Program-made: the position numbers and the translations under genes
The notes under the pieces: model-generated
Seen by the model: the letters and a program-made list of their open reading frames with translations, nothing else
Told to the model about the DNA's origin: nothing
Database searches by the model: none
Source: Patescibacteria group bacterium UBA6201
Lineage (GTDB): Bacteria > Patescibacteriota > Minisyncoccia > Phycocordibacterales > UBA918
Direction of reading: 5' to 3'
Length of the DNA stretch: 64,000 nt
NCBI GenBank assembly: GCA_002422025.1
Contig: DISV01000004.1
Location: 102,578-166,577 of the forward strand
Part shown: positions 1 through 64,000 of the stretch, one piece after another
Layout of the letters: each line of letters begins with the position of its first letter
Position numbering within the stretch: the stretch's first letter is position 1

Positions 1-703
1 CTTGAAGCATGAATGGACCACGGATGAAGGTGTTGGATGCACCAACCAAACGCATCACTGATATTTCTTCACGAGACGTGTAGATAGCAAGACGAATAGT
101 ATTGAAAGTAATCGCCACCGCCGCCACAATGAGTACCAACATTGCTATGATACTTGCCTTTTCCACTACCTCAATAATGGAAGACAGTTTATCAATCGCT
201 TCACGGTTCTTAACGAAGTTTACTCGGTCAATCACAGGCGCTTGCGGAGATTCACTGGACTGCTGCTCATCTAGGAAGAGCGCAATGCCCTCATACTGAC
301 CAGTATTGTTAGCGCGAATAGCGAGCGACGCTCCTAGCGGATTATCTCCTAATTCTTCGAGAGCCTGGATAGTGAGCTCGTCACCACTATGACGTTCACG
401 GAATTCTGCCAAAGCCTGCTCACGTGACGTGTAGGTTACCTCTGCGACCTCTGGTAGAGCCTCAAGCCTAGTCTGAAGAGCTTGAATGTCTGACTCTGGT
501 GCCTCAACCGTAAAATATACGTTTATATCTACCTTACTTTCTATCTGAGCTAGAGATGCGCCTAGAATCTGATCAATCATCATAATGCTACCAATCACAA
601 ATAGTGCGACTGTCATCACAAACACGGAAGACAAAGACACGAAAGCATTACGCCAAAATCCAATCCCGCCTGATCGTATAATTCTTTTAAACGCTACCCA
701 CAT
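1..703 (-). CDS. ftsX: Cell-division ABC transporter permease FtsX (3' end cut by window edge)
   Basis: Hand translation from ATG (rc of 701-703) gives MWVAFKRIIRSGGIGFWRNAFVSLSSVFVMTVALFVIGS..., a typical FtsX N-terminus; it sits 34 bp downstream of ftsE; not in the ORF track because it runs off the window. Confidence 0.6.
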   Translation of the reverse strand, partial: MWVAFKRIIRSGGIGFWRNAFVSLSSVFVMTVALFVIGSIMMIDQILGASLAQIESKVDINVYFTVEAPESDIQALQTRLEALPEVAEVTYTSREQALAEFRERHSGDELTIQALEELGDNPLGASLAIRANNTGQYEGIALFLDEQQSSESPQAPVIDRVNFVKNREAIDKLSSIIEVVEKASIIAMLVLIVAAVAITFNTIRLAIYTSREEISVMRLVGASNTFIRGPFMLQ

Positions 704-737
704 AATTTAGTTGAAAGTTATAAAGTTGAAAGTAATT

Positions 738-1421
738 CTACAAAACGTATTTACCACTAGCGTCGTCACGCACTATCTTGCCGCTATCCATCGTTAGGAC
801 TCGACGACCCAGCTCGTCTATAACGCCCTTATTGTGTGTGGTCATTATGACCGTCGTACCAAGGTCATTTATTTTCTTTAGAATTTGCACTACTTCATAA
901 GTAGCAATTGGGTCTAAATTACCAGTTGGTTCATCAGCAATAATGATGTCGGGCTGATTTACGATGGCACGCGCTATTGCCACCCTTTGTTTTTCACCAC
1001 CAGAAAGTTCGTGTGGAAAATTAAATATCTTATCTTCAAGGTCAACGAGTGCCAGAGCTTGTGGAACATTTTCGGCAATCTCTTCGTCAGACCGTCCATT
1101 GGCCTCCATAGCAAAAGCAATGTTCTCGAAAGCAGTCTTATGAGGAAGGAGTTTAAAGTCTTGAAAAACAGTTCCGATCCGGCGCCGATACTTAGGAAGC
1201 TTGCCACGTGGAATCTTATGAATATCTATTGATTCATAAAAGACTGTTCCTTCTGACGGCTTATCCTCAGCAATCAATAATTTGAGTAGAGTCGACTTAC
1301 CAGCACCGGAGTGTCCGACGATGGAAACGAATTCGTGTGGCGCAACTTGAAAAGTAATGTCTTCTATAGCTACGGAATTTCCCCCACTGTACCATTTGGA
1401 AACTTTATCGAAATAAATCAT
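738..1421 (-). CDS. ftsE: Cell-division ATP-binding protein FtsE
   Basis: Walker A GHSGAGKST, ABC signature LSGGEKQR, Walker B IIIADEP; start taken at MIYFDKVSKWYSG. Confidence 0.85.
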   Translation of the reverse strand: MIYFDKVSKWYSGGNSVAIEDITFQVAPHEFVSIVGHSGAGKSTLLKLLIAEDKPSEGTVFYESIDIHKIPRGKLPKYRRRIGTVFQDFKLLPHKTAFENIAFAMEANGRSDEEIAENVPQALALVDLEDKIFNFPHELSGGEKQRVAIARAIVNQPDIIIADEPTGNLDPIATYEVVQILKKINDLGTTVIMTTHNKGVIDELGRRVLTMDSGKIVRDDASGKYVL

Positions 1422-1585
1422 AAATCTAGCCTTACTATTGTAGTCCACAACACACAAAATACAAAACCTATAAATTCCCCAACTATTTTTGTATTACTAG
1501 CAATTTCACAACCATTCTGTTCCGCATGCGGCAGAATGGTTGTGACCATCAGACATGAGTCGGTGGTGGCCGACACTTTAGCTAG

Positions 1586-1627
1586 CAAAAACGCCCGGTT
1601 CAACAGACTTAATGTCTGTTGGCGTTT
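1586..1627 (-). terminator. Nested GC hairpin followed by a T-run on the minus strand, immediately after the prfB stop
   Basis: aaaacgcc..aacagac(ttaat)gtctgtt..ggcgtttt. Confidence 0.5.
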
Positions 1628-2512
1628 TTACAGCTCACGCTCCGCGTCTATAAATTCCTGTATATTACCGCCTAAAACCGCTTCAATATTACGTACCTCC
1701 ACGCCAGTTCGGTGATCCTTAACCATCTGATAAGGGTGGAGTACATACGACCGAATCTGACTACCCCACTCAATCTTCATAGTTTTTTCCACCGAGAGAC
1801 CTTTGAGTTCCCTTTCCTTTTGCTCTTCAAGAAAAGCAAAGACCTTCCCAGAAAGAAGAGCTATTGCTTTAGCACGATTTTGTTGCTGACTACGCTCAGA
1901 TGAGGCGTGAACAGTCAGACCGGTTGGCTTATGAGTGACCCGAACGGCCGTCTCGCGTTTGTTAACGTTTTGCCCACCGGCTCCACCACTACGGGCAAAT
2001 GTGACCTCAACCTCGTCTTCTGTTAAGGCGATTTCTTCTAATGCCTCCACGGCAGGAGAAACTTCAACTAAGGTGAATGAAGTCTGTCTTTTGCCATTAG
2101 AGTTAAAGGGTGAAATGCGTACCAAACGATGCACCCCACTTTCACGTTTCAACGTACCATACGCATCCTTACCTCTGATTTCAAAAACAATATTTCGATA
2201 ACCTCCGTGATTATTTTCATTCTGATCAATGGTCATTACTTGCCAACCTTGAGTGTCTGCGTAGCGTTGATACATCTCTAGCAAGATTCGAGCAAAATCC
2301 TCAGCGTCATCACCACCAGCGCCGGCCACTATAGTAAACACTGCTCCTAGTCGGTCATACTTTCCTTTACCTTCCGCCTCATCTTTAAGGGCCTGTAGCT
2401 CCTTGATTAGAACCTGTGCCTCCTGGGGATTACTCCAGAAGTCCGATTGCATCATGGCTGATTCAATTTCAGCTATCCGAAGGGCAGCGTTCTTTTTCAT
2501 TTCTTTAGCCAT
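1628..2512 (-). CDS. prfB: Peptide chain release factor 2, no upstream frameshift window
   Basis: SPF tripeptide and GGQ motif ([11 protein letters not shown]); alignment to E. coli RF2 starts near residue 30; no CTT-TGA-C shift site upstream; start taken at MAKEMKK. Confidence 0.85.
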
Positions 2513-2603
2513 AATAATGGTTAATTTTAACAGAAATGGCGGCGATTCGCTTTTGTAAATTACCCCTATAAAAAACACGGCGTTTAAACACCGTGTTTTT
2601 CTT

Positions 2604-2624
2604 ATGAGCCATCTCCCAGGATTG
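2604..2624 (-). repeat. 21-nt direct copy of the 3' end of tRNA-Thr(GGU), T-loop through acceptor
   Basis: tgagccatctcccaggattga occurs at 2604-2624 and again at 2883-2903 inside the tRNA. Confidence 0.6.
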
Positions 2625-2836
2625 ACCCAGAATAGCGGCTATTTCATTTCACCACAGGAGTACTTCCGTTTTCATAGTCGCTACGCTATTTGGAAACTAG
2701 GTCGCGCTACGCTTATGAAATAGGCTCGCTTTCTTGGTCGGCGCCTCCTCGTCTTGTTCGCAAGGAATGCTCACAAAACATCGTCCGACGCTTCAATCCT
2801 GACATAACAGTGAGCAGTCACTGTTACTGTCGATAG

Positions 2837-2885
2837 CTCACAAATATCAAAACCGCCCGGTATGGGCGGTTTTGATATTTGTGAG
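2837..2885. terminator. Perfect 22-bp palindromic hairpin abutting the tRNA-Thr 3' end
   Basis: ctcacaaatatcaaaaccgccc-ggta-tgggcggttttgatatttgtgag. Confidence 0.6.
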
Positions 2886-2956
2886 CCATCTCCCAGGATT
2901 GAACTGGGGACCTCATCCTTACCATGGATGCGCTCTACCAACTGAGCTAAGATGGC
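2884..2956 (-). tRNA. tRNA-Thr (anticodon GGU)
   Basis: Hand-folded cloverleaf: acceptor GCCATCT/AGATGGC, D-arm TAGCTCAGTTGGTAGAGC, anticodon loop ATGGTAA, T-loop TTCAATC; CCA not encoded. Confidence 0.8.
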
Positions 2957-3025
2957 ATCCCTCCTATTCGTAATTCTTCTATTGCGGCAACCGATATTAT
3001 CACGAAGCATCGTATTTTAAAACCT

Positions 3026-3310
3026 CTATTTCAACTGCTTGTGGAGTTGACCTGTTAACACCAAAACAGCAACTCCAATGAGCAAGATGAGCCAAGGACG
3101 ATCTGCTGTCAACGACCACATCTCAAAGAAACGCTCTACTGAGTAGAATACCGCAGAAGCCCCAAAGGCAGTCAGCAGCAAAAATAAGGTGGGAAAACGA
3201 TGTGCTGCTCCGCGACGGGCTGGTTCCACTACTAGCTTTTCTGCCTCTTTGACCCTATTAATTATCTTATGGTCAGTTGCAACAACAGCCTTTTCAAATT
3301 CTTTAATCAT
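3026..3310 (-). CDS. Hypothetical small membrane protein (2 TM)
   Basis: 94-aa ORF with hydrophobic C-terminal half. Confidence 0.45.
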   Translation of the reverse strand: MIKEFEKAVVATDHKIINRVKEAEKLVVEPARRGAAHRFPTLFLLLTAFGASAVFYSVERFFEMWSLTADRPWLILLIGVAVLVLTGQLHKQLK

Positions 3311-3409
3311 ACTATTTATTTGATTTTAACATGCCGCATCTAAACCAGATTACATTCTGAATAAAGTTTGAAGTTAAAGACACGTATAATACGTGTGCTG
3401 GATACAATC

Positions 3410-3482
3410 GCCACTTTAGCTCAGTCGGTAGAGCATGTCACTCGTAACGACAAGGTCCGGAGTTCGATCCTCCGAGGTGGCT
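3410..3482 (+). tRNA. tRNA-Thr (anticodon CGU)
   Basis: Acceptor GCCACTT/AGGTGGC, D-arm TAGCTCAGTCGGTAGAGC, anticodon loop CTCGTAA, T-loop TTCGATC. Confidence 0.8.
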
Positions 3483-3487
3483 CAAAT

Positions 3488-3527
3488 AAAAAACAGCACA
3501 GGGTCAAAGCCTGCGCTGTTTTTTTCT
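3488..3527. terminator. Hairpin plus T7 run after the tRNA, also 3' of the convergent minus-strand gene
   Basis: aaaaaacagcacagg..cctgcgctgttttttt. Confidence 0.55.
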
Positions 3528-3537
3528 TGGATAATAT

Positions 3538-4335
3538 CTAGTCAGAAATAGATACTGACTCCACAACCTCAATCCTTTTCACCTGTACACCCGTTTCTGA
3601 CATTTCTCCCTGTACACGCGCTGGCATAGTTTCTTTTAGGAGATTTTCGTCACAAGCAACAGTAGAACCATCAGCGTTCACACAAACACTGTCAGCATCT
3701 ATAAACAATGGTACAGCATGTCCCAAAACCCCCGCTTCTTCATAAACCAAGTGCCAATAATTAGAATCTAAAGGAGCTGGCACTTGCTTCAAAAGAAAAC
3801 CAGATTTGTCAAAAGAAAATTCTCCTTGTGGTCCACTTTCTGCGTTGCCACAAGAGATATCAGTAATCTGCCATAGACCATTCTTGGCAACCATATTGAC
3901 TATGGCTTGACCAGTCTGACCATCAGTCGTTGACATCACTAGCATCTGCGCTGCTTCTTCCTGTTGATAAACTGGGATAGTACGTAGACCCTCAGGTACA
4001 CCAACTTGGCAAAGTACCGGGTCAATACTTTCATCATTTAATTGACCCTCCTGTGCTTTAAGTTTTTCCTTGAGCTCTGGACCGACCTGCTCATAATCTA
4101 ATAGACCCTGCACAAAAGGCTCGTTAGGACCAGCAGTACGCGCCGTTAACCAATCTTCGTAAAAATCCAAAGTGACGTTTATTGGGTCTCCAGACACTCC
4201 CTTCCACTGTTCTGGCATGAATGAACGCACCCCACCTCCGGTAAGCCACACAATCAAACCGATAATAAGTAATACACCCGCAACCAACAACACCGGTAAC
4301 AATTTACTACGATTGAAATATCTACTCATAAACAT
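3538..4335 (-). CDS. Hypothetical N-terminally membrane-anchored (probably exported) protein
   Basis: 265-aa ORF with a single N-terminal TM (LLPVLLVAGVLLIIGLIVWL) and a hydrophilic remainder containing Cys pairs. Confidence 0.6.
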   Translation of the reverse strand: MFMSRYFNRSKLLPVLLVAGVLLIIGLIVWLTGGGVRSFMPEQWKGVSGDPINVTLDFYEDWLTARTAGPNEPFVQGLLDYEQVGPELKEKLKAQEGQLNDESIDPVLCQVGVPEGLRTIPVYQQEEAAQMLVMSTTDGQTGQAIVNMVAKNGLWQITDISCGNAESGPQGEFSFDKSGFLLKQVPAPLDSNYWHLVYEEAGVLGHAVPLFIDADSVCVNADGSTVACDENLLKETMPARVQGEMSETGVQVKRIEVVESVSISD

Positions 4336-4341
4336 ATTTTC

Positions 4342-4983
4342 TCATGATATCACATTCCTTTTAGTTAGAATGTGGACAAGCATTATACCAATAATGGCGC
4401 CGCCAAAGTTAAAAACAAGGTCCAACATAGCGTTTTCATAGCCTCCAACGCCATGACGATCTAGATTCATTGCAATTAAGAATTCCATTATTTCATTCAT
4501 TGCTGACACACCCATTGAGGCCATTATAGCTATAAGTATCAGTATCCACTTAGGTCCAGTAGCTCTAAGGGTACAAGTGAGGACGTGCAGAAAGGCTATG
4601 GCCATAACACCATACAGATAGCCGTGCACCACCTGATCATATTTTAGAATGTATAAATCCTCACCCAAATCAAGAAAAGGATAGATGCGGTATGCAAACA
4701 AAACCCCGTCTGGTGTTTGTACAGAACCACCTAAAATATGCAGAAGGCCCCAGATACTTATTAGCCACAGTATGTATGATGGAAACTTGGTTATATGAAG
4801 CGTGCTAAAAAGTAAGGTAAAGGCCGCAATAATGACGCCAGCATAAATCACAAATTCAACATTGGAATCTTGAAGAAAATATGCGCCGCCAACCAACAAA
4901 TACAGGGCGATGAAGCCAAGCAAAAAGCGGTGTTCTGACAGTCGCATAGATTTAGGTAATGATGCTAAAAACTTCGCGTGCAA
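4342..4983 (-). CDS. Hypothetical polytopic membrane protein (about 6 TM; DUF2238/YjdF-like guess)
   Basis: 213-aa highly hydrophobic ORF directly downstream of the previous gene. Confidence 0.55.
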   Translation of the reverse strand: MHAKFLASLPKSMRLSEHRFLLGFIALYLLVGGAYFLQDSNVEFVIYAGVIIAAFTLLFSTLHITKFPSYILWLISIWGLLHILGGSVQTPDGVLFAYRIYPFLDLGEDLYILKYDQVVHGYLYGVMAIAFLHVLTCTLRATGPKWILILIAIMASMGVSAMNEIMEFLIAMNLDRHGVGGYENAMLDLVFNFGGAIIGIMLVHILTKRNVIS

Positions 4984-5162
4984 ACGTGAGAATGAGATTC
5001 AGCCCAGCAATCATAAAATTAACAAACAGTTCAAGTAACTGTAGCAAGAAGTTGAGAAATGATTTGATGATGGTAATAGCACTGTCCATAAACAGATTTT
5101 ATCATACACACCTTGAGACAATATTGTGTATTAGGGAAATCAGATGCCTCACCTAGCACATA

Positions 5163-5528
5163 GAAAACCGCCTAATGGCGGCTTTTCTATTGCGCGAGCG
5201 AAGGGACTTGGTCACGAATATTTTCCTGCGTAAAATTTCTCGACCCCACCTCGCTTGCCTACGGCATCGCTCCGGCCTTCAAGCCCCTACACAAGCAAAG
5301 CAGTTTGCTTGTTTCGTTCGCGCAAACAAAAAAACGGCATGAAGCCGTATTTTGTTTGCGCGAGCGAAGGGACTTGAAACTTACAGTTTCGGTACACCTT
5401 TTGGCTGTTTCTGTTCACAAGCTCCAGAAATATCTCAAAAGGTCTTCAAGTCCCTACACAAAAGTCTCCCAGATTTTTGTTTCGCTCGCACAAAGTAAAA
5501 GCCCCCTAGTGGGGACTTTTATACTTTG
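5163..5528 (-). repeat. Three tandem modules (hairpin plus 20-24 nt copy of the tRNA-Asp 3' end) downstream of tRNA-Asp
   Basis: gcgcgagcgaagggacttg occurs at 5193-5211 and 5359-5377 and again as the genuine tRNA 3' end at 5528-5546; each copy is preceded by a GC hairpin; there are also inverted degenerate acceptor copies (cgttcgcgcaaac). Confidence 0.6.
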
Positions 5529-5602
5529 CGCGAGCGAAGGGACTTGAACCCTCAACCTCTGCCGTGACAGGGCAGCGCTCTAACCAGTTGAGCTACGCCC
5601 GC
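5529..5602 (-). tRNA. tRNA-Asp (anticodon GUC)
   Basis: Acceptor GCGGGCG/CGCTCGC, D-arm TAGCTCAACTGGTTAGAGC, anticodon loop CTGTCAC, T-arm GAGGGTTCAAGTCCCTT. Confidence 0.8.
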
Positions 5603-5659
5603 AATAGGCACGATTCTAGCAGAAAACTAGAAAAATGCACGATGTTTAAGAGAGGGAAT

Positions 5660-5800
5660 AAAATGTACAGTTTCTGTACAACTTTTGGATATTTGTTTCA
5701 GCACAGCCTCACAAATCCCACAAAAGGTCATCATTCCCTATCGCACACAAAATCACGCTTACGCAAAGCGCAGAGTATTCGCTTTACGCTCGATGATTTT
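5660..5800 (-). repeat. Duplicated hairpin module plus degenerate copy of the tRNA-Met 3' end
   Basis: acagtttctgtaca-cttttgg...ttcagcacagc parallels 5383-5430; ggtcatcattccctatcgcacac resembles the tRNA-Met T-arm/acceptor ggatcattccctcccgtcgacac. Confidence 0.4.
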
Positions 5801-5801
5801 G

Positions 5802-5875
5802 TGTCGACGGGAGGGAATGATCCTCCGACCTCGGCTTTATGAGTGCCGCGCTCTAACCAACTGAGCTACGTCGAC
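5802..5875 (-). tRNA. tRNA-Met-like (anticodon CAU; elongator Met or lysidine-type Ile2, not distinguishable by eye)
   Basis: Acceptor GTCGACG/CGTCGAC, D-arm TAGCTCAGTTGGTTAGAGC, anticodon loop CTCATAA, unusual T-loop ATCATTC. Confidence 0.65.
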
Positions 5876-5914
5876 GTGTCAAGAGAATAGCATTAGACCA
5901 CCCCTTGTTCAACC

Positions 5915-5957
5915 CGTAAAACAAAGAGCCACGCGATGCGCAGCTCTTTGTTTCTTG
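5915..5957 (-). terminator. Hairpin after the initiator tRNA
   Basis: aaacaaagagc-N12-gctctttgttt. Confidence 0.4.
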
Positions 5958-6028
5958 TTGCGGGGCCTGGAATTGAACCAGGGTCTGGAGGTTATGAGCC
6001 TCCCGAGGTACCACTCCTCTACCCCGCT
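5958..6028 (-). tRNA. Initiator tRNA-fMet-like (anticodon CAU)
   Basis: Acceptor AGCGGGG...CCCCGCA-A closely resembles E. coli tRNA-fMet (CGCGGGG...CCCCGCAA) with a 1:72 mismatch; anticodon loop CTCATAA; T-loop TTCAATT. Confidence 0.6.
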
Positions 6029-6227
6029 ATGTATACAACGTTAAATTGTCCAAAGATTGTACCACTTACTGCACAAAAGTCCAGCGATATATCTCCATAA
6101 AAGGAGACTAAAATTTAGGTGATTTCGAGGCGCGCGAGGAAAATGACACGAGCCGTATATATGGACATACGGTGAGTGTTATTTTACCGAAGCGCAACAA
6201 AGAAAGCGACAAATTTTTGGCTTCTGG

Positions 6228-6869
6228 CTAGATGAAGTTGAACTCGTCGAACACCATTTTATATTCAGCCACCGTCTGCGTGGCCTCCTTCTTGCTCAAA
6301 TTAAAATCCGCCCCTTCGTGTGCAATACGGTTTCTAACATTATGGGCGCGCCATGCTTGATTAATAGTCGTGAAAGAAGCCGGAGACACACTTTTAAGTT
6401 TTTCACTAATAGTAGCACCGGCGTATCCTAAAGTATTTAAAAGTTCGTCCAAAATTATATCGGCCTCAATAATGGCAAGCTTCCAGTCATTGGGTCGGTC
6501 ACTATCACTGTGAGTAAGTACGTCCTGCCAACGCATATTCTTCACATCTTTTCGATATATCTTAGTAAAAGCTTCCTCCTGCCTCTTTAAGATTTCAGCA
6601 AATACTTCACCAAGCTGGTTGTGGCGAATGTAAGCATAAATAATGCCAAAGATAAGCAAGAATGAAAGTAACCAAGACAGTACGACAAACACGCTCCATG
6701 CATCAGAAAGCCAAGCAAACACCGCGCCGGGTGACCAACCTGAAATCACTCCATTTGCACTACCGCCACTCGCAGCCCCACCACCAAATAAGAAAGCAAT
6801 TGCGTAATCTATGAACGCAAAGAAATCCAGCGAATACTCGTTAAACAAGATGTCGTTTGAATCGGGCAC
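6228..6869 (-). CDS. Membrane-anchored protein with C-terminal HEPN/DUF4145-like domain
   Basis: N-terminal Gly-rich region and TM segments, then a soluble domain containing AHNVRNRIAHEG (Rx4H HEPN motif, DUF4145-like). Confidence 0.5.
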   Translation of the reverse strand: MPDSNDILFNEYSLDFFAFIDYAIAFLFGGGAASGGSANGVISGWSPGAVFAWLSDAWSVFVVLSWLLSFLLIFGIIYAYIRHNQLGEVFAEILKRQEEAFTKIYRKDVKNMRWQDVLTHSDSDRPNDWKLAIIEADIILDELLNTLGYAGATISEKLKSVSPASFTTINQAWRAHNVRNRIAHEGADFNLSKKEATQTVAEYKMVFDEFNFI

Positions 6870-6900
6870 GGATTTATTTTAGCACAAAGCTAGGTCCAGA

Positions 6901-8322
6901 TTATTTACCCTGTCTATCATCAAAAACCTTTTTTCCAATATCAAAGAGCCTAGCTTCGCCATTATGTGGCGCAATATACTGCACTCCAACTGGTAGCATC
7001 TTACCTTCCCTGTCCACCTCCTTCATCGGGAGACTCATTGCAGGCACACCAGTGAGGTTCACAGGTACAGTGAAGATGTCCTGACGATACATTGATAGTG
7101 GATCTTCCTTTTCTCCCAATTTAAAGGCTGGAGTCGGCGCAGTTGGTGTAATAACGAGGTCAACATTAGTGAAGACGTGAGACAGCTCTTCGCGCATCAA
7201 AGTGCGTACGGCTTCAGCCTTACCATAATAGGCATCGTAGTATCCAGAGGAAAGCACATAGGTACCGAGGAGTATGCGTCGCTTAGCCTCTCTGCCAAAG
7301 CCGTGCGCACGTGACTCAAGGTAGGTATCAAGCAAATCATTACCTTCTTTACGTACACCATAGCGGATACCATCATAACGAGCTAGGTTTGATGACACTT
7401 CAGCCGGCATCACGATGTAGTAAGCAGCCAAACCAGCCTCAAAGAGTGGCAGCTCAATATCTACGATTTTATGTCCGTCTTTCTTTAGTGACTCAAGATG
7501 GGCCTCGAAACGTTCCATCACGTCTACGTCGATACCGTCTTTCAAAAAAGCGCGCGGCACGCCAATAGTGTAGCTTTCTTTGACTGGCACATCGGGATAA
7601 GTGTCTGGAGAAATGGTAGTCATATCATTTTCATCCTGTCCTTTCATTACATTGAAAACTACCTCTGCATCCGCTACAGAGTTTGCGAGCACACCCGCCT
7701 GATCAAGCGAAGAACCCATCGCCATCAGACCAAAGCGTGACACTGCACCATATGTCGGTTTCATTCCCACTAGCCCACAATAGCTGGCAGGCTGACGAAT
7801 AGAACCACCAGTATCCGTACCGATAGCAATTGGTACGGCCTCCATTGCAACCGCGGCAGCCGAACCGCCACTTGATCCTCCTGGCACCCGACTAGTGTCG
7901 TGAGGGTTCTTAGTGGGTCCAAAGGCAGAATTCTCGGTCGACCCACCCATCGCAAATTCATCGAGATTAGTACTACCGACAATGACAGCACCGGCGGCCT
8001 TTAATTTTTTGATAATAGTAGCGTCATAGGAAGCTATATAATTTTCCAAAATTAAAGACGCGGCAGTCGCCCTTTTTCCCTTTATTAAAATATTGTTCTT
8101 CACTGCAATCGGTACACCGAGGAGTGGTTTTGCTTCGTAGTCTTTTTTAGCAAATGCTAGAGTAGCACTCTCTGCCACTTCTTTAGCGTCGTCATACACA
8201 TCTAAAAAAGCGTGGATTTCTTTATCCTTTTCATTTATCACTTTCAGTGTTTTTGCTAAAGTCTCCGATGGAGTCTCACTACCATCAATAAACTTCTGCC
8301 TTAATTGTGAGATGGTCAACAT
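6901..8322 (-). CDS. gatA: Glutamyl-tRNA(Gln) amidotransferase subunit A
   Basis: Amidase signature GGSSGGSAAAVA, 473 aa, followed by gatC. Confidence 0.9.
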   Translation of the reverse strand: MLTISQLRQKFIDGSETPSETLAKTLKVINEKDKEIHAFLDVYDDAKEVAESATLAFAKKDYEAKPLLGVPIAVKNNILIKGKRATAASLILENYIASYDATIIKKLKAAGAVIVGSTNLDEFAMGGSTENSAFGPTKNPHDTSRVPGGSSGGSAAAVAMEAVPIAIGTDTGGSIRQPASYCGLVGMKPTYGAVSRFGLMAMGSSLDQAGVLANSVADAEVVFNVMKGQDENDMTTISPDTYPDVPVKESYTIGVPRAFLKDGIDVDVMERFEAHLESLKKDGHKIVDIELPLFEAGLAAYYIVMPAEVSSNLARYDGIRYGVRKEGNDLLDTYLESRAHGFGREAKRRILLGTYVLSSGYYDAYYGKAEAVRTLMREELSHVFTNVDLVITPTAPTPAFKLGEKEDPLSMYRQDIFTVPVNLTGVPAMSLPMKEVDREGKMLPVGVQYIAPHNGEARLFDIGKKVFDDRQGK

Positions 8323-8324
8323 AA

Positions 8325-8618
8325 TTATGAGTCTGGATTAAGAATCTTTTTGACCTTTAAGTAATCACCAATCTTTTCTGGAAAAGCTGATACTAAAGCA
8401 TCTATATCTTCGAGAGACGTTTCCACAACCTCATCCTCGCGCAACACGTTCTTAACGACCCCTGGGACTTTCTTCAAATCTAAATCAGAAACAATCCGAT
8501 TGACTGCACCAACATACTCCAAAATGGACTCTATTTCAGTCTGAAATTTGGCTACCTCGTTGTCACTCATCTTCACACGAGATAGGTTTCCTAGCTGTAA
8601 TATCTCTTCCTTAGTCAT
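8325..8618 (-). CDS. gatC: Asp/Glu-tRNA amidotransferase subunit C
   Basis: MTKEEILQLGNLSRVKMSDNEVAKFQTEIESILEYV is a typical GatC; start moved to the internal Met. Confidence 0.75.
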   Translation of the reverse strand: MTKEEILQLGNLSRVKMSDNEVAKFQTEIESILEYVGAVNRIVSDLDLKKVPGVVKNVLREDEVVETSLEDIDALVSAFPEKIGDYLKVKKILNPDS

Positions 8619-8708
8619 CCTGTTGAAATTATTGCTTAAGCGATTATTTATCCAAAACGGGTCGTCCGCCCCATTTTCCATGAGGGACAAGTTATTGGCA
8701 TCATAGCA

Positions 8709-10874
<2,166 letters not shown>

Positions 10875-11079
10875 TTATTTTTCACGTATCGACAAAGTTC
10901 CGCGCCACTTCCAATACCTTATTTATTAAACGCCAAAATCGAGGGCAGTTGCAGTGCGGTCTAAAACTTAAAAATGGATGAGTGGCGAGGAGTTTAGGTG
11001 AACGAGTTGCGAGTGGGACATATTGTCCAGCGAGCAACACGTTAGCCGTAACGACAAAGCCAATCGCCATTTTTAAGTT

Positions 11080-11736
11080 TTAGTACTCGATGGTGATTTC
11101 GCGTTGGATAGTAAAGATAGAATCCAACTGATCACAAGGACGATTGTAGCCTCTAGCAAACACTACAGTGCAGATAGTTCCTGCTGTACATTCAATTGTG
11201 CCTAAACCTTCACCAGTGAGATTATAAGTAAGATCAGTAGTGGCCTCACGTAAGTCAGCAATATAAAGACTCGGTTCTGCACATTTGGCGCCATTGAGTG
11301 TGTATTGATATTTATAGTTATACAAAAGCTGACCACTACTGTTGAATAAAGTTGTGGCCTGTACTCCGGGAGGATTATTCGGATTCACTCCAGCACAAGC
11401 TAGCGATGGTGGCTGTGCCCCACCTTCCTTAAGTAACGCGCTCTTAGTAGTGGGCTGCGCTCGATGGTAACGCATACACTCAAGTCCAATCTGGGCAGAT
11501 TGAAATGATTTTTCTGATTCAATAGCAGTTACCGCCAAAAGATATTGTTTAGTGGTAACAAAAAGTAGCGACAAACCGATAGCCAATACCACACTCACAA
11601 CCACTAAAGTGATGAGTAGGGCGAAACCTTGGTTAGCTTTCGGGGCCGCTTCGCGTCCGGACGCATAAAATTGCCAAACGATTTTACGCAAACGGGTAAC
11701 TAAAAGTTTAAAACTAAAAACTGATTTAAGGTTCAT
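11080..11736 (-). CDS. Minor pseudopilin-like protein (prepilin-type N-terminus without Glu5)
   Basis: ANQGFALLITLVVVSVVLAIG hydrophobic N-terminal helix; last gene of the pseudopilin run. Confidence 0.45.
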   Translation of the reverse strand: MNLKSVFSFKLLVTRLRKIVWQFYASGREAAPKANQGFALLITLVVVSVVLAIGLSLLFVTTKQYLLAVTAIESEKSFQSAQIGLECMRYHRAQPTTKSALLKEGGAQPPSLACAGVNPNNPPGVQATTLFNSSGQLLYNYKYQYTLNGAKCAEPSLYIADLREATTDLTYNLTGEGLGTIECTAGTICTVVFARGYNRPCDQLDSIFTIQREITIEY

Positions 11737-12400
11737 AATACGTATTATAGATATAGCTTTCGAGTACCACACTATCAGAAGGACCATCGCCCCAAGACAC
11801 TTCTGACTGTACCCTCGCCAACGAATTATCTACAGAGATAGAGAGTTCACGTGTGTAGGCAGTAGCTGTTCCGCCGGAAGCACGTTGCTTAAGTGGAACA
11901 CGAGCGCCACTATGTTCGTTGATAACACAGTTACTACCACTACAACGATAAAAACTACTAGTTGTAACAGAGCCGTCTTCTGCGATTTGTACCCCACAAC
12001 GATTTGTACCTCCTACGGGACATAATGAAGCTATGGTGGTCATATTATTCCAAACCTCACCCAGGTTACTATATGTGCTTGCGTCCAACGCATCGTCCTC
12101 ACGTAACTTAACCAAGGCCTCAATACCCTCTTGTGCTAAAAAGACTGCCAAGGTGTTATCTTTTGATTGATTAGCTCTTTTGAGTCCAGAATGTGCGATA
12201 GTGAGCGGACCAACCAGTGCGATTAAGAGTACCGTAATAGCCACTAACACCTCAACGAGAGAATAACCTCTGTGGTGGTTAAGGGTTAGAAGTTTAGGGT
12301 CTAGTGATGCTTTGCCTCTAGACGCAGACACGAAAAATCGCAAAGCTATTTTTCTTAAGCTCTGTACTAGGTACTGCGTGTTGTGTACTAACATAATCAT
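11726..12400 (-). CDS. Type IV pseudopilin (prepilin N-terminal cleavage/methylation domain)
   Basis: RGYSLVEVLVAITVLLIAL class-III signal motif after a long leader. Confidence 0.6.
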   Translation of the reverse strand: MIMLVHNTQYLVQSLRKIALRFFVSASRGKASLDPKLLTLNHHRGYSLVEVLVAITVLLIALVGPLTIAHSGLKRANQSKDNTLAVFLAQEGIEALVKLREDDALDASTYSNLGEVWNNMTTIASLCPVGGTNRCGVQIAEDGSVTTSSFYRCSGSNCVINEHSGARVPLKQRASGGTATAYTRELSISVDNSLARVQSEVSWGDGPSDSVVLESYIYNTYYEP

Positions 12401-13086
12401 AAATCAAGTACGCGCTTAGTGACGGTTGTCTGTATCATAAATGCCGACCCGGTATTATTTACGCCCACCACCTCTCCCTCGATGAAGATTGTGACATTCG
12501 GTTGGAATAGATTGATGTCGTCTTCCTTACTAGCAGTATTTGACACATTAAAGTGCATAGCGGTGATATCGATGGTCGGATTAGTTAGACGAACCCACGA
12601 ACCAGTACCAACCTTACGCTCAATGGAGCCATCGGTAGAATTATGACGGTAAGCTATACGCCGATTATCCGATCCTGCGGTCAAACTTTTACCTCCTTCG
12701 ATTATAGACAAGTATGACCCTTTATTACAATCTTGATGAATCGTAACATTGCCTGTTGTCTCTGTGCCATTCGAACAATAATAAGCGAAGCCGGTCCTAA
12801 TCTCGCGAGTCATACTGTCTAGGGCAAATTGGATGTTACTAACTGACTCTTGAGTATTTTGTGCTTTAGCATTAGCGTTGATTAAGACCATCAAAGCACC
12901 GATACCCATAGTAAGAACAACTACAAAAAGGGCCATTGAAACCAGAAGTTCAATTAAGGAGAAACCACTGTTAGTACGCAGTACACGGGACGCGGGACGC
13001 AGGAACGTATTGTGTCGAGAAGCAGAAAATCGCGAAGCGATTTTCTGCTTCTCGTGTTCTGCTTGCTGTGTACTGTGTACTAACAT
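12397..13086 (-). CDS. Type IV pseudopilin
   Basis: NSGFSLIELLVSMALFVVVL prepilin motif (G|FSLIE). Confidence 0.65.
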   Translation of the reverse strand: MLVHSTQQAEHEKQKIASRFSASRHNTFLRPASRVLRTNSGFSLIELLVSMALFVVVLTMGIGALMVLINANAKAQNTQESVSNIQFALDSMTREIRTGFAYYCSNGTETTGNVTIHQDCNKGSYLSIIEGGKSLTAGSDNRRIAYRHNSTDGSIERKVGTGSWVRLTNPTIDITAMHFNVSNTASKEDDINLFQPNVTIFIEGEVVGVNNTGSAFMIQTTVTKRVLDL

Positions 13087-13088
13087 AA

Positions 13089-13733
13089 TTATTCAACAGT
13101 TATCTGACCGGCCGCATTTATTCTTATCAATCGACTACCAGTATCATTTAAGGTAGCCACTCCTACAGCACCGTCTGAGACGGTACCGTTATTTATTACA
13201 GCATCAAAATTTGGTCGCTGAAATGTAATGGACATGGTACTTAAACTGCAGTTTATACCGCTACATAACTGATTAATAGCAAAGCGTGAATCCAGTCTCC
13301 TCGTTTCCAATTCTTCGCCGGCAGTATAATAGCCATTTTCATTACTATCACGAAAAATTATGTAGCTACCCGGCTCCGCCGTGGCAAAATATATTCCATA
13401 TGGACGTCGGAACTCGCTACTGCTTCCCGTGGCCGAGAGAGAACGCGTTTGTATCTCTCGAAGTTCTAGCGCGATTTGAAAGGCTTGGTTTTTAAGGAGA
13501 ATCAAGTTATTGAACGCTCCATATCGCAGAGTAACAATACCAGTAATTAAACCGATGATTGCAGCAGTAATTAAGACCTCGAGTAAAGAGAAACCCTTAC
13601 TGGGACACGGTACGCAGCCCATGGTAGATAGTGTGCAAGACGCTTCTCGTCCAGCGACAGAAAATCGCTTCGCTCTTTTCTGTCTTTTAGATGCTAATAG
13701 ATATAGCCTCAATGAAAGTAAGAATGTTGGCAT
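13089..13733 (-). CDS. Type IV pseudopilin (start may be the internal Met at 13622)
   Basis: MGCVPCPSKGFSLLEVLITAAIIGLI prepilin motif. Confidence 0.6.
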   Translation of the reverse strand: MPTFLLSLRLYLLASKRQKRAKRFSVAGREASCTLSTMGCVPCPSKGFSLLEVLITAAIIGLITGIVTLRYGAFNNLILLKNQAFQIALELREIQTRSLSATGSSSEFRRPYGIYFATAEPGSYIIFRDSNENGYYTAGEELETRRLDSRFAINQLCSGINCSLSTMSITFQRPNFDAVINNGTVSDGAVGVATLNDTGSRLIRINAAGQITVE

Positions 13734-14508
13734 TAAAAAAGTAAACCATTACAAACGCAAGAATTAGGAATGGCGCGAACGGAACTTCACTTTTCATCTT
13801 AACACGTTGAGTGGAGCCAAAACCGAGGTACTTGTGTAGATTCACTTTCTGAAAGAGGATGATTGAAACACTAATAAGGGCGCCAATCCAGAACGACCAC
13901 ACTACCAATGAAAACACGCCATTCATTCCAACCAATAAACCGAGACTAACCGCCAACTTAGCATCCCCCAAGCCTAACCATCGCCCACTTGAGAACCACC
14001 ATAGCGAGAAAAAAAAGAAAAAAGCGATAAAGGCTGAAAGTAGCGCAGAACCAAGTCCGCTAATGTCGTTGGCAAACCAAGATTCATAACCGACAATGAA
14101 TAAAGCTAAGATAGCCAGACTAAGCGACAGTTCATCGGGAATGATCATGTGATAAAGGTCATAGACCAACACAACCACCAATATAGACATAAAGGCCGTA
14201 AGAAATACAAAAATGCCAATATCTGAAGTGTTGAAGTAAGCTAAGAGAAAAGTAATTGCTGTCAGCACCTCAACTAACGCATAACGGTATGGGATGAATG
14301 ATTGACACGAGCGACAACGACCCCTAAGGACTAGGTATGAAAAGAGCGGAAATAACTCATACCATTTAAGAGTAGTCCCACAAGACAGACAGTGGGAACG
14401 GTCGTTTAGCGAACGGTTAGTATGAAAACGGTAAATAACAACGTTTAGAAAGCTACCAATAATGAGACCAAACAAAGCCACCACAAAAATAAAAAACCAT
14501 TCTGGCAT
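13687..14508 (-). CDS. pilD: Prepilin peptidase / N-methyltransferase (A24 family)
   Basis: N-terminal CxxC..CRSC zinc motif and polytopic membrane domain. Confidence 0.85.
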   Translation of the reverse strand: MPEWFFIFVVALFGLIIGSFLNVVIYRFHTNRSLNDRSHCLSCGTTLKWYELFPLFSYLVLRGRCRSCQSFIPYRYALVEVLTAITFLLAYFNTSDIGIFVFLTAFMSILVVVLVYDLYHMIIPDELSLSLAILALFIVGYESWFANDISGLGSALLSAFIAFFFFFSLWWFSSGRWLGLGDAKLAVSLGLLVGMNGVFSLVVWSFWIGALISVSIILFQKVNLHKYLGFGSTQRVKMKSEVPFAPFLILAFVMVYFFNANILTFIEAISISI

Positions 14509-14790
14509 AAACTAAGTATAACTCCAGACACCAGTCCTGCCGTGATTTTGCGTGGATAGACCAAAGGAAGACGCTAATTTCAATCTACAGACTAACAAGG
14601 CTCTCCGTACTTAAGAATGACAAAACCATAGCAACAGTAGGACTAGTGTGAGGGTAAGCCCCACACCCACTTTTTTCAGTAACTTCTTACACATCTTTCA
14701 TGTAGCCAAAGAAGTCACGGGTAAATTTAAAAACTAATCATAAAACACCCCACTAGGTGGGGTGTTTTATGAAATTGTACAAAATGCAAT

Positions 14791-15210
14791 CTAAGAAGCT
14801 GGACAAGCAGTTCCAGCGCCGAGTGCGCTTGTAACTATTCGAGCGACACCAGTACTATCAACACAATAATATTGTGCAGTGTTAGACATTAGTTGAGCGG
14901 ACATGGCCCAAACCAACGGAGTATCGTTACAATCAACAACTGCACTGCCAGAGGTACCAGCTGCTACTTTCATAGTAGTGATGCCGGTAGTTGCGGTGCA
15001 TACACCGTCGTAAGAACGACTATTGTCGTCATAGTAAAGTTCAGCTTGAGCCCGAGAATTGTTAAGGTTTGATTTGATAGCAGCATCTGCTCCCTTATCA
15101 CGAGCGCTATTAAGTGATGCCAACACCACTGAGGCCAAGATACCGATGATGGCAATGACCACGAGGAGCTCGATGAGGGTAAAGCCGCGGCTAGATGTTT
15201 GTTTAATCAT
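14791..15210 (-). CDS. pilA: Type IVa major pilin paralogue 1
   Basis: Leader MIKQTSSRG|FTLIELLVVIAIIGILASVV; first about 120 nt of the mature region are identical to the next gene. Confidence 0.8.
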   Translation of the reverse strand: MIKQTSSRGFTLIELLVVIAIIGILASVVLASLNSARDKGADAAIKSNLNNSRAQAELYYDDNSRSYDGVCTATTGITTMKVAAGTSGSAVVDCNDTPLVWAMSAQLMSNTAQYYCVDSTGVARIVTSALGAGTACPAS

Positions 15211-15347
15211 AAAATGTAAAATAATTTTCCTTACGTTCATTTTACACCCTACACTGTGAAACATTTGAATGTGTGTGAATAACTAGGAACAAAAAAACAG
15301 CAAGCAATCAAGCTCACTGTTTTTTCCTAAACTAAACTCCTAACTAG

Positions 15348-15743
15348 TTAAGGACAAGTTGTAGCTCCTGTAGTAACTGACGCTGTAGCGGTAGTAGTAG
15401 CGGTTCCAGTTGAGTCTACACAGTATGTGGAAGTAGTAGCGCTCGAGAGAGAAGCAAAAGCTGCCCATACGTCTGCCGTATCATTACATTCACCACCAGC
15501 TGCGCTTACACCTTGTGCAACGTTAGAATCAGCACAAACATTTAAATAACTACCGTTATCATCGTAAAACAATTCAGCTTGCGCACGAATGTTATTAAGG
15601 TTGGACTTGATAGCGGCGTCCTCTCCCTTGTCGCGAGCGCTATTAAGTGATGCCAACACCACTGAGGCCAAGATACCGATGATGGCAATGACCACGAGGA
15701 GCTCGATGAGGGTGAAACCTCTTTTAAGTGTGTTCTTAATCAT
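15348..15743 (-). CDS. pilA: Type IVa major pilin paralogue 2
   Basis: Leader MIKNTLKRG|FTLIELLVVIAIIGILASVVLASLNSARDKG; Thr/Ala-rich variable C-terminus. Confidence 0.85.
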   Translation of the reverse strand: MIKNTLKRGFTLIELLVVIAIIGILASVVLASLNSARDKGEDAAIKSNLNNIRAQAELFYDDNGSYLNVCADSNVAQGVSAAGGECNDTADVWAAFASLSSATTSTYCVDSTGTATTTATASVTTGATTCP

Positions 15744-15949
15744 ATAACTAATTACTTTATAACTTACCTGCTCCAGACATCAGCTGCGTGTCTTGAACAG
15801 GACATCCGTTTAATGGATACTATCAATTCTATAGTTATTCTTGGCCACTTAGATAAATGAGTGTGGATAAGACCAGTTTTTTAATCAAGATACTTTTGAT
15901 TGGGGCCTAATTTTTTAGACTTAAAAAATTAGGTGGAGCTATGTTTAAC

Positions 15950-16081
15950 TTAAGTTATCTAACAGAGGATTTTTGGATGCAGTTATGCCAGCTGGAGGGA
16001 GTTTCGTGCGGAAGACGTATACGGACATACGACGACCAAACGAAGCGACTGAAGCTGGTGTAAATGCACCAAAAATACCTG
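15950..16081. repeat. Intergenic dispersed repeat (Q family)
   Basis: ggatgcagtt...gctggagggag...gtatacggacatacgacgaccaaacgaagcgactgaagc matches copies at 59885-60017 and 62078-62198. Confidence 0.5.
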
Positions 16082-17290
16082 TTAGATAGCGGCGGTCATA
16101 TTGTAGATAGGCATCAAGACAGATGCCAACAAAGTACCCACACCAACACCCAAGAGAACAATCATCACTGGCTCAATCAGTCCAATCAGGGTATCAACAG
16201 CGTTATTCACCTCACGTACATAGAAGGTAGCCAACGTCTTCATAATCTCCGAAAGATTACCGGTCTCTTCTCCGACCTTAGCCATCTGAGAAAGCACACC
16301 AGGAATCTCTGGATACTCAGAAATCGCATCAGCAAACGACCGGCCACCTTTTACTTCCACTAAAGTGTTCTGTAGAATTTCTTTAAAGACTGCATTATCT
16401 ACCACTTCAGCCGTTACCTCGAGTGCCTGCACCATGGAGATTCCACTTTGGAGCATCGTGGCCAAGTTGTCACAGATGCGGGCTAGGTAAAGCTTTTGAT
16501 AAAGATCTCCTATGTAAGGCAGGGTGATTTTCAACTCATCGAAGGCCCTTTGTCCGACTGGAGTCTTTAAGAAACGCCACAGAAATACTCCACCAATAGA
16601 AGCTAGTGCCAGCATTACTCCTATGTAATCAGTAAGGACAGTTGAAATGGCTATAACGATTTTGGTATAGATAGGTAGTTCCTGACCGGAGTCAATGAGA
16701 ATTTGACTAATACGTGGAATCACCATCGTAAGCATAAGTCCCATCACGAGGATGAATACTCCAACAACAAAGGCTGGGTAAACAAGAGCATTTTTAGCTT
16801 TAGTTACTACCTGGTAAGTACGGTCTAGGTAATCTGCCAAATAACCGAACGACTGTTCTAAAGAACCAGATTCTTCTCCGGCCCTAATCATATTTATATA
16901 GAAATCACTAAAGACATCAGGGTGTGCGGATAGAGAACGTGAGATTGAACTACCAGCCTGCAAATCATCAGCAATATCATTCAACACCATCTGCATCTGT
17001 GGATTTTCCGCCTCAGTACCCAATAGGCGAAATATGCGGAGTGCCGATACCTGAGCATCAAAAAGAGTGGCGAGCTGGCGAGAAAGTATAACTACTTCCT
17101 TGTTTGATATTCTTTGAAACCAAGTAATTTTAAAATTTAAAAGCTGTTGCTTTTCCTCTACCGGATCAATCGATATGACTGTATAACCGCGTTTTTGTAC
17201 GGTCGCAATGGCCGCATCGATATTACCAGCTTCGACAATACCTTCGCGTTTAACGTTAGTTTGATCAATGGCCTTATAAGAAAACAACAT
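16082..17290 (-). CDS. pilC: Type IV pilus platform protein PilC (GspF family)
   Basis: 402 aa, two T2SS-F repeats, three TM segments. Confidence 0.9.
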   Translation of the reverse strand: MLFSYKAIDQTNVKREGIVEAGNIDAAIATVQKRGYTVISIDPVEEKQQLLNFKITWFQRISNKEVVILSRQLATLFDAQVSALRIFRLLGTEAENPQMQMVLNDIADDLQAGSSISRSLSAHPDVFSDFYINMIRAGEESGSLEQSFGYLADYLDRTYQVVTKAKNALVYPAFVVGVFILVMGLMLTMVIPRISQILIDSGQELPIYTKIVIAISTVLTDYIGVMLALASIGGVFLWRFLKTPVGQRAFDELKITLPYIGDLYQKLYLARICDNLATMLQSGISMVQALEVTAEVVDNAVFKEILQNTLVEVKGGRSFADAISEYPEIPGVLSQMAKVGEETGNLSEIMKTLATFYVREVNNAVDTLIGLIEPVMIVLLGVGVGTLLASVLMPIYNMTAAI

Positions 17291-17577
17291 AGATATAGTT
17301 TAAAGTTAAAAGCTGAAAGTTGAAAGGCGTGGAGCTGTGTTTAACTTTGCCGTATCCTAACCGAAGATTTTTAGACGCAGTTGCACCAGTGCGAGGTAGT
17401 TTAGGGAGGAAGACGTGAGGTGTGGATACATTTAACAATTTGGATTGTTAAACTTTTTAAATTGGAGGAAATTCGACGGTTTGCAGGAGTTTTTGTGACC
17501 AAGGCGTAGATTGACCTACGGTGCGGGAGCAAAAACTTCGAAAACCTAGGATTTACCCAATTTTGGAAGTTTAGGAT
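17291..17577. repeat. Composite dispersed repeat (Q plus R modules) filling the pilC-pilT spacer
   Basis: gtgaccaaggcgtagattgacctacggtgcggg...cctaggatttaccc is near-identical to 54120-54215 and 51100-51160. Confidence 0.55.
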
Positions 17578-18648
17578 TTATATGAGGCGCTCTAATCCTT
17601 TAGGATTAACCGAGTAAGCAAAAGCATTCTCAACTGTAATCTCGCCCTTCTTAACTAACTCAACTAACGACCGGTTCATATCAATCATTCCGTGCTCAAG
17701 ACCAGTTTCAATCACCGTTTGTACTTCATGGGTACGCCGTTCACGAATCAGGTTAGAAACTGCACTGTTGTTGATTAAAAGTTCATAAGTAGGAATCAAT
17801 CCACCTTGAATACGAGGAATCAAACGTTGTGAAAAGATACCAGTAAGCGACCCTGCCAACTGCACACGTATCTGATCCTGCTGACCAGCTGGGAAACTAT
17901 CAATAATACGATCAATCGTTTGAGCAGCATTGTTGGTATGGAGGGTTGAAAATACCAAGTGTCCAGTCTCAGCAGCAGTCACCGCTGTCGAAATCGTCGC
18001 TGGATTACGCATTTCTCCCACTAAAATAACGTCGATGTCCTGACGAAAAACAGCATTAAGACCAGAAGCAAAATCGACAGTATCGGTACCGACCTCACGT
18101 TGCTCGATTAGAGCTTGGTCAGCTGTATAAACATATTCAATCGGATCTTCAATAGTCACAATGTGATCAGGACGACTCTTATTAATCATCTGAATCATCG
18201 ACGCTAGAGTAGTAGACTTACCTTGTCCGACCGGACCCACACAAAGAAAGAATCCTTGTGGTCTTTCGGTAAAACTCGCTAATATTGGTGGCAAATTTAA
18301 CTCTTCTAAGGACTTGATATCGTTTGGAATATGACGGAGTGCAATAGCTGGAGTACCCTGCTGATGATAAGCATTGCCACGGAAACGCACACCGTCTGAA
18401 GCAGCAAAAGAAAAGTCTACCTCTTTGGTTGCTGTAAAGTTAGTCTGCTTTTGCTCTGTCAACAAGATTCCACAAAAACCCATCACGTCTTCAGAGGTTA
18501 AAACTGGCTTCTTTACCAAAGGCACCAAGGAACCCATTACTCTAACCGCAGGATGTGTTCCAACTGACAAGTGTATGTCAGAACCCTTTTCAGACACCAC
18601 TATATCTATTAAATCTGTTAATTCTCTTCTGTAATCTACATTGGCCAT
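17578..18648 (-). CDS. pilT: Twitching-motility retraction ATPase PilT
   Basis: Walker A GPVGQGKSTT, PilT/PilU-type AAA+ domain, 356 aa. Confidence 0.9.
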   Translation of the reverse strand: MANVDYRRELTDLIDIVVSEKGSDIHLSVGTHPAVRVMGSLVPLVKKPVLTSEDVMGFCGILLTEQKQTNFTATKEVDFSFAASDGVRFRGNAYHQQGTPAIALRHIPNDIKSLEELNLPPILASFTERPQGFFLCVGPVGQGKSTTLASMIQMINKSRPDHIVTIEDPIEYVYTADQALIEQREVGTDTVDFASGLNAVFRQDIDVILVGEMRNPATISTAVTAAETGHLVFSTLHTNNAAQTIDRIIDSFPAGQQDQIRVQLAGSLTGIFSQRLIPRIQGGLIPTYELLINNSAVSNLIRERRTHEVQTVIETGLEHGMIDMNRSLVELVKKGEITVENAFAYSVNPKGLERLI

Positions 18649-18699
18649 AATTTAAATTTAAAGTTGAAAAGTCATTTTCATTTCCAAGCGAGTGCCGAA

Positions 18700-18780
18700 A
18701 GAAAGATTCTCTCACTTTCAAGCGATGCGAATAAAATGAAAGCTTGCTTGCATTTTTGAGTGAGTGAAGAAAGCAAGATT
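18700..18780. promoter_or_regulatory. Two direct repeats AAGATTCTCT(C/T)ACTT upstream of pilT
   Basis: gaaagaaagattctctcactt at about 18705 and gaagaaagcaagattctcttactt at about 18762. Confidence 0.25.
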
Positions 18781-18783
18781 CTC

Positions 18784-19146
18784 TTACTTACATAACTCCT
18801 CTACTCGCTTCACCACCTCACTTGGTATTACCTCGGCTTTAATAATGTAACCCACGGCCATAGCTTCCTTGGCTGCCGACTGGTCGGAGGCCTCACTTTG
18901 ATTAGATAGTACAATGTATTTAGTGTCCCCCGCCAAACCCAGTTTTTTAATCTCTTCCAAAAGCTCAAGTCCACTCATTCCTGGCATTATCATATCCAGC
19001 AAAACAACGTCGTAGTCGGCTTCCTTGATGTGCCGCAGCGCCTCGATCGCGTCTGTAGCGACGTCGACCTGGTGACCAGATTCAATGAATTTGGTAGCGT
19101 ACATATCTCTAAGAAAAGCATCGTCATCTACCAATAAGACTTTCAT
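18784..19146 (-). CDS. Single-domain CheY-like response regulator
   Basis: MKVLLVDDD...DVVLLDMIMPGMSGLELL receiver domain, 120 aa. Confidence 0.8.
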   Translation of the reverse strand: MKVLLVDDDAFLRDMYATKFIESGHQVDVATDAIEALRHIKEADYDVVLLDMIMPGMSGLELLEEIKKLGLAGDTKYIVLSNQSEASDQSAAKEAMAVGYIIKAEVIPSEVVKRVEELCK

Positions 19147-19327
19147 CCCGTTATAAATAAGACGCGAACACGGATGCCCTCGTACCTATGCTTAAAAGGC
19201 TACTAATGTGATTTCGACCACAAATTTCAATACCAAATGATGTGTGTCCGCTATTTCTTACGGGATTCATACGACCTCATTATACAACACACCATTTAAT
19301 TCTGATTGTTAGGTGGGTATAGCAAGA

Positions 19328-21226
19328 TTATTGTTCCTCATCTAAATCAATATCCTTAGACTCACCTTTAGTTGGCATCGGCGCCACTTGTTCTCCCAGC
19401 TCTGTCGGTAGTGCGGTATCTTCGGGTAAAAAATCTTTATCAGTTGCGGTTTCAGCACCTATTTTGGTACCAAAGGTATTAACCTCTTCATAAGGAATAT
19501 CACCTTGAAGGGCTTTCAAAATAGCGTCTTCTTTCATACTCATAAAACCCTTAGCTCGAGCCACATTATAAATCTCCTCTTCACTCCCCTCTCGCAAAAT
19601 AAGATTTTGTATGTCTTGGTCGATTTCCAACACCTCCATCACAGCGATACGTCCCTTAGTACCAGATGCGCAACCAGGAACAGGTACAGCATGATAAATA
19701 TTTTCAAAGGGAGGAAGGCGGTCACTGTAAGCTGCAGGCAAACTTTCAAACTCCTTGGCAAACATCTGCTTAGTACTTTCGTCTATAGGAGTAGCCTGAC
19801 CTGGCTTACAAAGACGTCTAGACAGACGTTGCGCAATTGCTAGTTTCAGAGTCGGTGCAATCAGATATGGGTCCACACCCATATCAATAAGACGCGGCAC
19901 TACTCCAATTGCATTGTTGGTGTGGATAGTGGAAAGTACCAAGTGACCAGTAAGGGCTGCCTGAATAGCCAACTGGGCCGTCTCTTTATCTCGAATCTCT
20001 CCTACCAAGATAACGTCAGGGTCTTGACGGAGTGCAGTTCTAAGACCATTAGCAAAAGTATAGCCAATTTCTGGACGTACTTGTGACTGTGATACACCAT
20101 CAATATTATACTCAATCGGATCTTCAAGTGAGAGAACATTCTTAGTGGCCCTATCCACCTCAGCCAACATAGCGTAAAGAGTGGTTGACTTACCACTACC
20201 GGTCGGACCGGAGATAAGGATAATACCGTATGGTTCATTAATCATTCTGCGGATTGTGGCAAGGTGATTCTTAGACATACCAGTGAGTTCCAAAGTACGG
20301 ATGCCTTTTTCATTATCCAAAATACGCATCACCACCTTTTCTCCGTGGTTGGTAGGAAACGTAGAGACTCGAAAATCAATCTTACGCCCATCGAAGGTAG
20401 CGGAAAACCGCCCATCCTGAGGCTTGCGTCTTTCATCAAGACGCATAGAAGAAAGAATCTTGATACGAGCCACGACAGCAGCCTGCACGTTACGCGGAAG
20501 TTCGATACTAGTTTGCAGGATACCATCAACTCGAAAGCGTACTCGCACCTTTCCGTTAGTCGGCTCAATATGAACGTCAGAGGCTCCCCCATCAACAGCG
20601 TAACGAAGAATAGTTGCGACAATCTTAGTGACTGGTGCGTCTTCTTTGATATGCTCAGTCGACAATTTATCCCCCTCTGCAGACTCGCTCTTTCTTTCTG
20701 CAATTTCTTGGTCAAGCTCACCTTCGAGTGAGGTTAGTGCTTGCCCGACCTCACCAGTGAGATTTTCATAACCGGTCAATAACTTTTGGAGATCTTCTTT
20801 TAATAAAAAAATGAATTTGTAAGGTATACCGTGCTTCGTACTAACGAAGTTCAAAACCTCGCGCAAACGAAAGTCATCGGGATTATTAACACCAACAAGA
20901 AGAGTGTCATTCTCAAGTTTGAGCGGTACAATCTCGTAGTTTTTAGCCGCCTCTACAGGAATAAACTCCAGCACGTTTTGCGGGACAGACTCGTCTTCAG
21001 TCGGAGTATGCGCTGGAATGTTGTAATAACGAGCTAGTCGTTCACGTACCACTTCCTTCGCTACCCCAGCTGACAACAAGGCCTTTTCTGGTGATATTCC
21101 TTGCTCTACCTGCTTACCCACTGTCACCGCTATATCTGGGGTAATAACGCCTTCTTTCTGTAATTCGTTTAAAAAATCCATTTTATGGTTGTTTAGAACA
21201 CGGGAACGTTGTTGTGCCATCTCCAA
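19328..21226 (-). CDS. pilB: Type IV pilus assembly ATPase PilB (GspE family)
   Basis: Walker A GPTGSGKSTT, GspII_E N-terminal domain, tetra-Cys region. Confidence 0.9.
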   Translation of the reverse strand: MEMAQQRSRVLNNHKMDFLNELQKEGVITPDIAVTVGKQVEQGISPEKALLSAGVAKEVVRERLARYYNIPAHTPTEDESVPQNVLEFIPVEAAKNYEIVPLKLENDTLLVGVNNPDDFRLREVLNFVSTKHGIPYKFIFLLKEDLQKLLTGYENLTGEVGQALTSLEGELDQEIAERKSESAEGDKLSTEHIKEDAPVTKIVATILRYAVDGGASDVHIEPTNGKVRVRFRVDGILQTSIELPRNVQAAVVARIKILSSMRLDERRKPQDGRFSATFDGRKIDFRVSTFPTNHGEKVVMRILDNEKGIRTLELTGMSKNHLATIRRMINEPYGIILISGPTGSGKSTTLYAMLAEVDRATKNVLSLEDPIEYNIDGVSQSQVRPEIGYTFANGLRTALRQDPDVILVGEIRDKETAQLAIQAALTGHLVLSTIHTNNAIGVVPRLIDMGVDPYLIAPTLKLAIAQRLSRRLCKPGQATPIDESTKQMFAKEFESLPAAYSDRLPPFENIYHAVPVPGCASGTKGRIAVMEVLEIDQDIQNLILREGSEEEIYNVARAKGFMSMKEDAILKALQGDIPYEEVNTFGTKIGAETATDKDFLPEDTALPTELGEQVAPMPTKGESKDIDLDEEQ

Positions 21227-21262
21227 CTAATCATTTCCGAACACTACCGTCCTGGGTATCAG

Positions 21263-21547
21263 CTACTGTGAGAAAGGATTTGGACGTCCAGCCGACACAC
21301 TCTCCGGATTAGTGTTGAACGAAACTAAAGAGCGGAACCGTGCATCATCAAAAAAGTCCCGCGATAGATCAATATTTTGAATCTCATTCAGACGCATAAG
21401 AAATTCTGTTGCCAAAAGCTCCCCCTCACTTACACCACCATCAACAGCAAGATTAGCTTCTTTGTTAACCGAAAAAATATAATAACCAGCGTAAAGTAGG
21501 CCAGCCAGGACAATGAAAATCAAAAGGTTTTTTAGTAGAGATGACAT
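21263..21547 (-). CDS. Hypothetical small single-TM protein in the PilP position
   Basis: 94 aa with N-terminal TM LLIFIVLAGLLYAGYYIF; located between pilO and pilB. Confidence 0.3.
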   Translation of the reverse strand: MSSLLKNLLIFIVLAGLLYAGYYIFSVNKEANLAVDGGVSEGELLATEFLMRLNEIQNIDLSRDFFDDARFRSLVSFNTNPESVSAGRPNPFSQ

Positions 21548-21555
21548 AATTTATC

Positions 21556-22179
21556 TTAAGACGCTGGCAAGGCGTAAGCCTCTAACAATAATGAGTACTG
21601 TAGCAAACTAGAATCAATTTCTTCAAGCTCAAATTTAAATTCAACTAACTTTAAAGGATAAGCATTTCGCTCCAAGTCACCGAGCATCGCCTTCATCTGT
21701 TCATATGTACCAACTACCTCAACTTCAAACTGCTGAACCACCAACACACCGCTCTGGCTTCCTAATAATTCTTGATCTACCAATGCACCAGTGTTCGGGT
21801 CATAGGCCGCGCTTTCTTCTACCTGGCCGTCGGCAGAATATACCGTAACCGGAAGTACCTCACTCGGGATTATATCTAGAAGCAAAAGACGGTTTCGAGA
21901 AACTATATTAGAGATATCATTTGCGACTAAAGTAGCGTCAATCTCTTTTGGTAAGTAACGTTCTAAAACCGATCGGTCATAGCCACTTAACGCGTTAGTT
22001 TGATTTACGAGAGTTTGTAACTGCTGGTTATAGCGACTAATATTGTCTAAAGCTGTTTGGTACGCCGCTACTTCACTTTGATCGATACGAATCGAATCTA
22101 TTTTTGGCTTCACGACACTAAAAGCGATAATTATCGCTACGACCAACAATGTAATTTGTATACCAACTTGAAATCTCAT
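21556..22179 (-). CDS. pilO: PilO-like inner-membrane pilus alignment protein
   Basis: N-terminal TM, coiled-coil then periplasmic domain; operon position. Confidence 0.5.
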   Translation of the reverse strand: MRFQVGIQITLLVVAIIIAFSVVKPKIDSIRIDQSEVAAYQTALDNISRYNQQLQTLVNQTNALSGYDRSVLERYLPKEIDATLVANDISNIVSRNRLLLLDIIPSEVLPVTVYSADGQVEESAAYDPNTGALVDQELLGSQSGVLVVQQFEVEVVGTYEQMKAMLGDLERNAYPLKLVEFKFELEEIDSSLLQYSLLLEAYALPAS

Positions 22180-22181
22180 AA

Positions 22182-22949
22182 TTATTGATTGACTTCCGTA
22201 GTCGACGTTGCCCCAACCTCCTCATTGTTGGTGACCGTGGATTCTGTAGCCTCGGTAGTGGAAGTAGCACTGTCGGTTATTACAACATTCTCTTCTCCCG
22301 TCAGGGGCTCTGCACCAGTCACAGTACTAGCCTCTTGTTCTGGTAGATAAGCGATACTGGATATATCTCGTGTGTCTGAGAACACGAATGAAAGGGTGGC
22401 TGAGCCAAGTATATTACTATCACCTTCGCCCTCACCAACACTGTAGTCATATTCTACAACCTTAGAGTCCTTGAGTAGACTACTGTTACCAAGAAGATTT
22501 TGTTGACTAATAATTTCTGTGAAATTATCTGCCTGACCAGTTAGATCAATTTGGAATTGATTGTTTGGTAAGTGCTGATAATGCATACCAGAAAAATAAA
22601 TATTTGAGGCAACTATTGCTTCAATGTCGCTAAAGATACGTGAAGGCGCCGAAGAGTTGTTTAAAAGTTCTTCAGCTGCAGCTAATCTCTGATGCAGTTG
22701 CTTAATGTTCTCTATGTCGTCCAAAGAGAACCTCTGTCTTTCTGCCACCATCTGATCACGCAATGAGGATAGGTCTCGGCTTACGATAGCTCCATAGACA
22801 TACACACCAATAACCGAAAACAATGTACTAAAAAAGACAATGTAGCTTATGTAAGCTAGCACGTAGATACGACGAGTACCTTTAGTGCGTTGCACCGTCT
22901 TTACTCCGCTTTTTGGTATGAAAGAAGTGCCTTCAGGCGCCATATACAA
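22182..22949 (-). CDS. pilN: PilN-like fimbrial assembly protein
   Basis: N-terminal TM VLAYISYIVFFSTLFSVIGVYVYGAIV; follows pilM. Confidence 0.5.
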   Translation of the reverse strand: MYMAPEGTSFIPKSGVKTVQRTKGTRRIYVLAYISYIVFFSTLFSVIGVYVYGAIVSRDLSSLRDQMVAERQRFSLDDIENIKQLHQRLAAAEELLNNSSAPSRIFSDIEAIVASNIYFSGMHYQHLPNNQFQIDLTGQADNFTEIISQQNLLGNSSLLKDSKVVEYDYSVGEGEGDSNILGSATLSFVFSDTRDISSIAYLPEQEASTVTGAEPLTGEENVVITDSATSTTEATESTVTNNEEVGATSTTEVNQ

Positions 22950-23082
22950 TTTATTATACGCCCACTCTGCAAATCGCTTTTATTCTCTCTGTGGACAAGG
23001 TTCTTTAAACTATCTGGTTATATGGTCTTTTAGTTTTCTGGTCGGATGGTTTCTGCTAATCCCTACGACTATATTGGCAACT

Positions 23083-24168
23083 TTATTGGAATTTGCGTAG
23101 TGCGGCGCCGAGCGCCACACCAAAAGATGAACCAATGGTTTTTAAAGTATCCTCCATAAACGCTGGATAAGCGACCTTAGCAAAAGGATGTGCCAATTCC
23201 ACTGGCCGAGCAAATCGTTCTTTAATGTACTCTAAGGCGTAAGGAGACGCAGAAACGCCACCCGTGATAACAATACGACCAATCTGTTCATTCAGACGGG
23301 CTTCGTACTGACCAATCAGTCGGCCAAATTCTGAAAGTGAGTTTTCTAAGACTGAAGTCATAGACTGATAGATAACTGGTCCCTGCTCTACCCCTCTATC
23401 AAAGGCACGCTTCTGATTCTCAGCTTCTTCAAAACCTATATTTAAACGTTCTGCGGTCAATCGAGTAATCTCACGACCACCCTGGCCGACGCGATGGAGT
23501 CGCTCCAACATACCGCCGCGGACTATGTATAACTTAGAACTTTTTGCACCAAGATCAATAATGGCTAGCGTCGAATCTTTCTGACGCCACAGAGACCGAA
23601 TCAAACTAAATGCTTCTATTTCTGCCGATTCTCCAGTCATACCAATCGCAGCAAATAGTTCTCGATGCTCTGCTAGAGCCTTATTCTCTATTGCGGCTAC
23701 AAGCACTTCTTTAAGATTACTTTTATTGTCTCCAACTGGGGGCAACTCGGACCAATCTAGAGTAACATCACTTAAAGGTAGTGGAACATACTTGCGAGCC
23801 TCGACAGGAATACGATTCGCTATATCTTCTTGTGGGCCTACGGTCACTGGAATAACAGTCAAGAAACTGGAATATAAGGACATTGCCAAAGCGCCATTAT
23901 GACCACTGACGCCAGACTCACGCATCACGTCGGTTACAGCCTCTATTTTTTTCTCTCTGGACAAGTCCACTATTTCACCCAAAGGCTTAGCATCATAAGG
24001 GCCAAGTTGGAGCTCTCCATATGTACGTAACATTACCGTGCGTGGTGTCTCTTCTATTTCTACAACCTTTACTGAAGCACTACCAACATCAATACCTACA
24101 GTGGTGGCACCAGCGTCTTTTGTCGCCTCTCTCACTCCACCAAATATTTTTTTAAAGGAAAAGACCAT
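23083..24168 (-). CDS. pilM: Type IV pilus assembly protein PilM (actin-like ATPase)
   Basis: VGIDVGSASVKVVEIEE and DLGAKSSKLYIVRGG sugar-kinase/actin fold motifs. Confidence 0.8.
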   Translation of the reverse strand: MVFSFKKIFGGVREATKDAGATTVGIDVGSASVKVVEIEETPRTVMLRTYGELQLGPYDAKPLGEIVDLSREKKIEAVTDVMRESGVSGHNGALAMSLYSSFLTVIPVTVGPQEDIANRIPVEARKYVPLPLSDVTLDWSELPPVGDNKSNLKEVLVAAIENKALAEHRELFAAIGMTGESAEIEAFSLIRSLWRQKDSTLAIIDLGAKSSKLYIVRGGMLERLHRVGQGGREITRLTAERLNIGFEEAENQKRAFDRGVEQGPVIYQSMTSVLENSLSEFGRLIGQYEARLNEQIGRIVITGGVSASPYALEYIKERFARPVELAHPFAKVAYPAFMEDTLKTIGSSFGVALGAALRKFQ

Positions 24169-24254
24169 ATTAGTAACAAGTTCAAAAATAAAAATGTAAA
24201 AAAGTTACAATTTAAAATTGAATGACACTATCATTATAACGTTAATACACAAAA

Positions 24255-24860
24255 ATGCTGGCATTGTTTTTAAAATTCTGTGAGTATGTCTTTCCACAAC
24301 GAGTGGAGTACCGTATGGTACATGACCTTGAAATAGACGATTTATTATTTCACCTATTACCAACCACTCGTGACAATATAGTTTCGTTACTGCCTTTCAA
24401 TGAGCCCATTGTTCGTGCTGTCATACATGAGGCAAAATTCCAACACAACGAAAAGGCTTGGGGTTTACTAGGAGAGGTATTGGTACAATATTTAAAACAC
24501 CACGACAGAGACACGGTACTGATACCAATCCCCTTGTCGGAAACAAGACGTCACAAACGTAAGTATAACCAAGTAGCGGAAATAGCTAAGTGCGCACAAA
24601 AATTATTGGTACATCAGAAACTTAGCAGTGACGCCCTGTTTAGAAAACGCGACACTGTGCCACAAACCACTCTGAATCGCAAAGAAAGATTGAAGAATGT
24701 TGCGGACGCCTTCGGCGTCCGCAACATTCTCCAAATCAAAAACCAAAACGTCATTATCCTCGACGACGTAGCTACGACTGGTGCAACCCTCAAAGCAGCC
24801 CATATGGCTTTAGAGGCACATCACCCCACCTCCATCACTCTCCTTTCTCTGGCTCGTTAG
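24255..24860 (+). CDS. comF: ComF-family protein (phosphoribosyltransferase domain)
   Basis: PRTase motif VIILDDVATTGATL; adjacent to the pilus/competence locus. Confidence 0.7.
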   Translation: MLALFLKFCEYVFPQRVEYRMVHDLEIDDLLFHLLPTTRDNIVSLLPFNEPIVRAVIHEAKFQHNEKAWGLLGEVLVQYLKHHDRDTVLIPIPLSETRRHKRKYNQVAEIAKCAQKLLVHQKLSSDALFRKRDTVPQTTLNRKERLKNVADAFGVRNILQIKNQNVIILDDVATTGATLKAAHMALEAHHPTSITLLSLAR

Positions 24861-24911
24861 AAACGCTCTGAGGTCTCGCCGCCTAAATAATTGCTCAAGG
24901 GGCATCGAAAC

Positions 24912-26132
24912 TTAGGGTAGTTTCAAAGCCAAGCGCTCGAGTGCCACCTTAAAGGCTGCAATTCTCATTGTCACTCCTAATACCTCAGCATTGCCATATA
25001 TATTGTCAGCTTGCGAAACTAAGGTCTCACGCAACCTCTTTAAAACCTCTTCCTCACTCCAATGTTCTCCTTTTATATTTTGTTCCCATTCTAAAGTCGA
25101 CACCACCACCCCGCCGGCATTAGCTAGAATATCCGGTACGACCTTGACGCCTCGCTTCCATAAAATATCATCGGCTTCTGGTGTAGTTGGTCCATTCGCC
25201 AGCTCTAACACCATCTTTGCCTGTACATGCGGAGCATTTTCCTCAGTTAACTGGTTTTCGAGTGCCGCTGGCACCAATACATCCACTGGTAATTCTAGCA
25301 ACTCGGCGTTTGTGAGCATCTTCACGTTTGGAAAACCTTTCAAAGAACGATGTTCCGCTTTATATCTCTCAACCGCTTCCGGATCGAGTCCTTCTTCATT
25401 ATAAATAGCGTCCTTTGAATCTGACATTGCCACCACTTTGTGACTGTGATTTACGAATATGCGGGCAGCGTGCCCACCCACATTACCCATTCCTTGCACC
25501 GCAACAGATACGCTACCGGCAAGATTCAACTTTTCCCTCAGGGCTTCGAATACGTAATACCCGCCCTGACCTGTCGCCACACCTCTTCCTTCCGACCCGC
25601 CCTCTTTGACGGGTTTACCAGTAAAAGCCGCTCGGGATGTATCACCTGTCAGTTTTTCATATTCATCAACCATCCAAGACATTATTTCTGGAGTGGTATT
25701 AACATCCGGTGCCGGCACATCGACCTGGGGACCAAGGTCACGGTAGAGAGCACGAACGAAGCCACGAGACAAACGTTCGAGCTCGGCAGATGAAAGCATA
25801 TCCGGATCGACAACCACCCCACCCTTCCCGCCACCCATCAAAATATCAGCCACAGCGGTCTTCATAGTCATCCACAGAGCTAAAGCACGCACTTCATCCA
25901 AATTGGCTTCAGGATGAAAGCGTATTCCACCCTTATATGGACCACGTAAGCTACAGTGTTGCACTCGGTACCCCTCAAAGAAGCGTGTCGAACCATCATC
26001 CATCGTAAGTGGTATCGTGACAGTAATCTCCCGCTCAGCCCTGGATAGTCGTTCTATAAGTTCGTTCGGGAAGTCGCTACCATGTGCTGCCAGATGAAGT
26101 TGTCTCTGGGCACTTTCAAACGGATTAACCAT
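24912..26132 (-). CDS. gdh: Glu/Leu/Phe/Val-family (glutamate) dehydrogenase
   Basis: KGGIRFHPEANLDEV...GGGKGG catalytic and glycine-rich motifs; start taken at MVNPFESAQRQL. Confidence 0.9.
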   Translation of the reverse strand: MVNPFESAQRQLHLAAHGSDFPNELIERLSRAEREITVTIPLTMDDGSTRFFEGYRVQHCSLRGPYKGGIRFHPEANLDEVRALALWMTMKTAVADILMGGGKGGVVVDPDMLSSAELERLSRGFVRALYRDLGPQVDVPAPDVNTTPEIMSWMVDEYEKLTGDTSRAAFTGKPVKEGGSEGRGVATGQGGYYVFEALREKLNLAGSVSVAVQGMGNVGGHAARIFVNHSHKVVAMSDSKDAIYNEEGLDPEAVERYKAEHRSLKGFPNVKMLTNAELLELPVDVLVPAALENQLTEENAPHVQAKMVLELANGPTTPEADDILWKRGVKVVPDILANAGGVVVSTLEWEQNIKGEHWSEEEVLKRLRETLVSQADNIYGNAEVLGVTMRIAAFKVALERLALKLP

Positions 26133-26296
26133 GAAAATATTTGTTGTTAAAGAACCTATATCATACATCACAGAGTGATTTTCGCGTCTAAATGGCCCGT
26201 TTGGAGTATAACTAAGTTATACACAGTTGCGCTTGGCAAGGCCAAAAAGGCCATTTTCAGTGCTAAACTATTCACATAACAGTAATTTATACCGAC

Positions 26297-26551
26297 ATGC
26301 CAAAAGCTAATTCAGCGTTTATGAAGCCGATGACTATCAGCCCAGAGTTGGCTGAGGTGGTTGGAAAAGGTCCTATGCCCCGTTCAGAGGTAGTAAAAGA
26401 AATCTGGGCTTACATTAAGAAGAACGATTTGCAAAATCCAGCCAATAAACGAAACATCCTCGCTGATGACAAACTCAAAGCTGTCTTTGGCGGCAAGAGT
26501 GAGGTAACAATGTTTGAAATGACCAAGCTCGTCTCTGCACACCTCTCATAA
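26297..26551 (+). CDS. SWIB/MDM2-domain protein
   Basis: VVKEIWAYIKKNDLQNPANKRNILADDKLKAVFG...VTMFEMTKLVSAHL matches the SWIB fold consensus. Confidence 0.7.
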   Translation: MPKANSAFMKPMTISPELAEVVGKGPMPRSEVVKEIWAYIKKNDLQNPANKRNILADDKLKAVFGGKSEVTMFEMTKLVSAHLS

Positions 26552-26572
26552 TCAAAATCGTTCAGTTGACGT

Positions 26573-26611
26573 AAACGTCCCTCTCTGCGAAAATGCCGAG
26601 AGGGACGTTTG
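26573..26611. terminator. 13-bp perfect stem hairpin after the SWIB gene
   Basis: aaacgtccctctc-N12-gagagggacgttt. Confidence 0.6.
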
Positions 26612-26904
26612 TAAATGGAGAGAATTTGATGACGGGTATTCTGGCTGAAAACCAGGCTTTGTACGACATACGAAAGACATTGACGATTGATGAAATAATG
26701 GATATAGAGGAATCTGATCCAGATGCGCTAATCATAAGTTTTTGGCTCTTCGTACCAGACAGAAATGCATTGTTTGACATGGTCATGATGACCTTTTGGT
26801 CTATTTTTGGTATCAGGTAACAAGCAGACAATAAAGGTTAGTCCCAGAGAAAATAGAAAAGGCGCCGACAGCATAGCTGCGGCGCCCTTTTGTTGATAAT
26901 CTAG

Positions 26905-27087
26905 TCAACAAACGTCGATGTGTATCTGTGACGACCCATCATCACGATTGCACCCCGGCAATCGTTTTGGATGGACCTCTTTTGGATCAAGGTCGCCGTC
27001 GGCAACAGCGCGCCATAATTTCGAAGCAGGGCCAGATTCAGCCACAACTTCTCTTTCCTTTTCAAGACCACTTTTTTCTCCGTCCAT
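26905..27087 (-). CDS. Hypothetical 60-aa protein with strong RBS
   Basis: AAGGAGaaaaaaATG SD and spacing; GC hairpin terminator downstream (26845-26885); direct repeat ACGTTGA x2 just upstream. Confidence 0.35.
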   Translation of the reverse strand: MDGEKSGLEKEREVVAESGPASKLWRAVADGDLDPKEVHPKRLPGCNRDDGSSQIHIDVC

Positions 27088-27420
27088 TTTTTTCTCCTTA
27101 AATTGGACGTTGACTAAGACGTTGATTAAACTAAACAGAACTAAACCCTCTCCTCAAAATATAAGGTCAACCCATTACAGAATCAACCCTGTATTTCTTG
27201 GAGCGTTACTACACGCGAGCCAACCCGACCCTGTTTTTGAGGATCGTCAGAGACATAAGGAAAAACCAATTTATGGCCCTTTGTGTTTCCTGTGTCGACT
27301 TACCTGTCATAAAGTGAATATAGCTCCGCACTATAGAAGTGTCAACCAAGAGAAGTGCCTAGTGTGGATATCGTGCACTACTTGACGAGTCAGATAAAAG
27401 CCCCGACTTATGCGTATAGT

Positions 27421-27717
27421 TTATTCACTTCGCAGAGCATCAACTGGTTGAAGCTTTGACGCACGACGCGCCGGATACACACCAAAAACTACACCAACTG
27501 CAAGTGCGATGAAAGCAGCAAAGAATATAACCTGCCAAGAAATAATAATGGTCACAAAGTTACTGTTTGCGAGTACCTGATTAGCTAAAGTAGAACCTCC
27601 GATTGCGATAATAATGCCGACAATGCCACCAAAAACAGTAAGTAGTACCGATTCGGTAAGTATCTGAAGTAAGATATCCCGATCACGAGCGCCAACCGCT
27701 TTTGTAACTCGATTTCT
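27421..27717 (-). pseudogene. C-terminal remnant of a MacB/FtsX-type ABC transporter permease
   Basis: Hand translation KAVGARDRDILLQILTESVLLTVFGGIVGIIIAIGG...AVGVVFGVYPARRASKLQPVDALRSE*; preceded by an in-frame stop; no upstream continuation in any frame. Confidence 0.6.
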
Positions 27718-27787
27718 TTATGCGACACAAAACATACACTATCTTCTTTTTCGACCGTAGTATTAAGTCCTGCGGCCCATTCAACTA

Positions 27788-28357
27788 TCAAGTATTTTGC
27801 CACTCAATAATATATTCAATCGGATAAATAAAGTTCACTATATTGAGAGTGAGATTGTCTCGGATTGAGATGCCGACGAGCAGTTCAAGAATAACGGCCA
27901 ACCCTATGATTACCCATAGAGGACTAAACCGTGCAATCACAAAACCAACGATCATTGCAAAAGTATCAGAGACTGAGTTTATGATACTGTCGCCAGAGTA
28001 AGTCTGTGCAATCTCTTGTGCGCGATACGCACCAATCACCCATGGAGTATTTTCAAGTAGTTCCCAAGCCACTTCCCCACCTATGGCTATACAGAGTCGC
28101 TGACTGGCTGATAGTCGTGGAAATAACACCATGGTTGCTGCATAAAAAAGAAAGCCGTGAATGATGTGCGAGAAGGTAAACCAATCAGTTAGATGTTGGG
28201 AATCAGTTGCTAAGTGGAGTGCCCCTTCCCAAAGGGATACATATCCGCAAGGACATATAGGATTTCTGCCCAACAAAAATAAAGTGACCACCTGAATAAC
28301 AATCAGCAATGCGATCCAGATAAGTGGTGCGTATTTGTGTTTCGTAAGGATATACAT
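27788..28357 (-). CDS. Hypothetical polytopic membrane protein (C-P-C motif)
   Basis: 189-aa hydrophobic ORF that replaces the 5' part of the permease gene. Confidence 0.5.
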   Translation of the reverse strand: MYILTKHKYAPLIWIALLIVIQVVTLFLLGRNPICPCGYVSLWEGALHLATDSQHLTDWFTFSHIIHGFLFYAATMVLFPRLSASQRLCIAIGGEVAWELLENTPWVIGAYRAQEIAQTYSGDSIINSVSDTFAMIVGFVIARFSPLWVIIGLAVILELLVGISIRDNLTLNIVNFIYPIEYIIEWQNT

Positions 28358-28359
28358 AA

Positions 28360-29052
28360 TTAGCTAATGTAATAACCAGGTGGCGGCCAGGTGTGTAAAA
28401 GAGTGGCAACAAGAATGTAAAACAAAAGGTGTATTGTGTAGGAATACACGAAACCGGCGCGCGCACGCAAGATAAGAAATGGAAAGACAAACGAGGAAAG
28501 AAGCGCACCAATCGTGATAATTACTCCATATGGAGTAGGCATCCCACTTACAAACACATACGCTATATGTATACTGACAAATAAAACAGCGTACGCTATC
28601 ACAACTTTTTTAAAGGACTTGAGTCCATCAACGAGTGCCTGAATAAGAATCAATATCAATATTTGTTGCAATAGAATCTCGGCTGCCTTAGGGAGAAAAT
28701 ACCATGGAGTAGCTAAAAGAATATCGGAATATGGAGCAAAAACCGGTCCAGTTAAGGTTGGCAGAAAGGAGTAGATATAGAGTATCCCCCAAACAACAAA
28801 AAATGCACCGATACTTAAAGTGGCGTACCACCACAATCTTTTCCCTAAGGGGAACCTCCGTCCATATAGGTATTCAAAATATAAAATCGCCACCACTGCC
28901 CAACCAGAGAAATAAAGAAAGATCCCTATCGGACTTGTGTTGTAGCTTGCGGCGTCACTTCCCGAAAATATAAAGTAATAGCCAATATTTGCTAATGCCC
29001 AGATAGCAGCCACAAAGATGAGACGCGCAGATATTTTTTTCCAGTCATGCAT
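28360..29052 (-). CDS. Hypothetical polytopic membrane protein (possible CPBP/Abi-like)
   Basis: About 231 aa from MHDWKK (upstream part of the ORF overlaps a tRNA); 6-7 TM segments. Confidence 0.5.
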   Translation of the reverse strand: MHDWKKISARLIFVAAIWALANIGYYFIFSGSDAASYNTSPIGIFLYFSGWAVVAILYFEYLYGRRFPLGKRLWWYATLSIGAFFVVWGILYIYSFLPTLTGPVFAPYSDILLATPWYFLPKAAEILLQQILILILIQALVDGLKSFKKVVIAYAVLFVSIHIAYVFVSGMPTPYGVIITIGALLSSFVFPFLILRARAGFVYSYTIHLLFYILVATLLHTWPPPGYYIS

Positions 29053-29140
29053 ACATCCACAGTATAGAGCATGTGTAATACTCTGTCTCCGCGAACAAAA
29101 CAGAATCACCCAACACTTGTGTGTTGGGCTGATTGTTTTG

Positions 29141-29227
29141 CGGAGGATGTGAGATTCGAACTCACGGGCAGTTTTACCCGCCGGCGGTTTAGTAAACCGC
29201 TGGTTTAAACCACTCACCCAATCCTCC
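29141..29227 (-). tRNA. Type II (long variable arm) Ser-like tRNA with apparent anticodon ACU
   Basis: Acceptor GGAGGAT/ATCCTCC, 3-bp D-stem GGT/ACC, anticodon arm GCGGT-TTACTAA-ACCGC, variable stem GGCGG/CTGCC, T-arm GTGAG-TTCGAAT-CTCAC. Confidence 0.5.
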
Positions 29228-29299
29228 ATATATTCGCTTCACTTAACTCCAACCGAGAACAGTGGCGACATTATAATCAGTTGAGGTGAAAAGTCTATA

Positions 29300-29481
29300 C
29301 ACGGGGACGGAAGGAGGGATTCAGTCACGAATAATTTTGTAATACAAAATTTTCTCGACCCCAGCTCGCTGGCCTGCGGCATCGCTCCGCTTTTCGAATC
29401 CCTCCGTAAAGCAAAGCAGTTTACTTTACTCCTTTTCCGCCCAATAAAATAACCACCCTAGTGGGTGGTATTTTATACGGG
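29300..29481 (-). repeat. tRNA-associated repeat also present at the tRNA-Asp locus, plus partial and inverted copies of the tRNA-Ser 3' end
   Basis: aaaattttctcgaccccagctcgctggcctgcggcatcgctccg matches 5234-5277 with 3 mismatches; gacggaaggagggattc is a copy of the tRNA 3' end. Confidence 0.55.
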
Positions 29482-29568
29482 CGGAAAAGGAGGGATTCGA
29501 ACCCTCGAGGGTTTTGACACCCTACCTCCTTAGCAAGGAGGCACATTCGACCACTCTGACACTTTTCC
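29482..29568 (-). tRNA. tRNA-Ser (anticodon GCU), type II
   Basis: Acceptor GGAAAAG/CTTTTCC, anticodon arm CCTCC-TTGCTAA-GGAGG, long variable arm, T-arm GAGGG-TTCGAAT-CCCTC. Confidence 0.7.
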
Positions 29569-29690
29569 AATGTGCAGTACATATTGCCCTATTTAAGGCA
29601 TCTTTTCAAATGTTTATATAACTTCTGCATCTTTTCAAAGTTTCACTTATATGCGATGCTTGAATTAGCGAAAGGGAGGAGGTGTACAAA

Positions 29691-29903
29691 ATGAAAGCCC
29701 GTTTGGAGCTAGTACTGTATGGCCGCATCGCGAAAGGTTGCTTGGCCCACAACATCGCTTCCAAGACCTCGGAAGCACCGTCAACAACAAAAGACACGCG
29801 GTCGAATGACTGTGGCGAAGTGTTCGACTGGCTAATGGGACGAACTGGTTTGACTTACGAATGTTTGAGCAGAATGCCCATTCGGTCACGCGCGCGCATG
29901 TAG
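29691..29903 (+). CDS. Hypothetical small basic protein (70 aa)
   Basis: Strong SD GGAGGAGGTG, 6 nt, ATG; GC-rich relative to surroundings; followed by a 9-bp stem hairpin. Confidence 0.35.
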   Translation: MKARLELVLYGRIAKGCLAHNIASKTSEAPSTTKDTRSNDCGEVFDWLMGRTGLTYECLSRMPIRSRARM

Positions 29904-29989
29904 TGATGCGCCCAAAGCTGTAATTAACTGTAATTAAATAATGGCCATGCACCTCTTAAGATGCATGGCCTAAATTTATTTGTCCAATA

Positions 29990-31201
29990 TTATTTGATCA
30001 CACTAGCCACCGCCTTAACCAAACCTGGGGTCATAACTGACGGAATTATGTTATCGGCAGTTGGTTTTTTTACCAACGAAGCAATCTTCTTAGCAGCAGC
30101 AAGCTTCATTGCATCAGTAATAGCCTTCACATTGCGGTCCAGGGCCCCACGGAAGATGCCAGGGAAAGCGAGCGAGTTATTGACTTGATTAGGAAAATCA
30201 CTCCGTCCAGTTGCTACCACTGCGGCACCGGCGCGCTTCGCGTCATCGGGGTAAATTTCTGGTACCGGATTGGCGAGAGCAAATACCACAGCCTTATCAG
30301 CCATTCTTTCAATATGATGACGTGTGATAGTACCAGGACCAGACACACCAACAATAACGTCAGCGCCAGTCACTGCCTCCATTACCTCTCCCTTAATGTG
30401 TCGTGGATTAGTAATCTTAGAAAGTTCTTTTTTATAACCTGTGAGCCCTGGACGACCGGACACAATCACACCGCTACGGTCAGTCACAATAACATCCTCC
30501 ACTTTAGCCTCTCGAAGCAATTTAGCAATAGCGCATCCGGCTGCCCCGGAACCAACAATCACCACTTTCATATCCTCCATCTTCTTCCCCACTACTTTTG
30601 CCGCGTTTATAAGGCCAGCCAACACCACAATCGCTGTGCCGTGTTGATCGTCGTGCATCACTGGAATGTCTAGCTCTGCCTTTAGTCTCTCTTCAATAAT
30701 GAAACATTGTGGTGCAGCAATATCCTCAAGGTTAATTCCACCAAAAGTCGGAGCAATCGCTTTTACTACTTTAATGATTTCTTCTGGATCATGTACATCA
30801 AGTACGATTGGAAATGCATCCACTCCTGCCATCGCTTTAAATATTGCGCACTTTCCCTCCATTACCGGTAAGGCTCCTAAAGGACCAAGGTTCCCAAGCC
30901 CTAAGACTGCCGTACCGTCTGATACCACTGCCACTGTATTGCGCTTAATAGTATAGTCACGCGCTTCTTTAGGCCTCTTTGCCAAATGCGAAGAAACTGC
31001 ACCGACGCCTGGTGTGTAAATCGTACTCCAATCGTCACGAGTCTTTAGCTCTACCTTACCAACCACTTCAAGCTTACCTTTCAATTTTTTATGTAGAGCT
31101 AAGGCTAATTTGTTGTAATCCTTGCGAAATACACCCTGCGCTCGCTCAGACTTTAAGGAACCTGCGACTTTCTTTTTAGTGATAGTTTTCTTTTTCGGCA
31201 T
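29990..31201 (-). CDS. NAD(P)-dependent malic enzyme
   Basis: YTPGVGAVS..., VVSDGTAVLGLGNLGPLGALPVMEGK, VGSGAAGCA Rossmann motif. Confidence 0.85.
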   Translation of the reverse strand: MPKKKTITKKKVAGSLKSERAQGVFRKDYNKLALALHKKLKGKLEVVGKVELKTRDDWSTIYTPGVGAVSSHLAKRPKEARDYTIKRNTVAVVSDGTAVLGLGNLGPLGALPVMEGKCAIFKAMAGVDAFPIVLDVHDPEEIIKVVKAIAPTFGGINLEDIAAPQCFIIEERLKAELDIPVMHDDQHGTAIVVLAGLINAAKVVGKKMEDMKVVIVGSGAAGCAIAKLLREAKVEDVIVTDRSGVIVSGRPGLTGYKKELSKITNPRHIKGEVMEAVTGADVIVGVSGPGTITRHHIERMADKAVVFALANPVPEIYPDDAKRAGAAVVATGRSDFPNQVNNSLAFPGIFRGALDRNVKAITDAMKLAAAKKIASLVKKPTADNIIPSVMTPGLVKAVASVIK

Positions 31202-31264
31202 AATAGAGAAAAGTATATCATCTCAAATCAGAAAAAGACTCTGTTTGCTGGTAAAATAGATACC

Positions 31265-33445
31265 ATGCTCCCCACTGACTCACTTAGAACCCATTTCCGT
31301 CTGGACCAGGCACATGAAAAAGCCCTTAAAAAGCTTAGGATTGAAACCGTATCCGACCTCCTTCACCACCTACCCGCACGTTACGAGGACATTAGTGATA
31401 TTCAATCAGTCTCTGGTTTAACCGCCGGTAGTGAAGCAGTGATATATGGACAACTCGGTGGTCTCAAAGCCCGTAAGGCTTGGAAGAGCAAACGACCAAT
31501 AGCTGAAGGCTGGTTAGAAGACGGAACGTCGCGCATTAAAGTGATGTGGTTTAACCAACCATACCTCGCCAAGATGTATCAAGACGGACAGTATGTAAAA
31601 GCCTCTGGGAAAGTTACCGGTGTGGGAGATAAGATGTACCTAGCTAATCCAGAACTCGAACCAATGGAGTCTCTTCCGATTGACCGGCATGATTCAATTT
31701 TTAAAAATACTGAGAATATAGACGACACTATCTACCCTGTCTATAAAGAAACTAAAGGTGTCACCAGTCGCTGGTTCTACCACACGGTAATGAAATGTTT
31801 TGAAGCCGGTGTATTAGATAAGTTTATTGACCCAATTCCCACTCAAATACTCGAGCGCTATAAACTATATGAACTGAAGACTGCTCTTCGCTACATACAC
31901 TCACCTAAAAAACTTGATCATGCCACTGGCGCACGCAAACGCTTCGCTTTTGAGGAGGTTTTCTATATTCAAGTCCAAAAGGCAATGGAACGTGCTGCCG
32001 TGTCCGCTGCCACTACCTACCAAATTGACGCTACTGAAGATAATGTTCAGGAATTTATTTCTCGTTTTCCCTTCCCTCTCACTCGAGCACAACAAAGAGC
32101 AATTAATGAAATATTAATTGACTTTCATGGACAACACGCGATGTCTCGACTCCTTGAGGGTGACGTAGGCAGTGGCAAGACGGCCGTGGCTGCAACAACT
32201 GCGTACGCGGTTGTTACCTCTCGCCCTCCAGAAGGTCGAGGGACCAAAAGTGGTATCGACTATGGCAACTTGCAAGTGGCGTACATGGCTCCAACCGAAA
32301 TTCTGGCCAAACAACACTTCGAAAGCTTCATTCAATACTTTGAACACTTACCAATCCAAATTGGACTCATTACTGGTAGCGGTTGCTATAAGTTCCCATC
32401 AAAGTCCGACCCGACCAAACCGACCAAGATATCGAAAGCACAGCTGATGAAGTGGGTTAGGAGTGGTGAAGTTCCTATACTTATCGGTACGCATGCACTG
32501 ATTTATAAAAGTGTGGAGTTCAAACACCTCGCCTACGTCATTATTGACGAACAACACCGCTTCGGCACCAATCAGCGTAAAGCCTTAACTAAAAAGGGCG
32601 CGCCGATGCCTCACCTATTATCAATGACAGCAACCCCTATCCCTCGCACGCTTTCCCTTACTGTTTACGGTGACTTAGATCTCACTTTACTCGACGAAAT
32701 GCCAAAGGGGCGCAAGCCAGTAATTACCAAGATAGTTGGTCCAAACCAACAAGAGCCAATGTATGAGCATATTAAGAGCGAACTGGCGGCTGGCCGACAA
32801 GCCTATGTCATCTGTCCGCGTATCGAAGAACCTGATCCAGAAAAGGAAAATGTCTTAAACCTCAAGAGCGTTATCGCAGAAGCGGAACGTCTTCGAAAAA
32901 ATGTATTCAAAGGTGCTCAGGTTGACGTCCTACACGGCAAGATGACCCCTAGTGAAAAAGACGAAGTGATGAGACGTTTTCTCAACCACGACAGTGACAT
33001 ATTGGTAGCGACTTCAGTAGTCGAAGTCGGGGTGAATGTGCCAAACGCTACAAACATCATCATTGAGGGCGCAGAACGCTTTGGACTTTCCCAACTGCAC
33101 CAACTACGCGGTCGAGTCATTCGTGGCACACACCAACCATACTGTTTTGCTGTAACGGAATCAAAAAGTGAAAAGACACGCGATCGCCTTAAAGCGCTAT
33201 CTACCGCCAAGAATGGCTTTGAACTCTCAGAATACGATTTGCAATTTCGTGGTGCGGGCGAACTATATGGCTCTAAACAATCCGGCCTATCCGACCTAGG
33301 TATGGAAGCACTTAAGAATCTGAAATTAGTAGAAGCGGCTCGTAATGAGGCACGAATGCTGGTAGAGGCTGACCCAGCATTAGAAAAGCATAACAAAATA
33401 GCCGAGCGCGTCACCGCACTCGGATTAAATCTTCATTTGGAATAG
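31265..33445 (+). CDS. recG: ATP-dependent DNA helicase RecG
   Basis: Wedge domain, Walker A GDVGSGKT, DEQHRFG, helicase motifs; 726 aa. Confidence 0.9.
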   Translation: MLPTDSLRTHFRLDQAHEKALKKLRIETVSDLLHHLPARYEDISDIQSVSGLTAGSEAVIYGQLGGLKARKAWKSKRPIAEGWLEDGTSRIKVMWFNQPYLAKMYQDGQYVKASGKVTGVGDKMYLANPELEPMESLPIDRHDSIFKNTENIDDTIYPVYKETKGVTSRWFYHTVMKCFEAGVLDKFIDPIPTQILERYKLYELKTALRYIHSPKKLDHATGARKRFAFEEVFYIQVQKAMERAAVSAATTYQIDATEDNVQEFISRFPFPLTRAQQRAINEILIDFHGQHAMSRLLEGDVGSGKTAVAATTAYAVVTSRPPEGRGTKSGIDYGNLQVAYMAPTEILAKQHFESFIQYFEHLPIQIGLITGSGCYKFPSKSDPTKPTKISKAQLMKWVRSGEVPILIGTHALIYKSVEFKHLAYVIIDEQHRFGTNQRKALTKKGAPMPHLLSMTATPIPRTLSLTVYGDLDLTLLDEMPKGRKPVITKIVGPNQQEPMYEHIKSELAAGRQAYVICPRIEEPDPEKENVLNLKSVIAEAERLRKNVFKGAQVDVLHGKMTPSEKDEVMRRFLNHDSDILVATSVVEVGVNVPNATNIIIEGAERFGLSQLHQLRGRVIRGTHQPYCFAVTESKSEKTRDRLKALSTAKNGFELSEYDLQFRGAGELYGSKQSGLSDLGMEALKNLKLVEAARNEARMLVEADPALEKHNKIAERVTALGLNLHLE

Positions 33446-33550
33446 AGCGACTTGATCTAGTGCCCAATATCTTTATCAAATACTGATTATTTTACATTTT
33501 ATTTGATGTAATATTCAGTACAAAGATTACATTTAGCTAAGATAAAACAC

Positions 33551-33577
33551 AAAAAAGGCGACCGCAGTCGCCTTTTC
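33551..33577. terminator. Bidirectional hairpin aaaaaaggcgaccgcagtcgccttttc
   Basis: GC stem flanked by A- and T-runs. Confidence 0.55.
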
Positions 33578-33596
33578 ATTTCTCCGAGATAACGCC

Positions 33597-33818
33597 TCAG
33601 TGCAGAGTATAAACCACGGCACCTGCATCACGCATCTGAGAGTATACGTAGACCATGCTGTCAGAAACAACTAGGAGTTCTCCGACATGGCTGTATGCTA
33701 CATACAACTCCACGTCATTTGCACACTGTAACCCCAGATGTTTTGGCAACATATCCCCCCTCAATGATCGAATATACACGGCGTTATCGAGCTTATATTG
33801 ACTCCAGTCGAAAGTCAT
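33597..33818 (-). CDS. Hypothetical 73-aa protein
   Basis: ORF only. Confidence 0.3.
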   Translation of the reverse strand: MTFDWSQYKLDNAVYIRSLRGDMLPKHLGLQCANDVELYVAYSHVGELLVVSDSMVYVYSQMRDAGAVVYTLH

Positions 33819-33901
33819 GTCCGCCCTCCTTTTTAAAAAACTTTATGTTTACAGAATACATTATATCCACTAAATGACAATCTGCTGATACAATTAAACT
33901 T

Positions 33902-34633
33902 ATGTTAGACGTCATTTCTAGAGTATCCCTCCACCCAATCGATTATTCTGGGGCTCTACGCGTTACTGCGCTAAGCTTTAAAGAAAAAATTCAAGAAAAC
34001 GATAACACCTACTCATTCCTATTTACAACACCTAAGCTACCTGGATGGAAAGCTGGACAACACGCAATTTTCACTCTACCCGGGGCTCATGTCGCAGGCA
34101 AAACCTGGCGGCCTTTTTCAGTTGCCTCTGCTCCAAGTGAGGGCATCATTAGAATCGGTACAATCATCCCGCCAGAGCCGAGTAGTTTCAAACAAAGACT
34201 AATAGCACTTCAACCAGGCAATGTGATAAGGATGTTTGGCCCTTATGGTGAGCTTTATATCAAGCCTAGTATGAGTAAAGTAGTTGCGGTTGCTGGCGGT
34301 ATTGGTATCACCCCTTTTCGTTCCATAATCGCCGACATGGCCGACATGGATAATGATATCGACTTTCATTTGATTTACTCTGCCAAAGCTTCGCACGTAT
34401 ATAAAGCAGAGCTGGAAAATTGGAAACTCAAATTACCCCACCTCAAAATCACCTACACTACCACTGCTGATGAAGTGAACGCTGTACTTCTAAAAGAGGT
34501 GACAGAGGGAGGTAACAACACCCACTACCTACTATCTGGTGCGCCAGGGATGATTGAGGCACTACGACGCTCGCTACAAGAGCAAGGGGTTAGATCCGGT
34601 CGAATTATCAATGACCCCTTTAAGGGCTATTAA
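33902..34633 (+). CDS. Ferredoxin-NADP+ reductase-family oxidoreductase (FAD/NAD-binding)
   Basis: RPFSVAS (RxYS-type FAD motif) and VAGGIGITPFRS (NAD(P) motif). Confidence 0.7.
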   Translation: MLDVISRVSLHPIDYSGALRVTALSFKEKIQENDNTYSFLFTTPKLPGWKAGQHAIFTLPGAHVAGKTWRPFSVASAPSEGIIRIGTIIPPEPSSFKQRLIALQPGNVIRMFGPYGELYIKPSMSKVVAVAGGIGITPFRSIIADMADMDNDIDFHLIYSAKASHVYKAELENWKLKLPHLKITYTTTADEVNAVLLKEVTEGGNNTHYLLSGAPGMIEALRRSLQEQGVRSGRIINDPFKGY

Positions 34634-34676
34634 ACAACAGGTTGTGCGTTGCAAGTTTTAGTTTATAGTATTCTCA

Positions 34677-34719
34677 CCCACCCTTTAGCTCAGCCCTAAT
34701 AGAGCACAGAGCTTATAAT
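34677..34719 (+). repeat. Degenerate copy of the 5' half (to the anticodon loop) of tRNA-Ile(UAU)
   Basis: ccaccctttagctcag-ccctaa-tagagcacagagcttataa versus the genuine ccgcccttagctcagttggttagagcacagagcttatac. Confidence 0.5.
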
Positions 34720-34792
34720 GTGAGTTGGGGAAACAAGCGCGTTAACACTTGTTTTCCGAGATGAAGCGATGTGTGGAAATTGAAAATTGCGT

Positions 34793-34866
34793 CCGCCCTT
34801 AGCTCAGTTGGTTAGAGCACAGAGCTTATACCTCTGGGGTCCTTGGTTCGAGTCCAAGAGGGCGGA
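34793..34866 (+). tRNA. tRNA-Ile (anticodon UAU)
   Basis: Acceptor CCGCCCT/AGGGCGG, D-arm TAGCTCAGTTGGTTAGAGC, anticodon arm CAGAG-CTTATAC-CTCTG, T-arm CTTGG-TTCGAGT-CCAAG. Confidence 0.7.
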
Positions 34867-34892
34867 CGGAATTTTTAATTTTCTTATACCTG

Positions 34893-34956
34893 TCCTTAGT
34901 GCGAGTCCAAGAGTGCAAACCAATTAAAAAAACCTGCCCTATGGCAGGTTTTTTTA
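34893..34956 (+). terminator. Degenerate copy of the tRNA-Ile 3' end followed by a hairpin terminator
   Basis: gtgcgagtccaagagtgcaaac resembles the tRNA T-arm/acceptor; aaaaaaacctgccctatggcaggttttttt. Confidence 0.5.
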
Positions 34957-35105
34957 TGCATGCACGGATACTTTGCATTTTACGAACAGAGCAAAGCAAA
35001 AATACTTAGCGAGCTAAATGCTTTTATTACACTGTGTAAAACTGGACATATTCACAAAATACGTTGTTACAATAGCTTTAACCTTTAAACAAATAATTAA
35101 ATAAT

Positions 35106-35525
35106 ATGAGTCAAAGAACCATGCACGAGGTAGCCAAATTCGCTAGTGGTGTAGTGGCTGCTGACCTAGCAACCAACATTTGGTTTGCTTATAGTGGAAT
35201 CCTCCCTATTACCACAATGGGTGTGACCATCACCGAATCGATGTTATGGCCAGCCATCGTCTTTGATGTTGCTGCCTTAGCATTTTTAGTTCATTACGCT
35301 TGGAGAATTGGAAACATTCCATCCTTACGTGAACGTAGTTACTTAATGCTTGCTGGACTCGTATTCACTGGCGTCGCCATTATTCACTTTGCACGAATCT
35401 TCTTTGATGTTGATGTGGCAATAATGGGTTATGAGGCCCCGCACTGGATTTCCTGGACCGCCAGTATTGTGACCGCCTACCTTGCCTATATGAGCTTACG
35501 TTTGGCAACAAGATTGAGAGGTTAA
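35106..35525 (+). CDS. Hypothetical 4-TM membrane protein
   Basis: 139-aa hydrophobic ORF; hairpin terminator at 35550-35587. Confidence 0.5.
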   Translation: MSQRTMHEVAKFASGVVAADLATNIWFAYSGILPITTMGVTITESMLWPAIVFDVAALAFLVHYAWRIGNIPSLRERSYLMLAGLVFTGVAIIHFARIFFDVDVAIMGYEAPHWISWTASIVTAYLAYMSLRLATRLRG

Positions 35526-35627
35526 TTTAATAACTCAAACGTTAAACAAGGAACCGGTAGTCCTATGGACTACCGGTTTCTTGTTTTTACTCTTTAAACT
35601 CGCTACTAACTTCTAACGTCTATACAC

Positions 35628-37646
35628 CTAGACCTCCTTCCCCTTCATATGATCCGCATCGAATTCAATAGCGCTCGTTGGGTCACCTAGTCTTTCTTCT
35701 TCAAGACGCTGGTCGCGATAGAAATCCTTTATCTCCACACCTTCAGCTTTAAGAATTGCCTCATATTCCTCGCGCTCCAAAGTCTCTACCTCCAACAAAC
35801 GCATAGAAATAGCATCAAGTGCCTTGCGATTCTGAGACAATATCTCCTTAGCTGTTTCCATTCCTGTTGAGATAAGCTTTGACACCTCCTCATCAATTGA
35901 TTTTGCTACGTCTGGTGAATATCCACGATCCTCACCCACCCCACCACCAATCAAGCGTCCTCCAGAGCCTTCAAAGGCCACAGCACCGAGCTTATCACTC
36001 ATACCATACTTAGTGACCATATCGCGTGCGAGATTTGCTACAACCTGCAAGTCGTTAGACGGACCAGTGGTTAGATCGTCAAAAATCATCACCTCAGCTA
36101 CATAACCACCTAATGTCATTGCGATGTCATCAATAAACTCTTTGCGGGAATGCATCTTACGGTCTTGGTCAGGCAACTTCAAAGTATATCCGGCTGCACG
36201 ACCACGGGAGATGATAGATATCTTCTGTACCGGATCAGCATAAGGCAAGACCGAAGCAACCAACGCATGTCCAGCTTCATGATACGCAGTTACTTCTCTT
36301 TCTTTCTTCGAGAGCAAGTGGCTCTTGCGTTCTGGTCCAAGCATTACTTTTTCGATCGAACGAATAATGTCAAACTGTGACACTGTCTTACGCTCCTCGC
36401 GAGCCGCCAAGATAGCCGCTTCGTTCATCAGTGACTGCAAGTCAGCTCCAGAGAAACCTGGAGTACGAGTAGCGATAGTTGCAAGGTTCACATCTTCCGC
36501 CAATGGCTTCTTGCGTGCATGCACATTGAGAATCGCTTCACGATCGTCACGATCAGGTAGATCGATGGTTACACGTCTATCGAAGCGTCCAGGACGCACA
36601 AGCGCTGGGTCAAGTACATCTGGGCGGTTAGTAGCTGCCATCACAATCACCTTTTCGGTTGGCTCGAAGCCATCCATCTCTACCAGTATCTGGTTCAAGG
36701 TCTGTTCACGTTCATCATTTCCCCCACCAATACCAGTACCGCGGATGCGACCTACAGCATCAATTTCATCTACGAAGATGATTGCTGGAGCGGCCTTCTT
36801 CGCCATTTGGAATAGGTCCCGCACACGACTGGCTCCAACACCAACAAACATCTCTACAAACTCTGAACCAGAGATGGAAAAGAAAGGTACACCGGCCTCA
36901 CCAGCAACAGCCCGTGCCAATAGCGTCTTACCTGTTCCTGCCGGACCCATCAAGAGTACGCCTTTCGGAATTTCTGCACCGATATCCAAAAACTTTTTCG
37001 GATTCTTCAAGAAGTCCACTATCTCTTCTAACTCCTGCTTAGCTTCTTTGGCACCCGCCACATCTTTGAAAGTTACTTTTTGTGACTGATCATTAGGATC
37101 AATTACCCTTGCTTTGGACATTCCAAAATTCAGTGCCTGCATTCCAGCACCACGCATTGAACGGGTGAAGAACCAGATAATCAAGAGGAGAAAAATTATC
37201 GGGAAAATAAACGGAGCGAAGGTGGAAAGATAGTATGAGAAACCAGTCTCTTTCTGCACATCAATAGTCACACCGGCTATTTGTTCTGAAGTTACACCGA
37301 GATTAGCGAGCGTTTCCGTGATAGATGCATCAACTTCTTTCTTCCCTTCGGCCTTTGCCCTGGAGTCATCTTTATATGAAACCTCAAGTTTTGAACCGCG
37401 CACCACAATCTCACTAACCTCACCAGCCTTAACCCCTTCAGCAATGGCTGAGAGCGAAGCCTCTACTGGTTCTTCCTGACGTTCAGCAATATATGAATAT
37501 CCAGCCACAATCAGCATCAAAACTAAAATCGTCGACAGCATATTGTTCCAAAAATTGCCTGGACCAACTGGCATCTTCTTCATTAACATGGATGAACGAT
37601 TCCGCTTCTCTCCTTCTTTTTTATTCTTTATTTTTTTATCACTCAT
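35628..37646 (-). CDS. ftsH: ATP-dependent zinc metalloprotease FtsH
   Basis: Walker [12 protein letters not shown], zinc site HEAGHAL, N-terminal TMs. Confidence 0.9.
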
Positions 37647-37708
37647 ATTGCAGGTGATTATACAGAACTAGGGCGTTTTTACCATTTTTCTGCTACATTT
37701 ATGACATC

Positions 37709-38155
37709 GTGACTGACCTAATAAGAAACAAAAAAGCTGGGTTTAATTTTGAACTCCTCGAGCGCTATGAAGCGGGCGTGGAACTTTTAGGTATCGAAGT
37801 AAAATCTCTACGAAAAGGTCAAGGCAAACTCGAAGGCTCACACGTTATAGTTCGTGGTGACGAAGCTTATTTAGTCGGTGCCTCCATACCGGCTTTTCAA
37901 AAGGCCAACGCCCCAAAGGACTATGACCCGGAGCGAGTTCGTAGATTATTGTTGAAAAAAAAGGAGATTTTGGAGTTGTTCACAGAGAGTGAAAAGCGTG
38001 GTTTGACAATCGTGCCAATTCGGTGGTATAATAAAAACCGTTTAGTAAAGCTCGAAATCGCTATCGCTAAAGGTAAGAAAAACTATGACAAGCGCGAGAC
38101 CATTAAAGGTCGCGATACCAAACGCGAAATTGAGCGAACATTGAAAAACCAATAA
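37709..38155 (+). CDS. smpB: SsrA-binding protein SmpB
   Basis: 148 aa, typical SmpB sequence; tmRNA gene downstream. Confidence 0.9.
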   Translation: MTDLIRNKKAGFNFELLERYEAGVELLGIEVKSLRKGQGKLEGSHVIVRGDEAYLVGASIPAFQKANAPKDYDPERVRRLLLKKKEILELFTESEKRGLTIVPIRWYNKNRLVKLEIAIAKGKKNYDKRETIKGRDTKREIERTLKNQ

Positions 38156-38171
38156 TTGACTATTCAAAGGT

Positions 38172-38456
38172 GTGATCATGGGGACCACACCAAACAATGG
38201 GAGTGATGACATGCCTACAGAAAAGGATGAGACCTTGGTGTGGTTTGGGGAGGAAATCGATCCGCAGTTGATCGAATGCCCCCCGCCCGCGCCAGGGTTC
38301 ACCGGGGCACAGGTAACGAAGGCCTTGAATCAGGTTGATATCATTATGGCCGAACTTACCCAAGACCAAAAAAACAAACTTCTCCAGGAACTCCGCGAAA
38401 GGGAGCTTCGCGACCTGATCGATTTCTTCAGGATACACCGAATCACACGCCACTGA
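38172..38456 (+). CDS. Hypothetical 94-aa protein (locally GC-rich)
   Basis: ORF followed by hairpin terminator ggcggac-N-gtccgcc at 38470-38495. Confidence 0.35.
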   Translation: MIMGTTPNNGSDDMPTEKDETLVWFGEEIDPQLIECPPPAPGFTGAQVTKALNQVDIIMAELTQDQKNKLLQELRERELRDLIDFFRIHRITRH

Positions 38457-38578
38457 ACTGTTCTTTTTAGGCGGACGCATATACTGTGTCCGCCATACCT
38501 TTGAGAAGTCAATTTACAACTGCCATTCGCTGAAAATTTGTGGGTATACTTTCTGAGTGCTTACCCCGTAAGCTTTCA

Positions 38579-38955
38579 GGGGATGACAGGCATCGACGGT
38601 TTGAATCGTTCATCCACGCAATGCCGAAATTGGAATCAATTCGTTAAAAGGTTCCATCTGTATCTGCAAACAAAGCAATACCAAGTCCGTTCTCATACGG
38701 ATTCGCCTTCGCTCGAGCGTAAGTTCGCGTAGGTGACGCTAACCTGCCCCACGTCTAATAAGGTTGTGTTAGTGGAATAGCATTGGACTCTAGATAATTG
38801 ATTTGTTCCATTAATTATCCAAATTGTTAGGAACTGCTCGTGTTGAGATTTTGCCAAATTTTTCACTTACCACGCTAAGATTTAAATCTGGCTATGCATT
38901 GTAGAAGTGTATGGACGACCATTCTCGGACGTGGATTCAATTTCCACCATCTCCA
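38579..38955 (+). ncRNA. ssrA: tmRNA (ssrA), standard one-piece
   Basis: 5' GGGGATGACAGGCATCGACGG (acceptor strand plus conserved GGC-ATCGACGG), 3' T-arm GTGGA-TTCAATT-TCCAC, acceptor CATCTCC, discriminator A; internal tag ORF starting GCAAAC and ending ...FAFARA-TAA; adjacent to smpB. Confidence 0.75.
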
Positions 38956-39159
38956 CGAGTACAAAAATCCGCTCGCACGAAAGTGCGGGCGATTTTTGTT
39001 CGTGGAGATGGTGAGAAAGCAAACTGTTTTGCTTTCGTGAAATTGAATCGGGCGGAGCGTTGTGTTTTTGCTCTTACTTAGGCAAAAACACCGCGAGCCG
39101 GGCCTGCAAGCACTTAGTATTTTAAGTGCGGAGCACGAATAAATACTTAGTGACTTGAT

Positions 39160-39184
39160 GGTTCAATTTCCACCATCTCCACCA
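39160..39184 (+). repeat. Near-perfect direct copy of the tmRNA 3' end (attachment-site-like), 205 bp downstream of ssrA
   Basis: ggttcaatttccaccatctccacca versus the tmRNA ggattcaatttccaccatctccac. Confidence 0.7.
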
Positions 39185-39323
39185 ATTCTGAAGCAAAACG
39201 AGCCTTATAAAATAAGGCTCGTTTTGTTGTATTTTGGAGAGATGTTTGGAAATTAGAACCTCTGTTTACAAACTATTATTTTTATAATATTGTTCGACTA
39301 GCTACACAGCTTGGAGACTTGAG

Positions 39324-39872
39324 ATGAAAACCATCTATGTAAGTCCTCGCAACGTGCAGATAACCACGGTAGATGGATGCCAGATGTCCGTCAAACTGGT
39401 ACTGGTACGCGAGGCGGGTGGTTTTATCAGTCTTCAAGACTGGAAACCACCTTCTGAACTGGATGATGTAGAAATTGTGCTGGTGAAGAGGCCCTGCTTC
39501 AAGCGATTACGACTACCACACGATGTAAAGCAAGCGATACTGCATTTCCTGCAACGCTACCACGCAAAACAGGACATATCGTTTGATTGCTACGCATTCG
39601 CCAACTTGGTCAAAGGGGTAAAAGTTCACAAAGTTCCTTTCATGCTCAAATACTGGAACAAGCGACCCAAACCCTGGTTTATTCCAGTTGGTTCAGTTGT
39701 ATTCTTCGAGAGCGGTGAGAACCGCTTCCACCATACAGCTGTCTACATCGGGTATGGACTGTACATTTCAGTCTGGGGTGCTGGTGGCGACCTCGAAGTT
39801 GCAACACTCAAATCAATGAAACGCGACTACGGCGCTGAACGAGTGATGTTCGCTGAACCAGTCGCTACTTGA
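39324..39872 (+). CDS. Island cargo 1: NlpC/P60-like (Cys-His papain-fold) putative hydrolase
   Basis: FDCYAF...VGSVVFFESGENRFHHTAVYIGYG follows the C..H..H spacing of NlpC/P60; GC-rich; own promoter-like module and intrinsic terminator (39869-39905). Confidence 0.45.
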   Translation: MKTIYVSPRNVQITTVDGCQMSVKLVLVREAGGFISLQDWKPPSELDDVEIVLVKRPCFKRLRLPHDVKQAILHFLQRYHAKQDISFDCYAFANLVKGVKVHKVPFMLKYWNKRPKPWFIPVGSVVFFESGENRFHHTAVYIGYGLYISVWGAGGDLEVATLKSMKRDYGAERVMFAEPVAT

Positions 39873-39904
39873 CCGCCTTCCCTTCGGGGTGGGCGGTTTC
39901 TTTT

Positions 39905-39992
39905 TCACCAGAAATCAACAATCTTCAAGAAACTCGGACACTCCATTTCAATCAAAGAGGTTTTAACTTGTAGTAAACTGCTCCACAGAATC
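39905..39992 (+). repeat. Cassette-junction module M1 (degenerate tmRNA 3' end copy)
   Basis: cttcaagaaactcggacactccatttcaatcaaagaggttttaacttgtagtaaactgctccacagaat; about 98% identical to 40813-40897; ctcggac...tttcaat...ctccacagaat echoes the tmRNA ctcggacgtggattcaattt...ctccaccaatt. Confidence 0.6.
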
Positions 39993-40133
39993 TGAAGCAA
40001 AAAGAGCCTTATATAATAAGGCTCTTTTTGTGCAATTTTTGACAGATGTATGGAAACTAGAACCTCTATTTACAGACTACTGTTTTCATTATATTGTTTC
40101 AATAGCTCTTTCAACTAAAACACGAGGTGAAAC

Positions 40134-40739
40134 ATGAGAGAAGTTTCTCTTACGCTCGACTATCTGACCATCGAACAGCTAATCGACCTTATCGACGAGC
40201 CGCATCGTTCGGTCTGCCAGCGCATTCTTGCGGACAACCGCAAACTCTTCGAAACAGCACGCGGTTCAACCCATAACCATCAGACATGGGACGGGGGTTA
40301 CATCGACCATGTCACTGACGGCATGAACTACGTGCGCCACCTCTACACGTTCGATGAGGCCTTCGGTCGACCTTTGCCATTCTCGATGTCAGATGCCCTG
40401 CTGGTCTTCTTCTTGCACGACCTCGAAAAACCTTGGCGTATCCTGGTCGATGAATCGGGGCAAGCATCAAACCGCGAGGGACTCGACACCAAAGCAACCT
40501 ACAAGGCATTTCGTGAAGAAAAGCTGGCATCGTACGGCCTCGAACTGAGCGACATGCAGTTCAACGGCTTCACGTACGTCGAAGGCGAACTTCATGACTA
40601 CACCAGCAAGCGGCGCGTCATGAACGAGCTGGCAGCTTTCGCCCACAAAGTCGACAACTGGTGCGCTCGTGGATGGTATGACTACCCCAAAGCCACTGAT
40701 GACGAGTGGACGGGCGCTGGTCGGATACGCACCACGTAA
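40134..40739 (+). CDS. Island cargo 2: HD-domain metal-dependent phosphohydrolase
   Basis: STHNHQTWDGGYIDH plus FFLHDLEKP (H..HD..D); about 55% GC versus about 44% surroundings; own promoter module and terminator. Confidence 0.6.
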   Translation: MREVSLTLDYLTIEQLIDLIDEPHRSVCQRILADNRKLFETARGSTHNHQTWDGGYIDHVTDGMNYVRHLYTFDEAFGRPLPFSMSDALLVFFLHDLEKPWRILVDESGQASNREGLDTKATYKAFREEKLASYGLELSDMQFNGFTYVEGELHDYTSKRRVMNELAAFAHKVDNWCARGWYDYPKATDDEWTGAGRIRTT

Positions 40740-40812
40740 CATCGTTACAACAACCACTGAATCTTGAATTGAAAGTCACCCTTTCGTTTCAACGATTGGG
40801 TGGTTTTCTTTT

Positions 40813-40897
40813 TCCCACAAATCCACTACCTTCAAGAAACTCGGACACTCCATTTCAATTAAAGAGGTTTTAACTTGTAGTAAACTGCTCCACAGAA
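40813..40897 (+). repeat. Cassette-junction module M2
   Basis: Near-identical to M1. Confidence 0.6.
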
Positions 40898-41000
40898 TAT
40901 AGAAATATATGGAAGATTAAGAGAGCTTACTCAGGTCTGAGTAAGCTTTCTTATTTTGTATAAAACCAGACATCCATAGTCCTCTACTGTTTTACACAGA

Positions 41001-41361
41001 TTATTTCTTCACACAGTGCAACATAAGGTCATTACCGTCAGGATCAGTGAAAAGCGCCATGTAACAGACAGGATTATCAAGAGTCTCGCCACTAAACACA
41101 ACCCCCCTTATCCTCTAATTCTTTACGTGCTGCTTCTATCTCATCGACATGAAGTGCAATATGAGCGTTCTTCTGTGGCGCGAACGACATGCCCATCTTC
41201 TCTGGTTCCCAGATACCAAAACAGGTGTCCCCTACCCAAAATTCATACTCTGCTTTTGGATCTGGTCTAAGACCTAAGGTGTCTATATAAAACTTCCGCG
41301 ACCGCTCTGAGTCAGTTGACGGCACTCCCACAAAATCAAGTTTAGTGATTTTATTTTCCAT
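41001..41361 (-). pseudogene. Island cargo 3: glyoxalase/VOC-family gene interrupted by a frameshift in a G6/C6 homopolymer
   Basis: N-terminal LDFVGVPSTDSERSRKFY...KGG (41092-41361) continues in another frame as VFSGETLDNPVCYMALFTDPDGNDLMLHCVKK* (41001-41100); the shift lies at cccccc, 41103-41108. Confidence 0.55.
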
Positions 41362-41404
41362 AGTTAAAATTTTAGTGGTTAATTATTTATTAATTGTACT
41401 ACAA

Positions 41405-41448
41405 ATTCACCACCCTCAAGAAATTCTGACACTCCATTTCAATCAAAC
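41405..41448 (+). repeat. Partial junction module M3
   Basis: caccaccctcaagaaattctgacactccatttcaatcaaa. Confidence 0.45.
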
Positions 41449-41635
41449 TAATCCTAACCAAGGACAAACTACTCCACCGATTCAAAACACCACTCTATCG
41501 AGTAGCATTTTGCTACCTATATATAGAAATTAGTTTGAATACCATGTACAAAATAGTATTTTCATTATATTGTTTGCCTCAGTTTTGAGGCTATTGCGCC
41601 AACAAGTACACCAACCCGCACCTTTACAGGAGGCC

Positions 41636-42436
41636 AAAATGGCTTTTAAGATTCGATTGTTCACACAGAAAGACCTCGATCGCATCGAAGCATATCATCG
41701 GGGAGAAATACAAAAACCCCAATGGATAATCGACTGGGAAAAGAAGATTGAAGATGCACGGCTGATACTCGCTGCTGCCGTTCATCAAGAGCTTCTGGAC
41801 CCCCATCAACAAACGCTGTACGTTCAGACTGTCGCTCAGATGATGCATCGGCGAGACCGCCTCTACGACATCTGGATGGAAGAGCTACCTTTTAAGACAT
41901 GGGAAGAACTCGCGAACGAACGTCCACCGTCTTCAGACGATCTGTTTCAATACACAGTTAAGGACACAGAAGACTACCTCAACGGCCCTGGAGTCTCAGC
42001 ATTTGTATGCTTCTTGGACCAACGGTGGAAGGGGTTCCTCAAGGACTTCGCCCATCAATGTCTTCGGGACTGCGACCCACTGATCGAAGAGTCATTCCTT
42101 ATGACTCCAGAAATTCGTCACACACTCTCCTACCCAGAACAAACCTTCGGTACTAGTAATAAGGAAATTCTTGAAGCTCGTCTGATTGAATGGACTAACA
42201 AGAAAATTCACACTGATACACCCTCATACGTCGTGCGGCTACTCGTTGCTAATGTATGGATAGCACTGGACAAAGAAATGAGTGCGCTGACGCAGATGGA
42301 GTTCGCTCGATGTGAAGCTGCGGAACCCAATTTCGAGCGAATGATGAAAGAAAAGGACCCGGCAACCGACCTCTATCTGACACAAGCGCAACGATGGCAG
42401 ATAGAAGTTCTTCTCAAAATGTGGCCAAGTTCATGA
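41636..42436 (+). CDS. Island cargo 4: hypothetical 266-aa protein
   Basis: SD acaGGAGGccaaaATG; stem-loop terminator at 42440-42480; no recognisable domain. Confidence 0.5.
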   Translation, partial: KMAFKIRLFTQKDLDRIEAYHRGEIQKPQWIIDWEKKIEDARLILAAAVHQELLDPHQQTLYVQTVAQMMHRRDRLYDIWMEELPFKTWEELANERPPSSDDLFQYTVKDTEDYLNGPGVSAFVCFLDQRWKGFLKDFAHQCLRDCDPLIEESFLMTPEIRHTLSYPEQTFGTSNKEILEARLIEWTNKKIHTDTPSYVVRLLVANVWIALDKEMSALTQMEFARCEAAEPNFERMMKEKDPATDLYLTQAQRWQIEVLLKMWPSS

Positions 42437-42625
42437 CCCGGCCACCTCGCCGCCTTCCCTCTGGGGGAGGCGGTTTCTTTTATATAGATCAGTTCGTTAA
42501 GTTGTCGCAAATCAACAAACTGATGATTCATATTAGTTTTTAACCACTCCTCTCTATGTTGGTTTAGTATACGGTGAGGTCTAAAGTTAGCTACTTTATT
42601 CATTCAGTTGTTCACAGTGGTATTT

Positions 42626-42654
42626 GACAAAAACACTAACTGGTCACATAATAA
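42626..42654 (+). promoter_or_regulatory. Consensus sigma70-type promoter TTGACA-N17-CATAAT
   Basis: ttgacaaaaacactaactggtcacataat. Confidence 0.4.
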
Positions 42655-42687
42655 ACACAGTTGGGAGGAAACCGGGGAGGAAGTACT

Positions 42688-42792
42688 ATGGAGTCAACAT
42701 GGGCATTGCCGGCAGCGATTTTTTTTGGATATGTCTGCCTGACCATCACTTGCAGTTACTGGTGGACACATTCTGGTCCATCTGACCCACAT
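42688..42792 (+). CDS. Hypothetical 34-aa hydrophobic peptide
   Basis: MESTWALPAAIFFGYVCLTITCSYWWTHSGPSDPH; SD gggaggaag; terminator at 42821-42850; below the ORF-track length cut-off. Confidence 0.3.
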
Positions 42793-42876
42793 TGAAAGTG
42801 GGTCAATCGAAGAATACAGGGTCCGGCGCATCTGCTCCGGACCTTTTGTTATGATATATTCTTAGTATCTTACGGT

Positions 42877-43491
42877 ATGAATTTTTCCCGTACCACAAAA
42901 AAGGTTATCGCTGTTGACTTCGATGATGTTGTAATGCACTTCAGTACTGGATTCTTAACTTTTCATAATCGGTTACACGGAACCAATTTGGTGTACGAAA
43001 ACCTCACTCGTTATGATGACTGGGAACTGACATACGGATGCGACAAGGAAACAATGGCAGGAAGAGCGACTGACTTCTACCACTCCCCCGATCATATGTT
43101 GGTACCACCGGTACCAGGGGCAGTTGAAGCGATTGCGTATTTATCAAAAACATATTCGCTTCAAATAGTGACCAGTCGGCCTGAATCTACTCGCTCGCCG
43201 ACTTTGAAATGGTTGGACAGTCATTTTCCGAAACTTTTTCACGACTTTCATTTCACTAACGGCTACGCGGGAGCCGCTGATGCCAAACTAAGGGCAAAAT
43301 CGGAAGTATGTCGTGAGATTGGTGCCGTAGTGCTGATTGATGACGCAATGAAACATGCTTGTGATGTTGCAAATAGTGGTATTCCCACCCTGCTTCCAAA
43401 CCGTCCATGGAACCAGGGTCCAGAACCGAAAGGAGTATATCGAGTATATTCATGGAAAGAGACCATTAAATGGATTAGTGAGAATGTTTAG
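42877..43491 (+). CDS. Island cargo: HAD-superfamily 5'(3')-deoxyribonucleotidase (NT5C family)
   Basis: VIAVDFDDVV (HAD motif I), ...VTSRPE..., LIDDAMKH; terminator at 43492-43532. Confidence 0.65.
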   Translation: MNFSRTTKKVIAVDFDDVVMHFSTGFLTFHNRLHGTNLVYENLTRYDDWELTYGCDKETMAGRATDFYHSPDHMLVPPVPGAVEAIAYLSKTYSLQIVTSRPESTRSPTLKWLDSHFPKLFHDFHFTNGYAGAADAKLRAKSEVCREIGAVVLIDDAMKHACDVANSGIPTLLPNRPWNQGPEPKGVYRVYSWKETIKWISENV

Positions 43492-43574
43492 GAACAAAAA
43501 CCAGACACACTAGTGTGTCTGGTTTTTGTTCCTTATGGTGTAAAGATTGTTTTGTTATATGTTAAAATCGCGCG

Positions 43575-43985
43575 ATGTCTAAAAAAGATTTTAAGGTTTT
43601 TAAAAGTAGTGCTGGCTTTGGGCTTAGGACACTGCGCGACTGGAAGAAGGGTGACCTGGTAATCGAGTACACTGGAAAGAAAATTACTAACAAAGCCGCC
43701 GATGACAAACCAAACCGTTACCTGTTTGATCTTGATGAGAAATGGACTATAGACGGCTCACCTCGCTCTAACCTCGCCCGCTATATTAATCACTCTTGCC
43801 GACCTAACTGCGAGCCAGTCCACTACACAGATACCAATGAGATAGGTATAGAAGCCTTACGAGATATAAAAACTGACGAAGAACTGACCTACGACTACGG
43901 AAAAGACCACTTTGAGGAATACATAGAGCCATATGGCTGTAAGTGTAGTTACCATATGAAGAAGCAAGGTAAGATTGTGAGCTAG
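43575..43985 (+). CDS. Island cargo: SET-domain protein (putative lysine methyltransferase)
   Basis: NHSCRPNC and ELTYDYG SET motifs, post-SET Cys cluster CKCSYH. Confidence 0.75.
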   Translation: MSKKDFKVFKSSAGFGLRTLRDWKKGDLVIEYTGKKITNKAADDKPNRYLFDLDEKWTIDGSPRSNLARYINHSCRPNCEPVHYTDTNEIGIEALRDIKTDEELTYDYGKDHFEEYIEPYGCKCSYHMKKQGKIVS

Positions 43986-44093
43986 AGAAATCGAGCAGCT
44001 ACTTTTCTACTTCCTATTCCTTATTCACTGATTTGTGTTATATTTTGTCTCAATCAGACTAAAGACTAGCTGGCGCCGCATTAAACATTTTAT

Positions 44094-44786
44094 ATATTAA
44101 GAGAAATCAATCTGAACAAACCAAGAACCTTCATCAACTACAATAAAGACCGTACTCGTATCAATGCCGCCATTAGGGCGAAGGAACTTCGTGTAATCGG
44201 CGCCAAAGGTGAGAACCTTGGTGTATTACTCCTCGACGACGCTAGGAAGGCAGCCGACGAAGCTGGTCTTGACCTAATTGAAATCTCCCCAAACGCCAAC
44301 CCTCCAGTGGCTAAGATAATGGACTTTGGTCAATTTCGTTATGAGACCAAACGTAAGAAAAGTGAGGTTAAAGCCAAATCACACGTTACCGAAACTAAGT
44401 CCGTTCAGGTTAAAGTTATTACCGGCGACCACGACCAGCAACTTAAAGCTCGACGTGCAGCTGAATGGCTTTCCGAAGGTCATCGCGTGAAGGCTGACCT
44501 TTTCCTTTCTGGACGATACAAGTACATGGATGAAGCTTTCTTGAAAGACCGACTGAATCGCTTCCTTAAAATCATTCCGATTGAGTACAAGATTGCTGAC
44601 CCTATCAAGAAGAGCCCAAAAGGTTACACTGTAACCCTAGAACGCGATGGAAAAGCTAAATACATCAAGGGCATAGAACTGGAAGATGTAAAACCAGCTA
44701 AAGTTGAGCCTGACGATAACTCTACAAACACACAAAAGGTGAAAAAGAAGTCATTGGACGAACTTATAGAGGGAGGATTAATCTAG
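44094..44786 (+). CDS. infC: Translation initiation factor IF-3, non-AUG start (AUA at 44094 or AUC at 44106)
   Basis: The in-frame upstream extension reads INLNKPRTFINYNKDRTRINAAIRAKELRVIGAKGENLGVLLLDDARKAADEAGLDLIEISPNANPPVAKIMDFGQFRYE; no in-frame ATG/GTG/TTG sits between the TAA at 44082-44084 and 44307. Confidence 0.8.
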   Translation: MLREINLNKPRTFINYNKDRTRINAAIRAKELRVIGAKGENLGVLLLDDARKAADEAGLDLIEISPNANPPVAKIMDFGQFRYETKRKKSEVKAKSHVTETKSVQVKVITGDHDQQLKARRAAEWLSEGHRVKADLFLSGRYKYMDEAFLKDRLNRFLKIIPIEYKIADPIKKSPKGYTVTLERDGKAKYIKGIELEDVKPAKVEPDDNSTNTQKVKKKSLDELIEGGLI

Positions 44787-44789
44787 GTT

Positions 44790-44936
44790 CTAGGGCTTGA
44801 CCCCACACCTGTTCTCCTGTTGTTTTGCGGATACAGACAGAGAGGAAGACTCTAATTTCACTTATAAATTCTTTGATTCTGAGTATTTAAAAGTGGCAAA
44901 ACTGAAACTACAGGAGAACAGGTGTAGGGGGCTTGA
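44790..44936 (+). promoter_or_regulatory. Long-range inverted repeat (about 25-bp arms, about 90-nt loop) in the infC-rpmI spacer; candidate L20-binding autoregulatory leader
   Basis: ctagggcttgaccccacacctgttctcctgt ... acaggagaacaggtgtagggggcttga. Confidence 0.35.
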
Positions 44937-45139
44937 TTTAAGGGGGGTTTTGCTGTATATTTCTACCACTTTTGTCGCTTCTCACGACAGAGAACCCCGA
45001 ACCTTGAACTGCCGTGATTTCACGAAATTGGATGCAGTTCGAGGCGGACAAGGAAAATAATGTGAGCGGGACAAAATAGTCCAGTGAGCATTATATTACG
45101 AAGTCCAACAAAGAAATGTGCCAATTTCGTTGAATCACT

Positions 45140-45331
45140 ATGAAAACTAACAAATCTTATACAAAGAGAATAAAAGTCACGAAAAACGGCAAGCTCGTTG
45201 CTCGTAAGCCTGGCCAAAACCACTTTAATGCACGCCAGACTGGTCAACAAAGACTTCGTCGCAAGCGAACACAGCTGTTGAATTTGAGTAAGAAGATTAC
45301 CAGACGTTTCCTACCAGGCACCGGAGCCTAG
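45140..45331 (+). CDS. rpmI: 50S ribosomal protein bL35
   Basis: 63-aa Lys/Arg-rich protein in the infC-rpmI-rplT arrangement. Confidence 0.75.
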   Translation: MKTNKSYTKRIKVTKNGKLVARKPGQNHFNARQTGQQRLRRKRTQLLNLSKKITRRFLPGTGA

Positions 45332-45505
45332 TCTCCAAAACCAGCGAATTTGTACCGGTTTCGGTCGCTTCACTTGGTCGTCGTAGGTTTACTACGTCTT
45401 CCGCTTGAAGCTCCCTCCAACCGGCACAACTTCATCCGGTTTTGAAAACTAGCAATAATTATCGCTAGTACTAGAAACTTTAAACTGAAAACTAACAACT
45501 AATTT

Positions 45506-45850
45506 ATGTCACGTGTAAAAGGAGGATTGATGGCTCAAAAACGCCGTCGTAACATCCTCGAACAAGTAAAAGGATACCGTTTCGGTCGCTCTAAGAAAAA
45601 GCGTCAGGCCATTGAAGCAATTCATCACTCTGGACTTCACTCTTTCGCTCACCGTAAGGATAAGAAGGCTGACTACCGTTCACTCTGGATTACCCGTATC
45701 AACGCTGCCTTGAAGGCACAAGGTCTCCAATACAGCCGTTTTGTAAAGGCGATGAAGGATAAGGGATTCGCAGTTGATCGTAAAATCCTCGCTACTCTAG
45801 CTAAGGATAAGCCGGAAGTATTTCAACGAGTTGTTGACCAAGTTAAGTAA
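45506..45850 (+). CDS. rplT: 50S ribosomal protein bL20
   Basis: MSRVKGGLMAQKRRRNILEQVKGYRFGRSKK is a classic L20. Confidence 0.9.
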   Translation: MSRVKGGLMAQKRRRNILEQVKGYRFGRSKKKRQAIEAIHHSGLHSFAHRKDKKADYRSLWITRINAALKAQGLQYSRFVKAMKDKGFAVDRKILATLAKDKPEVFQRVVDQVK

Positions 45851-46034
45851 AGTTTCCAAAATCAGGTAAATTCTAGGACTTCAGAAATTTTGCTCGTCGC
45901 CGTATGTTGAATACGGCTCGCTCTCAAAACTTCCTCCAGTCCGTCGAATTTCCACTAATTTTGAAAGATTTAACGAAACCCCGCGCCTAGGCGCGGGGTT
46001 TTTGCTTATTTGTTATTTCTAGTAGGACTGACAC

Positions 46035-47399
46035 TTAAAACTCAATGTCCACGACCTCGTTCGGACTTGGTGCTACAGCATTAACACCAAGGTAGTCACG
46101 TAGGCGCTGAACCAAGAAAAGTGAGGAGCGCTCCTCTCCCATGGCCACAAATACCTGTTTGGCCTTCTCGCCACCCTTTGCTACAAAGCTCACTAGTTGG
46201 TCTCGGTCAGCGTGACCGGACCAGCCCTGAATACTAGCGACCTCGGCCTTAACCACAACTTTCTTGCCATCAATCTTTACGGAAGGTGCACCATCTTTGA
46301 GACGGCGCCCGATACTACCGACAGATTGATAACCAACGAGTAACAGAATGGTCTTTGGGTTAGACAGAAAATTCTGTTCATGTTTTAAGATACGTCCACC
46401 GTGAGACATACCGCTGCCGGCAATAATCACTTTAGCGCCCTTAGTGCGACTAATCGCTTCCGAATCCGAAACGGTACGGGTTAGTTTGAGTTTTGGAAAA
46501 TCAAAGACATTGTCCCCTTTCTTTATTTGCTCGCGTACTGAATCTCTTAAATATTTAGTTCGTTCTCTATAAATATCGGTCACTTCTATAGCTAGTGGTG
46601 AATCCAGAAATACCGGCACCGGCTCTATCTTGCCACTTTCTACCATATTATTAATTTCAAATAACATTCCTTGGGTACGCTCAAGTGAAAAGGCCGGTAT
46701 GATGAGTGTCCCTTTTTGCTTTATTGTCTTCTCCAAGTAGCCAAGTAGCAATTCACTCCTCTCATTCACCTCTTCGTGCAATCTGTCACCATACACGCTC
46801 TCCATTACCAAGTAGTCGTAACCAGTTGGAATAACTGGAGGATTAAGTAATGGTTGCGGGTCGTTTCCAATGTCACCAGAAAATGTGATGTGGCGTCCGG
46901 CACGTTCTAAAGTAATAGAGGCTGAACCGAGAATATGTCCAACATCGGTGAACACGGCCGACACGTCATCTTTAAGAGCTAAGGTAGTTTCGTATTCTAC
47001 TGGCTTCCATAGACCCAAGGCCGCGGCAATATCTTTTTCTTCATAAAGTAAGGGAGTACCGTACTTTTCTGACTCAAAGGACATCACCTGGAAAGCGTCA
47101 CGAAGCATCACACCAGCAAGTGCGAGTGTTGGTTCAGTCGAATAGATAGTTCCTTTAAAGCCGTCCCGCACTAACTTTGGAATACGACCAATATGATCAG
47201 CGTGCGCGTGTGTCACTAAAAGAAAATCCACCAACGAAGGGTCATAAGAAAATGCCTTATGGTTTTCCTTTTCTTCAAAGCGATCACCCTGAACCAATCC
47301 ACAATCCACTACGATTCTTGAGCCTCCAGTATCAAGATGAAAATTCGCTCCCGTAACACTACCCACACCGCCATAAAAACCAAGTTTAGATTTACTCAT
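46035..47399 (-). CDS. Beta-CASP metallo-beta-lactamase-fold ribonuclease (RNase J-like)
   Basis: HAHADHIG MBL motif and beta-CASP region; 454 aa. Confidence 0.7.
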   Translation of the reverse strand: MSKSKLGFYGGVGSVTGANFHLDTGGSRIVVDCGLVQGDRFEEKENHKAFSYDPSLVDFLLVTHAHADHIGRIPKLVRDGFKGTIYSTEPTLALAGVMLRDAFQVMSFESEKYGTPLLYEEKDIAAALGLWKPVEYETTLALKDDVSAVFTDVGHILGSASITLERAGRHITFSGDIGNDPQPLLNPPVIPTGYDYLVMESVYGDRLHEEVNERSELLLGYLEKTIKQKGTLIIPAFSLERTQGMLFEINNMVESGKIEPVPVFLDSPLAIEVTDIYRERTKYLRDSVREQIKKGDNVFDFPKLKLTRTVSDSEAISRTKGAKVIIAGSGMSHGGRILKHEQNFLSNPKTILLLVGYQSVGSIGRRLKDGAPSVKIDGKKVVVKAEVASIQGWSGHADRDQLVSFVAKGGEKAKQVFVAMGEERSSLFLVQRLRDYLGVNAVAPSPNEVVDIEF

Positions 47400-47782
47400 A
47401 TATCTAGCTGACTAACTCTTCTGCCAACAAAATACCCTACCAAGCCTCCTAAGGCTCCCATAATAAGGTCCAAGGTAGTGTCGCCAACATAATTACCTTC
47501 TTCAAATGGTATACCAATAACAACCTCAAAGATTTCCCAGGAGGTGGCCACCAATAAGACAAAAGTGATAGTACGTGTAAAGGTAAAGTTCTTATCTGCC
47601 AGATTAGAAAAAAGGCCCAGAAATGTCAGATAGCCCAAGGCTACAGTCACTCCTCCTAAAAAATGCATCGGAATATCAAGCCATAGATATAACCAATAGA
47701 GATGAAGTTCCAAAGCCAGATAATGAAAACCAGCTAGCATTACGGCTGATAGTCCAAATAGTAAAGTGGTGGATTTAATCAC
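47396..47782 (-). CDS. VanZ-like small membrane protein
   Basis: 4 TM segments; SWEIFEVVIG...DLIMGALGGLVGY resembles the VanZ family. Confidence 0.45.
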   Translation of the reverse strand: MIKSTTLLFGLSAVMLAGFHYLALELHLYWLYLWLDIPMHFLGGVTVALGYLTFLGLFSNLADKNFTFTRTITFVLLVATSWEIFEVVIGIPFEEGNYVGDTTLDLIMGALGGLVGYFVGRRVSQLDI

Positions 47783-47799
47783 GGTTCTATTTTAGCACT

Positions 47800-47830
47800 A
47801 AAAAACGCGTTCAAAAGAACGCGTTTTTTA
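47800..47830. terminator. Bidirectional hairpin aaaaaacgcgttc-aaaa-gaacgcgtttttt
   Basis: Perfect 9-bp GC-containing stem flanked by A- and T-runs. Confidence 0.55.
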
Positions 47831-48059
47831 GTGAGTCGCCAACGCATGTCCCTGGAAAAGTCCAGGTGGGCACCGTTACCGATAGCAGTCTGAAATTCTC
47901 GGCCATATGCCTAAAGATTCTCATATGCTAACGCGTCTAAAGGCAGCCCTGACAAAAAAATTAACTCGGAACATACGATAGCGACTCAATAACAGGATAT
48001 CATAAACAAAAAATGACAATACTTTAGTATTGTCATTTTTTGTTTTTTAATAAACTTTC

Positions 48060-48665
48060 TTATTCATTGATTCCATCAAAGTTCACATCATACATAATTC
48101 TCTCTTGAGCAGTGGAGTAACTCATTATCTCTTCGCCCTTAAACCAAATAGCGATTTCACGCTCCGCTTCTTCCGGTGATTCTGATTGGTGAACAAGGTT
48201 TCTCACCGCTCGATTCTCATAAGTAGCGTGTCCGTAGGAATCTACAGTGTAATCACCTCGGATAGTACCAACGTCTGAAGTGGATGGCTCGGTAGTACCA
48301 ACAATCTTAGTAACAACCGAGCAGGCCTGATTACCTTCGAGAATAAGGGCCACCACTGGAGCGGCAGTCATATAGTGCACGATAGTACGGATAATATCCT
48401 TTCCGTACTCCATCGGTTCTTTAGTAATCTCTTGACCTTGAGACTTAAGATCCTCGATAACACCCTTACCCTTTCTTTCATACCACTCGTCGGACTTATT
48501 GTAGTGTTCTAGGAGTTGCGCTTCAGTTGGGACGATCATTTTAAGCGCCGAAATCTTAAGACCGGTACGCTCAAAACGCTTAATTACTTCACCTACCAAT
48601 GACCGCTGTACGGTATCTGGTTTTAGGAGTACAAGTGAACGTTCTTGATGTGGTAATTTGTCCAT
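48060..48665 (-). CDS. ndk: Nucleoside diphosphate kinase (long form)
   Basis: LVLLKPDTVQRSLVGEVIKRFE..., NLVHQSESPEEAEREIAIWF; terminator at 48010-48045. Confidence 0.8.
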   Translation of the reverse strand: MDKLPHQERSLVLLKPDTVQRSLVGEVIKRFERTGLKISALKMIVPTEAQLLEHYNKSDEWYERKGKGVIEDLKSQGQEITKEPMEYGKDIIRTIVHYMTAAPVVALILEGNQACSVVTKIVGTTEPSTSDVGTIRGDYTVDSYGHATYENRAVRNLVHQSESPEEAEREIAIWFKGEEIMSYSTAQERIMYDVNFDGINE

Positions 48666-48765
48666 AAGATTTTGTTTTTAGAGCTGTACATTAAAAAGTT
48701 AGCCCGACTAATATACCTTAAAAGTGACTTAGCGCAAAGCCGGTTCGGCGTCCCAATTTCGTATT

Positions 48766-49557
48766 TTAGGTACCTGACCGAGGGCTCAAGGTGAGAATTT
48801 CGGGACCGTTCTCAGTCACCAGAACCGTATGCTCCATATGTGCAGCGATGTTGCCGTCCTCCGACCTTACTGTGTAACCATCCTCTTCGTCAAAGAAGAC
48901 CTCCTTACTGCCGTAAATTATCATCGGCTCAATCGCTAGCACCATTCCTGGCTTGAGTAATGCCCCTTTAACACCCTTTTGGACATAATTTGGTATCTGT
49001 GGCTCTTCGTGTAACGAATATCCCACTCCGTGTCCACACAAAGCCTCCACGATACCAAAGCCTTTGGGTACACTAGCTTCCACTGCCGCACCAATAGCAG
49101 ACACATAGGCACCGGGGCGAGCCGCCTCAATAGCAGCCTTTAGGGCCTTTGCAGTTACCGACACCAATGCCTTTGCTGCTTCATTACCTTCCCCACAAAT
49201 CACAGTCCGCGCAGAATCTAACACCATCTCTTGATAACCAATCACTAAGTCGATACTGACCACATCCCCCTCTTTAAAGGTGCGCAGAGTTTCATTTGGA
49301 ATTCCGTGCACCACTTCCTCATTCAAAGATACACAAGTAGCAGCCGGATACGGACGTGGAGCAAAGGTCGGATGATAACCCAAAATAATAGGCTCAAGGT
49401 TATACTGCTCCAAAAGCTCCATCGCTCTATCGTCTACATCAAGTGTAGTCGCCCCTGGGACTACCTCTTTCTCCAATTCATCAAGCACTAACGCCAAAAG
49501 CTTCCCGCCTTCGCGGAGCTTTTTAATATCTTCTTCTGTTTTTATAGTGATACCCAT
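48766..49557 (-). CDS. map: Methionine aminopeptidase type I
   Basis: Pita-bread fold metal ligands (D, D, H, E, E); 263 aa. Confidence 0.9.
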   Translation of the reverse strand: MGITIKTEEDIKKLREGGKLLALVLDELEKEVVPGATTLDVDDRAMELLEQYNLEPIILGYHPTFAPRPYPAATCVSLNEEVVHGIPNETLRTFKEGDVVSIDLVIGYQEMVLDSARTVICGEGNEAAKALVSVTAKALKAAIEAARPGAYVSAIGAAVEASVPKGFGIVEALCGHGVGYSLHEEPQIPNYVQKGVKGALLKPGMVLAIEPMIIYGSKEVFFDEEDGYTVRSEDGNIAAHMEHTVLVTENGPEILTLSPRSGT

Positions 49558-49585
49558 AAACGAATTTTAATTTCTAATTTTGAAA

Positions 49586-50179
49586 TTAGAGCGATAATGC
49601 CTTCAAAATATCCTGATGTACACTGGCGATATCTTTGGTTCCATCTATGTCATGAACGATGGTACTGGGTCGTTGTCGATAATACTCTACGACCGGTAAG
49701 GTCTGTTCACGATACCATTTTAGCCGTTCCTCAATAGAATCCGGTGTATCGTCAGGGCGGGCCCGAGAATTCATACGCTCCCGTACCACCTCTTCAGGGG
49801 TATCAAGGTTGATGATGTCGATCAAATTACGTTGATAAAATGCCAAAGCAGATTCGAGTACCTTCGCTTCGTCAATAATGCGGGGGAAACCATCAATCAA
49901 CAAGTGGCATTGACTATCCAGATGAGTACGCATCGCGTCTCCCCAAAGCACAGTCGAGAGAAAGAGTGGCTGAAGTACACCAGTGTTTAAGGTGTCTTGA
50001 ATATGTTTCTCGGTATAACCTTCCCCAGATGCCGCCATAGCGCGAAACCGTCGTCCTGTCTGAATATCTAACACTCGACGAGTTGGATCCTTCTCTTTTA
50101 GGACTTTATCGAGCCCATCAATCTGTGTTCCTTTACCACTACCTTGGGGGCCAATGAATATAACGGTTTTTGGTGTCAT
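49586..50179 (-). CDS. adk: Adenylate kinase (short lid)
   Basis: P-loop GPQGSGKGTQ; position secY-adk-map. Confidence 0.75.
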   Translation of the reverse strand: MTPKTVIFIGPQGSGKGTQIDGLDKVLKEKDPTRRVLDIQTGRRFRAMAASGEGYTEKHIQDTLNTGVLQPLFLSTVLWGDAMRTHLDSQCHLLIDGFPRIIDEAKVLESALAFYQRNLIDIINLDTPEEVVRERMNSRARPDDTPDSIEERLKWYREQTLPVVEYYRQRPSTIVHDIDGTKDIASVHQDILKALSL

Positions 50180-50754
50180 TTGCTGATTGCCTTTAGTACT
50201 TCTTGATAAACCACTTCCTCGTTTTGATCTGCATTAATGGTTACTACCTTGCCTTGGCTTTCAAAAAATTCCAATGAATGAATAGTTTCATCATAGAACG
50301 CTTGTAGGCGTTTCTTAATGTTTTCTTCAGTGTCCGACTGATCACGTTGTCTCTTGCGCATTCGCTCAACCACCACCTCATCTTCAGTATCCAGATGCAA
50401 CACAATATACGGACGGGCCAGCATAATATGCATTTCGTGAAGCTTCTTAGCCTCCTCTGGCTTGCGAGCCACACTTTCAAAGATTAGACCGCTATCTATA
50501 TGCTCTGCCAAAACAGCATTGGCAAACAAGTAACTAGCTAGCCATTCTGGTACCCATCCCGAAATATGAATATCACGGATATGGCGACCAAGCGACGAGT
50601 CTTCTGCGGACAATTCTCGTACACGATCCCCGGTGGAAAAAACTGGGAAGCCTAACGCCTTAGCCAAACGATGAGCCTGAGTACCTTTCCCACAACCGGT
50701 CTTACCTATGAAAATTATGCTCTGGTACGGTGTTTGTAGTTGATTCACCGTCAC
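50176..50754 (-). CDS. Second adenylate/NMP kinase paralogue
   Basis: P-loop GKTGCGKGTQ; overlaps adk by 4 nt. Confidence 0.65.
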   Translation of the reverse strand: MTVNQLQTPYQSIIFIGKTGCGKGTQAHRLAKALGFPVFSTGDRVRELSAEDSSLGRHIRDIHISGWVPEWLASYLFANAVLAEHIDSGLIFESVARKPEEAKKLHEMHIMLARPYIVLHLDTEDEVVVERMRKRQRDQSDTEENIKKRLQAFYDETIHSLEFFESQGKVVTINADQNEEVVYQEVLKAISK

Positions 50755-50934
50755 ACATTAGCAGATTTTGGTCCGTCCGTAAAACCACTGACTTGTCCAA
50801 AGGCAAGTCAGGCCGGGTGGTTTTGCTATCTAAGGAATTACCCGCCGGTAATACTGATTTATAAGTTTACTGCCGTAAACATTGATAGTAAACAAAGAAT
50901 GGCGAGCCTCTAGCTCGCCATTCTTTATTCTAAA

Positions 50935-51156
50935 CCTGTGAAATTGGATGCAGTTGTATTGGTACTCCGAAGTCAAAACTTCGAAAATTGGAGGAAATCC
51001 GACGGGTTGGAGGAATTTTGGCGACAGAGCGACCAAGAAAATAAGGAGTGTGCAACACGACTATATTTTCTGAAGTACTCCCTGTAGTGCCTTAGACCAA
51101 CTAAGGTGACCGAGACAAAATTCCGAAACCCTAGGATTTACCCGATTTTGGGAGTT
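50935..51156. repeat. Composite dispersed repeat (Q plus R) between the NMP kinase gene and secY
   Basis: gaaattggatgcagttg...ggaggaaatccgacgggttggagga...ccctaggatttacccgatttt. Confidence 0.55.
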
Positions 51157-52425
51157 TTAGTATTCGCGCATGGAGACTTGCGCATCAACTCGGCGCAACA
51201 GATCCAACACCACTGACACCACAATCAAGAGCGCAGTACCACCAATAGCGAGAGCTGCAATACCGGTCACCATTTTCATACCAAGTGGTAAGACTGCCAC
51301 TAGACCAAGAAATAGTGCTCCTACTAAGGTGAGACGAGTAATCAGTCCTCCTAGGTATTCAGCAGTCGCTGCACCTGGACGGAGTCCAGGTACGAATGCT
51401 CCACTGCGCTGTAGGTTCTTCGATACAGCATCTGGATCAAAGGTTACAGCTGTGTAGAAGAAAGCAAACATGATAACCAACACGAAGTAGACTAGCGCGT
51501 AAGCAAGCTGATTATTAAAGAAGACTAAAAGTAATTCAGATGCTCTGGCTACTCCGGCAATATTAAAGCTCGAAAGGACGTTAAGAAGCATTTGTGGAAA
51601 GAGCAATATCGACATAGCAAAGATAATTGGTATGACGCCTGCCTGATTGAGACGCAGTGGCAAGTATGAAGATGTGCCACCGTAGGTCGTACCACCTCGG
51701 CTCTGTTTTGCGTAAGTAATTGGTACTGGACGCTCCGCCTCAGTCATCACCACCACCGCATAGATAGTAGCGAGCGCAATCAGACCAAAACCAAGGTAAA
51801 GTGGTAATTGTGCTGGAGTATACCCGAAAGCGAGTTGACTCGCTGTGGCAGGAAGTCCTGCAACGATACCAGCGAAAATGAGGATTGAAACACCATTACC
51901 GATACCGTACTCTGTGACTAATTCACCAATCCACATAAGAAGGACAGAACCAGCAACAATTAAGACAACGTTAGTCAAGAAAGCAAAAGTAGACAATCCA
52001 CTAATCACTCCCTGACTCTGAAGTAGAGTCAGGAAACCATAACCTTGCAGGACACCGAGTGGCAAAGTGAGCAGACGTGCATACTGAGTAAAACGAGCTC
52101 GTCCCGCCTCCCCTTCTTCGGTGTGCATGCTCTTCAGTTTTGGTGACATCACAGTCAACAACTGCATAATGATTGAAGCAGTAATGAAAGGTCCAACACC
52201 GAGCATGATGATGGACAAGTTTGCCAGACCACCACCAGAGAAGATGTTAAGGAGTCCCAAGAATTGATTGTTCGCGAAAAATTGCTGCAATACTACCGCG
52301 TCGACTCCTGGAATAGGAATGGTCGACAGGGCTCTGAATATAAATAGTGCACCGAGTACGAATAGTAGACGGTTACGGATACCTTCATCGGTGAACGCTA
52401 TTTTCAGTTTATGTAGGAATTTATT
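51157..52425 (-). CDS. secY: Preprotein translocase SecY
   Basis: 10 TM segments; start taken at MNKFLHKLKIAF. Confidence 0.9.
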   Translation of the reverse strand, partial: NKFLHKLKIAFTDEGIRNRLLFVLGALFIFRALSTIPIPGVDAVVLQQFFANNQFLGLLNIFSGGGLANLSIIMLGVGPFITASIIMQLLTVMSPKLKSMHTEEGEAGRARFTQYARLLTLPLGVLQGYGFLTLLQSQGVISGLSTFAFLTNVVLIVAGSVLLMWIGELVTEYGIGNGVSILIFAGIVAGLPATASQLAFGYTPAQLPLYLGFGLIALATIYAVVVMTEAERPVPITYAKQSRGGTTYGGTSSYLPLRLNQAGVIPIIFAMSILLFPQMLLNVLSSFNIAGVARASELLLVFFNNQLAYALVYFVLVIMFAFFYTAVTFDPDAVSKNLQRSGAFVPGLRPGAATAEYLGGLITRLTLVGALFLGLVAVLPLGMKMVTGIAALAIGGTALLIVVSVVLDLLRRVDAQVSMREY

Positions 52426-52526
52426 CATAGAATCAAGTATAAAGTTAAAAGTGGAAAGTGGAAAGCTGGCTCTTAACCCCAAGGTGGTGGTTTGTCGCCC
52501 TGTAGCTAGCCTTAGACTTTCAGCTT

Positions 52527-52976
52527 TTAACTAATAGCACCTCCCGCTTTCTCGATCTTGGCTTTAGCAGATGCTGAAACCTGACAATCGGTAAAAGTAA
52601 ACTTCTTGGTTAACTCTCCAGTCCCAAGGATTTTCACCAGTGGAGCACGTTTACGTACTGAGGAAATAACTCCAGAAGCTACCAAAGTCTTAGGGCTAAT
52701 AGTTGCTCCCGCTTCGAAAGCTTGCTCAAGTGCGGAAAGGTTAACCACTACCGGAAGTACGCGCTCAGCATTAACAGCCACTGCACGGTTAACACCGTGT
52801 CCACGAAGCTTAGGAAGCTTCTTGATCTGCTCACGCATTTCTGGACGAGTAGAGTTACCCGATCGAGCGGTCTGACCCTTATGTCCGCGACCGGACATCT
52901 TGCCACGCTTACCTCCACGGCCGATACGGCGTGCGGTCTTTTTAGGTGACGTTGGTTTTAATGAATGTAACTGCAT
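52527..52976 (-). CDS. rplO: 50S ribosomal protein uL15
   Basis: Gly/Arg-rich N-terminus GRGGKRGKMSGRGHKG. Confidence 0.9.
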   Translation of the reverse strand: MQLHSLKPTSPKKTARRIGRGGKRGKMSGRGHKGQTARSGNSTRPEMREQIKKLPKLRGHGVNRAVAVNAERVLPVVVNLSALEQAFEAGATISPKTLVASGVISSVRKRAPLVKILGTGELTKKFTFTDCQVSASAKAKIEKAGGAIS

Positions 52977-53040
52977 GATATTAATTTAGAGTTTAAAGTG
53001 AAAAGTTATAAAGTAGTTGATTGCTTCCAACTTTATAAAC

Positions 53041-53715
53041 TTAGGCCTTTAACTGTTTTAGTGCCTCGACAGTGGCGCGGGCGTTGTTAAGTTTGTTCTT
53101 AGTTCGTGAAAGCAGTTTAGCAGTAACGTCCTTAACTCCAGCCAATTCGAGGACGGTGCGTGCAGAACTACCAGCTACTAGACCACGACCAGGAGCTGGC
53201 ATTATCATCACACGACTAGAGGATAGCTTCTTTTCAACATCGTGAGCGATATGGCTGTGCTCATTCATAGGTACAGTAATCATGTGCTTGCGAGCATCTC
53301 GTACGGCCTTTTCAATAGCTAGCTGAGTGTCTCCAGCCTTGCCGATACCTACTCCCACGCGGCCTTTCTTGTCTCCGATTACCATAGAAACTGAGAAAGA
53401 GAAACGACGTCCTCCACCCATAACACGAGTTACGCGACGGATAGAAATGATTTTTTGTTCAAACTCAGGTCGAGCACGTTCGCCACGACCACCAGCACCT
53501 CGACGTGGTCGACGTGGGTTACGGCGGTCATTAGACTCTCCTCCTCTGCCACCAGCACGGCCATGTCCACGGGGTCCGCCAAAGCGGGTGGCTGGCTCAG
53601 TTCCTGAAGTAGCATCAGCAGGTGCATCGGTAGTAGCAGTATTTGCCACTTGGTTTGGCGCCCCCTCTGTAGTTACAGTAGAGTCAGCGACAATTTTAGC
53701 TTCCTGTTTTTCCAT
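53041..53715 (-). CDS. rpsE: 30S ribosomal protein uS5 with about 75-aa low-complexity N-terminal extension
   Basis: Core IISIRRVTRVMGGGRRFSFS...; Ala/Thr/Gly/Arg-rich N-terminus; no rpmD (L30) follows. Confidence 0.9.
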   Translation of the reverse strand: MEKQEAKIVADSTVTTEGAPNQVANTATTDAPADATSGTEPATRFGGPRGHGRAGGRGGESNDRRNPRRPRRGAGGRGERARPEFEQKIISIRRVTRVMGGGRRFSFSVSMVIGDKKGRVGVGIGKAGDTQLAIEKAVRDARKHMITVPMNEHSHIAHDVEKKLSSSRVMIMPAPGRGLVAGSSARTVLELAGVKDVTAKLLSRTKNKLNNARATVEALKQLKA

Positions 53716-53736
53716 AAAATAAATTTGTAGTTGTTA

Positions 53737-54090
53737 CTAGAATTTTAATCCTCCTTCGCGAGCAGCATCAGCCAAAATGGCAATAGCTCCCTGATAACGG
53801 AATCCTCCGCGGTCAAAGACCACCTTCTCAATCCCTTTACCAGTAGCGATTTTCGCGAGCTCAGTGCCGAGAGCGTTTGCTCGTTCCAATAAGTTCTTTC
53901 CTTTCTGCTTTCTGGTATCAAGAGCAGCAACAGTAACGCCGGCACTATCATCAATAAGCTGGGCATAAAGGCCGGTATTACTTTTGAAGACGGCCAAGCG
54001 AGGCTTCTCGCTGGTACCAATGACTCGTGCACGAATACGATTGTGTCGTGATACGCGGCGAGCTGTCTTTAGTTGTGTTTTAGTTTTCAT
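53737..54090 (-). CDS. rplR: 50S ribosomal protein uL18
   Basis: 117 aa, operon position. Confidence 0.9.
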   Translation of the reverse strand: MKTKTQLKTARRVSRHNRIRARVIGTSEKPRLAVFKSNTGLYAQLIDDSAGVTVAALDTRKQKGKNLLERANALGTELAKIATGKGIEKVVFDRGGFRYQGAIAILADAAREGGLKF

Positions 54091-54099
54091 ACACCTTGT

Positions 54100-54226
54100 T
54101 ATTTAAACTTAGGAAATTGGATGAAATCCGACGGGCTGGAGAAGATTTTGTGACCAAGGCGTAGATAGACCTACGACGCGGAAACAAAATCTTTGAAGCC
54201 CTAGGATTTCGCCGATTTCATATTGT
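54100..54226. repeat. Dispersed repeat (R module) between rplF and rplR
   Basis: ggaaattggatgaaatccgacgggctggagaagattttgtgaccaaggcgtagatagacctacgacgcgg...ccctaggatttcgcc. Confidence 0.55.
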
Positions 54227-54760
54227 TTAAACGGCTTTCTTACCTTGCTTACGAATAATATATTCACCCTGATAGCGAATACCCTTGCCCTTATAAGGCT
54301 CTGGCTTTTTCACCTTGCGCACGTCAGCCGCAAATTGACCAACGATCTCCTTATCGACTCCTGTTACTGTTACAACACCCTTCTCTACCACTACAGTGAC
54401 TCCTTCTGGAATCACCATCTCCACTGGGTGCGAGAAACCCATAAGAAGTACGAGTGTGTTTCCTTTAACTTCAGCACGATAGCCAACTCCTTCAATTTCC
54501 AATATTTTTTTGAATCCGTCAGTAACTCCGGTCACCATGTTTCGAGCATGCGCTGCGTAAGTACCCCAAAGGGCACGAGCCGCAATACTACCTTCCTTTG
54601 GAGAGAAGGTGATAGTGTTTCCTTCCATCTTAAGTTCAACATCATCCTTAATCGGACGTGACAAAGAAGTGTTTCCCTTTTTCACAGTCAAGATACCACC
54701 TTCAAAAGTAGCTTCGACGCCAACAGGCAATATTACTGGTTGTTTTCCTAAACGACTCAT
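54227..54760 (-). CDS. rplF: 50S ribosomal protein uL6
   Basis: MSRLGKQPVILP... start. Confidence 0.9.
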   Translation of the reverse strand: MSRLGKQPVILPVGVEATFEGGILTVKKGNTSLSRPIKDDVELKMEGNTITFSPKEGSIAARALWGTYAAHARNMVTGVTDGFKKILEIEGVGYRAEVKGNTLVLLMGFSHPVEMVIPEGVTVVVEKGVVTVTGVDKEIVGQFAADVRKVKKPEPYKGKGIRYQGEYIIRKQGKKAV

Positions 54761-54762
54761 AA

Positions 54763-55149
54763 TTACCAAATCTTAAACAACTGTTCGCCTCCGACCTTTG
54801 CCTCCCTGGCCTCACTGTCAGTGAGGATACCCTTTGGGGTAGATAGGAAAAGGTGGCCTTTGCCGAACTTGACCGGATAAATTTCTTCGACCTTAGCGTA
54901 CAGACGGCGTCCTGGTTTGGACACACGCTTTACATCACTGATGACATGCTTATCGCCGTCATACTTGAGAGTTACCTCAAGAGTTTTCTTTACGTCCTTA
55001 CCTTTTGTTTCTACTGCTACTACGTAGCCAACAGCGGCTAGCTTCATAGCAATAGCCTCCTTTAATTTTGAGTGCGGGACAGACACTACCTGGTGTCCGA
55101 CCGCTCCGGCATTCTTAAGCCGGATGATGAAATCTCCAATGTTATCCAT
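54763..55149 (-). CDS. rpsH: 30S ribosomal protein uS8
   Basis: 128 aa. Confidence 0.9.
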   Translation of the reverse strand: MDNIGDFIIRLKNAGAVGHQVVSVPHSKLKEAIAMKLAAVGYVVAVETKGKDVKKTLEVTLKYDGDKHVISDVKRVSKPGRRLYAKVEEIYPVKFGKGHLFLSTPKGILTDSEAREAKVGGEQLFKIW

Positions 55150-55162
55150 ATATGCTTAAGAA

Positions 55163-55348
55163 TTACCAAGAGCTCTTTTTAACTCCTGGGATAAGTCCCT
55201 CGTGTGCGTGCTCGCGGAAACAAATACGACAAAGATCGAAATCTCGCATATATCCATGCTTACGACCACACTGAACACAACGGCGGACAACCCGACTCTT
55301 GTACTTTGGGGTACGCGTAGCGCGTACTTTTACTGATGTTCGAGCCAT
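55163..55348 (-). CDS. rpsN: 30S ribosomal protein uS14 (type Z, zinc-binding)
   Basis: 61 aa with [20 protein letters not shown]. Confidence 0.9.
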
Positions 55349-55358
55349 TTATTTTTTA

Positions 55359-55392
55359 GGGTTTAGGGACCAGGGTTTAGGGACCAGGGAAC
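55359..55392. repeat. Tandem repeat (gggtttagggaccag) x2
   Basis: ttagggtttagggaccagggtttagggaccagggaac. Confidence 0.5.
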
Positions 55393-55573
55393 ATGTCGGT
55401 AAAACCAACATACAGAACCCAATCCCTTCAGCCTCAATCCCCTTCTTTTCGAGCAGTATCAGCTAGATGTGCTGACTTACATCGACTATTAATCTTCTAT
55501 GGAAGGCCGCCCTGCTGGGCATCTATCGGCAACCCATATCGCTCGCTACATTACCAGAATTTGGATAAAAATC

Positions 55574-55612
55574 AAGCCCCGCGCCAGAGGTGACGCGGGG
55601 CTTTTCTTTTTG
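55574..55612. terminator. Strong GC hairpin inside the spc operon, between rplE and rpsN
   Basis: aagccccgcgccagaggtgacgcggggcttttcttttt; T-runs on both strands. Confidence 0.45.
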
Positions 55613-55619
55613 TAAAAAA

Positions 55620-56168
55620 CTACACTGCTACTTCTTCTTTTTGCAACGGCAAGCCAATATGTCGCAAGAAGGCCTCAGCTTCTGCCTTAGTCTTTGCGGT
55701 AGTAACAATAGTGATAGCAAGCGAAAAAACGTCGCGGATATCTTCGTCAGCAGTCTCAGGGAAAATAGTGTGCTCCTTGATACCGAGAGTGATGTTTCCC
55801 ATATCGTCGATTGCGGTGGTCTTAAGACCACGGAAGTCACGAGTCTGTGGAAGAGCGATATGGATGAGCTTGTCTAGGAAATGATGCATTCTCTCCCCTC
55901 GTAAAGTCACCTGGTAACCAATGATGTCACCCTGACGAAGTTTGAAAGAAGCAATAGATTGCTTAGCTGGACGAGGAGATGGCTTCTGACCAGTGATTTG
56001 TGACAGACGATTGAAGATGGCTTCTTTTTTAGCCTTGTCTTCTACTTTTCCAATACCAACTGATACCACCACTTTATCGAGTCGTGGAGCCTGCATTATA
56101 TTGGTATATCCAAGACTAGACTTCAAAGTCTCAAATGCACTGCCTAGATTTTCTTTTAGAGTTTTCAT
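55620..56168 (-). CDS. rplE: 50S ribosomal protein uL5
   Basis: 182 aa. Confidence 0.9.
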   Translation of the reverse strand: MKTLKENLGSAFETLKSSLGYTNIMQAPRLDKVVVSVGIGKVEDKAKKEAIFNRLSQITGQKPSPRPAKQSIASFKLRQGDIIGYQVTLRGERMHHFLDKLIHIALPQTRDFRGLKTTAIDDMGNITLGIKEHTIFPETADEDIRDVFSLAITIVTTAKTKAEAEAFLRHIGLPLQKEEVAV

Positions 56169-56187
56169 ATGCTTAATAATTGAAAGA

Positions 56188-56505
56188 TTAGATCTCCTTA
56201 CCGGTCTTCTTACTTACACGAACCTTCTTATCACCCTCAGTCTTGTAGCCAACTCGGACTGGCTTTTTGCCATCCACTAGAGCGACATTAGAGATATGTA
56301 CCGGTGCCGCCTTCTTGATTACCTGCCCCTGAGAACGGACACGCTTATTCTTCTGGTGACGAGTAATAACATTAACCTCCTCAACCAAAACCTGCTCAGT
56401 CTTTGGAAAAACTTTTTCCACTTTGCCAGACTTACCTTTATCCTTACCAGCGATAATTATGACGTTGTCTCCTTTCTTAATTTTCATAGACATAGGCTTA
56501 AACAA
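56188..56505 (-). CDS. rplX: 50S ribosomal protein uL24
   Basis: KOW motif; 105 aa. Confidence 0.9.
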   Translation of the reverse strand: MFKPMSMKIKKGDNVIIIAGKDKGKSGKVEKVFPKTEQVLVEEVNVITRHQKNKRVRSQGQVIKKAAPVHISNVALVDGKKPVRVGYKTEGDKKVRVSKKTGKEI

Positions 56506-56869
56506 CTTCAGGGGCTAATGAAACAATCTTCTGATACCCAGCCTCAGAAAGTTCACGAGGGACTGGACCGAACACACGGTTTGCCTTTGGTTCTTTCTTT
56601 TCCTTATCAACCAATACTACGGCGTTATCGTCGAAACTTACGTAAGAACCGTCTGTACGTCGGAATGGCTTCTTCTGGCGTACCACTACTCCGTAAACAA
56701 CATCCTTCTTTTTTACTTGCTTGCGAGGTTCAGCAGTCTGAACAGAAAGCACCACCATCTCGCCGAGTTCAGCGTAGCGCTTCTTGGAACCACCAAGTAC
56801 TTTGAAAACACGACCGATCTTACCGCCGGAGTTGTCTGTGATTTTAACTATGGTTTGTGGTTGAATCAT
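56498..56869 (-). CDS. rplN: 50S ribosomal protein uL14
   Basis: MIQPQTIVKITDNSG. Confidence 0.9.
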   Translation of the reverse strand: MIQPQTIVKITDNSGGKIGRVFKVLGGSKKRYAELGEMVVLSVQTAEPRKQVKKKDVVYGVVVRQKKPFRRTDGSYVSFDDNAVVLVDKEKKEPKANRVFGPVPRELSEAGYQKIVSLAPEVV

Positions 56870-56875
56870 AAGCGT

Positions 56876-57133
56876 TTATTTAGTTAGGAGCGCAAAGCGC
56901 TTGCGCTTACTGATTGGACGAGTCTCAATGATGGATACCTTAGTTCCAACTGGGGCGGTGTTGCCAACATCGTGAACCAAATACTTCTTGGTCTGACGGA
57001 TGAACTTCTTGTACTTAGGGTGCTTTACATAGCGCTCCACAGCCACAGTACAAGTGTCCTGCATCAACGACGCTACCACAGTGCCCTCAAACACTCGGCC
57101 GTTGCTGTTTTCTGTTTTAATTTCTTTTGCCAT
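56876..57133 (-). CDS. rpsQ: 30S ribosomal protein uS17
   Basis: 85 aa. Confidence 0.9.
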   Translation of the reverse strand: MAKEIKTENSNGRVFEGTVVASLMQDTCTVAVERYVKHPKYKKFIRQTKKYLVHDVGNTAPVGTKVSIIETRPISKRKRFALLTK

Positions 57134-57144
57134 ATAAATGAGTT

Positions 57145-57354
57145 TTATTCGGACTTAGTCTTAGGAGATTCACCACTGGTGCGGGTCTTTAATTCAGTGA
57201 GCGAACGAGCAATGTCCTTTCTCGCTTCACGCATTACTCCCACGTCCTTACCACCAGTACCGAAACGGAAATTACGTAGAATCTCGCGCTTATCCTTTAC
57301 CAAAGAAGCGAGTTCTGTGTCCTTCATCTTTTTTATTTCATTCATCTTAGTCAT
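57145..57354 (-). CDS. rpmC: 50S ribosomal protein uL29
   Basis: 69 aa. Confidence 0.85.
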   Translation of the reverse strand: MTKMNEIKKMKDTELASLVKDKREILRNFRFGTGGKDVGVMREARKDIARSLTELKTRTSGESPKTKSE

Positions 57355-57369
57355 ATAAATTTATGAAGA

Positions 57370-57798
57370 TTACTCACCCTCGCGGGCTACGACACGACCC
57401 TTAAGTGGAAGCTTGGCAGTAGCCTTACGTAGTGCCTCTCTAGCCACTACTTCACTGACACCATCTACCTCAAATAAAACTCGACCAGGCCCAACCTCGA
57501 ACACGAAGTGATCTGGATCGCCCTTACCCTTACCCATCGGAGTTTCTGCAGCCTTCTTAGTGATTGGACGGTCTGGGAAAATACGAATCCAAACACGACC
57601 AGTCTTGCCAAGAGTACGAGAAATCACACGACGAGCAGCCTCGATTTGATTGCTCTTCACACGAGCGGGCGTTGTGGCCTTGAGTCCGTATGAACCAAAG
57701 GCAACAGTAATACCGCGAGTCTCTGGGCGCGCCAGTTTAGCCTCGCTCTTGCGATCCACCTGCCACTTACGATGTTTTACTTTTTTAGGAAACAACAT
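57370..57798 (-). CDS. rplP: 50S ribosomal protein uL16
   Basis: 142 aa. Confidence 0.9.
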
Positions 57799-57804
57799 AC
57801 TTAA

Positions 57805-58533
57805 TTATGAGTTACGAGGGGCGCGAGCTGGGGCCTTAGACTCTTCACGAGCCGGAGTGTCAATAGCCGCACGACGGTCAGTGAAAATGTCACCGCGGTA
57901 AATCCACACCTTAATACCAATAACTCCGTAAGGAAGATTGGCGCGTACACGAGCAAAGTCAATGTCAGCGCGCAAAGTCTGAAGCGGGATACGTCCCTTC
58001 TTAAGCTCTTCAACGCGGGACATGTCAGCTCCACCAAGGCGACCAGACATCATAATACGTACACCCTGCACGTCACGGTTGGCCATTACCTTTTCAATAG
58101 TCTGCTTGAGAACACGACGGAACTGCATACGCTTTTCTAGACCCTCTGCTACCATCTGTCCAACTAACTGTGCTGACACTTCTGGAGAACGGATCTCTTC
58201 AATATCAAGATTTATTTCAGGCTTTTCAGTCAATTTTAGAGTACGAAGCAAGAGGTCAATCTCTTTCTTTAGCTTCACTGCCCCTTCGCCACTTCGTCCG
58301 ATTACAAGACCAGGACGGGCGCTCTTTACAATAATGCGAATCGCTTTCTCATCACGCTCAATCTCCACAACGTCAACAGACATACCCTTCAACTTCTTGA
58401 AAAGGAGCTTACGGATAGCTGCGTCGGTACGCAAGTATTCTCGGAAACGCTTAGGATCAGTAGTGAACCAACGACTACGCCAGTCACGGTTGATACCAAT
58501 GCGTTGTATAAATGGATGAGCTACGTGAGTCAT
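57805..58533 (-). CDS. rpsC: 30S ribosomal protein uS3
   Basis: KH domain; 242 aa. Confidence 0.9.
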   Translation of the reverse strand: MTHVAHPFIQRIGINRDWRSRWFTTDPKRFREYLRTDAAIRKLLFKKLKGMSVDVVEIERDEKAIRIIVKSARPGLVIGRSGEGAVKLKKEIDLLLRTLKLTEKPEINLDIEEIRSPEVSAQLVGQMVAEGLEKRMQFRRVLKQTIEKVMANRDVQGVRIMMSGRLGGADMSRVEELKKGRIPLQTLRADIDFARVRANLPYGVIGIKVWIYRGDIFTDRRAAIDTPAREESKAPARAPRNS

Positions 58534-58534
58534 A

Positions 58535-58852
58535 TTATTTTAATTCGACGGTTATGTGGCTAGAACGACGATTGATTGGGGACGCAGAACCACGAGCACG
58601 AGGCATAAAACGGGTCATAACTGTTCCCTTGTCTACCGCAACCTTGGCAATCTTCAAATTCTCAGCCGTACGACCAGTGCTCTTGGCATTAGCTACAGCA
58701 GAATTGATTACCTTAATGAAAGGCCCTGAAGCTTTCTTGTCCACGAAGGCCAAGTGCTTAAGCGCGTCATTAACCTTCTTGCCACGTACGAGGTCAGCGA
58801 GCAGGCGCACTTTGCGTGGTGATTGGCGGTAATTTTTAAGGATTGCTTTCAT
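58535..58852 (-). CDS. rplV: 50S ribosomal protein uL22
   Basis: 105 aa. Confidence 0.9.
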   Translation of the reverse strand: MKAILKNYRQSPRKVRLLADLVRGKKVNDALKHLAFVDKKASGPFIKVINSAVANAKSTGRTAENLKIAKVAVDKGTVMTRFMPRARGSASPINRRSSHITVELK

Positions 58853-58858
58853 ATAAAA

Positions 58859-59197
58859 CTATTTCTTAGCGTCAGGTGACTTAGCGGCCTTAGCAGAAGC
58901 AATTTCTGCCTCCTTCTTCTTAGTATCTAGCTCCTTCTGCATTTTACCTCCATGACGAAGGAATTTGGTGGTCGGAGAAAACTCACCGAGACAGTGGCCT
59001 ACCATTTCCTCAGAGACCATTACTTCGATGTGACTCTTGCCGTTGTGCACACCAAAAGTGAAGCCCACCATTTCTGGTGAAATCGTCGCATCGCGAGACC
59101 AGGTCTTAATGACGCCGGCTTGGTCTGGCTTCTTTCCGGCAATCTTCTTCAGAAGACGCTCGTCTAGATATGGACCCTTATATAGTGATCGTGACAT
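58859..59197 (-). CDS. rpsS: 30S ribosomal protein uS19 (Lys/Ala-rich C-terminal tail)
   Basis: 112 aa. Confidence 0.9.
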
Positions 59198-59596
59198 ATA
59201 GATAAAACGCTAAGGCTGGTCTGAAATAAGGAAGTTTGTTTAAAATCAATGAGATGCAAGGCGGATGAGGAAAATAATGCGAGGTGAACTTAACGTTCAG
59301 AGAGCTTTATTTTCCGAAATCCAACGCAGCAGATCGTGATTTTAAACTGACTTCTAAGTCAGAAGCCCGTGTGGAAGAAGGTAACGGCCTACCCCACACG
59401 AGTTCCCGACAAGTAGTGATGAACCTGTGCCGACCCGCCCTGCCAGGGGCTTTCGGGCATCAGTTCGGAACGGGGGCTATAGTACGGGATTGTGTATAAA
59501 AAGTCAACAACCTACTAACCAACGGCCTACAACTTTTCGATTGCCAGCATGATATCTTTATAACAGACAGAATAGATGCCAACAGAGGAGCGAAAA

Positions 59597-59815
59597 ATGG
59601 CACCAAAAACAAAACGTCTGAGCTTGGACAAAAAGTGTAAGATTACCCAACAACTGAGCGCACCCAGAAGCAGTGTCAGACAACTGGCCGATTGGCATCG
59701 TCGCGACGGTGAAGGTCCCGTTCCTGAAGTGGTAAAAAAGGCGGTGGAACGATACCGCACGATTTCACCTGAAATCAGGACAAAAGGCAGGCTCATAATC
59801 AGCCGACATAAAGAC
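59597..59815 (+). CDS. Hypothetical 72-aa HTH-like protein (transposase N-terminal-like) inserted between rpsS and rplB
   Basis: SD agaGGAGcgaaaaATG; MAPKTKRLSLDKKCKITQQLSAPRSSVRQLADWHRR...; hairpin terminator at 59840-59873. Confidence 0.4.
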
Positions 59816-59884
59816 TAGCCAGTAGATTGGCCCACAACGCAAAGCGCCGGACAATTTGTCCGGCGCTTTATACGTTGTATTTAC

Positions 59885-60017
59885 AAGAAACTTAAAACTT
59901 TCTAAATGAGATGAAGTTGCGTTTGCTGGAGGGAGGAGCTGCGAGCGAGCCGTATTTAACATACGGTGACGAGCAGTCCGACTGAAGCAAATGCAAATTC
60001 GCTCATTTAGGAATGTT
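59885..60017. repeat. Dispersed repeat (Q family) upstream of rplB
   Basis: gagatgaagttgcgtttgctggagggagg...gagccgtatttaacatacggtgacgag...cgactgaagcaaatgcaaattcgc. Confidence 0.55.
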
Positions 60018-60881
60018 TTACTTCTTGGAGGTCATTCGTGGTCCTAACTTTCGTCTCTTAACAATAAACTTGTTAGACTGCTTCTTTGGACGACGAGTCT
60101 TCTGACCCTTACCGGTCGGACGACCCTGAGCCGTACGAGAACGCTTGTGTCCACGTGGCTGCACACCTTCTCCACCTCCGTGTGGGTGGTCTACGGCGTT
60201 TTTAGCAGTACCACGAGTCTTAGGACGAAGTCCCATATGACGAGCGCGTCCAGCCTTACCAATGTTCACTAGACGATTCTCTTCGTTTGAAACTTCACCA
60301 ATGGAAGCCCAAGCGGTAGAGATAATCTTGCGAATTTCAGTTGAAGGTAGACGAACCTGTGTGTAACCTGCATCCTGCGCTACTACTTCAGCGTAGTTAC
60401 CAGCAGAACGAGCGATACGAGCTCCGGCTCCTGGTTTTAATTCCACTGCGTACACAAAGGTACCAACTGGAATCTTAGCCAAAGGAAGACGGTTACCTAG
60501 AGTTGGGCGAGCGTCGGCAGAGACAATGAAACTGTCTCCTACTTGCATACGCTGAGGCACTAGGATGTAACGGCGTTCACCGTCGGCGTAAAGTGCCAAG
60601 GCGATGAAACCGGTTCGGTACGGATCGTACTCAATAGTTTCAATCCGAGCTGGAATTCCCTGCTTGTTGAAACGGAAATCGATTTCGCGATACTTACGCT
60701 TATTACCATTACCACGGTACCAAACGGTAGTACGTCCTTGACTGTTACGACCACCGGTTCCACTGCGACCTTTTACCAAAGCCTTGTGCGGAGTACTAGA
60801 AGTCGAAGACAATTTCTTCTTGTATTCGATGACGGTCATCCCGCGACGACCTGGTGATGTTGGTTTGTGTTTTTTCATAAT
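60018..60881 (-). CDS. rplB: 50S ribosomal protein uL2
   Basis: Start taken at MKKHKPTSPGRRGMT. Confidence 0.9.
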   Translation of the reverse strand: MMKKHKPTSPGRRGMTVIEYKKKLSSTSSTPHKALVKGRSGTGGRNSQGRTTVWYRGNGNKRKYREIDFRFNKQGIPARIETIEYDPYRTGFIALALYADGERRYILVPQRMQVGDSFIVSADARPTLGNRLPLAKIPVGTFVYAVELKPGAGARIARSAGNYAEVVAQDAGYTQVRLPSTEIRKIISTAWASIGEVSNEENRLVNIGKAGRARHMGLRPKTRGTAKNAVDHPHGGGEGVQPRGHKRSRTAQGRPTGKGQKTRRPKKQSNKFIVKRRKLGPRMTSKK

Positions 60882-61006
60882 TTTTTGCTGGAACTTTGTC
60901 TCTAGCTCTTGGCACTTGGTTTTGTAAACCACTAAGTGCTAAGTACTATGAGCCAAGGGCCATTTGTTACTTTGCAGGTACTGAGTACCTATTCGTGTAA
61001 TAAAGT

Positions 61007-61366
61007 TTAGATGAGAGAGATAGAATCCCCTTTCTTCAAATAAACGTAAGCTTTTTTCATTCCGTGCTGTGTCATCACTCTACCTTTTGACCTCGACTTG
61101 AACTGCCGTGGAGTTTTGTTGACGATGTTTATTCTCACCGGCGTCACGCCATAGAAGGTTTTAACGGCCTCACGGACATCGAACTTCGTTGCAGAACGAG
61201 CTACTTCAAATGAGTAGATATTCCTTTCGCTCATCTTCATCGCCTTTTCAGTGATGCGAGGAGATCGAAGTACGAAAGAGAGGTCGCGAGAGACATCAGC
61301 ACCGTTGGTGCTAACGGCTTTCTTTTCTTTCTTAGTGGCGGTTTTTTTCTGACTAAAGAGTGCCAT
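61007..61366 (-). CDS. rplW: 50S ribosomal protein uL23
   Basis: 119 aa. Confidence 0.9.
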   Translation of the reverse strand: MALFSQKKTATKKEKKAVSTNGADVSRDLSFVLRSPRITEKAMKMSERNIYSFEVARSATKFDVREAVKTFYGVTPVRINIVNKTPRQFKSRSKGRVMTQHGMKKAYVYLKKGDSISLI

Positions 61367-61385
61367 ATTAATTAGGTTATAGGTT

Positions 61386-62051
61386 CTAGCTCGTTACGCG
61401 CTTTTCCAAAGTCTCAAGAGAGGCTTTTGGCTCAGCCACAATAACGTACTTATAAGTTAGAAGATCAACTGGGTTGATATCCTTAGCCATCACAACCTCT
61501 AGATTTCCAAAGTTTCGGAAACTCTTCTCAGTTGCAATGTCACGAGCCGCCAATACTACTACTGCAGTATTCTTGCGCTTCGTTACCAACTCCTTCTGGT
61601 CAATAGCGGTAGCCAAAGACTTAAGGATGTTCTTAGCTTCCTCGGCCTTTGGCTCAGCAAATACTAATGAATCAACAAAGATGACTTCGCCGTCTTGGTA
61701 CTTACGAGTCAAAGTGACTGCAAGTGCCTTCGCGCGAACCTTCTTGTTAATCTTGCGAGTATAGTCTTTCTCAGAGATTGGACCGTGGGCCACACCTCCT
61801 CCCGACCAAATCGGAGAGCGGCGAGAACCATGACGCGCGCGTCCGGTACCCTTCTGCTTCCAAGGCTTTCGCCCTCCTCCACGTACTTCACCACGATCCT
61901 TGGTGTCGGCAGTACCAGCACGAGCATTACCCTGCATCGCTACTACTACTTCGTGTACCAAGTCAGCGTTCCAAGCGACGTTGAAAAGAGACTCCGGTAG
62001 AGTAATTTCTGAAGCCTTGCCACCATCTTGTTTATATATTTGTGCTTTCAT
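61386..62051 (-). CDS. rplD: 50S ribosomal protein uL4
   Basis: 221 aa. Confidence 0.9.
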   Translation of the reverse strand: MKAQIYKQDGGKASEITLPESLFNVAWNADLVHEVVVAMQGNARAGTADTKDRGEVRGGGRKPWKQKGTGRARHGSRRSPIWSGGGVAHGPISEKDYTRKINKKVRAKALAVTLTRKYQDGEVIFVDSLVFAEPKAEEAKNILKSLATAIDQKELVTKRKNTAVVVLAARDIATEKSFRNFGNLEVVMAKDINPVDLLTYKYVIVAEPKASLETLEKRVTS

Positions 62052-62077
62052 ATTTTTATACTTAATTTAAGTTTTAA

Positions 62078-62198
62078 AAATTGGATGCAGTTGTGTTTGT
62101 TGGAAGAATTTTTATGAGGAAGGTGTAGTAAACCTACGACGACCGAGTAAAAATTCTGAAACGAATGCAAATGCGCCAATTTATTTAACTTAAAAAGA
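62078..62198. repeat. Dispersed repeat (Q family) between rplC and rplD
   Basis: aaaaattggatgcagttgtg...gtgtagtaaacctacgacgaccgagtaaaaattctgaaacgaatgcaaatgcgcc. Confidence 0.55.
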
Positions 62199-62828
62199 TT
62201 AGGCAGCAGCTCTTACCTCTACTAGAGTCCCCTTTCGACCAGGGATTGCTCCCTTTACGAGGATTGTATTCTCTTCAGCGTTTACCTGAACGATTTTAAG
62301 GTTCTTAACCGTTATACGGTCAGAGCCCATACGTCCAGCCATACGCATACCCTTGATAACACGTCCTCCATCACGTCCTCCACCTCCAATAGAACCTGGA
62401 GCGCGGAGTGAGTGCTTACGTCCGTGAGAGGCCATGTCTCCAGCAAAACCGTGACGCTTGACCACACCCTGAAAGCCCTTACCCTTTGAGATGGCTGACA
62501 CAGTAACAGTGTCACCTGGAGCAAAAACTGAAGAATCAATTGTTGCACCTACCTCTACTCCATCAAGTTTTTCTCCTTGTGAAGCACGGGCACGAAACTC
62601 CTTCACGTAGCGCTTAGCGCCACCTTGGTGACCAAGATCAGCCTTACCAAGACGTGATTCCTTTTGCTCACCACCTGCTACTTGTACAGCGTCGTAACCA
62701 TCTTTCTCAGACGATTTCACAGCCGTTACAACCAGTGGAGTGACCCGAAGGATGGTCACAGGGAAACAAGTTCCCTTTTCATCAAAGACTTGAGTCATCT
62801 TGTCTTTAGTGCCTAAAATGAATTTCAT
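62199..62828 (-). CDS. rplC: 50S ribosomal protein uL3
   Basis: 209 aa; no rpsJ ORF in the 309-bp upstream spacer. Confidence 0.9.
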   Translation of the reverse strand: MKFILGTKDKMTQVFDEKGTCFPVTILRVTPLVVTAVKSSEKDGYDAVQVAGGEQKESRLGKADLGHQGGAKRYVKEFRARASQGEKLDGVEVGATIDSSVFAPGDTVTVSAISKGKGFQGVVKRHGFAGDMASHGRKHSLRAPGSIGGGGRDGGRVIKGMRMAGRMGSDRITVKNLKIVQVNAEENTILVKGAIPGRKGTLVEVRAAA

Positions 62829-63137
62829 TCAATCAGGGCAGGGCTCCAAAATTAGCGAATTTCTTCGTTATGCTTCACAAATTGACACTCACTGGACTAA
62901 TTGTTGTCCCACTCGTGACAATTTGCTCACACATCTCGAACTTCATCCAATTTTAAATCCCTGCAATTTAGTTAATAAATGTCTCTGACCAGAAACGGGT
63001 AATAAAAAACACGTTCCAGGACACAGCCACGAAACGCGGATAGTGCCCATTGGTTCTCAAGGATGCAAGCATCCCGTCATCGAACTTAGGTCTTGAAGAC
63101 CGCTGTACTATATCGCTTATTAGCAAAAAAGCAAGGG

Positions 63138-64000
63138 TTAGGTGTCTGTACTAAACCGTACATAAATCCCAGTGGGGACTATACGCTTTGAGGATACTTC
63201 TTGAATACTAAGTGAGCCAAAAGTGCCTGAAACCTTATCAAAAACACTTTCTACTGCTTGAGCAAAGGATTCGGAAGCAAAGCCAGCGGCATAACCAGAG
63301 AGCACCACGAATGAACCAGGTTTTTCAGAGAGAATCTCTTTAAGGTTTTTAAGGAGTGGAACTAAGTCTTCTTCGATGTGCCAGACCTGGCCCTTAGCAC
63401 CGCGACCAAAGGCCGGTGGGTCTAGGATAATGCCGTCGTACTTTGCCCCACGTCGTACTTCACGCTTTACGAAAGCGGCAGCATCGTCCACAATCCAACG
63501 AACGGAGTCATTAGCCAATTCGCTCGCCTTAGCGTTTTCACTCGCCCACTCCATCGACTGCTTAGAGGAATCAACATGGGTCACTTTGGCTCCAGCCTTG
63601 GCTACGGCGAGTGTGGCGGCACCAGTGTAGCCGAAAAGATTAAGAACACTTGGCGACTCATTTCCCTTCTTCATACCCTTAACCTTTTCCATTATCCAAG
63701 ACCACTGACTAGCGTGTTCAGGGAAAAGCCCAACATGCTTAAAGGAGGTGAAGTGAAGTTTGAAAGTAAGGTCTTCAAAGACTACCTGCCAATCAACCGG
63801 AGTGTCATCGTGAAGAGTCCACTTCCCATCCTTTGTTTCAGAGGTAAATTTAGCTTGTGCCTGTGACCACAATTCAGGCTTGAGCGGGGACCAAATAGCT
63901 TGCGTGTCTGGTCTGTCGGTGATGATTTTACCAAAGCGCTCGAGCTTCCGCCCATTTCCTGAATCAATCAGTTCGTAGTCAGGCCAAGATTTAGTTGTGA
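63138..64000 (-). CDS. Class I SAM-dependent rRNA methyltransferase (RlmI/COG1092-like), 5' end beyond the window
   Basis: GYTGAATLAVAKAGAKVTHVDSS (SAM motif I) and ILDPPAF (motif IV); the frame stays open upstream of the listed TTG start through to the window edge. Confidence 0.65.
   Translation of the reverse strand, partial: TTKSWPDYELIDSGNGRKLERFGKIITDRPDTQAIWSPLKPELWSQAQAKFTSETKDGKWTLHDDTPVDWQVVFEDLTFKLHFTSFKHVGLFPEHASQWSWIMEKVKGMKKGNESPSVLNLFGYTGAATLAVAKAGAKVTHVDSSKQSMEWASENAKASELANDSVRWIVDDAAAFVKREVRRGAKYDGIILDPPAFGRGAKGQVWHIEEDLVPLLKNLKEILSEKPGSFVVLSGYAAGFASESFAQAVESVFDKVSGTFGSLSIQEVSSKRIVPTGIYVRFSTDT

Follow-up and report, generated by a model that had tools for sequence, protein, structure and literature searches.

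YhaM is among the 3' exoribonucleases of Bacillus subtilis implicated in maturing CCA-encoding tRNA precursors. The YhaM/Cbf1 enzymes are represented by structures from B. subtilis and Staphylococcus aureus (PDB IDs: 9h3f and 9o7t). YhaM has an OB domain at residues 20–90 and an extended two-metal motif, H..HD..HH..D, with active-site residues that include H163, H193, D194, and D274, and it has been placed among the two-metal HD "diphosphatases" together with YpgQ and the nucleotide-acting YqeK and SpoT (PMC12107432). Generic HD phosphohydrolases (PF01966; YfbR, YqeK, dGTPase/SAMHD1, SpoT/Mesh1, and HD-GYP) have an all-helical fold and H..HD..D ligands, both of which are shared by the HD protein described here. 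Among genomic arrangements, tRNA/tmRNA genomic islands start at a duplicated 3' end of the RNA gene, and CIME-like tandem accretions, whose elements have no integrase, and integron arrays consist of single-gene units with a recurring, uniformly oriented element between them. The attC sites of integrons are conserved in structure rather than in sequence. In the literature on tRNA-linked islands in Patescibacteria we found nothing relevant.

In the window, the whole stretch of 64,000 nucleotides from Patescibacteria group bacterium UBA6201 that was analysed, the initial annotation had described an HD phosphohydrolase and an NT5C-family nucleotidase as cargo of foreign composition on one island. 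Both reading frames were present (Table 1). Our analysis suggested that they are probably two unrelated things, a resident NT5C gene and a mobile HD cassette encoding a stand-alone YhaM-like enzyme.

The variable segment and its resident neighbour

Table 1. Features of the tmRNA–NT5C interval and its flanks, in window positions.
Feature	Position	Strand	Remarks
tmRNA gene (ssrA)	38579..38958	+	anchor of variable region; ARAGORN; Rfam RF00023, 96 bits
~205-bp insertion in tmRNA 3' end	38957..39160	+	without counterpart in L012 and L015
Exact 21-nt copy of tmRNA 3' end (TTCAATTTCCACCATCTCCAC)	39162..39182	+	repeat family D9; direct sequence reading; followed by CA (reading ...CTCCACCA), then the native terminator
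Module D2 copy 1	39177..39303	+	tmRNA end, hairpin terminator (39192–39228), and promoter-like site (39265–39293) before the 182-aa gene; 83% identity to 39981–40107
182-aa cargo gene	39324..39872	+	weak NlpC/P60 similarity, under Pfam cut-off; GC3 z=+3.3
Module D1 copy 1	39890..39991	+	conserved ~100-nt inter-cassette repeat; 3' end CTCCAC
Module D2 copy 2	39981..40107	+	terminator hairpin 39997–40031; HD promoter-like site 40069–40097; conserved with L009 and L018 from 40067 on
HD-fold protein gene, 201 aa	40134..40739	+	catalytic domain related to YhaM, OB fold lacking; composition foreign
Module D1 copy 2	40797..40898	+	90% identity with copy 1; marks the right boundary of the conserved HD cassette
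Hairpin terminator 3' of HD cassette	40918..40953	+	
Truncated glyoxalase/VOC-family ORF, 89 aa (remnant)	41092..41361	-	Pfam PF00903, profile positions 1–93 of 121
Module D1 copy 3	41381..41482	+	63% identical
288-aa cargo ORF	41570..42436	+	266 aa if the start is ATG at 41636; terminator 42449–42474; no match in family searches
Last part of variable segment	42624..42850	+	strongest promoter-like site (42624–42652, TTGACA-17-CATAAT); 35-codon ORF 42688–42795 preceded by GGAGG; hairpin 42820–42850
NT5C-family HAD nucleotidase, 204 aa	42877..43491	+	native, syntenic backbone gene
Perfect 22+22-nt palindrome 3' of NT5C	43490..43533	+	probable terminator
SET-domain protein	43575..43985	+	Pfam SET E=3.9e-26; conserved place between NT5C and infC; 80–93% aa identity across L012, L015, L016, L017, and L024

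The backbone order FtsH-SmpB-tmRNA-[variable]-NT5C-SET-infC was common to the window and five related genomes. The variable segment occupied 38957–42850; homology to the closest relatives broke off at 39251 and restarted at 42851, 26 nt 5' of the NT5C start in the comparison with L012. The gene content between tmRNA and NT5C differed in each relative compared, which bore out the proposal of a mobile hot-spot, and the HD gene lay inside it as island cargo, whereas NT5C lay beyond the point where homology resumed. The two genes were 2.1 kb apart with two further ORFs between them, one a truncated remnant. Their separate transcription was plausible, with promoter-like sites at 40069–40097 and 42624–42652 and terminator-like hairpins 3' of the genes; 10 terminator-like hairpins were observed against 4.6±2.1 in shuffled sequences. 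Neither an integrase nor another recombinase was found by Pfam among the ORFs of 38958–42850 or, in related loci and arrays, among the neighbours that recurred or directly adjoined. PADLOC, whose models include the dNTP-depleting dGTPase and dCTP-deaminase types, gave 0 matches for the seven proteins between SmpB and infC, and Rfam at relaxed thresholds gave chance-level matches only in 38900–41600, the tmRNA excepted. The GC content of the region was ordinary at 1-kb resolution.

The NT5C protein matched Pfam PF06941 (E=5.8e-10, 39.8 bits, cut-off 24.8; residues 9–197) and contained all of HAD motifs I–IV, in agreement with its assigned identity. Among 28 homologues, D14, D16, and D17 of motif I (D14-F-D16-D17), K141, and D156 were invariant, and T99 was nearly so. 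The family profile matched the human 5'(3')-deoxyribonucleotidases mdN and cdN in the PDB at 1e-5; these belong to the same family and have the same HAD motifs, but are distant, with an alignment spanning about the first 120 residues. Unlike mdN and cdN, the NT5C protein fell within an orthologue group specific to its lineage (40 clusters) and fixed beside the SET-domain gene and infC. It also matched the phage family phrog_420 at 1e-25. Compared with 35 reference ORFs, the composition of the gene was native (GC 0.444; GC3 0.405, z=0.1; codon z=0.0), so that the claim of foreign composition held for the HD gene (GC3 z=+8.1) and not for NT5C. Nucleotide identity of NT5C to L012 was 78.6%, against 79.5–82% for adjacent protein-coding backbone blocks. 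NT5C occupied the same position in L012, L015, L016, L017, and L024 (56–80% aa identity), and four of these genomes had it next to SET-infC with no HD gene in the interval: L012 (80% aa), L015 (78%), L016 (60%), and L017 (56%). The initial annotation had named conserved housekeeping families at syntenic positions in all relatives, for both genes, as the contrary case; this was found for NT5C in all five relatives, whereas the HD gene was present in the interval in L024 alone. NT5C is accordingly read as a vertically inherited resident of a Paceibacteria-type lineage in a fixed NT5C-SET-infC-rpmI-rplT backbone; most likely it removes phosphate from (d)NMPs, an ordinary housekeeping task in the nucleotide pool.

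The HD protein and its cassette

The HD protein had no model match in Pfam (E≤0.01), NCBIfam, PHROG, or PADLOC, and a PDB search with the single sequence was also empty; against the family, the Pfam HD model PF01966 gave a weak match in 3 of 74 relatives (best 1.3e-3). Family assignment was obtained only through structure prediction and family profiles. Structure prediction, which the initial annotation had proposed as a check, gave an all-alpha, YhaM-related nuclease-like HD fold with a Foldseek probability of 1.0 for YhaM, and the significant PDB matches of a 74-sequence profile were YhaM entries only (2.5e-6 and 2.9e-4). In the profile alignment, LHDxEK of the HD protein lay over LHDLGK of YhaM (H193-D194), and the alignment began at YhaM residue 112, past the OB domain. 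The ligands H59, H95, D96, and D174 corresponded to YhaM H163, H193, D194, and D274; across 74 diverse relatives, H59 and H95-D96 were invariant and D174 reached a conservation of at least 90%, and all four were invariant among 32 close relatives. The HD-domain identity in the initial annotation was thus confirmed by the fold and the H..HD..D ligands. H49 and K99 were likewise invariant and H171 was nearly invariant. The HH pair of YhaM had no evident counterpart; spacing places E150-G151-E152 there, which may be the matching stretch, and H49 and H171 are alternative conserved histidines. Although the HD catalytic domains are homologous, the HD protein differed from YhaM/Cbf1 in having no N-terminal OB fold (no OB Pfam match) and in its length of 201 residues against about 314, and its gene had the distribution of an accessory gene, occurring in Patescibacteria, on megaplasmids, and in a huge phage, whereas YhaM is a conserved Firmicutes gene. 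Within the HD metal-dependent phosphohydrolase superfamily, the HD protein represents a clade not described before, and among solved structures it has just one detectable relative, the catalytic domain of the 3' exonuclease YhaM.

The HD gene was foreign in composition relative to the 35 reference ORFs, with a GC of 0.546 (z=+3.8), a GC3 of 0.658 (z=+8.1; in rounded values, 0.66 versus 0.40), and codon usage at z=-2.5. It formed a unit of approximately 0.83 kb, made up of promoter, CDS, and terminator plus a conserved repeat of ~100 nt; this unit was 82–87% identical in other genomes. Window positions 40067–40892 matched L009 2289–3114 at 82% identity among other neighbouring genes, the homology running out at 40892, and positions 39907–40874 matched L018 856–1828 at 86.6%. 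Judged from its sequence, the HD gene is a horizontally acquired, self-contained expression cassette, which would comprise promoter, Shine-Dalgarno sequence, CDS, terminator, and the ~100-nt D1, in a variable segment that probably accumulated behind the tmRNA.

Most comparison genomes were MAG contigs, and HD presence or absence was scored for the tmRNA–NT5C interval. HD homologues fell into 615 clusters at 90% identity, with 70–91% identity among the best 120 of the 615; clustering at 50% identity gave 519 (E≤0.001). Conservation was equal to or higher than that of SmpB within the same genomes, as in L036 (69% versus 59%), and the family is under strong purifying selection. Homologues occurred on four Variovorax plasmids of ~0.8 Mb (65% identity), in an uncultured 635-kb record deposited in GenBank as phage (LR745206.1, 44%), and in MAGs labelled DPANN and other archaea; IMG/VR matches were contigs of 61–608 kb and were not counted toward phage carriage. 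The family thus crosses phyla and prefers sites behind tRNA/tmRNA genes: a same-strand tRNA or tmRNA 3' end lay at most 350 nt upstream of 8 of 48 HD genes, compared with 10 of 468 other ORFs (Fisher p=7e-5). The adjoining RNA genes varied (His, Glu, Ser, Asp, and Tyr tRNAs, and tmRNA). In L021 and L027 the HD segment lay between duplicated tRNA 3' ends; at many HD loci, no flanking repeats of 12 nt or longer were found. From these positions we infer an insertion in which the cassette often came to lie directly 3' of tRNA/tmRNA genes, whose 3' ends would be partly duplicated around the insert.

Among 105 immediate neighbour proteins, no Pfam family occurred in more than two and none was an integrase, and no partner recurred when the ORFs lying up to 4.5 kb from HD were clustered all against all. 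One IS200-type transposase was seen among the neighbouring ORFs. The 182-aa gene of the window was rejected as a conserved upstream partner, being unrelated to the ~180-aa genes 5' of HD in L001 and L004. An excised circular cassette was also considered from a 929-nt Logan contig (L008, 8 samples) that begins and ends with an identical stretch of 22 nt; it was no evidence for a circle because its ends fall at a k=31 de Bruijn break in a 38-nt identical part of the D1 copies.

Candidate roles of the HD protein

The HD protein probably works alone as a divalent-metal phosphodiesterase or phosphatase, and the chances are about even that it acts on short single-stranded nucleic acids or oligonucleotides at their 3' ends. 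Because the OB domain is missing, the nuclease activity of YhaM may not extend to it. A tentative, less probable alternative is that its targets are free nucleotides, and that it is a housecleaning or salvage phosphohydrolase (5'-nucleotidase, NTP pyrophosphohydrolase, or dinucleoside-polyphosphate hydrolase, for example) spreading as a useful accessory gene among nucleotide-auxotrophic symbionts. One family member (P0225) was a fusion with a phosphoribosyltransferase (PRTase) domain, and some others neighboured nucleoside-deoxyribosyltransferase-like, NUDIX, or PRTase proteins, the first of these being homologous in L039 and Variovorax (E=1e-27 to 1e-32). The fusion and these neighbours point toward nucleotide metabolism and against a nuclease, as do the lack of a nucleic-acid-binding domain and the classification of YhaM with nucleotide-acting YqeK and SpoT (PMC12107432). 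Whichever substrate applies, its identification would add an enzyme to the few nucleic-acid and nucleotide tools of ultra-small bacteria that live as symbionts. The family is widespread and absent from Pfam, NCBIfam, PHROGs, and PADLOC; it is related to the nuclease domain of YhaM but stands alone.

It is improbable that the HD protein serves in cellular RNA processing, for example by trimming the 3' ends of tRNA/tmRNA precursors, with its position near RNA genes functional (such as co-expression) rather than a result of insertion. Homology to YhaM, the role of YhaM in CCA-encoding precursors, the enrichment within 350 nt downstream of tRNA/tmRNA genes, and the very strong conservation would fit such a role; however, the gene was found in this interval in one of five close relatives, was foreign in composition, and had its own promoter with terminators before it. 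The adjoining tRNAs varied, duplicated tRNA ends are typical of insertions, and HD genes also lay far from tRNAs on Variovorax plasmids and IMG/VR contigs. Very unlikely is the cooperation originally suggested, in which HD and NT5C would convert (d)NTPs to dNMPs and nucleosides in a depletion defence or an island-borne salvage module. Both enzymes could use nucleotides, the HD family sometimes adjoins or is fused to nucleotide enzymes, NT5C matched a phage family, and an NT5C homologue lay within about 0.5–2 kb of HD in the window, L024, and L039. These were, however, three of about 58 distinct HD loci, leaving more than 50 without NT5C, so that the suggested co-occurrence was not borne out. 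The pairing fails because NT5C is native and syntenic in four relatives without HD, HD is mostly without NT5C and has no recurrent neighbour, and PADLOC gave no match; the separate promoter-like and terminator-like sites, the two intervening ORFs, and the closer relation of HD to a nuclease than to dNTPases also argue against it. A two-enzyme defence or salvage module thus appears absent here, with NT5C as ordinary lineage housekeeping, and what is left is a loose tie of the HD family to nucleotide metabolism. L039 is a short contig, so that a shared tmRNA hot-spot was not demonstrable as the cause of the closeness of the two genes there.

Repeats behind the tmRNA gene

Nothing else at the locus is as unusual as the layout of repeat-bounded cassettes behind the tmRNA. 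As in tRNA/tmRNA islands, the variable DNA started at a duplicated tmRNA 3' end, an exact 21-nt repeat at 38936–38956 and 39162–39182. In L012 and L015, the tmRNA ran directly into sequence orthologous to 39161–39251, and the ~205-bp insertion was missing. The insertion and the displaced tmRNA end formed a structured unit of ~180 nt, matched by covariance model R1 at 39001–39184 (178 bits), with compensatory changes in 19 of 41 predicted pairs. As in CIME-like accretions and integron arrays, single-gene units were separated by a recurring element of uniform orientation, D1, which bounded unrelated cargo in other genomes in arrays of up to five copies. Unlike integrase-bearing islands and integrons, no integrase was found and each cassette had its own promoter and terminator; D1 was, unlike attC, conserved in sequence across genomes, and the array does not qualify as an integron. 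The repeat-bounded cassettes and the tRNA-end-duplicating unit hint at accessory-gene exchange in reduced genomes without an obvious recombinase.

The stretch might even be an undescribed kind of cassette array in which single genes with their own promoter and terminator are separated by sequence-conserved D1, while the adjoining structured unit would insert at tRNA/tmRNA 3' ends and duplicate 17–23 nt. In its boldest version, the YhaM-like, weakly relaxase-like HD protein would be a nucleic-acid-cutting enzyme that moves the cassettes, and promoter-HD-D1 would be a minimal autonomous element preferring tRNA/tmRNA 3' ends; taken jointly, we give this array and its mover a slim chance. The reverse strand of D1 had an open, coding-like frame in nearly all copies. 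We rejected the idea that D1 is what remains of the 3' part of a larger gene, an integrase for instance, as its conserved reverse-frame peptide matched just two called proteins (46 aa and 49 aa) in a search of 5.8 billion. D1 was similar to the final ~35 nt of the tmRNA, with which it shared the CTCCAC end, and this core was found again at 39981, 40888, and 41472.

NT5C and the conserved backbone

Both nucleotide-metabolizing genes that the initial annotation had placed in a mobile hot-spot were present, and the foreign composition attributed to them held for the HD gene but not for NT5C. The HD gene was strongly atypical in GC content (0.546, z = +3.8), GC3 (0.658, z = +8.1), and codon usage (z = -2.5), whereas NT5C was typical (GC 0.444; GC3 0.405, z = 0.1; codon usage z = 0.0; 35 long ORFs of the window). 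GC3 deviated mildly in the 182-aa gene (z = +3.3) and in the 288-aa gene (z = +2.8), the latter having no family match. Identical genes were carried by the ENA contig k141_604931 (233 kb), which represents the same organism as the window.

Assignment of the 204-aa protein to the NT5C family of HAD nucleotidases was confirmed by a score above the Pfam NT5C gathering score (E = 5.8e-10) and by a complete set of catalytic motifs, with D14, D16, D17, K141, and D156 invariant in the 28 homologues compared and T99 nearly so. A profile of the family matched PDB structures of the human 5'(3')-deoxyribonucleotidases, both mitochondrial and cytosolic, at 1e-5, and the orthologue group was small (40 clusters). 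From its family membership, the enzyme would serve in housekeeping dephosphorylation of (deoxy)nucleoside monophosphates.

NT5C occupied the identical position in all relatives with readable contigs, namely the homologous loci L012 (80% amino acid identity), L015 (78%; deposited as a Nomurabacteria MAG, GCA_020631995.1), L016 (60%; deposited as a Kaiserbacteria MAG, GCA_001779595.1), L017 (56%), and L024 (61%; MAG UBA918). The order FtsH-SmpB-tmRNA-(variable genes)-NT5C-SET-infC-rpmI-rplT was common to these five relatives, as was a beta-CASP/metallo-beta-lactamase RNase behind rplT, with an additional insertion between NT5C and SET in L017. DNA homology with L012 picked up again at 42851, 26 nt 5' of the NT5C start codon, and nucleotide identity to L012 was 78.6% for NT5C and about 79.5-81% for the downstream protein-coding genes. 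The shared synteny, the DNA homology with L012, and the native composition showed that NT5C is an ordinary, resident backbone gene, not the island cargo that it had been taken for. Conservation in all relatives at a syntenic place, which the initial annotation had named as grounds for refutation, is thus found for this gene. Genes for nucleoside-diphosphate kinase, adenylate kinase, and a second (d)NMP-kinase-like protein were found in conserved backbone 5-7 kb downstream (window about 48060-50700, placed by the L006 gene calls); the resident nucleotidase therefore lies in a nucleotide-metabolism-rich neighbourhood.

The SET-domain protein, 80-93% identical in relatives, lay between NT5C and infC (about 44090-44786) in five of five relatives; such a conserved neighbour is unusual in a translation-factor operon. 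The infC ORF as listed started with GTG at 44307 and encoded 159 aa without the IF3 N-terminal domain, which was encoded in-frame upstream (about 44090-44306, ...INAAIRAKELRVIGAKGENLGV...) without an ATG, GTG, or TTG start. This arrangement is consistent with the non-canonical AUU-type start for which infC is known. Backbone homology with L016 started at window position 44090.

Features between FtsH and rplT, with the structured units of the window and of homologous loci (L handles)
Feature	Position	Strand	Remark
FtsH	35628-37646	-	left flank
SmpB	37709-38155	+	left flank
tmRNA gene	38579-38958	+	left flank
Structured unit, tmRNA copy	38957-39184		
D2, two copies	39177-39303; 39981-40107		83% identical
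182-aa ORF	39324-39872	+	
D1, copy 1	39890-39991		
HD ORF, 201 aa	40134-40739	+	
D1, copy 2	40797-40898		90%
Glyoxalase/VOC-family ORF, 89 aa	41092-41361	-	truncated; sole minus-strand ORF between flanks
D1, copy 3	41381-41482		63%
288-aa ORF	41570-42436	+	
NT5C ORF, 204 aa	42877-43491	+	
SET-domain ORF, 136 aa	43575-43985	+	
infC, rpmI, rplT	from about 44100		right flank
Structured unit, other window copies	29303-29443; 5190-5324; 2743-2826	-	last copy weak
Structured unit, L016	2109-2273		
Structured unit, L017	7778-7920		
Structured unit, L021	6940-7100; 8874-9130		
Structured unit, L024	5802-5962; 6000-6160		
Structured unit, L042	5034-5215		

Family and predicted activity of the HD protein

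The HD protein matched nothing in the profile libraries Pfam, NCBIfam, PHROGs, and PADLOC, and a PDB search with the single sequence found nothing. Its homologues formed 615 clusters at 90% identity; among the matches listed (the best 120 of 615), nearly all were about 200 aa, 70-91% identical, mostly from Patescibacteria MAGs, and without a precomputed Pfam domain. Among 1.84 billion 50%-identity representatives, 519 clusters belonged to the family at E <= 0.001, most of these proteins being stand-alone and 170-220 aa long. When a profile of 74 diverse members was compared with the PDB, YhaM/Cbf1 structures were the sole significant matches (9h3f, 2.5e-6; 9o7t, 2.9e-4), in an alignment spanning the LHDxEK / LHDLGK motif. 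In the 74-member alignment H49, G55, H59, H95, D96, and K99 were invariant and E98, R161, H171, D174, and R179 nearly so; three of the 74 relatives gave a weak match to Pfam HD and four to TraI_2, labelled a putative helicase in Pfam, which is the domain of MOBH-type relaxases that contains HD. The ligands of the two metals bound by YhaM are H163, H193, D194, H250, H251, and D274, and its nucleic-acid binding is through an N-terminal OB domain, residues 20-90 (PMC12107432). H59, H95-D96, and D174 of the HD protein matched four of these six ligands, bearing out the earlier reading of an H..HD motif, whereas the HH pair had no clear counterpart, E150-G151-E152 probably standing there by spacing, and the OB domain was absent. 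By sequence, the protein is assigned to a YhaM-related clade undescribed in the libraries searched, and none of the classes proposed for it (dNTPase, (p)ppGpp hydrolase, cyclic-nucleotide phosphodiesterase) fits. Among family members, P0164 and P0170 had an N-terminal domain of about 265 aa with a zinc-ribbon-like CxxC...CxxC at its start and no Pfam match, and P0295 had the HD module duplicated in tandem.

The suggestion that HD and NT5C form a functional pair or defence module was not supported. When all ORFs within 4.5 kb of HD were clustered in about 50 non-redundant loci, the largest real clusters, a thioredoxin-reductase-like flavoprotein and a penicillin-binding protein of the mraZ-murE cell-division cluster, contained five loci each, and no recurrent partner emerged. 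NT5C was near HD in three loci only: the window, L024, where both genes were in the same tmRNA interval as in the window, and L039, a 6-kb contig too small for its context to be resolved, which also encoded a protein with nucleoside-deoxyribosyltransferase-like and NUDIX domains. In a Pfam scan of the 105 proteins directly adjoining HD, any one family was represented by at most two proteins, and no integrase was present.

The HD protein would act alone as a divalent-metal HD hydrolase, with a promoter of its own for expression. We give about an even chance to a phosphodiesterase whose substrates would be the 3' ends of short single-stranded nucleic acids or oligonucleotides, a reading favoured because a 3' exonuclease is the only relative of solved structure to be detected and because some relatives weakly resemble a relaxase domain. 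A nucleotide phosphohydrolase, for which the missing OB domain, a PRTase-HD fusion (P0225), and some of the neighbours speak, is the less likely alternative; this fusion and the PRTase or NUDIX genes near HD in a few loci hint at a link with nucleotide metabolism. The gene is a member of an uncharacterised, mobile, YhaM-related HD family.

Transfer of the HD gene and probable insertion behind tRNA and tmRNA genes

Gene content between tmRNA and NT5C differed among relatives, with DUF4386, PspC, and PadR in L012 and L015, VanZ, DoxX, DUF305, a sigma factor, and OMP decarboxylase in L016, and pectate lyase in L017; only L024 had the HD gene there. Window 40067-40892 and L009 2289-3114 shared 82% identity; in L009, which was deposited as a Magasanikbacteria MAG, HD adjoined methyltransferases and an MGMT-like gene. 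The conserved block comprised a promoter-like TTTACA...TATATT, a GAGGTGA ribosome-binding site, the CDS with its terminator, and D1. Window 39907-40874 was likewise 86.6% identical to L018 856-1828; the HD gene moves together with its flanks. In genomes allowing both comparisons, HD was conserved more than or similarly to SmpB (69% versus 59% identity in L036, 69% versus 60% in L037, 67% versus 59% in L042, and 76% versus 78% in L024). Four Variovorax isolates carried 65%-identical relatives on replicons of about 0.8 Mb deposited as plasmids (for example L072, Variovorax sp. WDL1 'plasmid 2', NZ_LR594690.1 649023-665616), where the neighbours encoded RNase HII, AlkB, a macro-domain protein, RecX, two NUDIX hydrolases, a nicotinamidase-like cysteine hydrolase, a nucleoside 2-deoxyribosyltransferase-domain protein, NAD kinase, and peptidyl-tRNA hydrolase. 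The family is in this way shared across phyla with Patescibacteria. A 44%-identical copy was on LR745206.1, a 635-kb record deposited as uncultured phage, and others were in MAGs labelled Nanoarchaeota, Methanosarcinales, Bdellovibrionota, and others, labels that are no better than the binning.

In 8 of 48 species-level loci, a same-strand tRNA or tmRNA gene had its 3' end no more than 350 nt upstream of where HD starts, compared with 10 of 468 other ORFs of the same loci (Fisher p = 7e-5). The eight upstream genes were tRNA-His, tRNA-Glu (two), tRNA-Ser, tRNA-Asp, tRNA-Tyr (two), and one permuted tmRNA call, and more HD genes were 0.6-4 kb behind tmRNA or tRNA-Glu. In two loci the DNA carrying HD was bracketed by duplicated tRNA 3' ends: in L021 by a 17-nt repeat together with an approximately 80-nt module, 92-98% identical on both sides, and in L027 by an exact repeat of 19 nt. 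The HD gene kept its own promoter and was preceded by terminators; the adjacency looks like insertion at tRNA ends and not a functional operon.

Relative to L012 and L015, the 3' end of the window tmRNA contained an insertion of about 205 bp (38957-39160), which duplicated 21 nt (38936-38956 and 39162-39182) and displaced the original tmRNA end and terminator to 39161-39251. A structured unit (covariance model R1) of about 140-260 nt, typically about 180 nt, recurred behind tRNA and tmRNA genes. In order, it comprised the acceptor 3' strand of the tRNA or tmRNA gene in reverse complement, a conserved hairpin (GCAAACTGYTTTGC), the T-arm, likewise reverse-complemented, a conserved core (GGCGGAGCG...GCGAGCCGGG), and the last 17-23 nt of the gene, copied in direct orientation. 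The ends co-varied with the host tRNA, compensatory changes occurred in 19 of 41 predicted pairs, and there was no Rfam match. Since the unit was present after the window tmRNA and absent from L012 and L015, it behaves like inserted DNA that duplicates a long target. This unit and the cassette and repeat architecture behind tmRNA were unexpected by-products of the analysis.

D1 repeats and single-gene cassettes

D1 followed the 182-aa gene, the HD gene, and the glyoxalase remnant, and part of the displaced tmRNA end and terminator recurred after the 182-aa gene as module D2. D1 aligned with the last approximately 35 nt of tmRNA (CTCGGAC...TTCAAT...CTCCAC). Within 38501-44400, CTCCAC occurred five times on the plus strand (at the tmRNA end, the 21-nt duplicate, and the end of each D1 copy) and its complement once, within the structured unit; the D1 core motif was found nowhere else in the 64-kb window. 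A scan of metagenome contigs found the core in 10 further loci, and in three of these it was 0.7-0.8 kb behind a tmRNA gene. Outside the window, D1 was present in L080 (five copies), L077 and L018 (three each), L074, L076, L078, L079, L083, and L009. In several loci, among them L080, L077, and L018, the copies had one orientation, were spaced by 0.7-2.6 kb, and enclosed one or two unrelated genes, among them DUF305, PspC, DUF5667, HsdM, dihydroorotate dehydrogenase, and a histidine-phosphatase-NUDIX fusion; no recombinase was among the genes between copies in related arrays. D1, an element of about 100 nt with conserved sequence, is the recurring boundary of single-gene cassettes.

The reverse strand of D1 had an open frame ending in ...V(K/R)T(S/C)LIEMECPNFLKIVDLW and a stop codon in about 20 of 21 genuine copies, the conserved end also being given as ...SLIEMECPNFLKIVDLW and stop. 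Variation was 0.24 at third codon positions versus 0.16, and no longer parent protein was found in a collection of 5.8 billion proteins. D1 might serve as a recombination site, as a micro-ORF, or in both capacities. Cassettes might be inserted by recombination at tmRNA-like D1/CTCCAC sequences with an enzyme encoded elsewhere, or by homologous exchange between D1 copies following DNA uptake.

The 89-aa ORF between D1 copies 2 and 3 aligned only with positions 1-93 of the 121-position glyoxalase/VOC Pfam model and probably represents cargo that has decayed. A small unit bordering the variable segment on its right side (42624-42850) had the region's best promoter-like site (TTGACA-17-CATAAT), a 35-codon ORF behind GGAGG (42688-42795; MESTWALPAAIFFGYVCLTITCSYWWTHSGPSDPH) of hydrophobic, membrane-like appearance, and a GC-rich hairpin with a T-run (42820-42850). 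ARAGORN called a tRNA-Ile with anticodon UAU (window 34793-34867; same call in L015, L017, L024, and L027) and a tRNA-Ser with anticodon ACU (window 29140-29227) adjoining tRNA-Ser(GCU), both anticodons being unusual for bacteria.

Follow-up and report, generated by a model that had tools for sequence, protein, structure and literature searches.

The window analyzed here, that is, the whole 64-kb stretch of Patescibacteria DNA, carries about 14 copies of a hairpin-forming repeat of ~130 bases, whose pairing is maintained on one strand only (hereafter the forward strand), antisense to the neighboring gene in about 90% of the informative B-type copies. The 3' end of the element abuts or overlaps the stop codon of that gene, usually as T/AAAAC, the slash marking the junction. 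With a confidence somewhat above even, we propose that the family is a non-autonomous mobile hairpin element, which moves via a single-stranded intermediate. Patescibacteria have tiny, streamlined genomes that are thought to be poor in repeats. In the window, a 64-kb region of core genes, a single hairpin family takes up an estimated ~3% of the sequence (~14 copies of ~130 nt), with copies lodged in operons for ribosomal proteins, secY, pili and translation factors.

A covariance model (R1), built from 69 copies and run on the window with filters off, returned seven strong matches (105-122 bits, E 1e-25 to 5e-30) and six weaker ones (32-38 bits, E 3e-7 to 9e-6). The copies are 129-134 nt long and fall into two types, with a tally in the window of eight B-type copies, five to six A-type copies and three remnants (17363-17416, 50930-50962 and ~10935-10959). 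A preliminary description had listed 11 loci as a repeat family, and the model finds a member in every one of them; that list had missed the full minus-strand copies 45323-45453 and 45844-45972, and the weak A-type copy 10803-10913. Seed-and-extend repeat finding also links the listed loci and adds the reverse-strand copies near 45.4 and 45.9 kb. The individual features, with covariance-model scores given as strong or weaker matches and fold energies in kcal/mol, are as follows.

6099-6232, plus strand: A-type copy beside the stop of the minus-strand ORF 6228-6869; weaker match (32.5 bits; A-type HMM 67.5 bits); fold -45.1 forward versus -28.9 reverse
10803-10913, plus strand: weak A-type-like copy overlapping the annotated 5' end of the ligA ORF; A-type HMM 43 bits
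~10935-10959, plus strand: putative B-type 5' fragment preceding 10960-11088, read by eye against the L080 copy and without a model match
10960-11088, plus strand: A-type copy docked on the stop of ORF 11080-11787; weaker match (32.8 bits; A-type HMM 76.9 bits); orthologue in L078
15958-16090, plus strand: B-type full copy with its 3' end against the pilC stop (16082-16084, minus strand; stop offset +4); strong match (113.2 bits); fold -67.8 forward versus -51.1 reverse
17363-17416, plus strand: older B-type remnant (5' half), stop-distal of the intact copy; nhmmer, model positions 6-63, E 0.0017; belongs to direct-repeat families D5 and D9
17448-17578, plus strand: B-type full copy beside the pilT stop codon; strong match (109.1 bits); fold -53.9 forward versus -32.0 reverse
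45014-45142, plus strand: A-type copy between infC and rpmI, co-oriented with both; weaker match (34 bits; A-type HMM 90.4 bits); orthologue in L011
45323-45453, minus strand: B-type full copy docked on the rpmI stop (TAG; gene on the plus strand); strong match (120 bits); present in L011 and L068, without a counterpart in JACKGJ (L058)
45844-45972, minus strand: B-type full copy docked on the rplT stop, ahead of the terminator 45975-46002; strong match (105.7 bits)
45975-46002, no strand assigned: canonical GC-rich intrinsic terminator just past the element on its stop-distal side, from the terminator scan and sequence reading; similar hairpins lie at 50896-50928 and 59834-59880
50930-50962, plus strand: remnant (5' 33 nt) of a Q-subtype B copy, which is intact at the same junction in L132, L045 and L055
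50974-51159, plus strand: B-type variant, the copy originally flagged, docked on the secY stop, with an extra apical domain of ~70 nt (51030-51098); nhmmer halves 50974-51029 and 51099-51159; weaker match at 50995-51139 (33.9 bits, local); apical-domain variant also in L066, 79% identical
54103-54233, plus strand: B-type full copy docked on the L6 stop at the L6/L18 junction; strong match (105.6 bits); copies at this junction also in L045, L028 and L035
59231-59358, plus strand: A-type copy, antisense to the operon and 33 nt ahead of the S19 start; weaker match (32.1 bits; A-type HMM 66 bits); orthologue in L057
59893-60023, plus strand: B-type full copy docked on the L2 stop; strong match (112 bits); copies at this junction also in L009, L041, L057 and L073
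62067-62197, plus strand: B-type full copy at the L3/L4 junction; strong match (122.4 bits); shared with the relative L127, 90% identical
62834-62964, minus strand: A-type copy oriented like the operon, 5 nt ahead of the L3 start; weaker match (37.6 bits; A-type HMM 76.8 bits)

Chance similarity or an assembly artefact is scarcely credible as the source of this family. A strict 62-nt pattern occurs five times in the window versus 0.00 expected from 100 shuffles, and more than 200 copies (~230 model matches) are found across 154 independent loci (76 from genomes and 78 from metagenomes). The window sequence is, over this region, 100% identical in two independent assemblies, L001 and L002, and the repeats are therefore not an artefact of assembly.

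Each unit is a single, continuous, imperfect hairpin of ~130 nt with 41-46 pairs. The Q and R modules that had been taken for two building blocks both align end to end as variants of this one hairpin; likewise, instead of several short hairpins within each module, there is one long hairpin unit that occurs in two sister families. The composite loci 17291-17577 and 50935-51156 each consist of a truncated older copy followed by an intact one. The outer stem is A/U-rich (AAAACUUUC...GGAAGUUUU), and the basal stem (AAAUUGG-A-UGMAGUU / AAAUKCGCC-AAUUU) holds a bulged A and a conserved U.G pair. Inward of the basal stem come a variable stem, a conserved asymmetric loop (UGGA / GA) and a stem of 8-10 bp, while the upper part is made of short helices split by tandem G.A-type mismatches and is capped by an apical hairpin, CGUA-N6-8-UACG. 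The ends of the element, AAAACTTYCAAAATTGG... and ...CCAATTTTGGAAGTTTT, are inverted repeats and amount to no more than the hairpin base. In the A type, the B-type basal stem encloses a different core (CGAGGCG...GAG...GUGAG...AACAAAG); A and B are thus sister families that share their basal and terminal sequences.

The check for compensatory changes with a covariance model, which the preliminary description had put forward, bears out the structure. Across the 69 copies, standard pairs fill 92.4% of the cells as opposed to 68.9% in column shuffles, the covariation score is 0.653 versus 0.215 in shuffled alignments (the observed score being reached by 0 of 500), with partner-slid controls at 0.10-0.22, and both sides have changed at 35 of the 43 pairs. 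In the A type, 40 of the 46 pairs show compensatory changes (13 copies). The loops TGGA, AG.YGTA, TACGRYG and YGAAR were required by the search pattern, and their invariance is therefore partly imposed; the covariation of the stems was not imposed by it. The conserved parts have no counterpart among the known motifs that we considered. An Rfam cmscan of the whole window, at gathering thresholds and at E<=5, gave no family overlapping any copy, and ribosomal-protein leaders, group II intron domain V-VI, 6S and Y RNA were accordingly set aside as identities of the element. On inspection of the alignment, a kink-turn or box C/D-like RNA was rejected, since the UGGA/GA loop has its GA on the non-bulged strand with no NNN-GA on the bulged one, as was group II intron domain V, with which only AGCCGUA/UACGGU is held in common. 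A mini-ORF following the Shine-Dalgarno-like UGGAGG on the forward strand was dismissed too, the start codon being unconserved and GCG the commonest triplet there. Nor is the element an intrinsic terminator, for the terminator scan skips the elements and separate canonical terminators adjoin them.

Several lines of evidence point to selection for pairing on the forward strand in particular. Paired columns contain 253 G-U against 42 A-C combinations on this strand; the pair 43-97 passes through GU, GC and AU states with one AC only, and the pair 24-117 is U.G in 52 of the 69 copies. The forward strand has the better fold in 68 of the 69 copies, with means of -57.9 versus -41.9 kcal/mol under RNA parameters and -30.3 versus -23.7 kcal/mol under DNA parameters, and the alifold consensus fold reaches -43.8 kcal/mol forward versus -20.0 reverse. 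The covariance model, too, gives the strong copies of the window 105-122 bits on the forward strand and 15-28 bits on the reverse. Mutational skew is unlikely to account for the G-U/A-C asymmetry, because skew should enrich G and T on the leading/coding strand. The suggestion that these motifs are processed out of the polycistronic transcript is likewise improbable in the form in which it was made, since the strand selected for pairing is antisense to the flanking mRNAs.

The elements are embedded among core genes. Pfam agrees with the gene identities originally given for the inflated junctions and upholds the claim of insertion within ribosomal-protein operons, the confirmed flanks being L3, L4, L2, S19, L6, L18, SecY, Adk, IF3, L20, PilC, PilT, pilins and LigA. 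The gaps measure 147 nt at L3/L4, 136 nt at L6/L18, 820 nt at L2/S19, 287 nt at pilT/pilC and 402 nt at secY/adk. Orientation was scored for 99 copies in genome contigs, of which 93 are informative for the 3' neighbor; 83 of these 93 have a gene of the opposite strand at their forward 3' end. When the offset is measured from the last paired column, 47 of 58 stop codons end between -2 and +5 nt, and 28 of 58 at the modal +2 or +3, a typical junction reading NNT/AAAACTTCC. The docked stop is TAA in 47 of 58 (81%) compared with a baseline of 54%. The metagenomes replicate this pattern: among 78 independent loci, 35 copies are opposite to both neighbors versus 4 in the same orientation as both, and 43 of 58 are docked at -4 to +16 nt. 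The far end of the element lies 10-400 nt before the next gene. At operon ends the order is stop codon, element and canonical GC-rich terminator, an arrangement also seen in L055, L077, L057 and L009. A-type copies show a weaker orientation bias. In the plus-strand island infC-rpmI-rplT both B copies are flipped along with the genes, and this one locus (the rpmI and rplT stops in the window) favors a coupling of orientation to the gene over a coupling to replication. Of the sequences compared, the window alone carries docked copies in both orientations.

This arrangement bears on which strand is transcribed. No promoter was found upstream of the forward copies (21 promoter-like sites in the region versus 25.5 expected), and independent transcription of the forward strand was discarded on this ground; with no upstream promoter and with bidirectional terminators on the 5' side, most copies cannot be transcribed as forward RNA. 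About 6 of the 99 genome-contig copies (~6%) are co-oriented with both neighboring genes; lying 20-70 nt past a stop codon, they would be transcribed. We also considered, and rejected, a promoter directed outward from the sense 3' end: the insert in L003, a relative ~90% identical to the window, has a plausible TTTTCC-N17-TAAAAA, which is not general.

The repeats are not confined to this genome; they recur in dozens of related Patescibacteria MAGs and in metagenome contigs. A strict-pattern scan for the B type, with one genome per species, yielded 76 loci, and the metagenomes gave 78. Two of the 76 genome loci (from an archaeon and from Poribacteria) are chance matches that the model rejects, and the rest come from Patescibacteria MAGs except for one mislabelled "Gammaproteobacteria" bin, which carries a variant base. 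These matches derive from ~30 MAGs, several with many copies, under conflicting NCBI labels (Nomurabacteria, Saccharibacteria, Kaiserbacteria, Paceibacterota, Minisyncoccia, Uhrbacteria and Kerfeldbacteria), and many of the carrier loci are syntenic with the window at 67-85% nucleotide identity. Most of the Patescibacteria species in the scan are without the family. The viral contigs, plasmids and phages searched gave no match, and carriage by a phage or plasmid was rejected accordingly. We found no earlier description of the repeat in the literature on Patescibacteria or Saccharibacteria.

Comparisons between relatives reveal gain, loss and replacement of individual copies. The S8/L6 junction holds a copy in L003 but is empty, reading TGGTAA/TTATG, in both the window and the outgroup JACKGJ. 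The insert is 127 nt long, begins at the stop codon and is antisense; set against these two empty sites, it shows no target duplication of at least 2 nt, and TA, TAA or TNA target-site duplications are unsupported at this clean site. Thus, of the terminal features proposed for checking, inverted-repeat ends are present, as the hairpin base, and a target-site duplication is absent from the clean insertion. Conversely, JACKGJ has lost the rpmI-rplT copy common to the window, L011 and L068, keeping 10 nt of its stop-proximal end. A Q-subtype copy occupies the secY stop in L132, L045 and L055, and the window has there an R-variant with the 33-nt Q remnant on its stop-distal side; the subtypes at the pilC stop differ between the window and an 81%-identical relative. 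The remnant is stop-distal to the intact copy in all five of five cases. Fragments of both kinds occur, 5' and 3', and a polarity of fragmentation was rejected for this reason. Tandem copies are seen in L063, L074 and L079, and nested or interrupted ones in L059 and L078. The same junctions are also occupied in several genomes (77 copy pairs with similar flanks), some of which are only ~70% identical in nucleotide sequence. Shared 5' tails of the retroposon style were considered and rejected, the shared 5' flanks being GC-rich terminators. L003 also has a distinct palindromic family (GGTTCTAGG...) at equivalent positions near stop codons.

If the family is mobile, the A and B lineages would have spread within a group of Patescibacteria, with the forward strand serving as a single-stranded intermediate (ssDNA or RNA) that is recognized by an enzyme whose gene lies elsewhere in the genome. 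Selection on transposition competence would then underlie the covariation, and the ends common to A and B copies might constitute a common recognition region. Insertion would be targeted to A-rich sequence at TAA stop codons, with new copies arriving at the stop-codon side of the intergenic space. The orientation bias could stem from the insertion mechanism or from the loss of sense-oriented copies, each of which would set a hairpin of about -58 kcal/mol on the mRNA stop codon and would possibly be selected against. Within mRNA the elements would be passive, weaker hairpins, some perhaps co-opted by the host. The main weakness of this mobile reading is that the copies and their immediate surroundings yielded no transposase, recombinase or reverse transcriptase. 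The recurrent neighboring proteins in the 8-14-kb loci include none that is transposase-like, and ~1 Mb of loci contains no autonomous version and no ORF flanked by 5' and 3' halves. The occupation of the same junctions in ~70%-identical genomes also speaks against mobility and could equally result from purifying selection for a host function. The conserved purine-rich internal loops, with tandem G.A mismatches and the conserved U.G pair 24-117, have more the look of an RNA that binds protein than of an ordinary transposon end. Further, copies appear to be concentrated in highly expressed housekeeping operons, and a purely deleterious parasite would be expected to avoid such operons. Also counting against the mobile reading, the active strand that folds in the IS200/IS605 paradigm is on the lagging-strand template, which would make it the sense strand of co-directional genes, the opposite of what we observe. 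The recurrence of junctions and the RNA-like loops, in particular, keep functional readings alive.

One such reading, which we judge unlikely, makes the repeat a cis-acting mRNA element of the host: by analogy with REP and ERIC hairpins, the reverse-complement hairpin after the stop codon might act as a barrier to 3'-exonucleases, as a processing site or as a device isolating or coupling cistrons. The exact placement at stop codons, upstream of canonical terminators, would suit this, as would the occupation of the same junctions across diverged genomes, the apparent commonness in ribosomal-protein and other highly expressed operons, and a sense-strand hairpin that is still stable at a mean of -41.9 kcal/mol. 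However, the pairing is selected on the other strand (G-U:A-C of 253:42), with the conserved U.G becoming a C.A mismatch in the mRNA, the remnants beside intact copies and the replacement of subtypes show that individual copies are not maintained, and most Patescibacteria species in the scan do without the family. A role of the strand in DNA, with the forward hairpin or a cruciform binding a host protein (nucleoid, topoisomerase or replication factor) at gene ends, would agree with a fold specific to the untranscribed strand and with the better forward fold under DNA parameters (-30.3 versus -23.7 kcal/mol), and the REP/BIME elements, which bind gyrase and IHF, provide it with a precedent. We nevertheless hold this quite improbable in view of the patchy taxonomic distribution and of the gain, loss and replacement among close relatives; moreover, where genes are co-directional, the strand that folds would serve as template for the leading strand and would seldom be single-stranded.

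The forward strand might alternatively act as RNA, either as a SINE-like retroposon, transcribed from a few sense-oriented masters and copied back into DNA at A-rich stops, or as an RNA that binds a conserved protein or pairs with the antisense copies in mRNAs. We regard this as improbable, even though ~9% G-U pairs, tandem G.A loops and the conserved U.G are all typical of RNA, and the precise 3' end with its U-run, overlapping TAA by 2-3 nt, is like microhomology priming. The single clean insertion without target duplication is compatible with it, and the ~6 of 99 genome-contig copies that are co-oriented with both neighbors would be transcribed. Against it, no promoter was found upstream of the forward copies, no reverse transcriptase lies nearby, 5'-truncated copies are not in excess, with 5' and 3' fragments both present, and the apparent shared 5' tails are terminator hairpins; further, we know of no precedent for SINE-like retroposition in bacteria. 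More broadly, there is some chance, on the low side, that the family embodies an undescribed form of bacterial mobility, in which a structured single strand is inserted at stop codons in fixed orientation (a SINE-like retroposon on the A-run of TAA, or an attC/IntI-like ssDNA recombinase acting on core operons), or else a functional forward RNA bound by a conserved protein of Patescibacteria.

If the elements are mobile, they offer a route to the enzyme that recognizes them and a model for the tolerance of insertions in essential operons; if they are functional, they represent a lineage-specific nucleic-acid structure with more than 200 examples to study. In either case, they will confuse gene calling, operon prediction and screens for non-coding RNAs in the genomes that carry them.

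Finally, the repeat can be set against known dispersed elements. The initial likening to REP/MITE-like elements or to a structured RNA holds insofar as this is a dispersed hairpin family with real covariation, and fails for a classical MITE, the clean insertion being without a target-site duplication. With the REPINs, which consist of REPs and depend on RAYT, an IS200-like Y1 enzyme, it shares an extragenic, high-copy, non-autonomous hairpin of ~100 nt, the arrival of new copies into or beside resident ones, pairing conserved by selection on the mobile unit, and a presumed single-stranded intermediate for which target duplication is not expected (PMC3116915, PMC3733652). It differs from them in that its arms are not self-palindromic REPs and bear no terminal GTAG or CGTC tag, GTAG occurring only within the apical stem in about one third of the copies; membership in this class was rejected, as there are no two inverted 20-40-nt REP palindromes with either tag. 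No RAYT gene was found among the proteins of the 8-14-kb loci around the copies, strict orientation and stop docking have not been reported for REPINs, and the host here is a member of the Patescibacteria.

The PATEs derived from IS200/IS605 resemble the repeat in a strand-specific hairpin, a short specific adjacent sequence, and the lack of both target duplication and a classical terminal-repeat signature. However, they have two separate subterminal hairpins where the repeat has one long hairpin, and therefore it is not a PATE; in addition, the active strand of a PATE would be co-oriented with most genes, the opposite of the repeat. The Correia/NEMIS, RUP, BOX and other bacterial MITEs are likewise small, intergenic, co-transcribed with their flanks and endowed with long hairpins. 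Whereas these have terminal inverted repeats together with TA or other target-site duplications, the repeat has the former, as its hairpin base, and none of the latter, and for want of a target duplication it is not a MITE; nor do MITEs show a 6:1 strand asymmetry of G-U over A-C.

The ERIC/IRU elements of Enterobacteria and Vibrio are imperfect palindromes of 127 bp in transcribed intergenic regions, including those between the cistrons of operons, with presence/absence polymorphism at orthologous sites and conservation across genera. In size, imperfect-palindrome build, inter-cistron sites (in ribosomal-protein and pilus operons), polymorphism and cross-genus conservation the repeat is like them. 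A blastn search with a B-type copy against 5,426 complete E. coli genomes gave no match, and membership by sequence homology was rejected on this basis. Both orientations are known for ERIC copies, whose presumed action is as RNA within the mRNA; the repeat differs in folding on the antisense strand and in its docking at the stop codon.

To our knowledge, the combination of strand-specific covariation, stop docking and antisense orientation has not been reported for REP, ERIC or MITE elements, and the only close logical parallel that we know of is the attC site of integrons. Like the repeat, attC is an imperfect palindrome (57-141 nt) that directly follows the stop of the preceding ORF; its bottom strand, complementary to the mRNA, does the folding and is the one used, and structure is conserved beyond sequence. 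In contrast to attC, the repeat lacks the RYYYAAC...GTTRRRY cores, its sense-strand ends being TAAAAC...GTTTTA, of which only AAC/GTT fits, and it is flanked by syntenic core genes (L2, L3, L6, secY, pilT and rplT) in place of cassettes. Neither an intI gene nor a cassette array was seen at the repeat loci, and identity with attC was rejected, both the cores and the cassette context being absent. In its way of working the repeat is most like a REPIN or an ERIC element, with a strand logic that resembles that of the integron attC. The repeat itself is a dispersed palindromic intergenic repeat, set apart by its lineage, its strand-asymmetric covariation and its docking on stop codons.

The spacers and ribosomal-protein operons of the window carry signals of their own beside the hairpin repeats. 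A motif of about 30 nt, reading CTTTCCACTTTCCACTTTTAACTTTATACT on the sense strand (the strand of the flanking genes' mRNA), precedes the starts of pilC, secY and L15:

Window 17297-17326, 52436-52465 and 52983-53012, sense strand: copies of the ~30-nt motif
Window 55574-55603, minus strand: strong terminator-like hairpin (13 pairs, 9 of them G-C, then a T-run)

A scan called a -35/-10 promoter at the secY and L15 sites; at secY it reads TTTCCA-N17-TATACT, with the -10 box ending about 7 nt ahead of the ATG. These calls, and the closeness of the secY -10 box to the start codon, suggest that internal promoters within the 'operon' give rise to leaderless mRNAs. The spc ribosomal-protein operon contains the terminator-like hairpin, at a point downstream of L5. 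In the L2/S19 spacer, about 535 nt of unassigned sequence (window 59359-59892) separate a copy of the B-type element, a strand-specific hairpin repeat of ~130 nt docked antisense on stop codons, from one of its A-type sister family, which shares the basal stem and differs in the core:

Window 59507-59479: promoter-like site
Window 59834-59880: GC-rich hairpin

The spacer also holds an 89-aa ORF without a Pfam match, and positions 59358-59508 are 83% conserved in L057, a repeat-bearing locus of another genome.

Other repeats and duplications occur in the window. The plus-strand genes that follow one another at 39.3, 40.1 and 41.6 kb have direct repeats upstream, 100-127 nt long and 63-90% identical, which are unrelated to the hairpin family:

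Window 39177-39303 and 39981-40107: direct repeat
Window 39890-39991, 40797-40898 and 41381-41482: direct repeat

Two adjacent pilin-like genes, both with the N-terminal methylation motif, have a 203-nt stretch (15012-15214 and 15545-15747) in common at 82% identity and are a tandem gene duplication. At 29140-29227, adjoining a tRNA-Ser(GCT), ARAGORN places a tRNA-Ser whose anticodon, ACT, is unusual; similar flanking repeats of ~57 nt lie at 5232-5288 and 29347-29403. The longest ligA ORF (8709-10868) and a weak A-type copy (10803-10913) overlap; about 50-110 N-terminal residues of the ORF precede its first Pfam domain, and the actual start probably lies further downstream.

Upstream of L3 the S10 gene is absent from the window, and the distance from the methyltransferase gene to L3 is 326 nt (62828-63154), as against ~4.5 kb (6470-10980) in L127, a relative 82-90% identical to the window that shares its L3/L4 repeat copy. 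In L003, the locus of a ~90% identical relative, a second palindromic repeat, unrelated to the A/B family, directly follows the L6, L18 and L15 stop codons, and at the L6/L18 junction takes the place of the window's B-type copy:

L003 1290-1406, 1759-1883 and 3065-3176: second palindromic repeat, laid out as GGTTCTAGGTTCTAGG...two inner hairpins...CCTAGAACCTAGAACC

It folds about equally on both strands. B-type copies in several genomes are themselves interrupted, at an identical position within the 5' arm, by a segment (…TCCATTTTTATACTCCTTCCAGTCGTTAAAACTTTGGTC):

L059 ~640-700 and L078 ~4640-4700, also in L029, L060 and L073: segment of ~55 nt

Read on the sense strand it gives AAGGAG-N8-ATG; another small element may be nested here, or a tiny gene may begin here.
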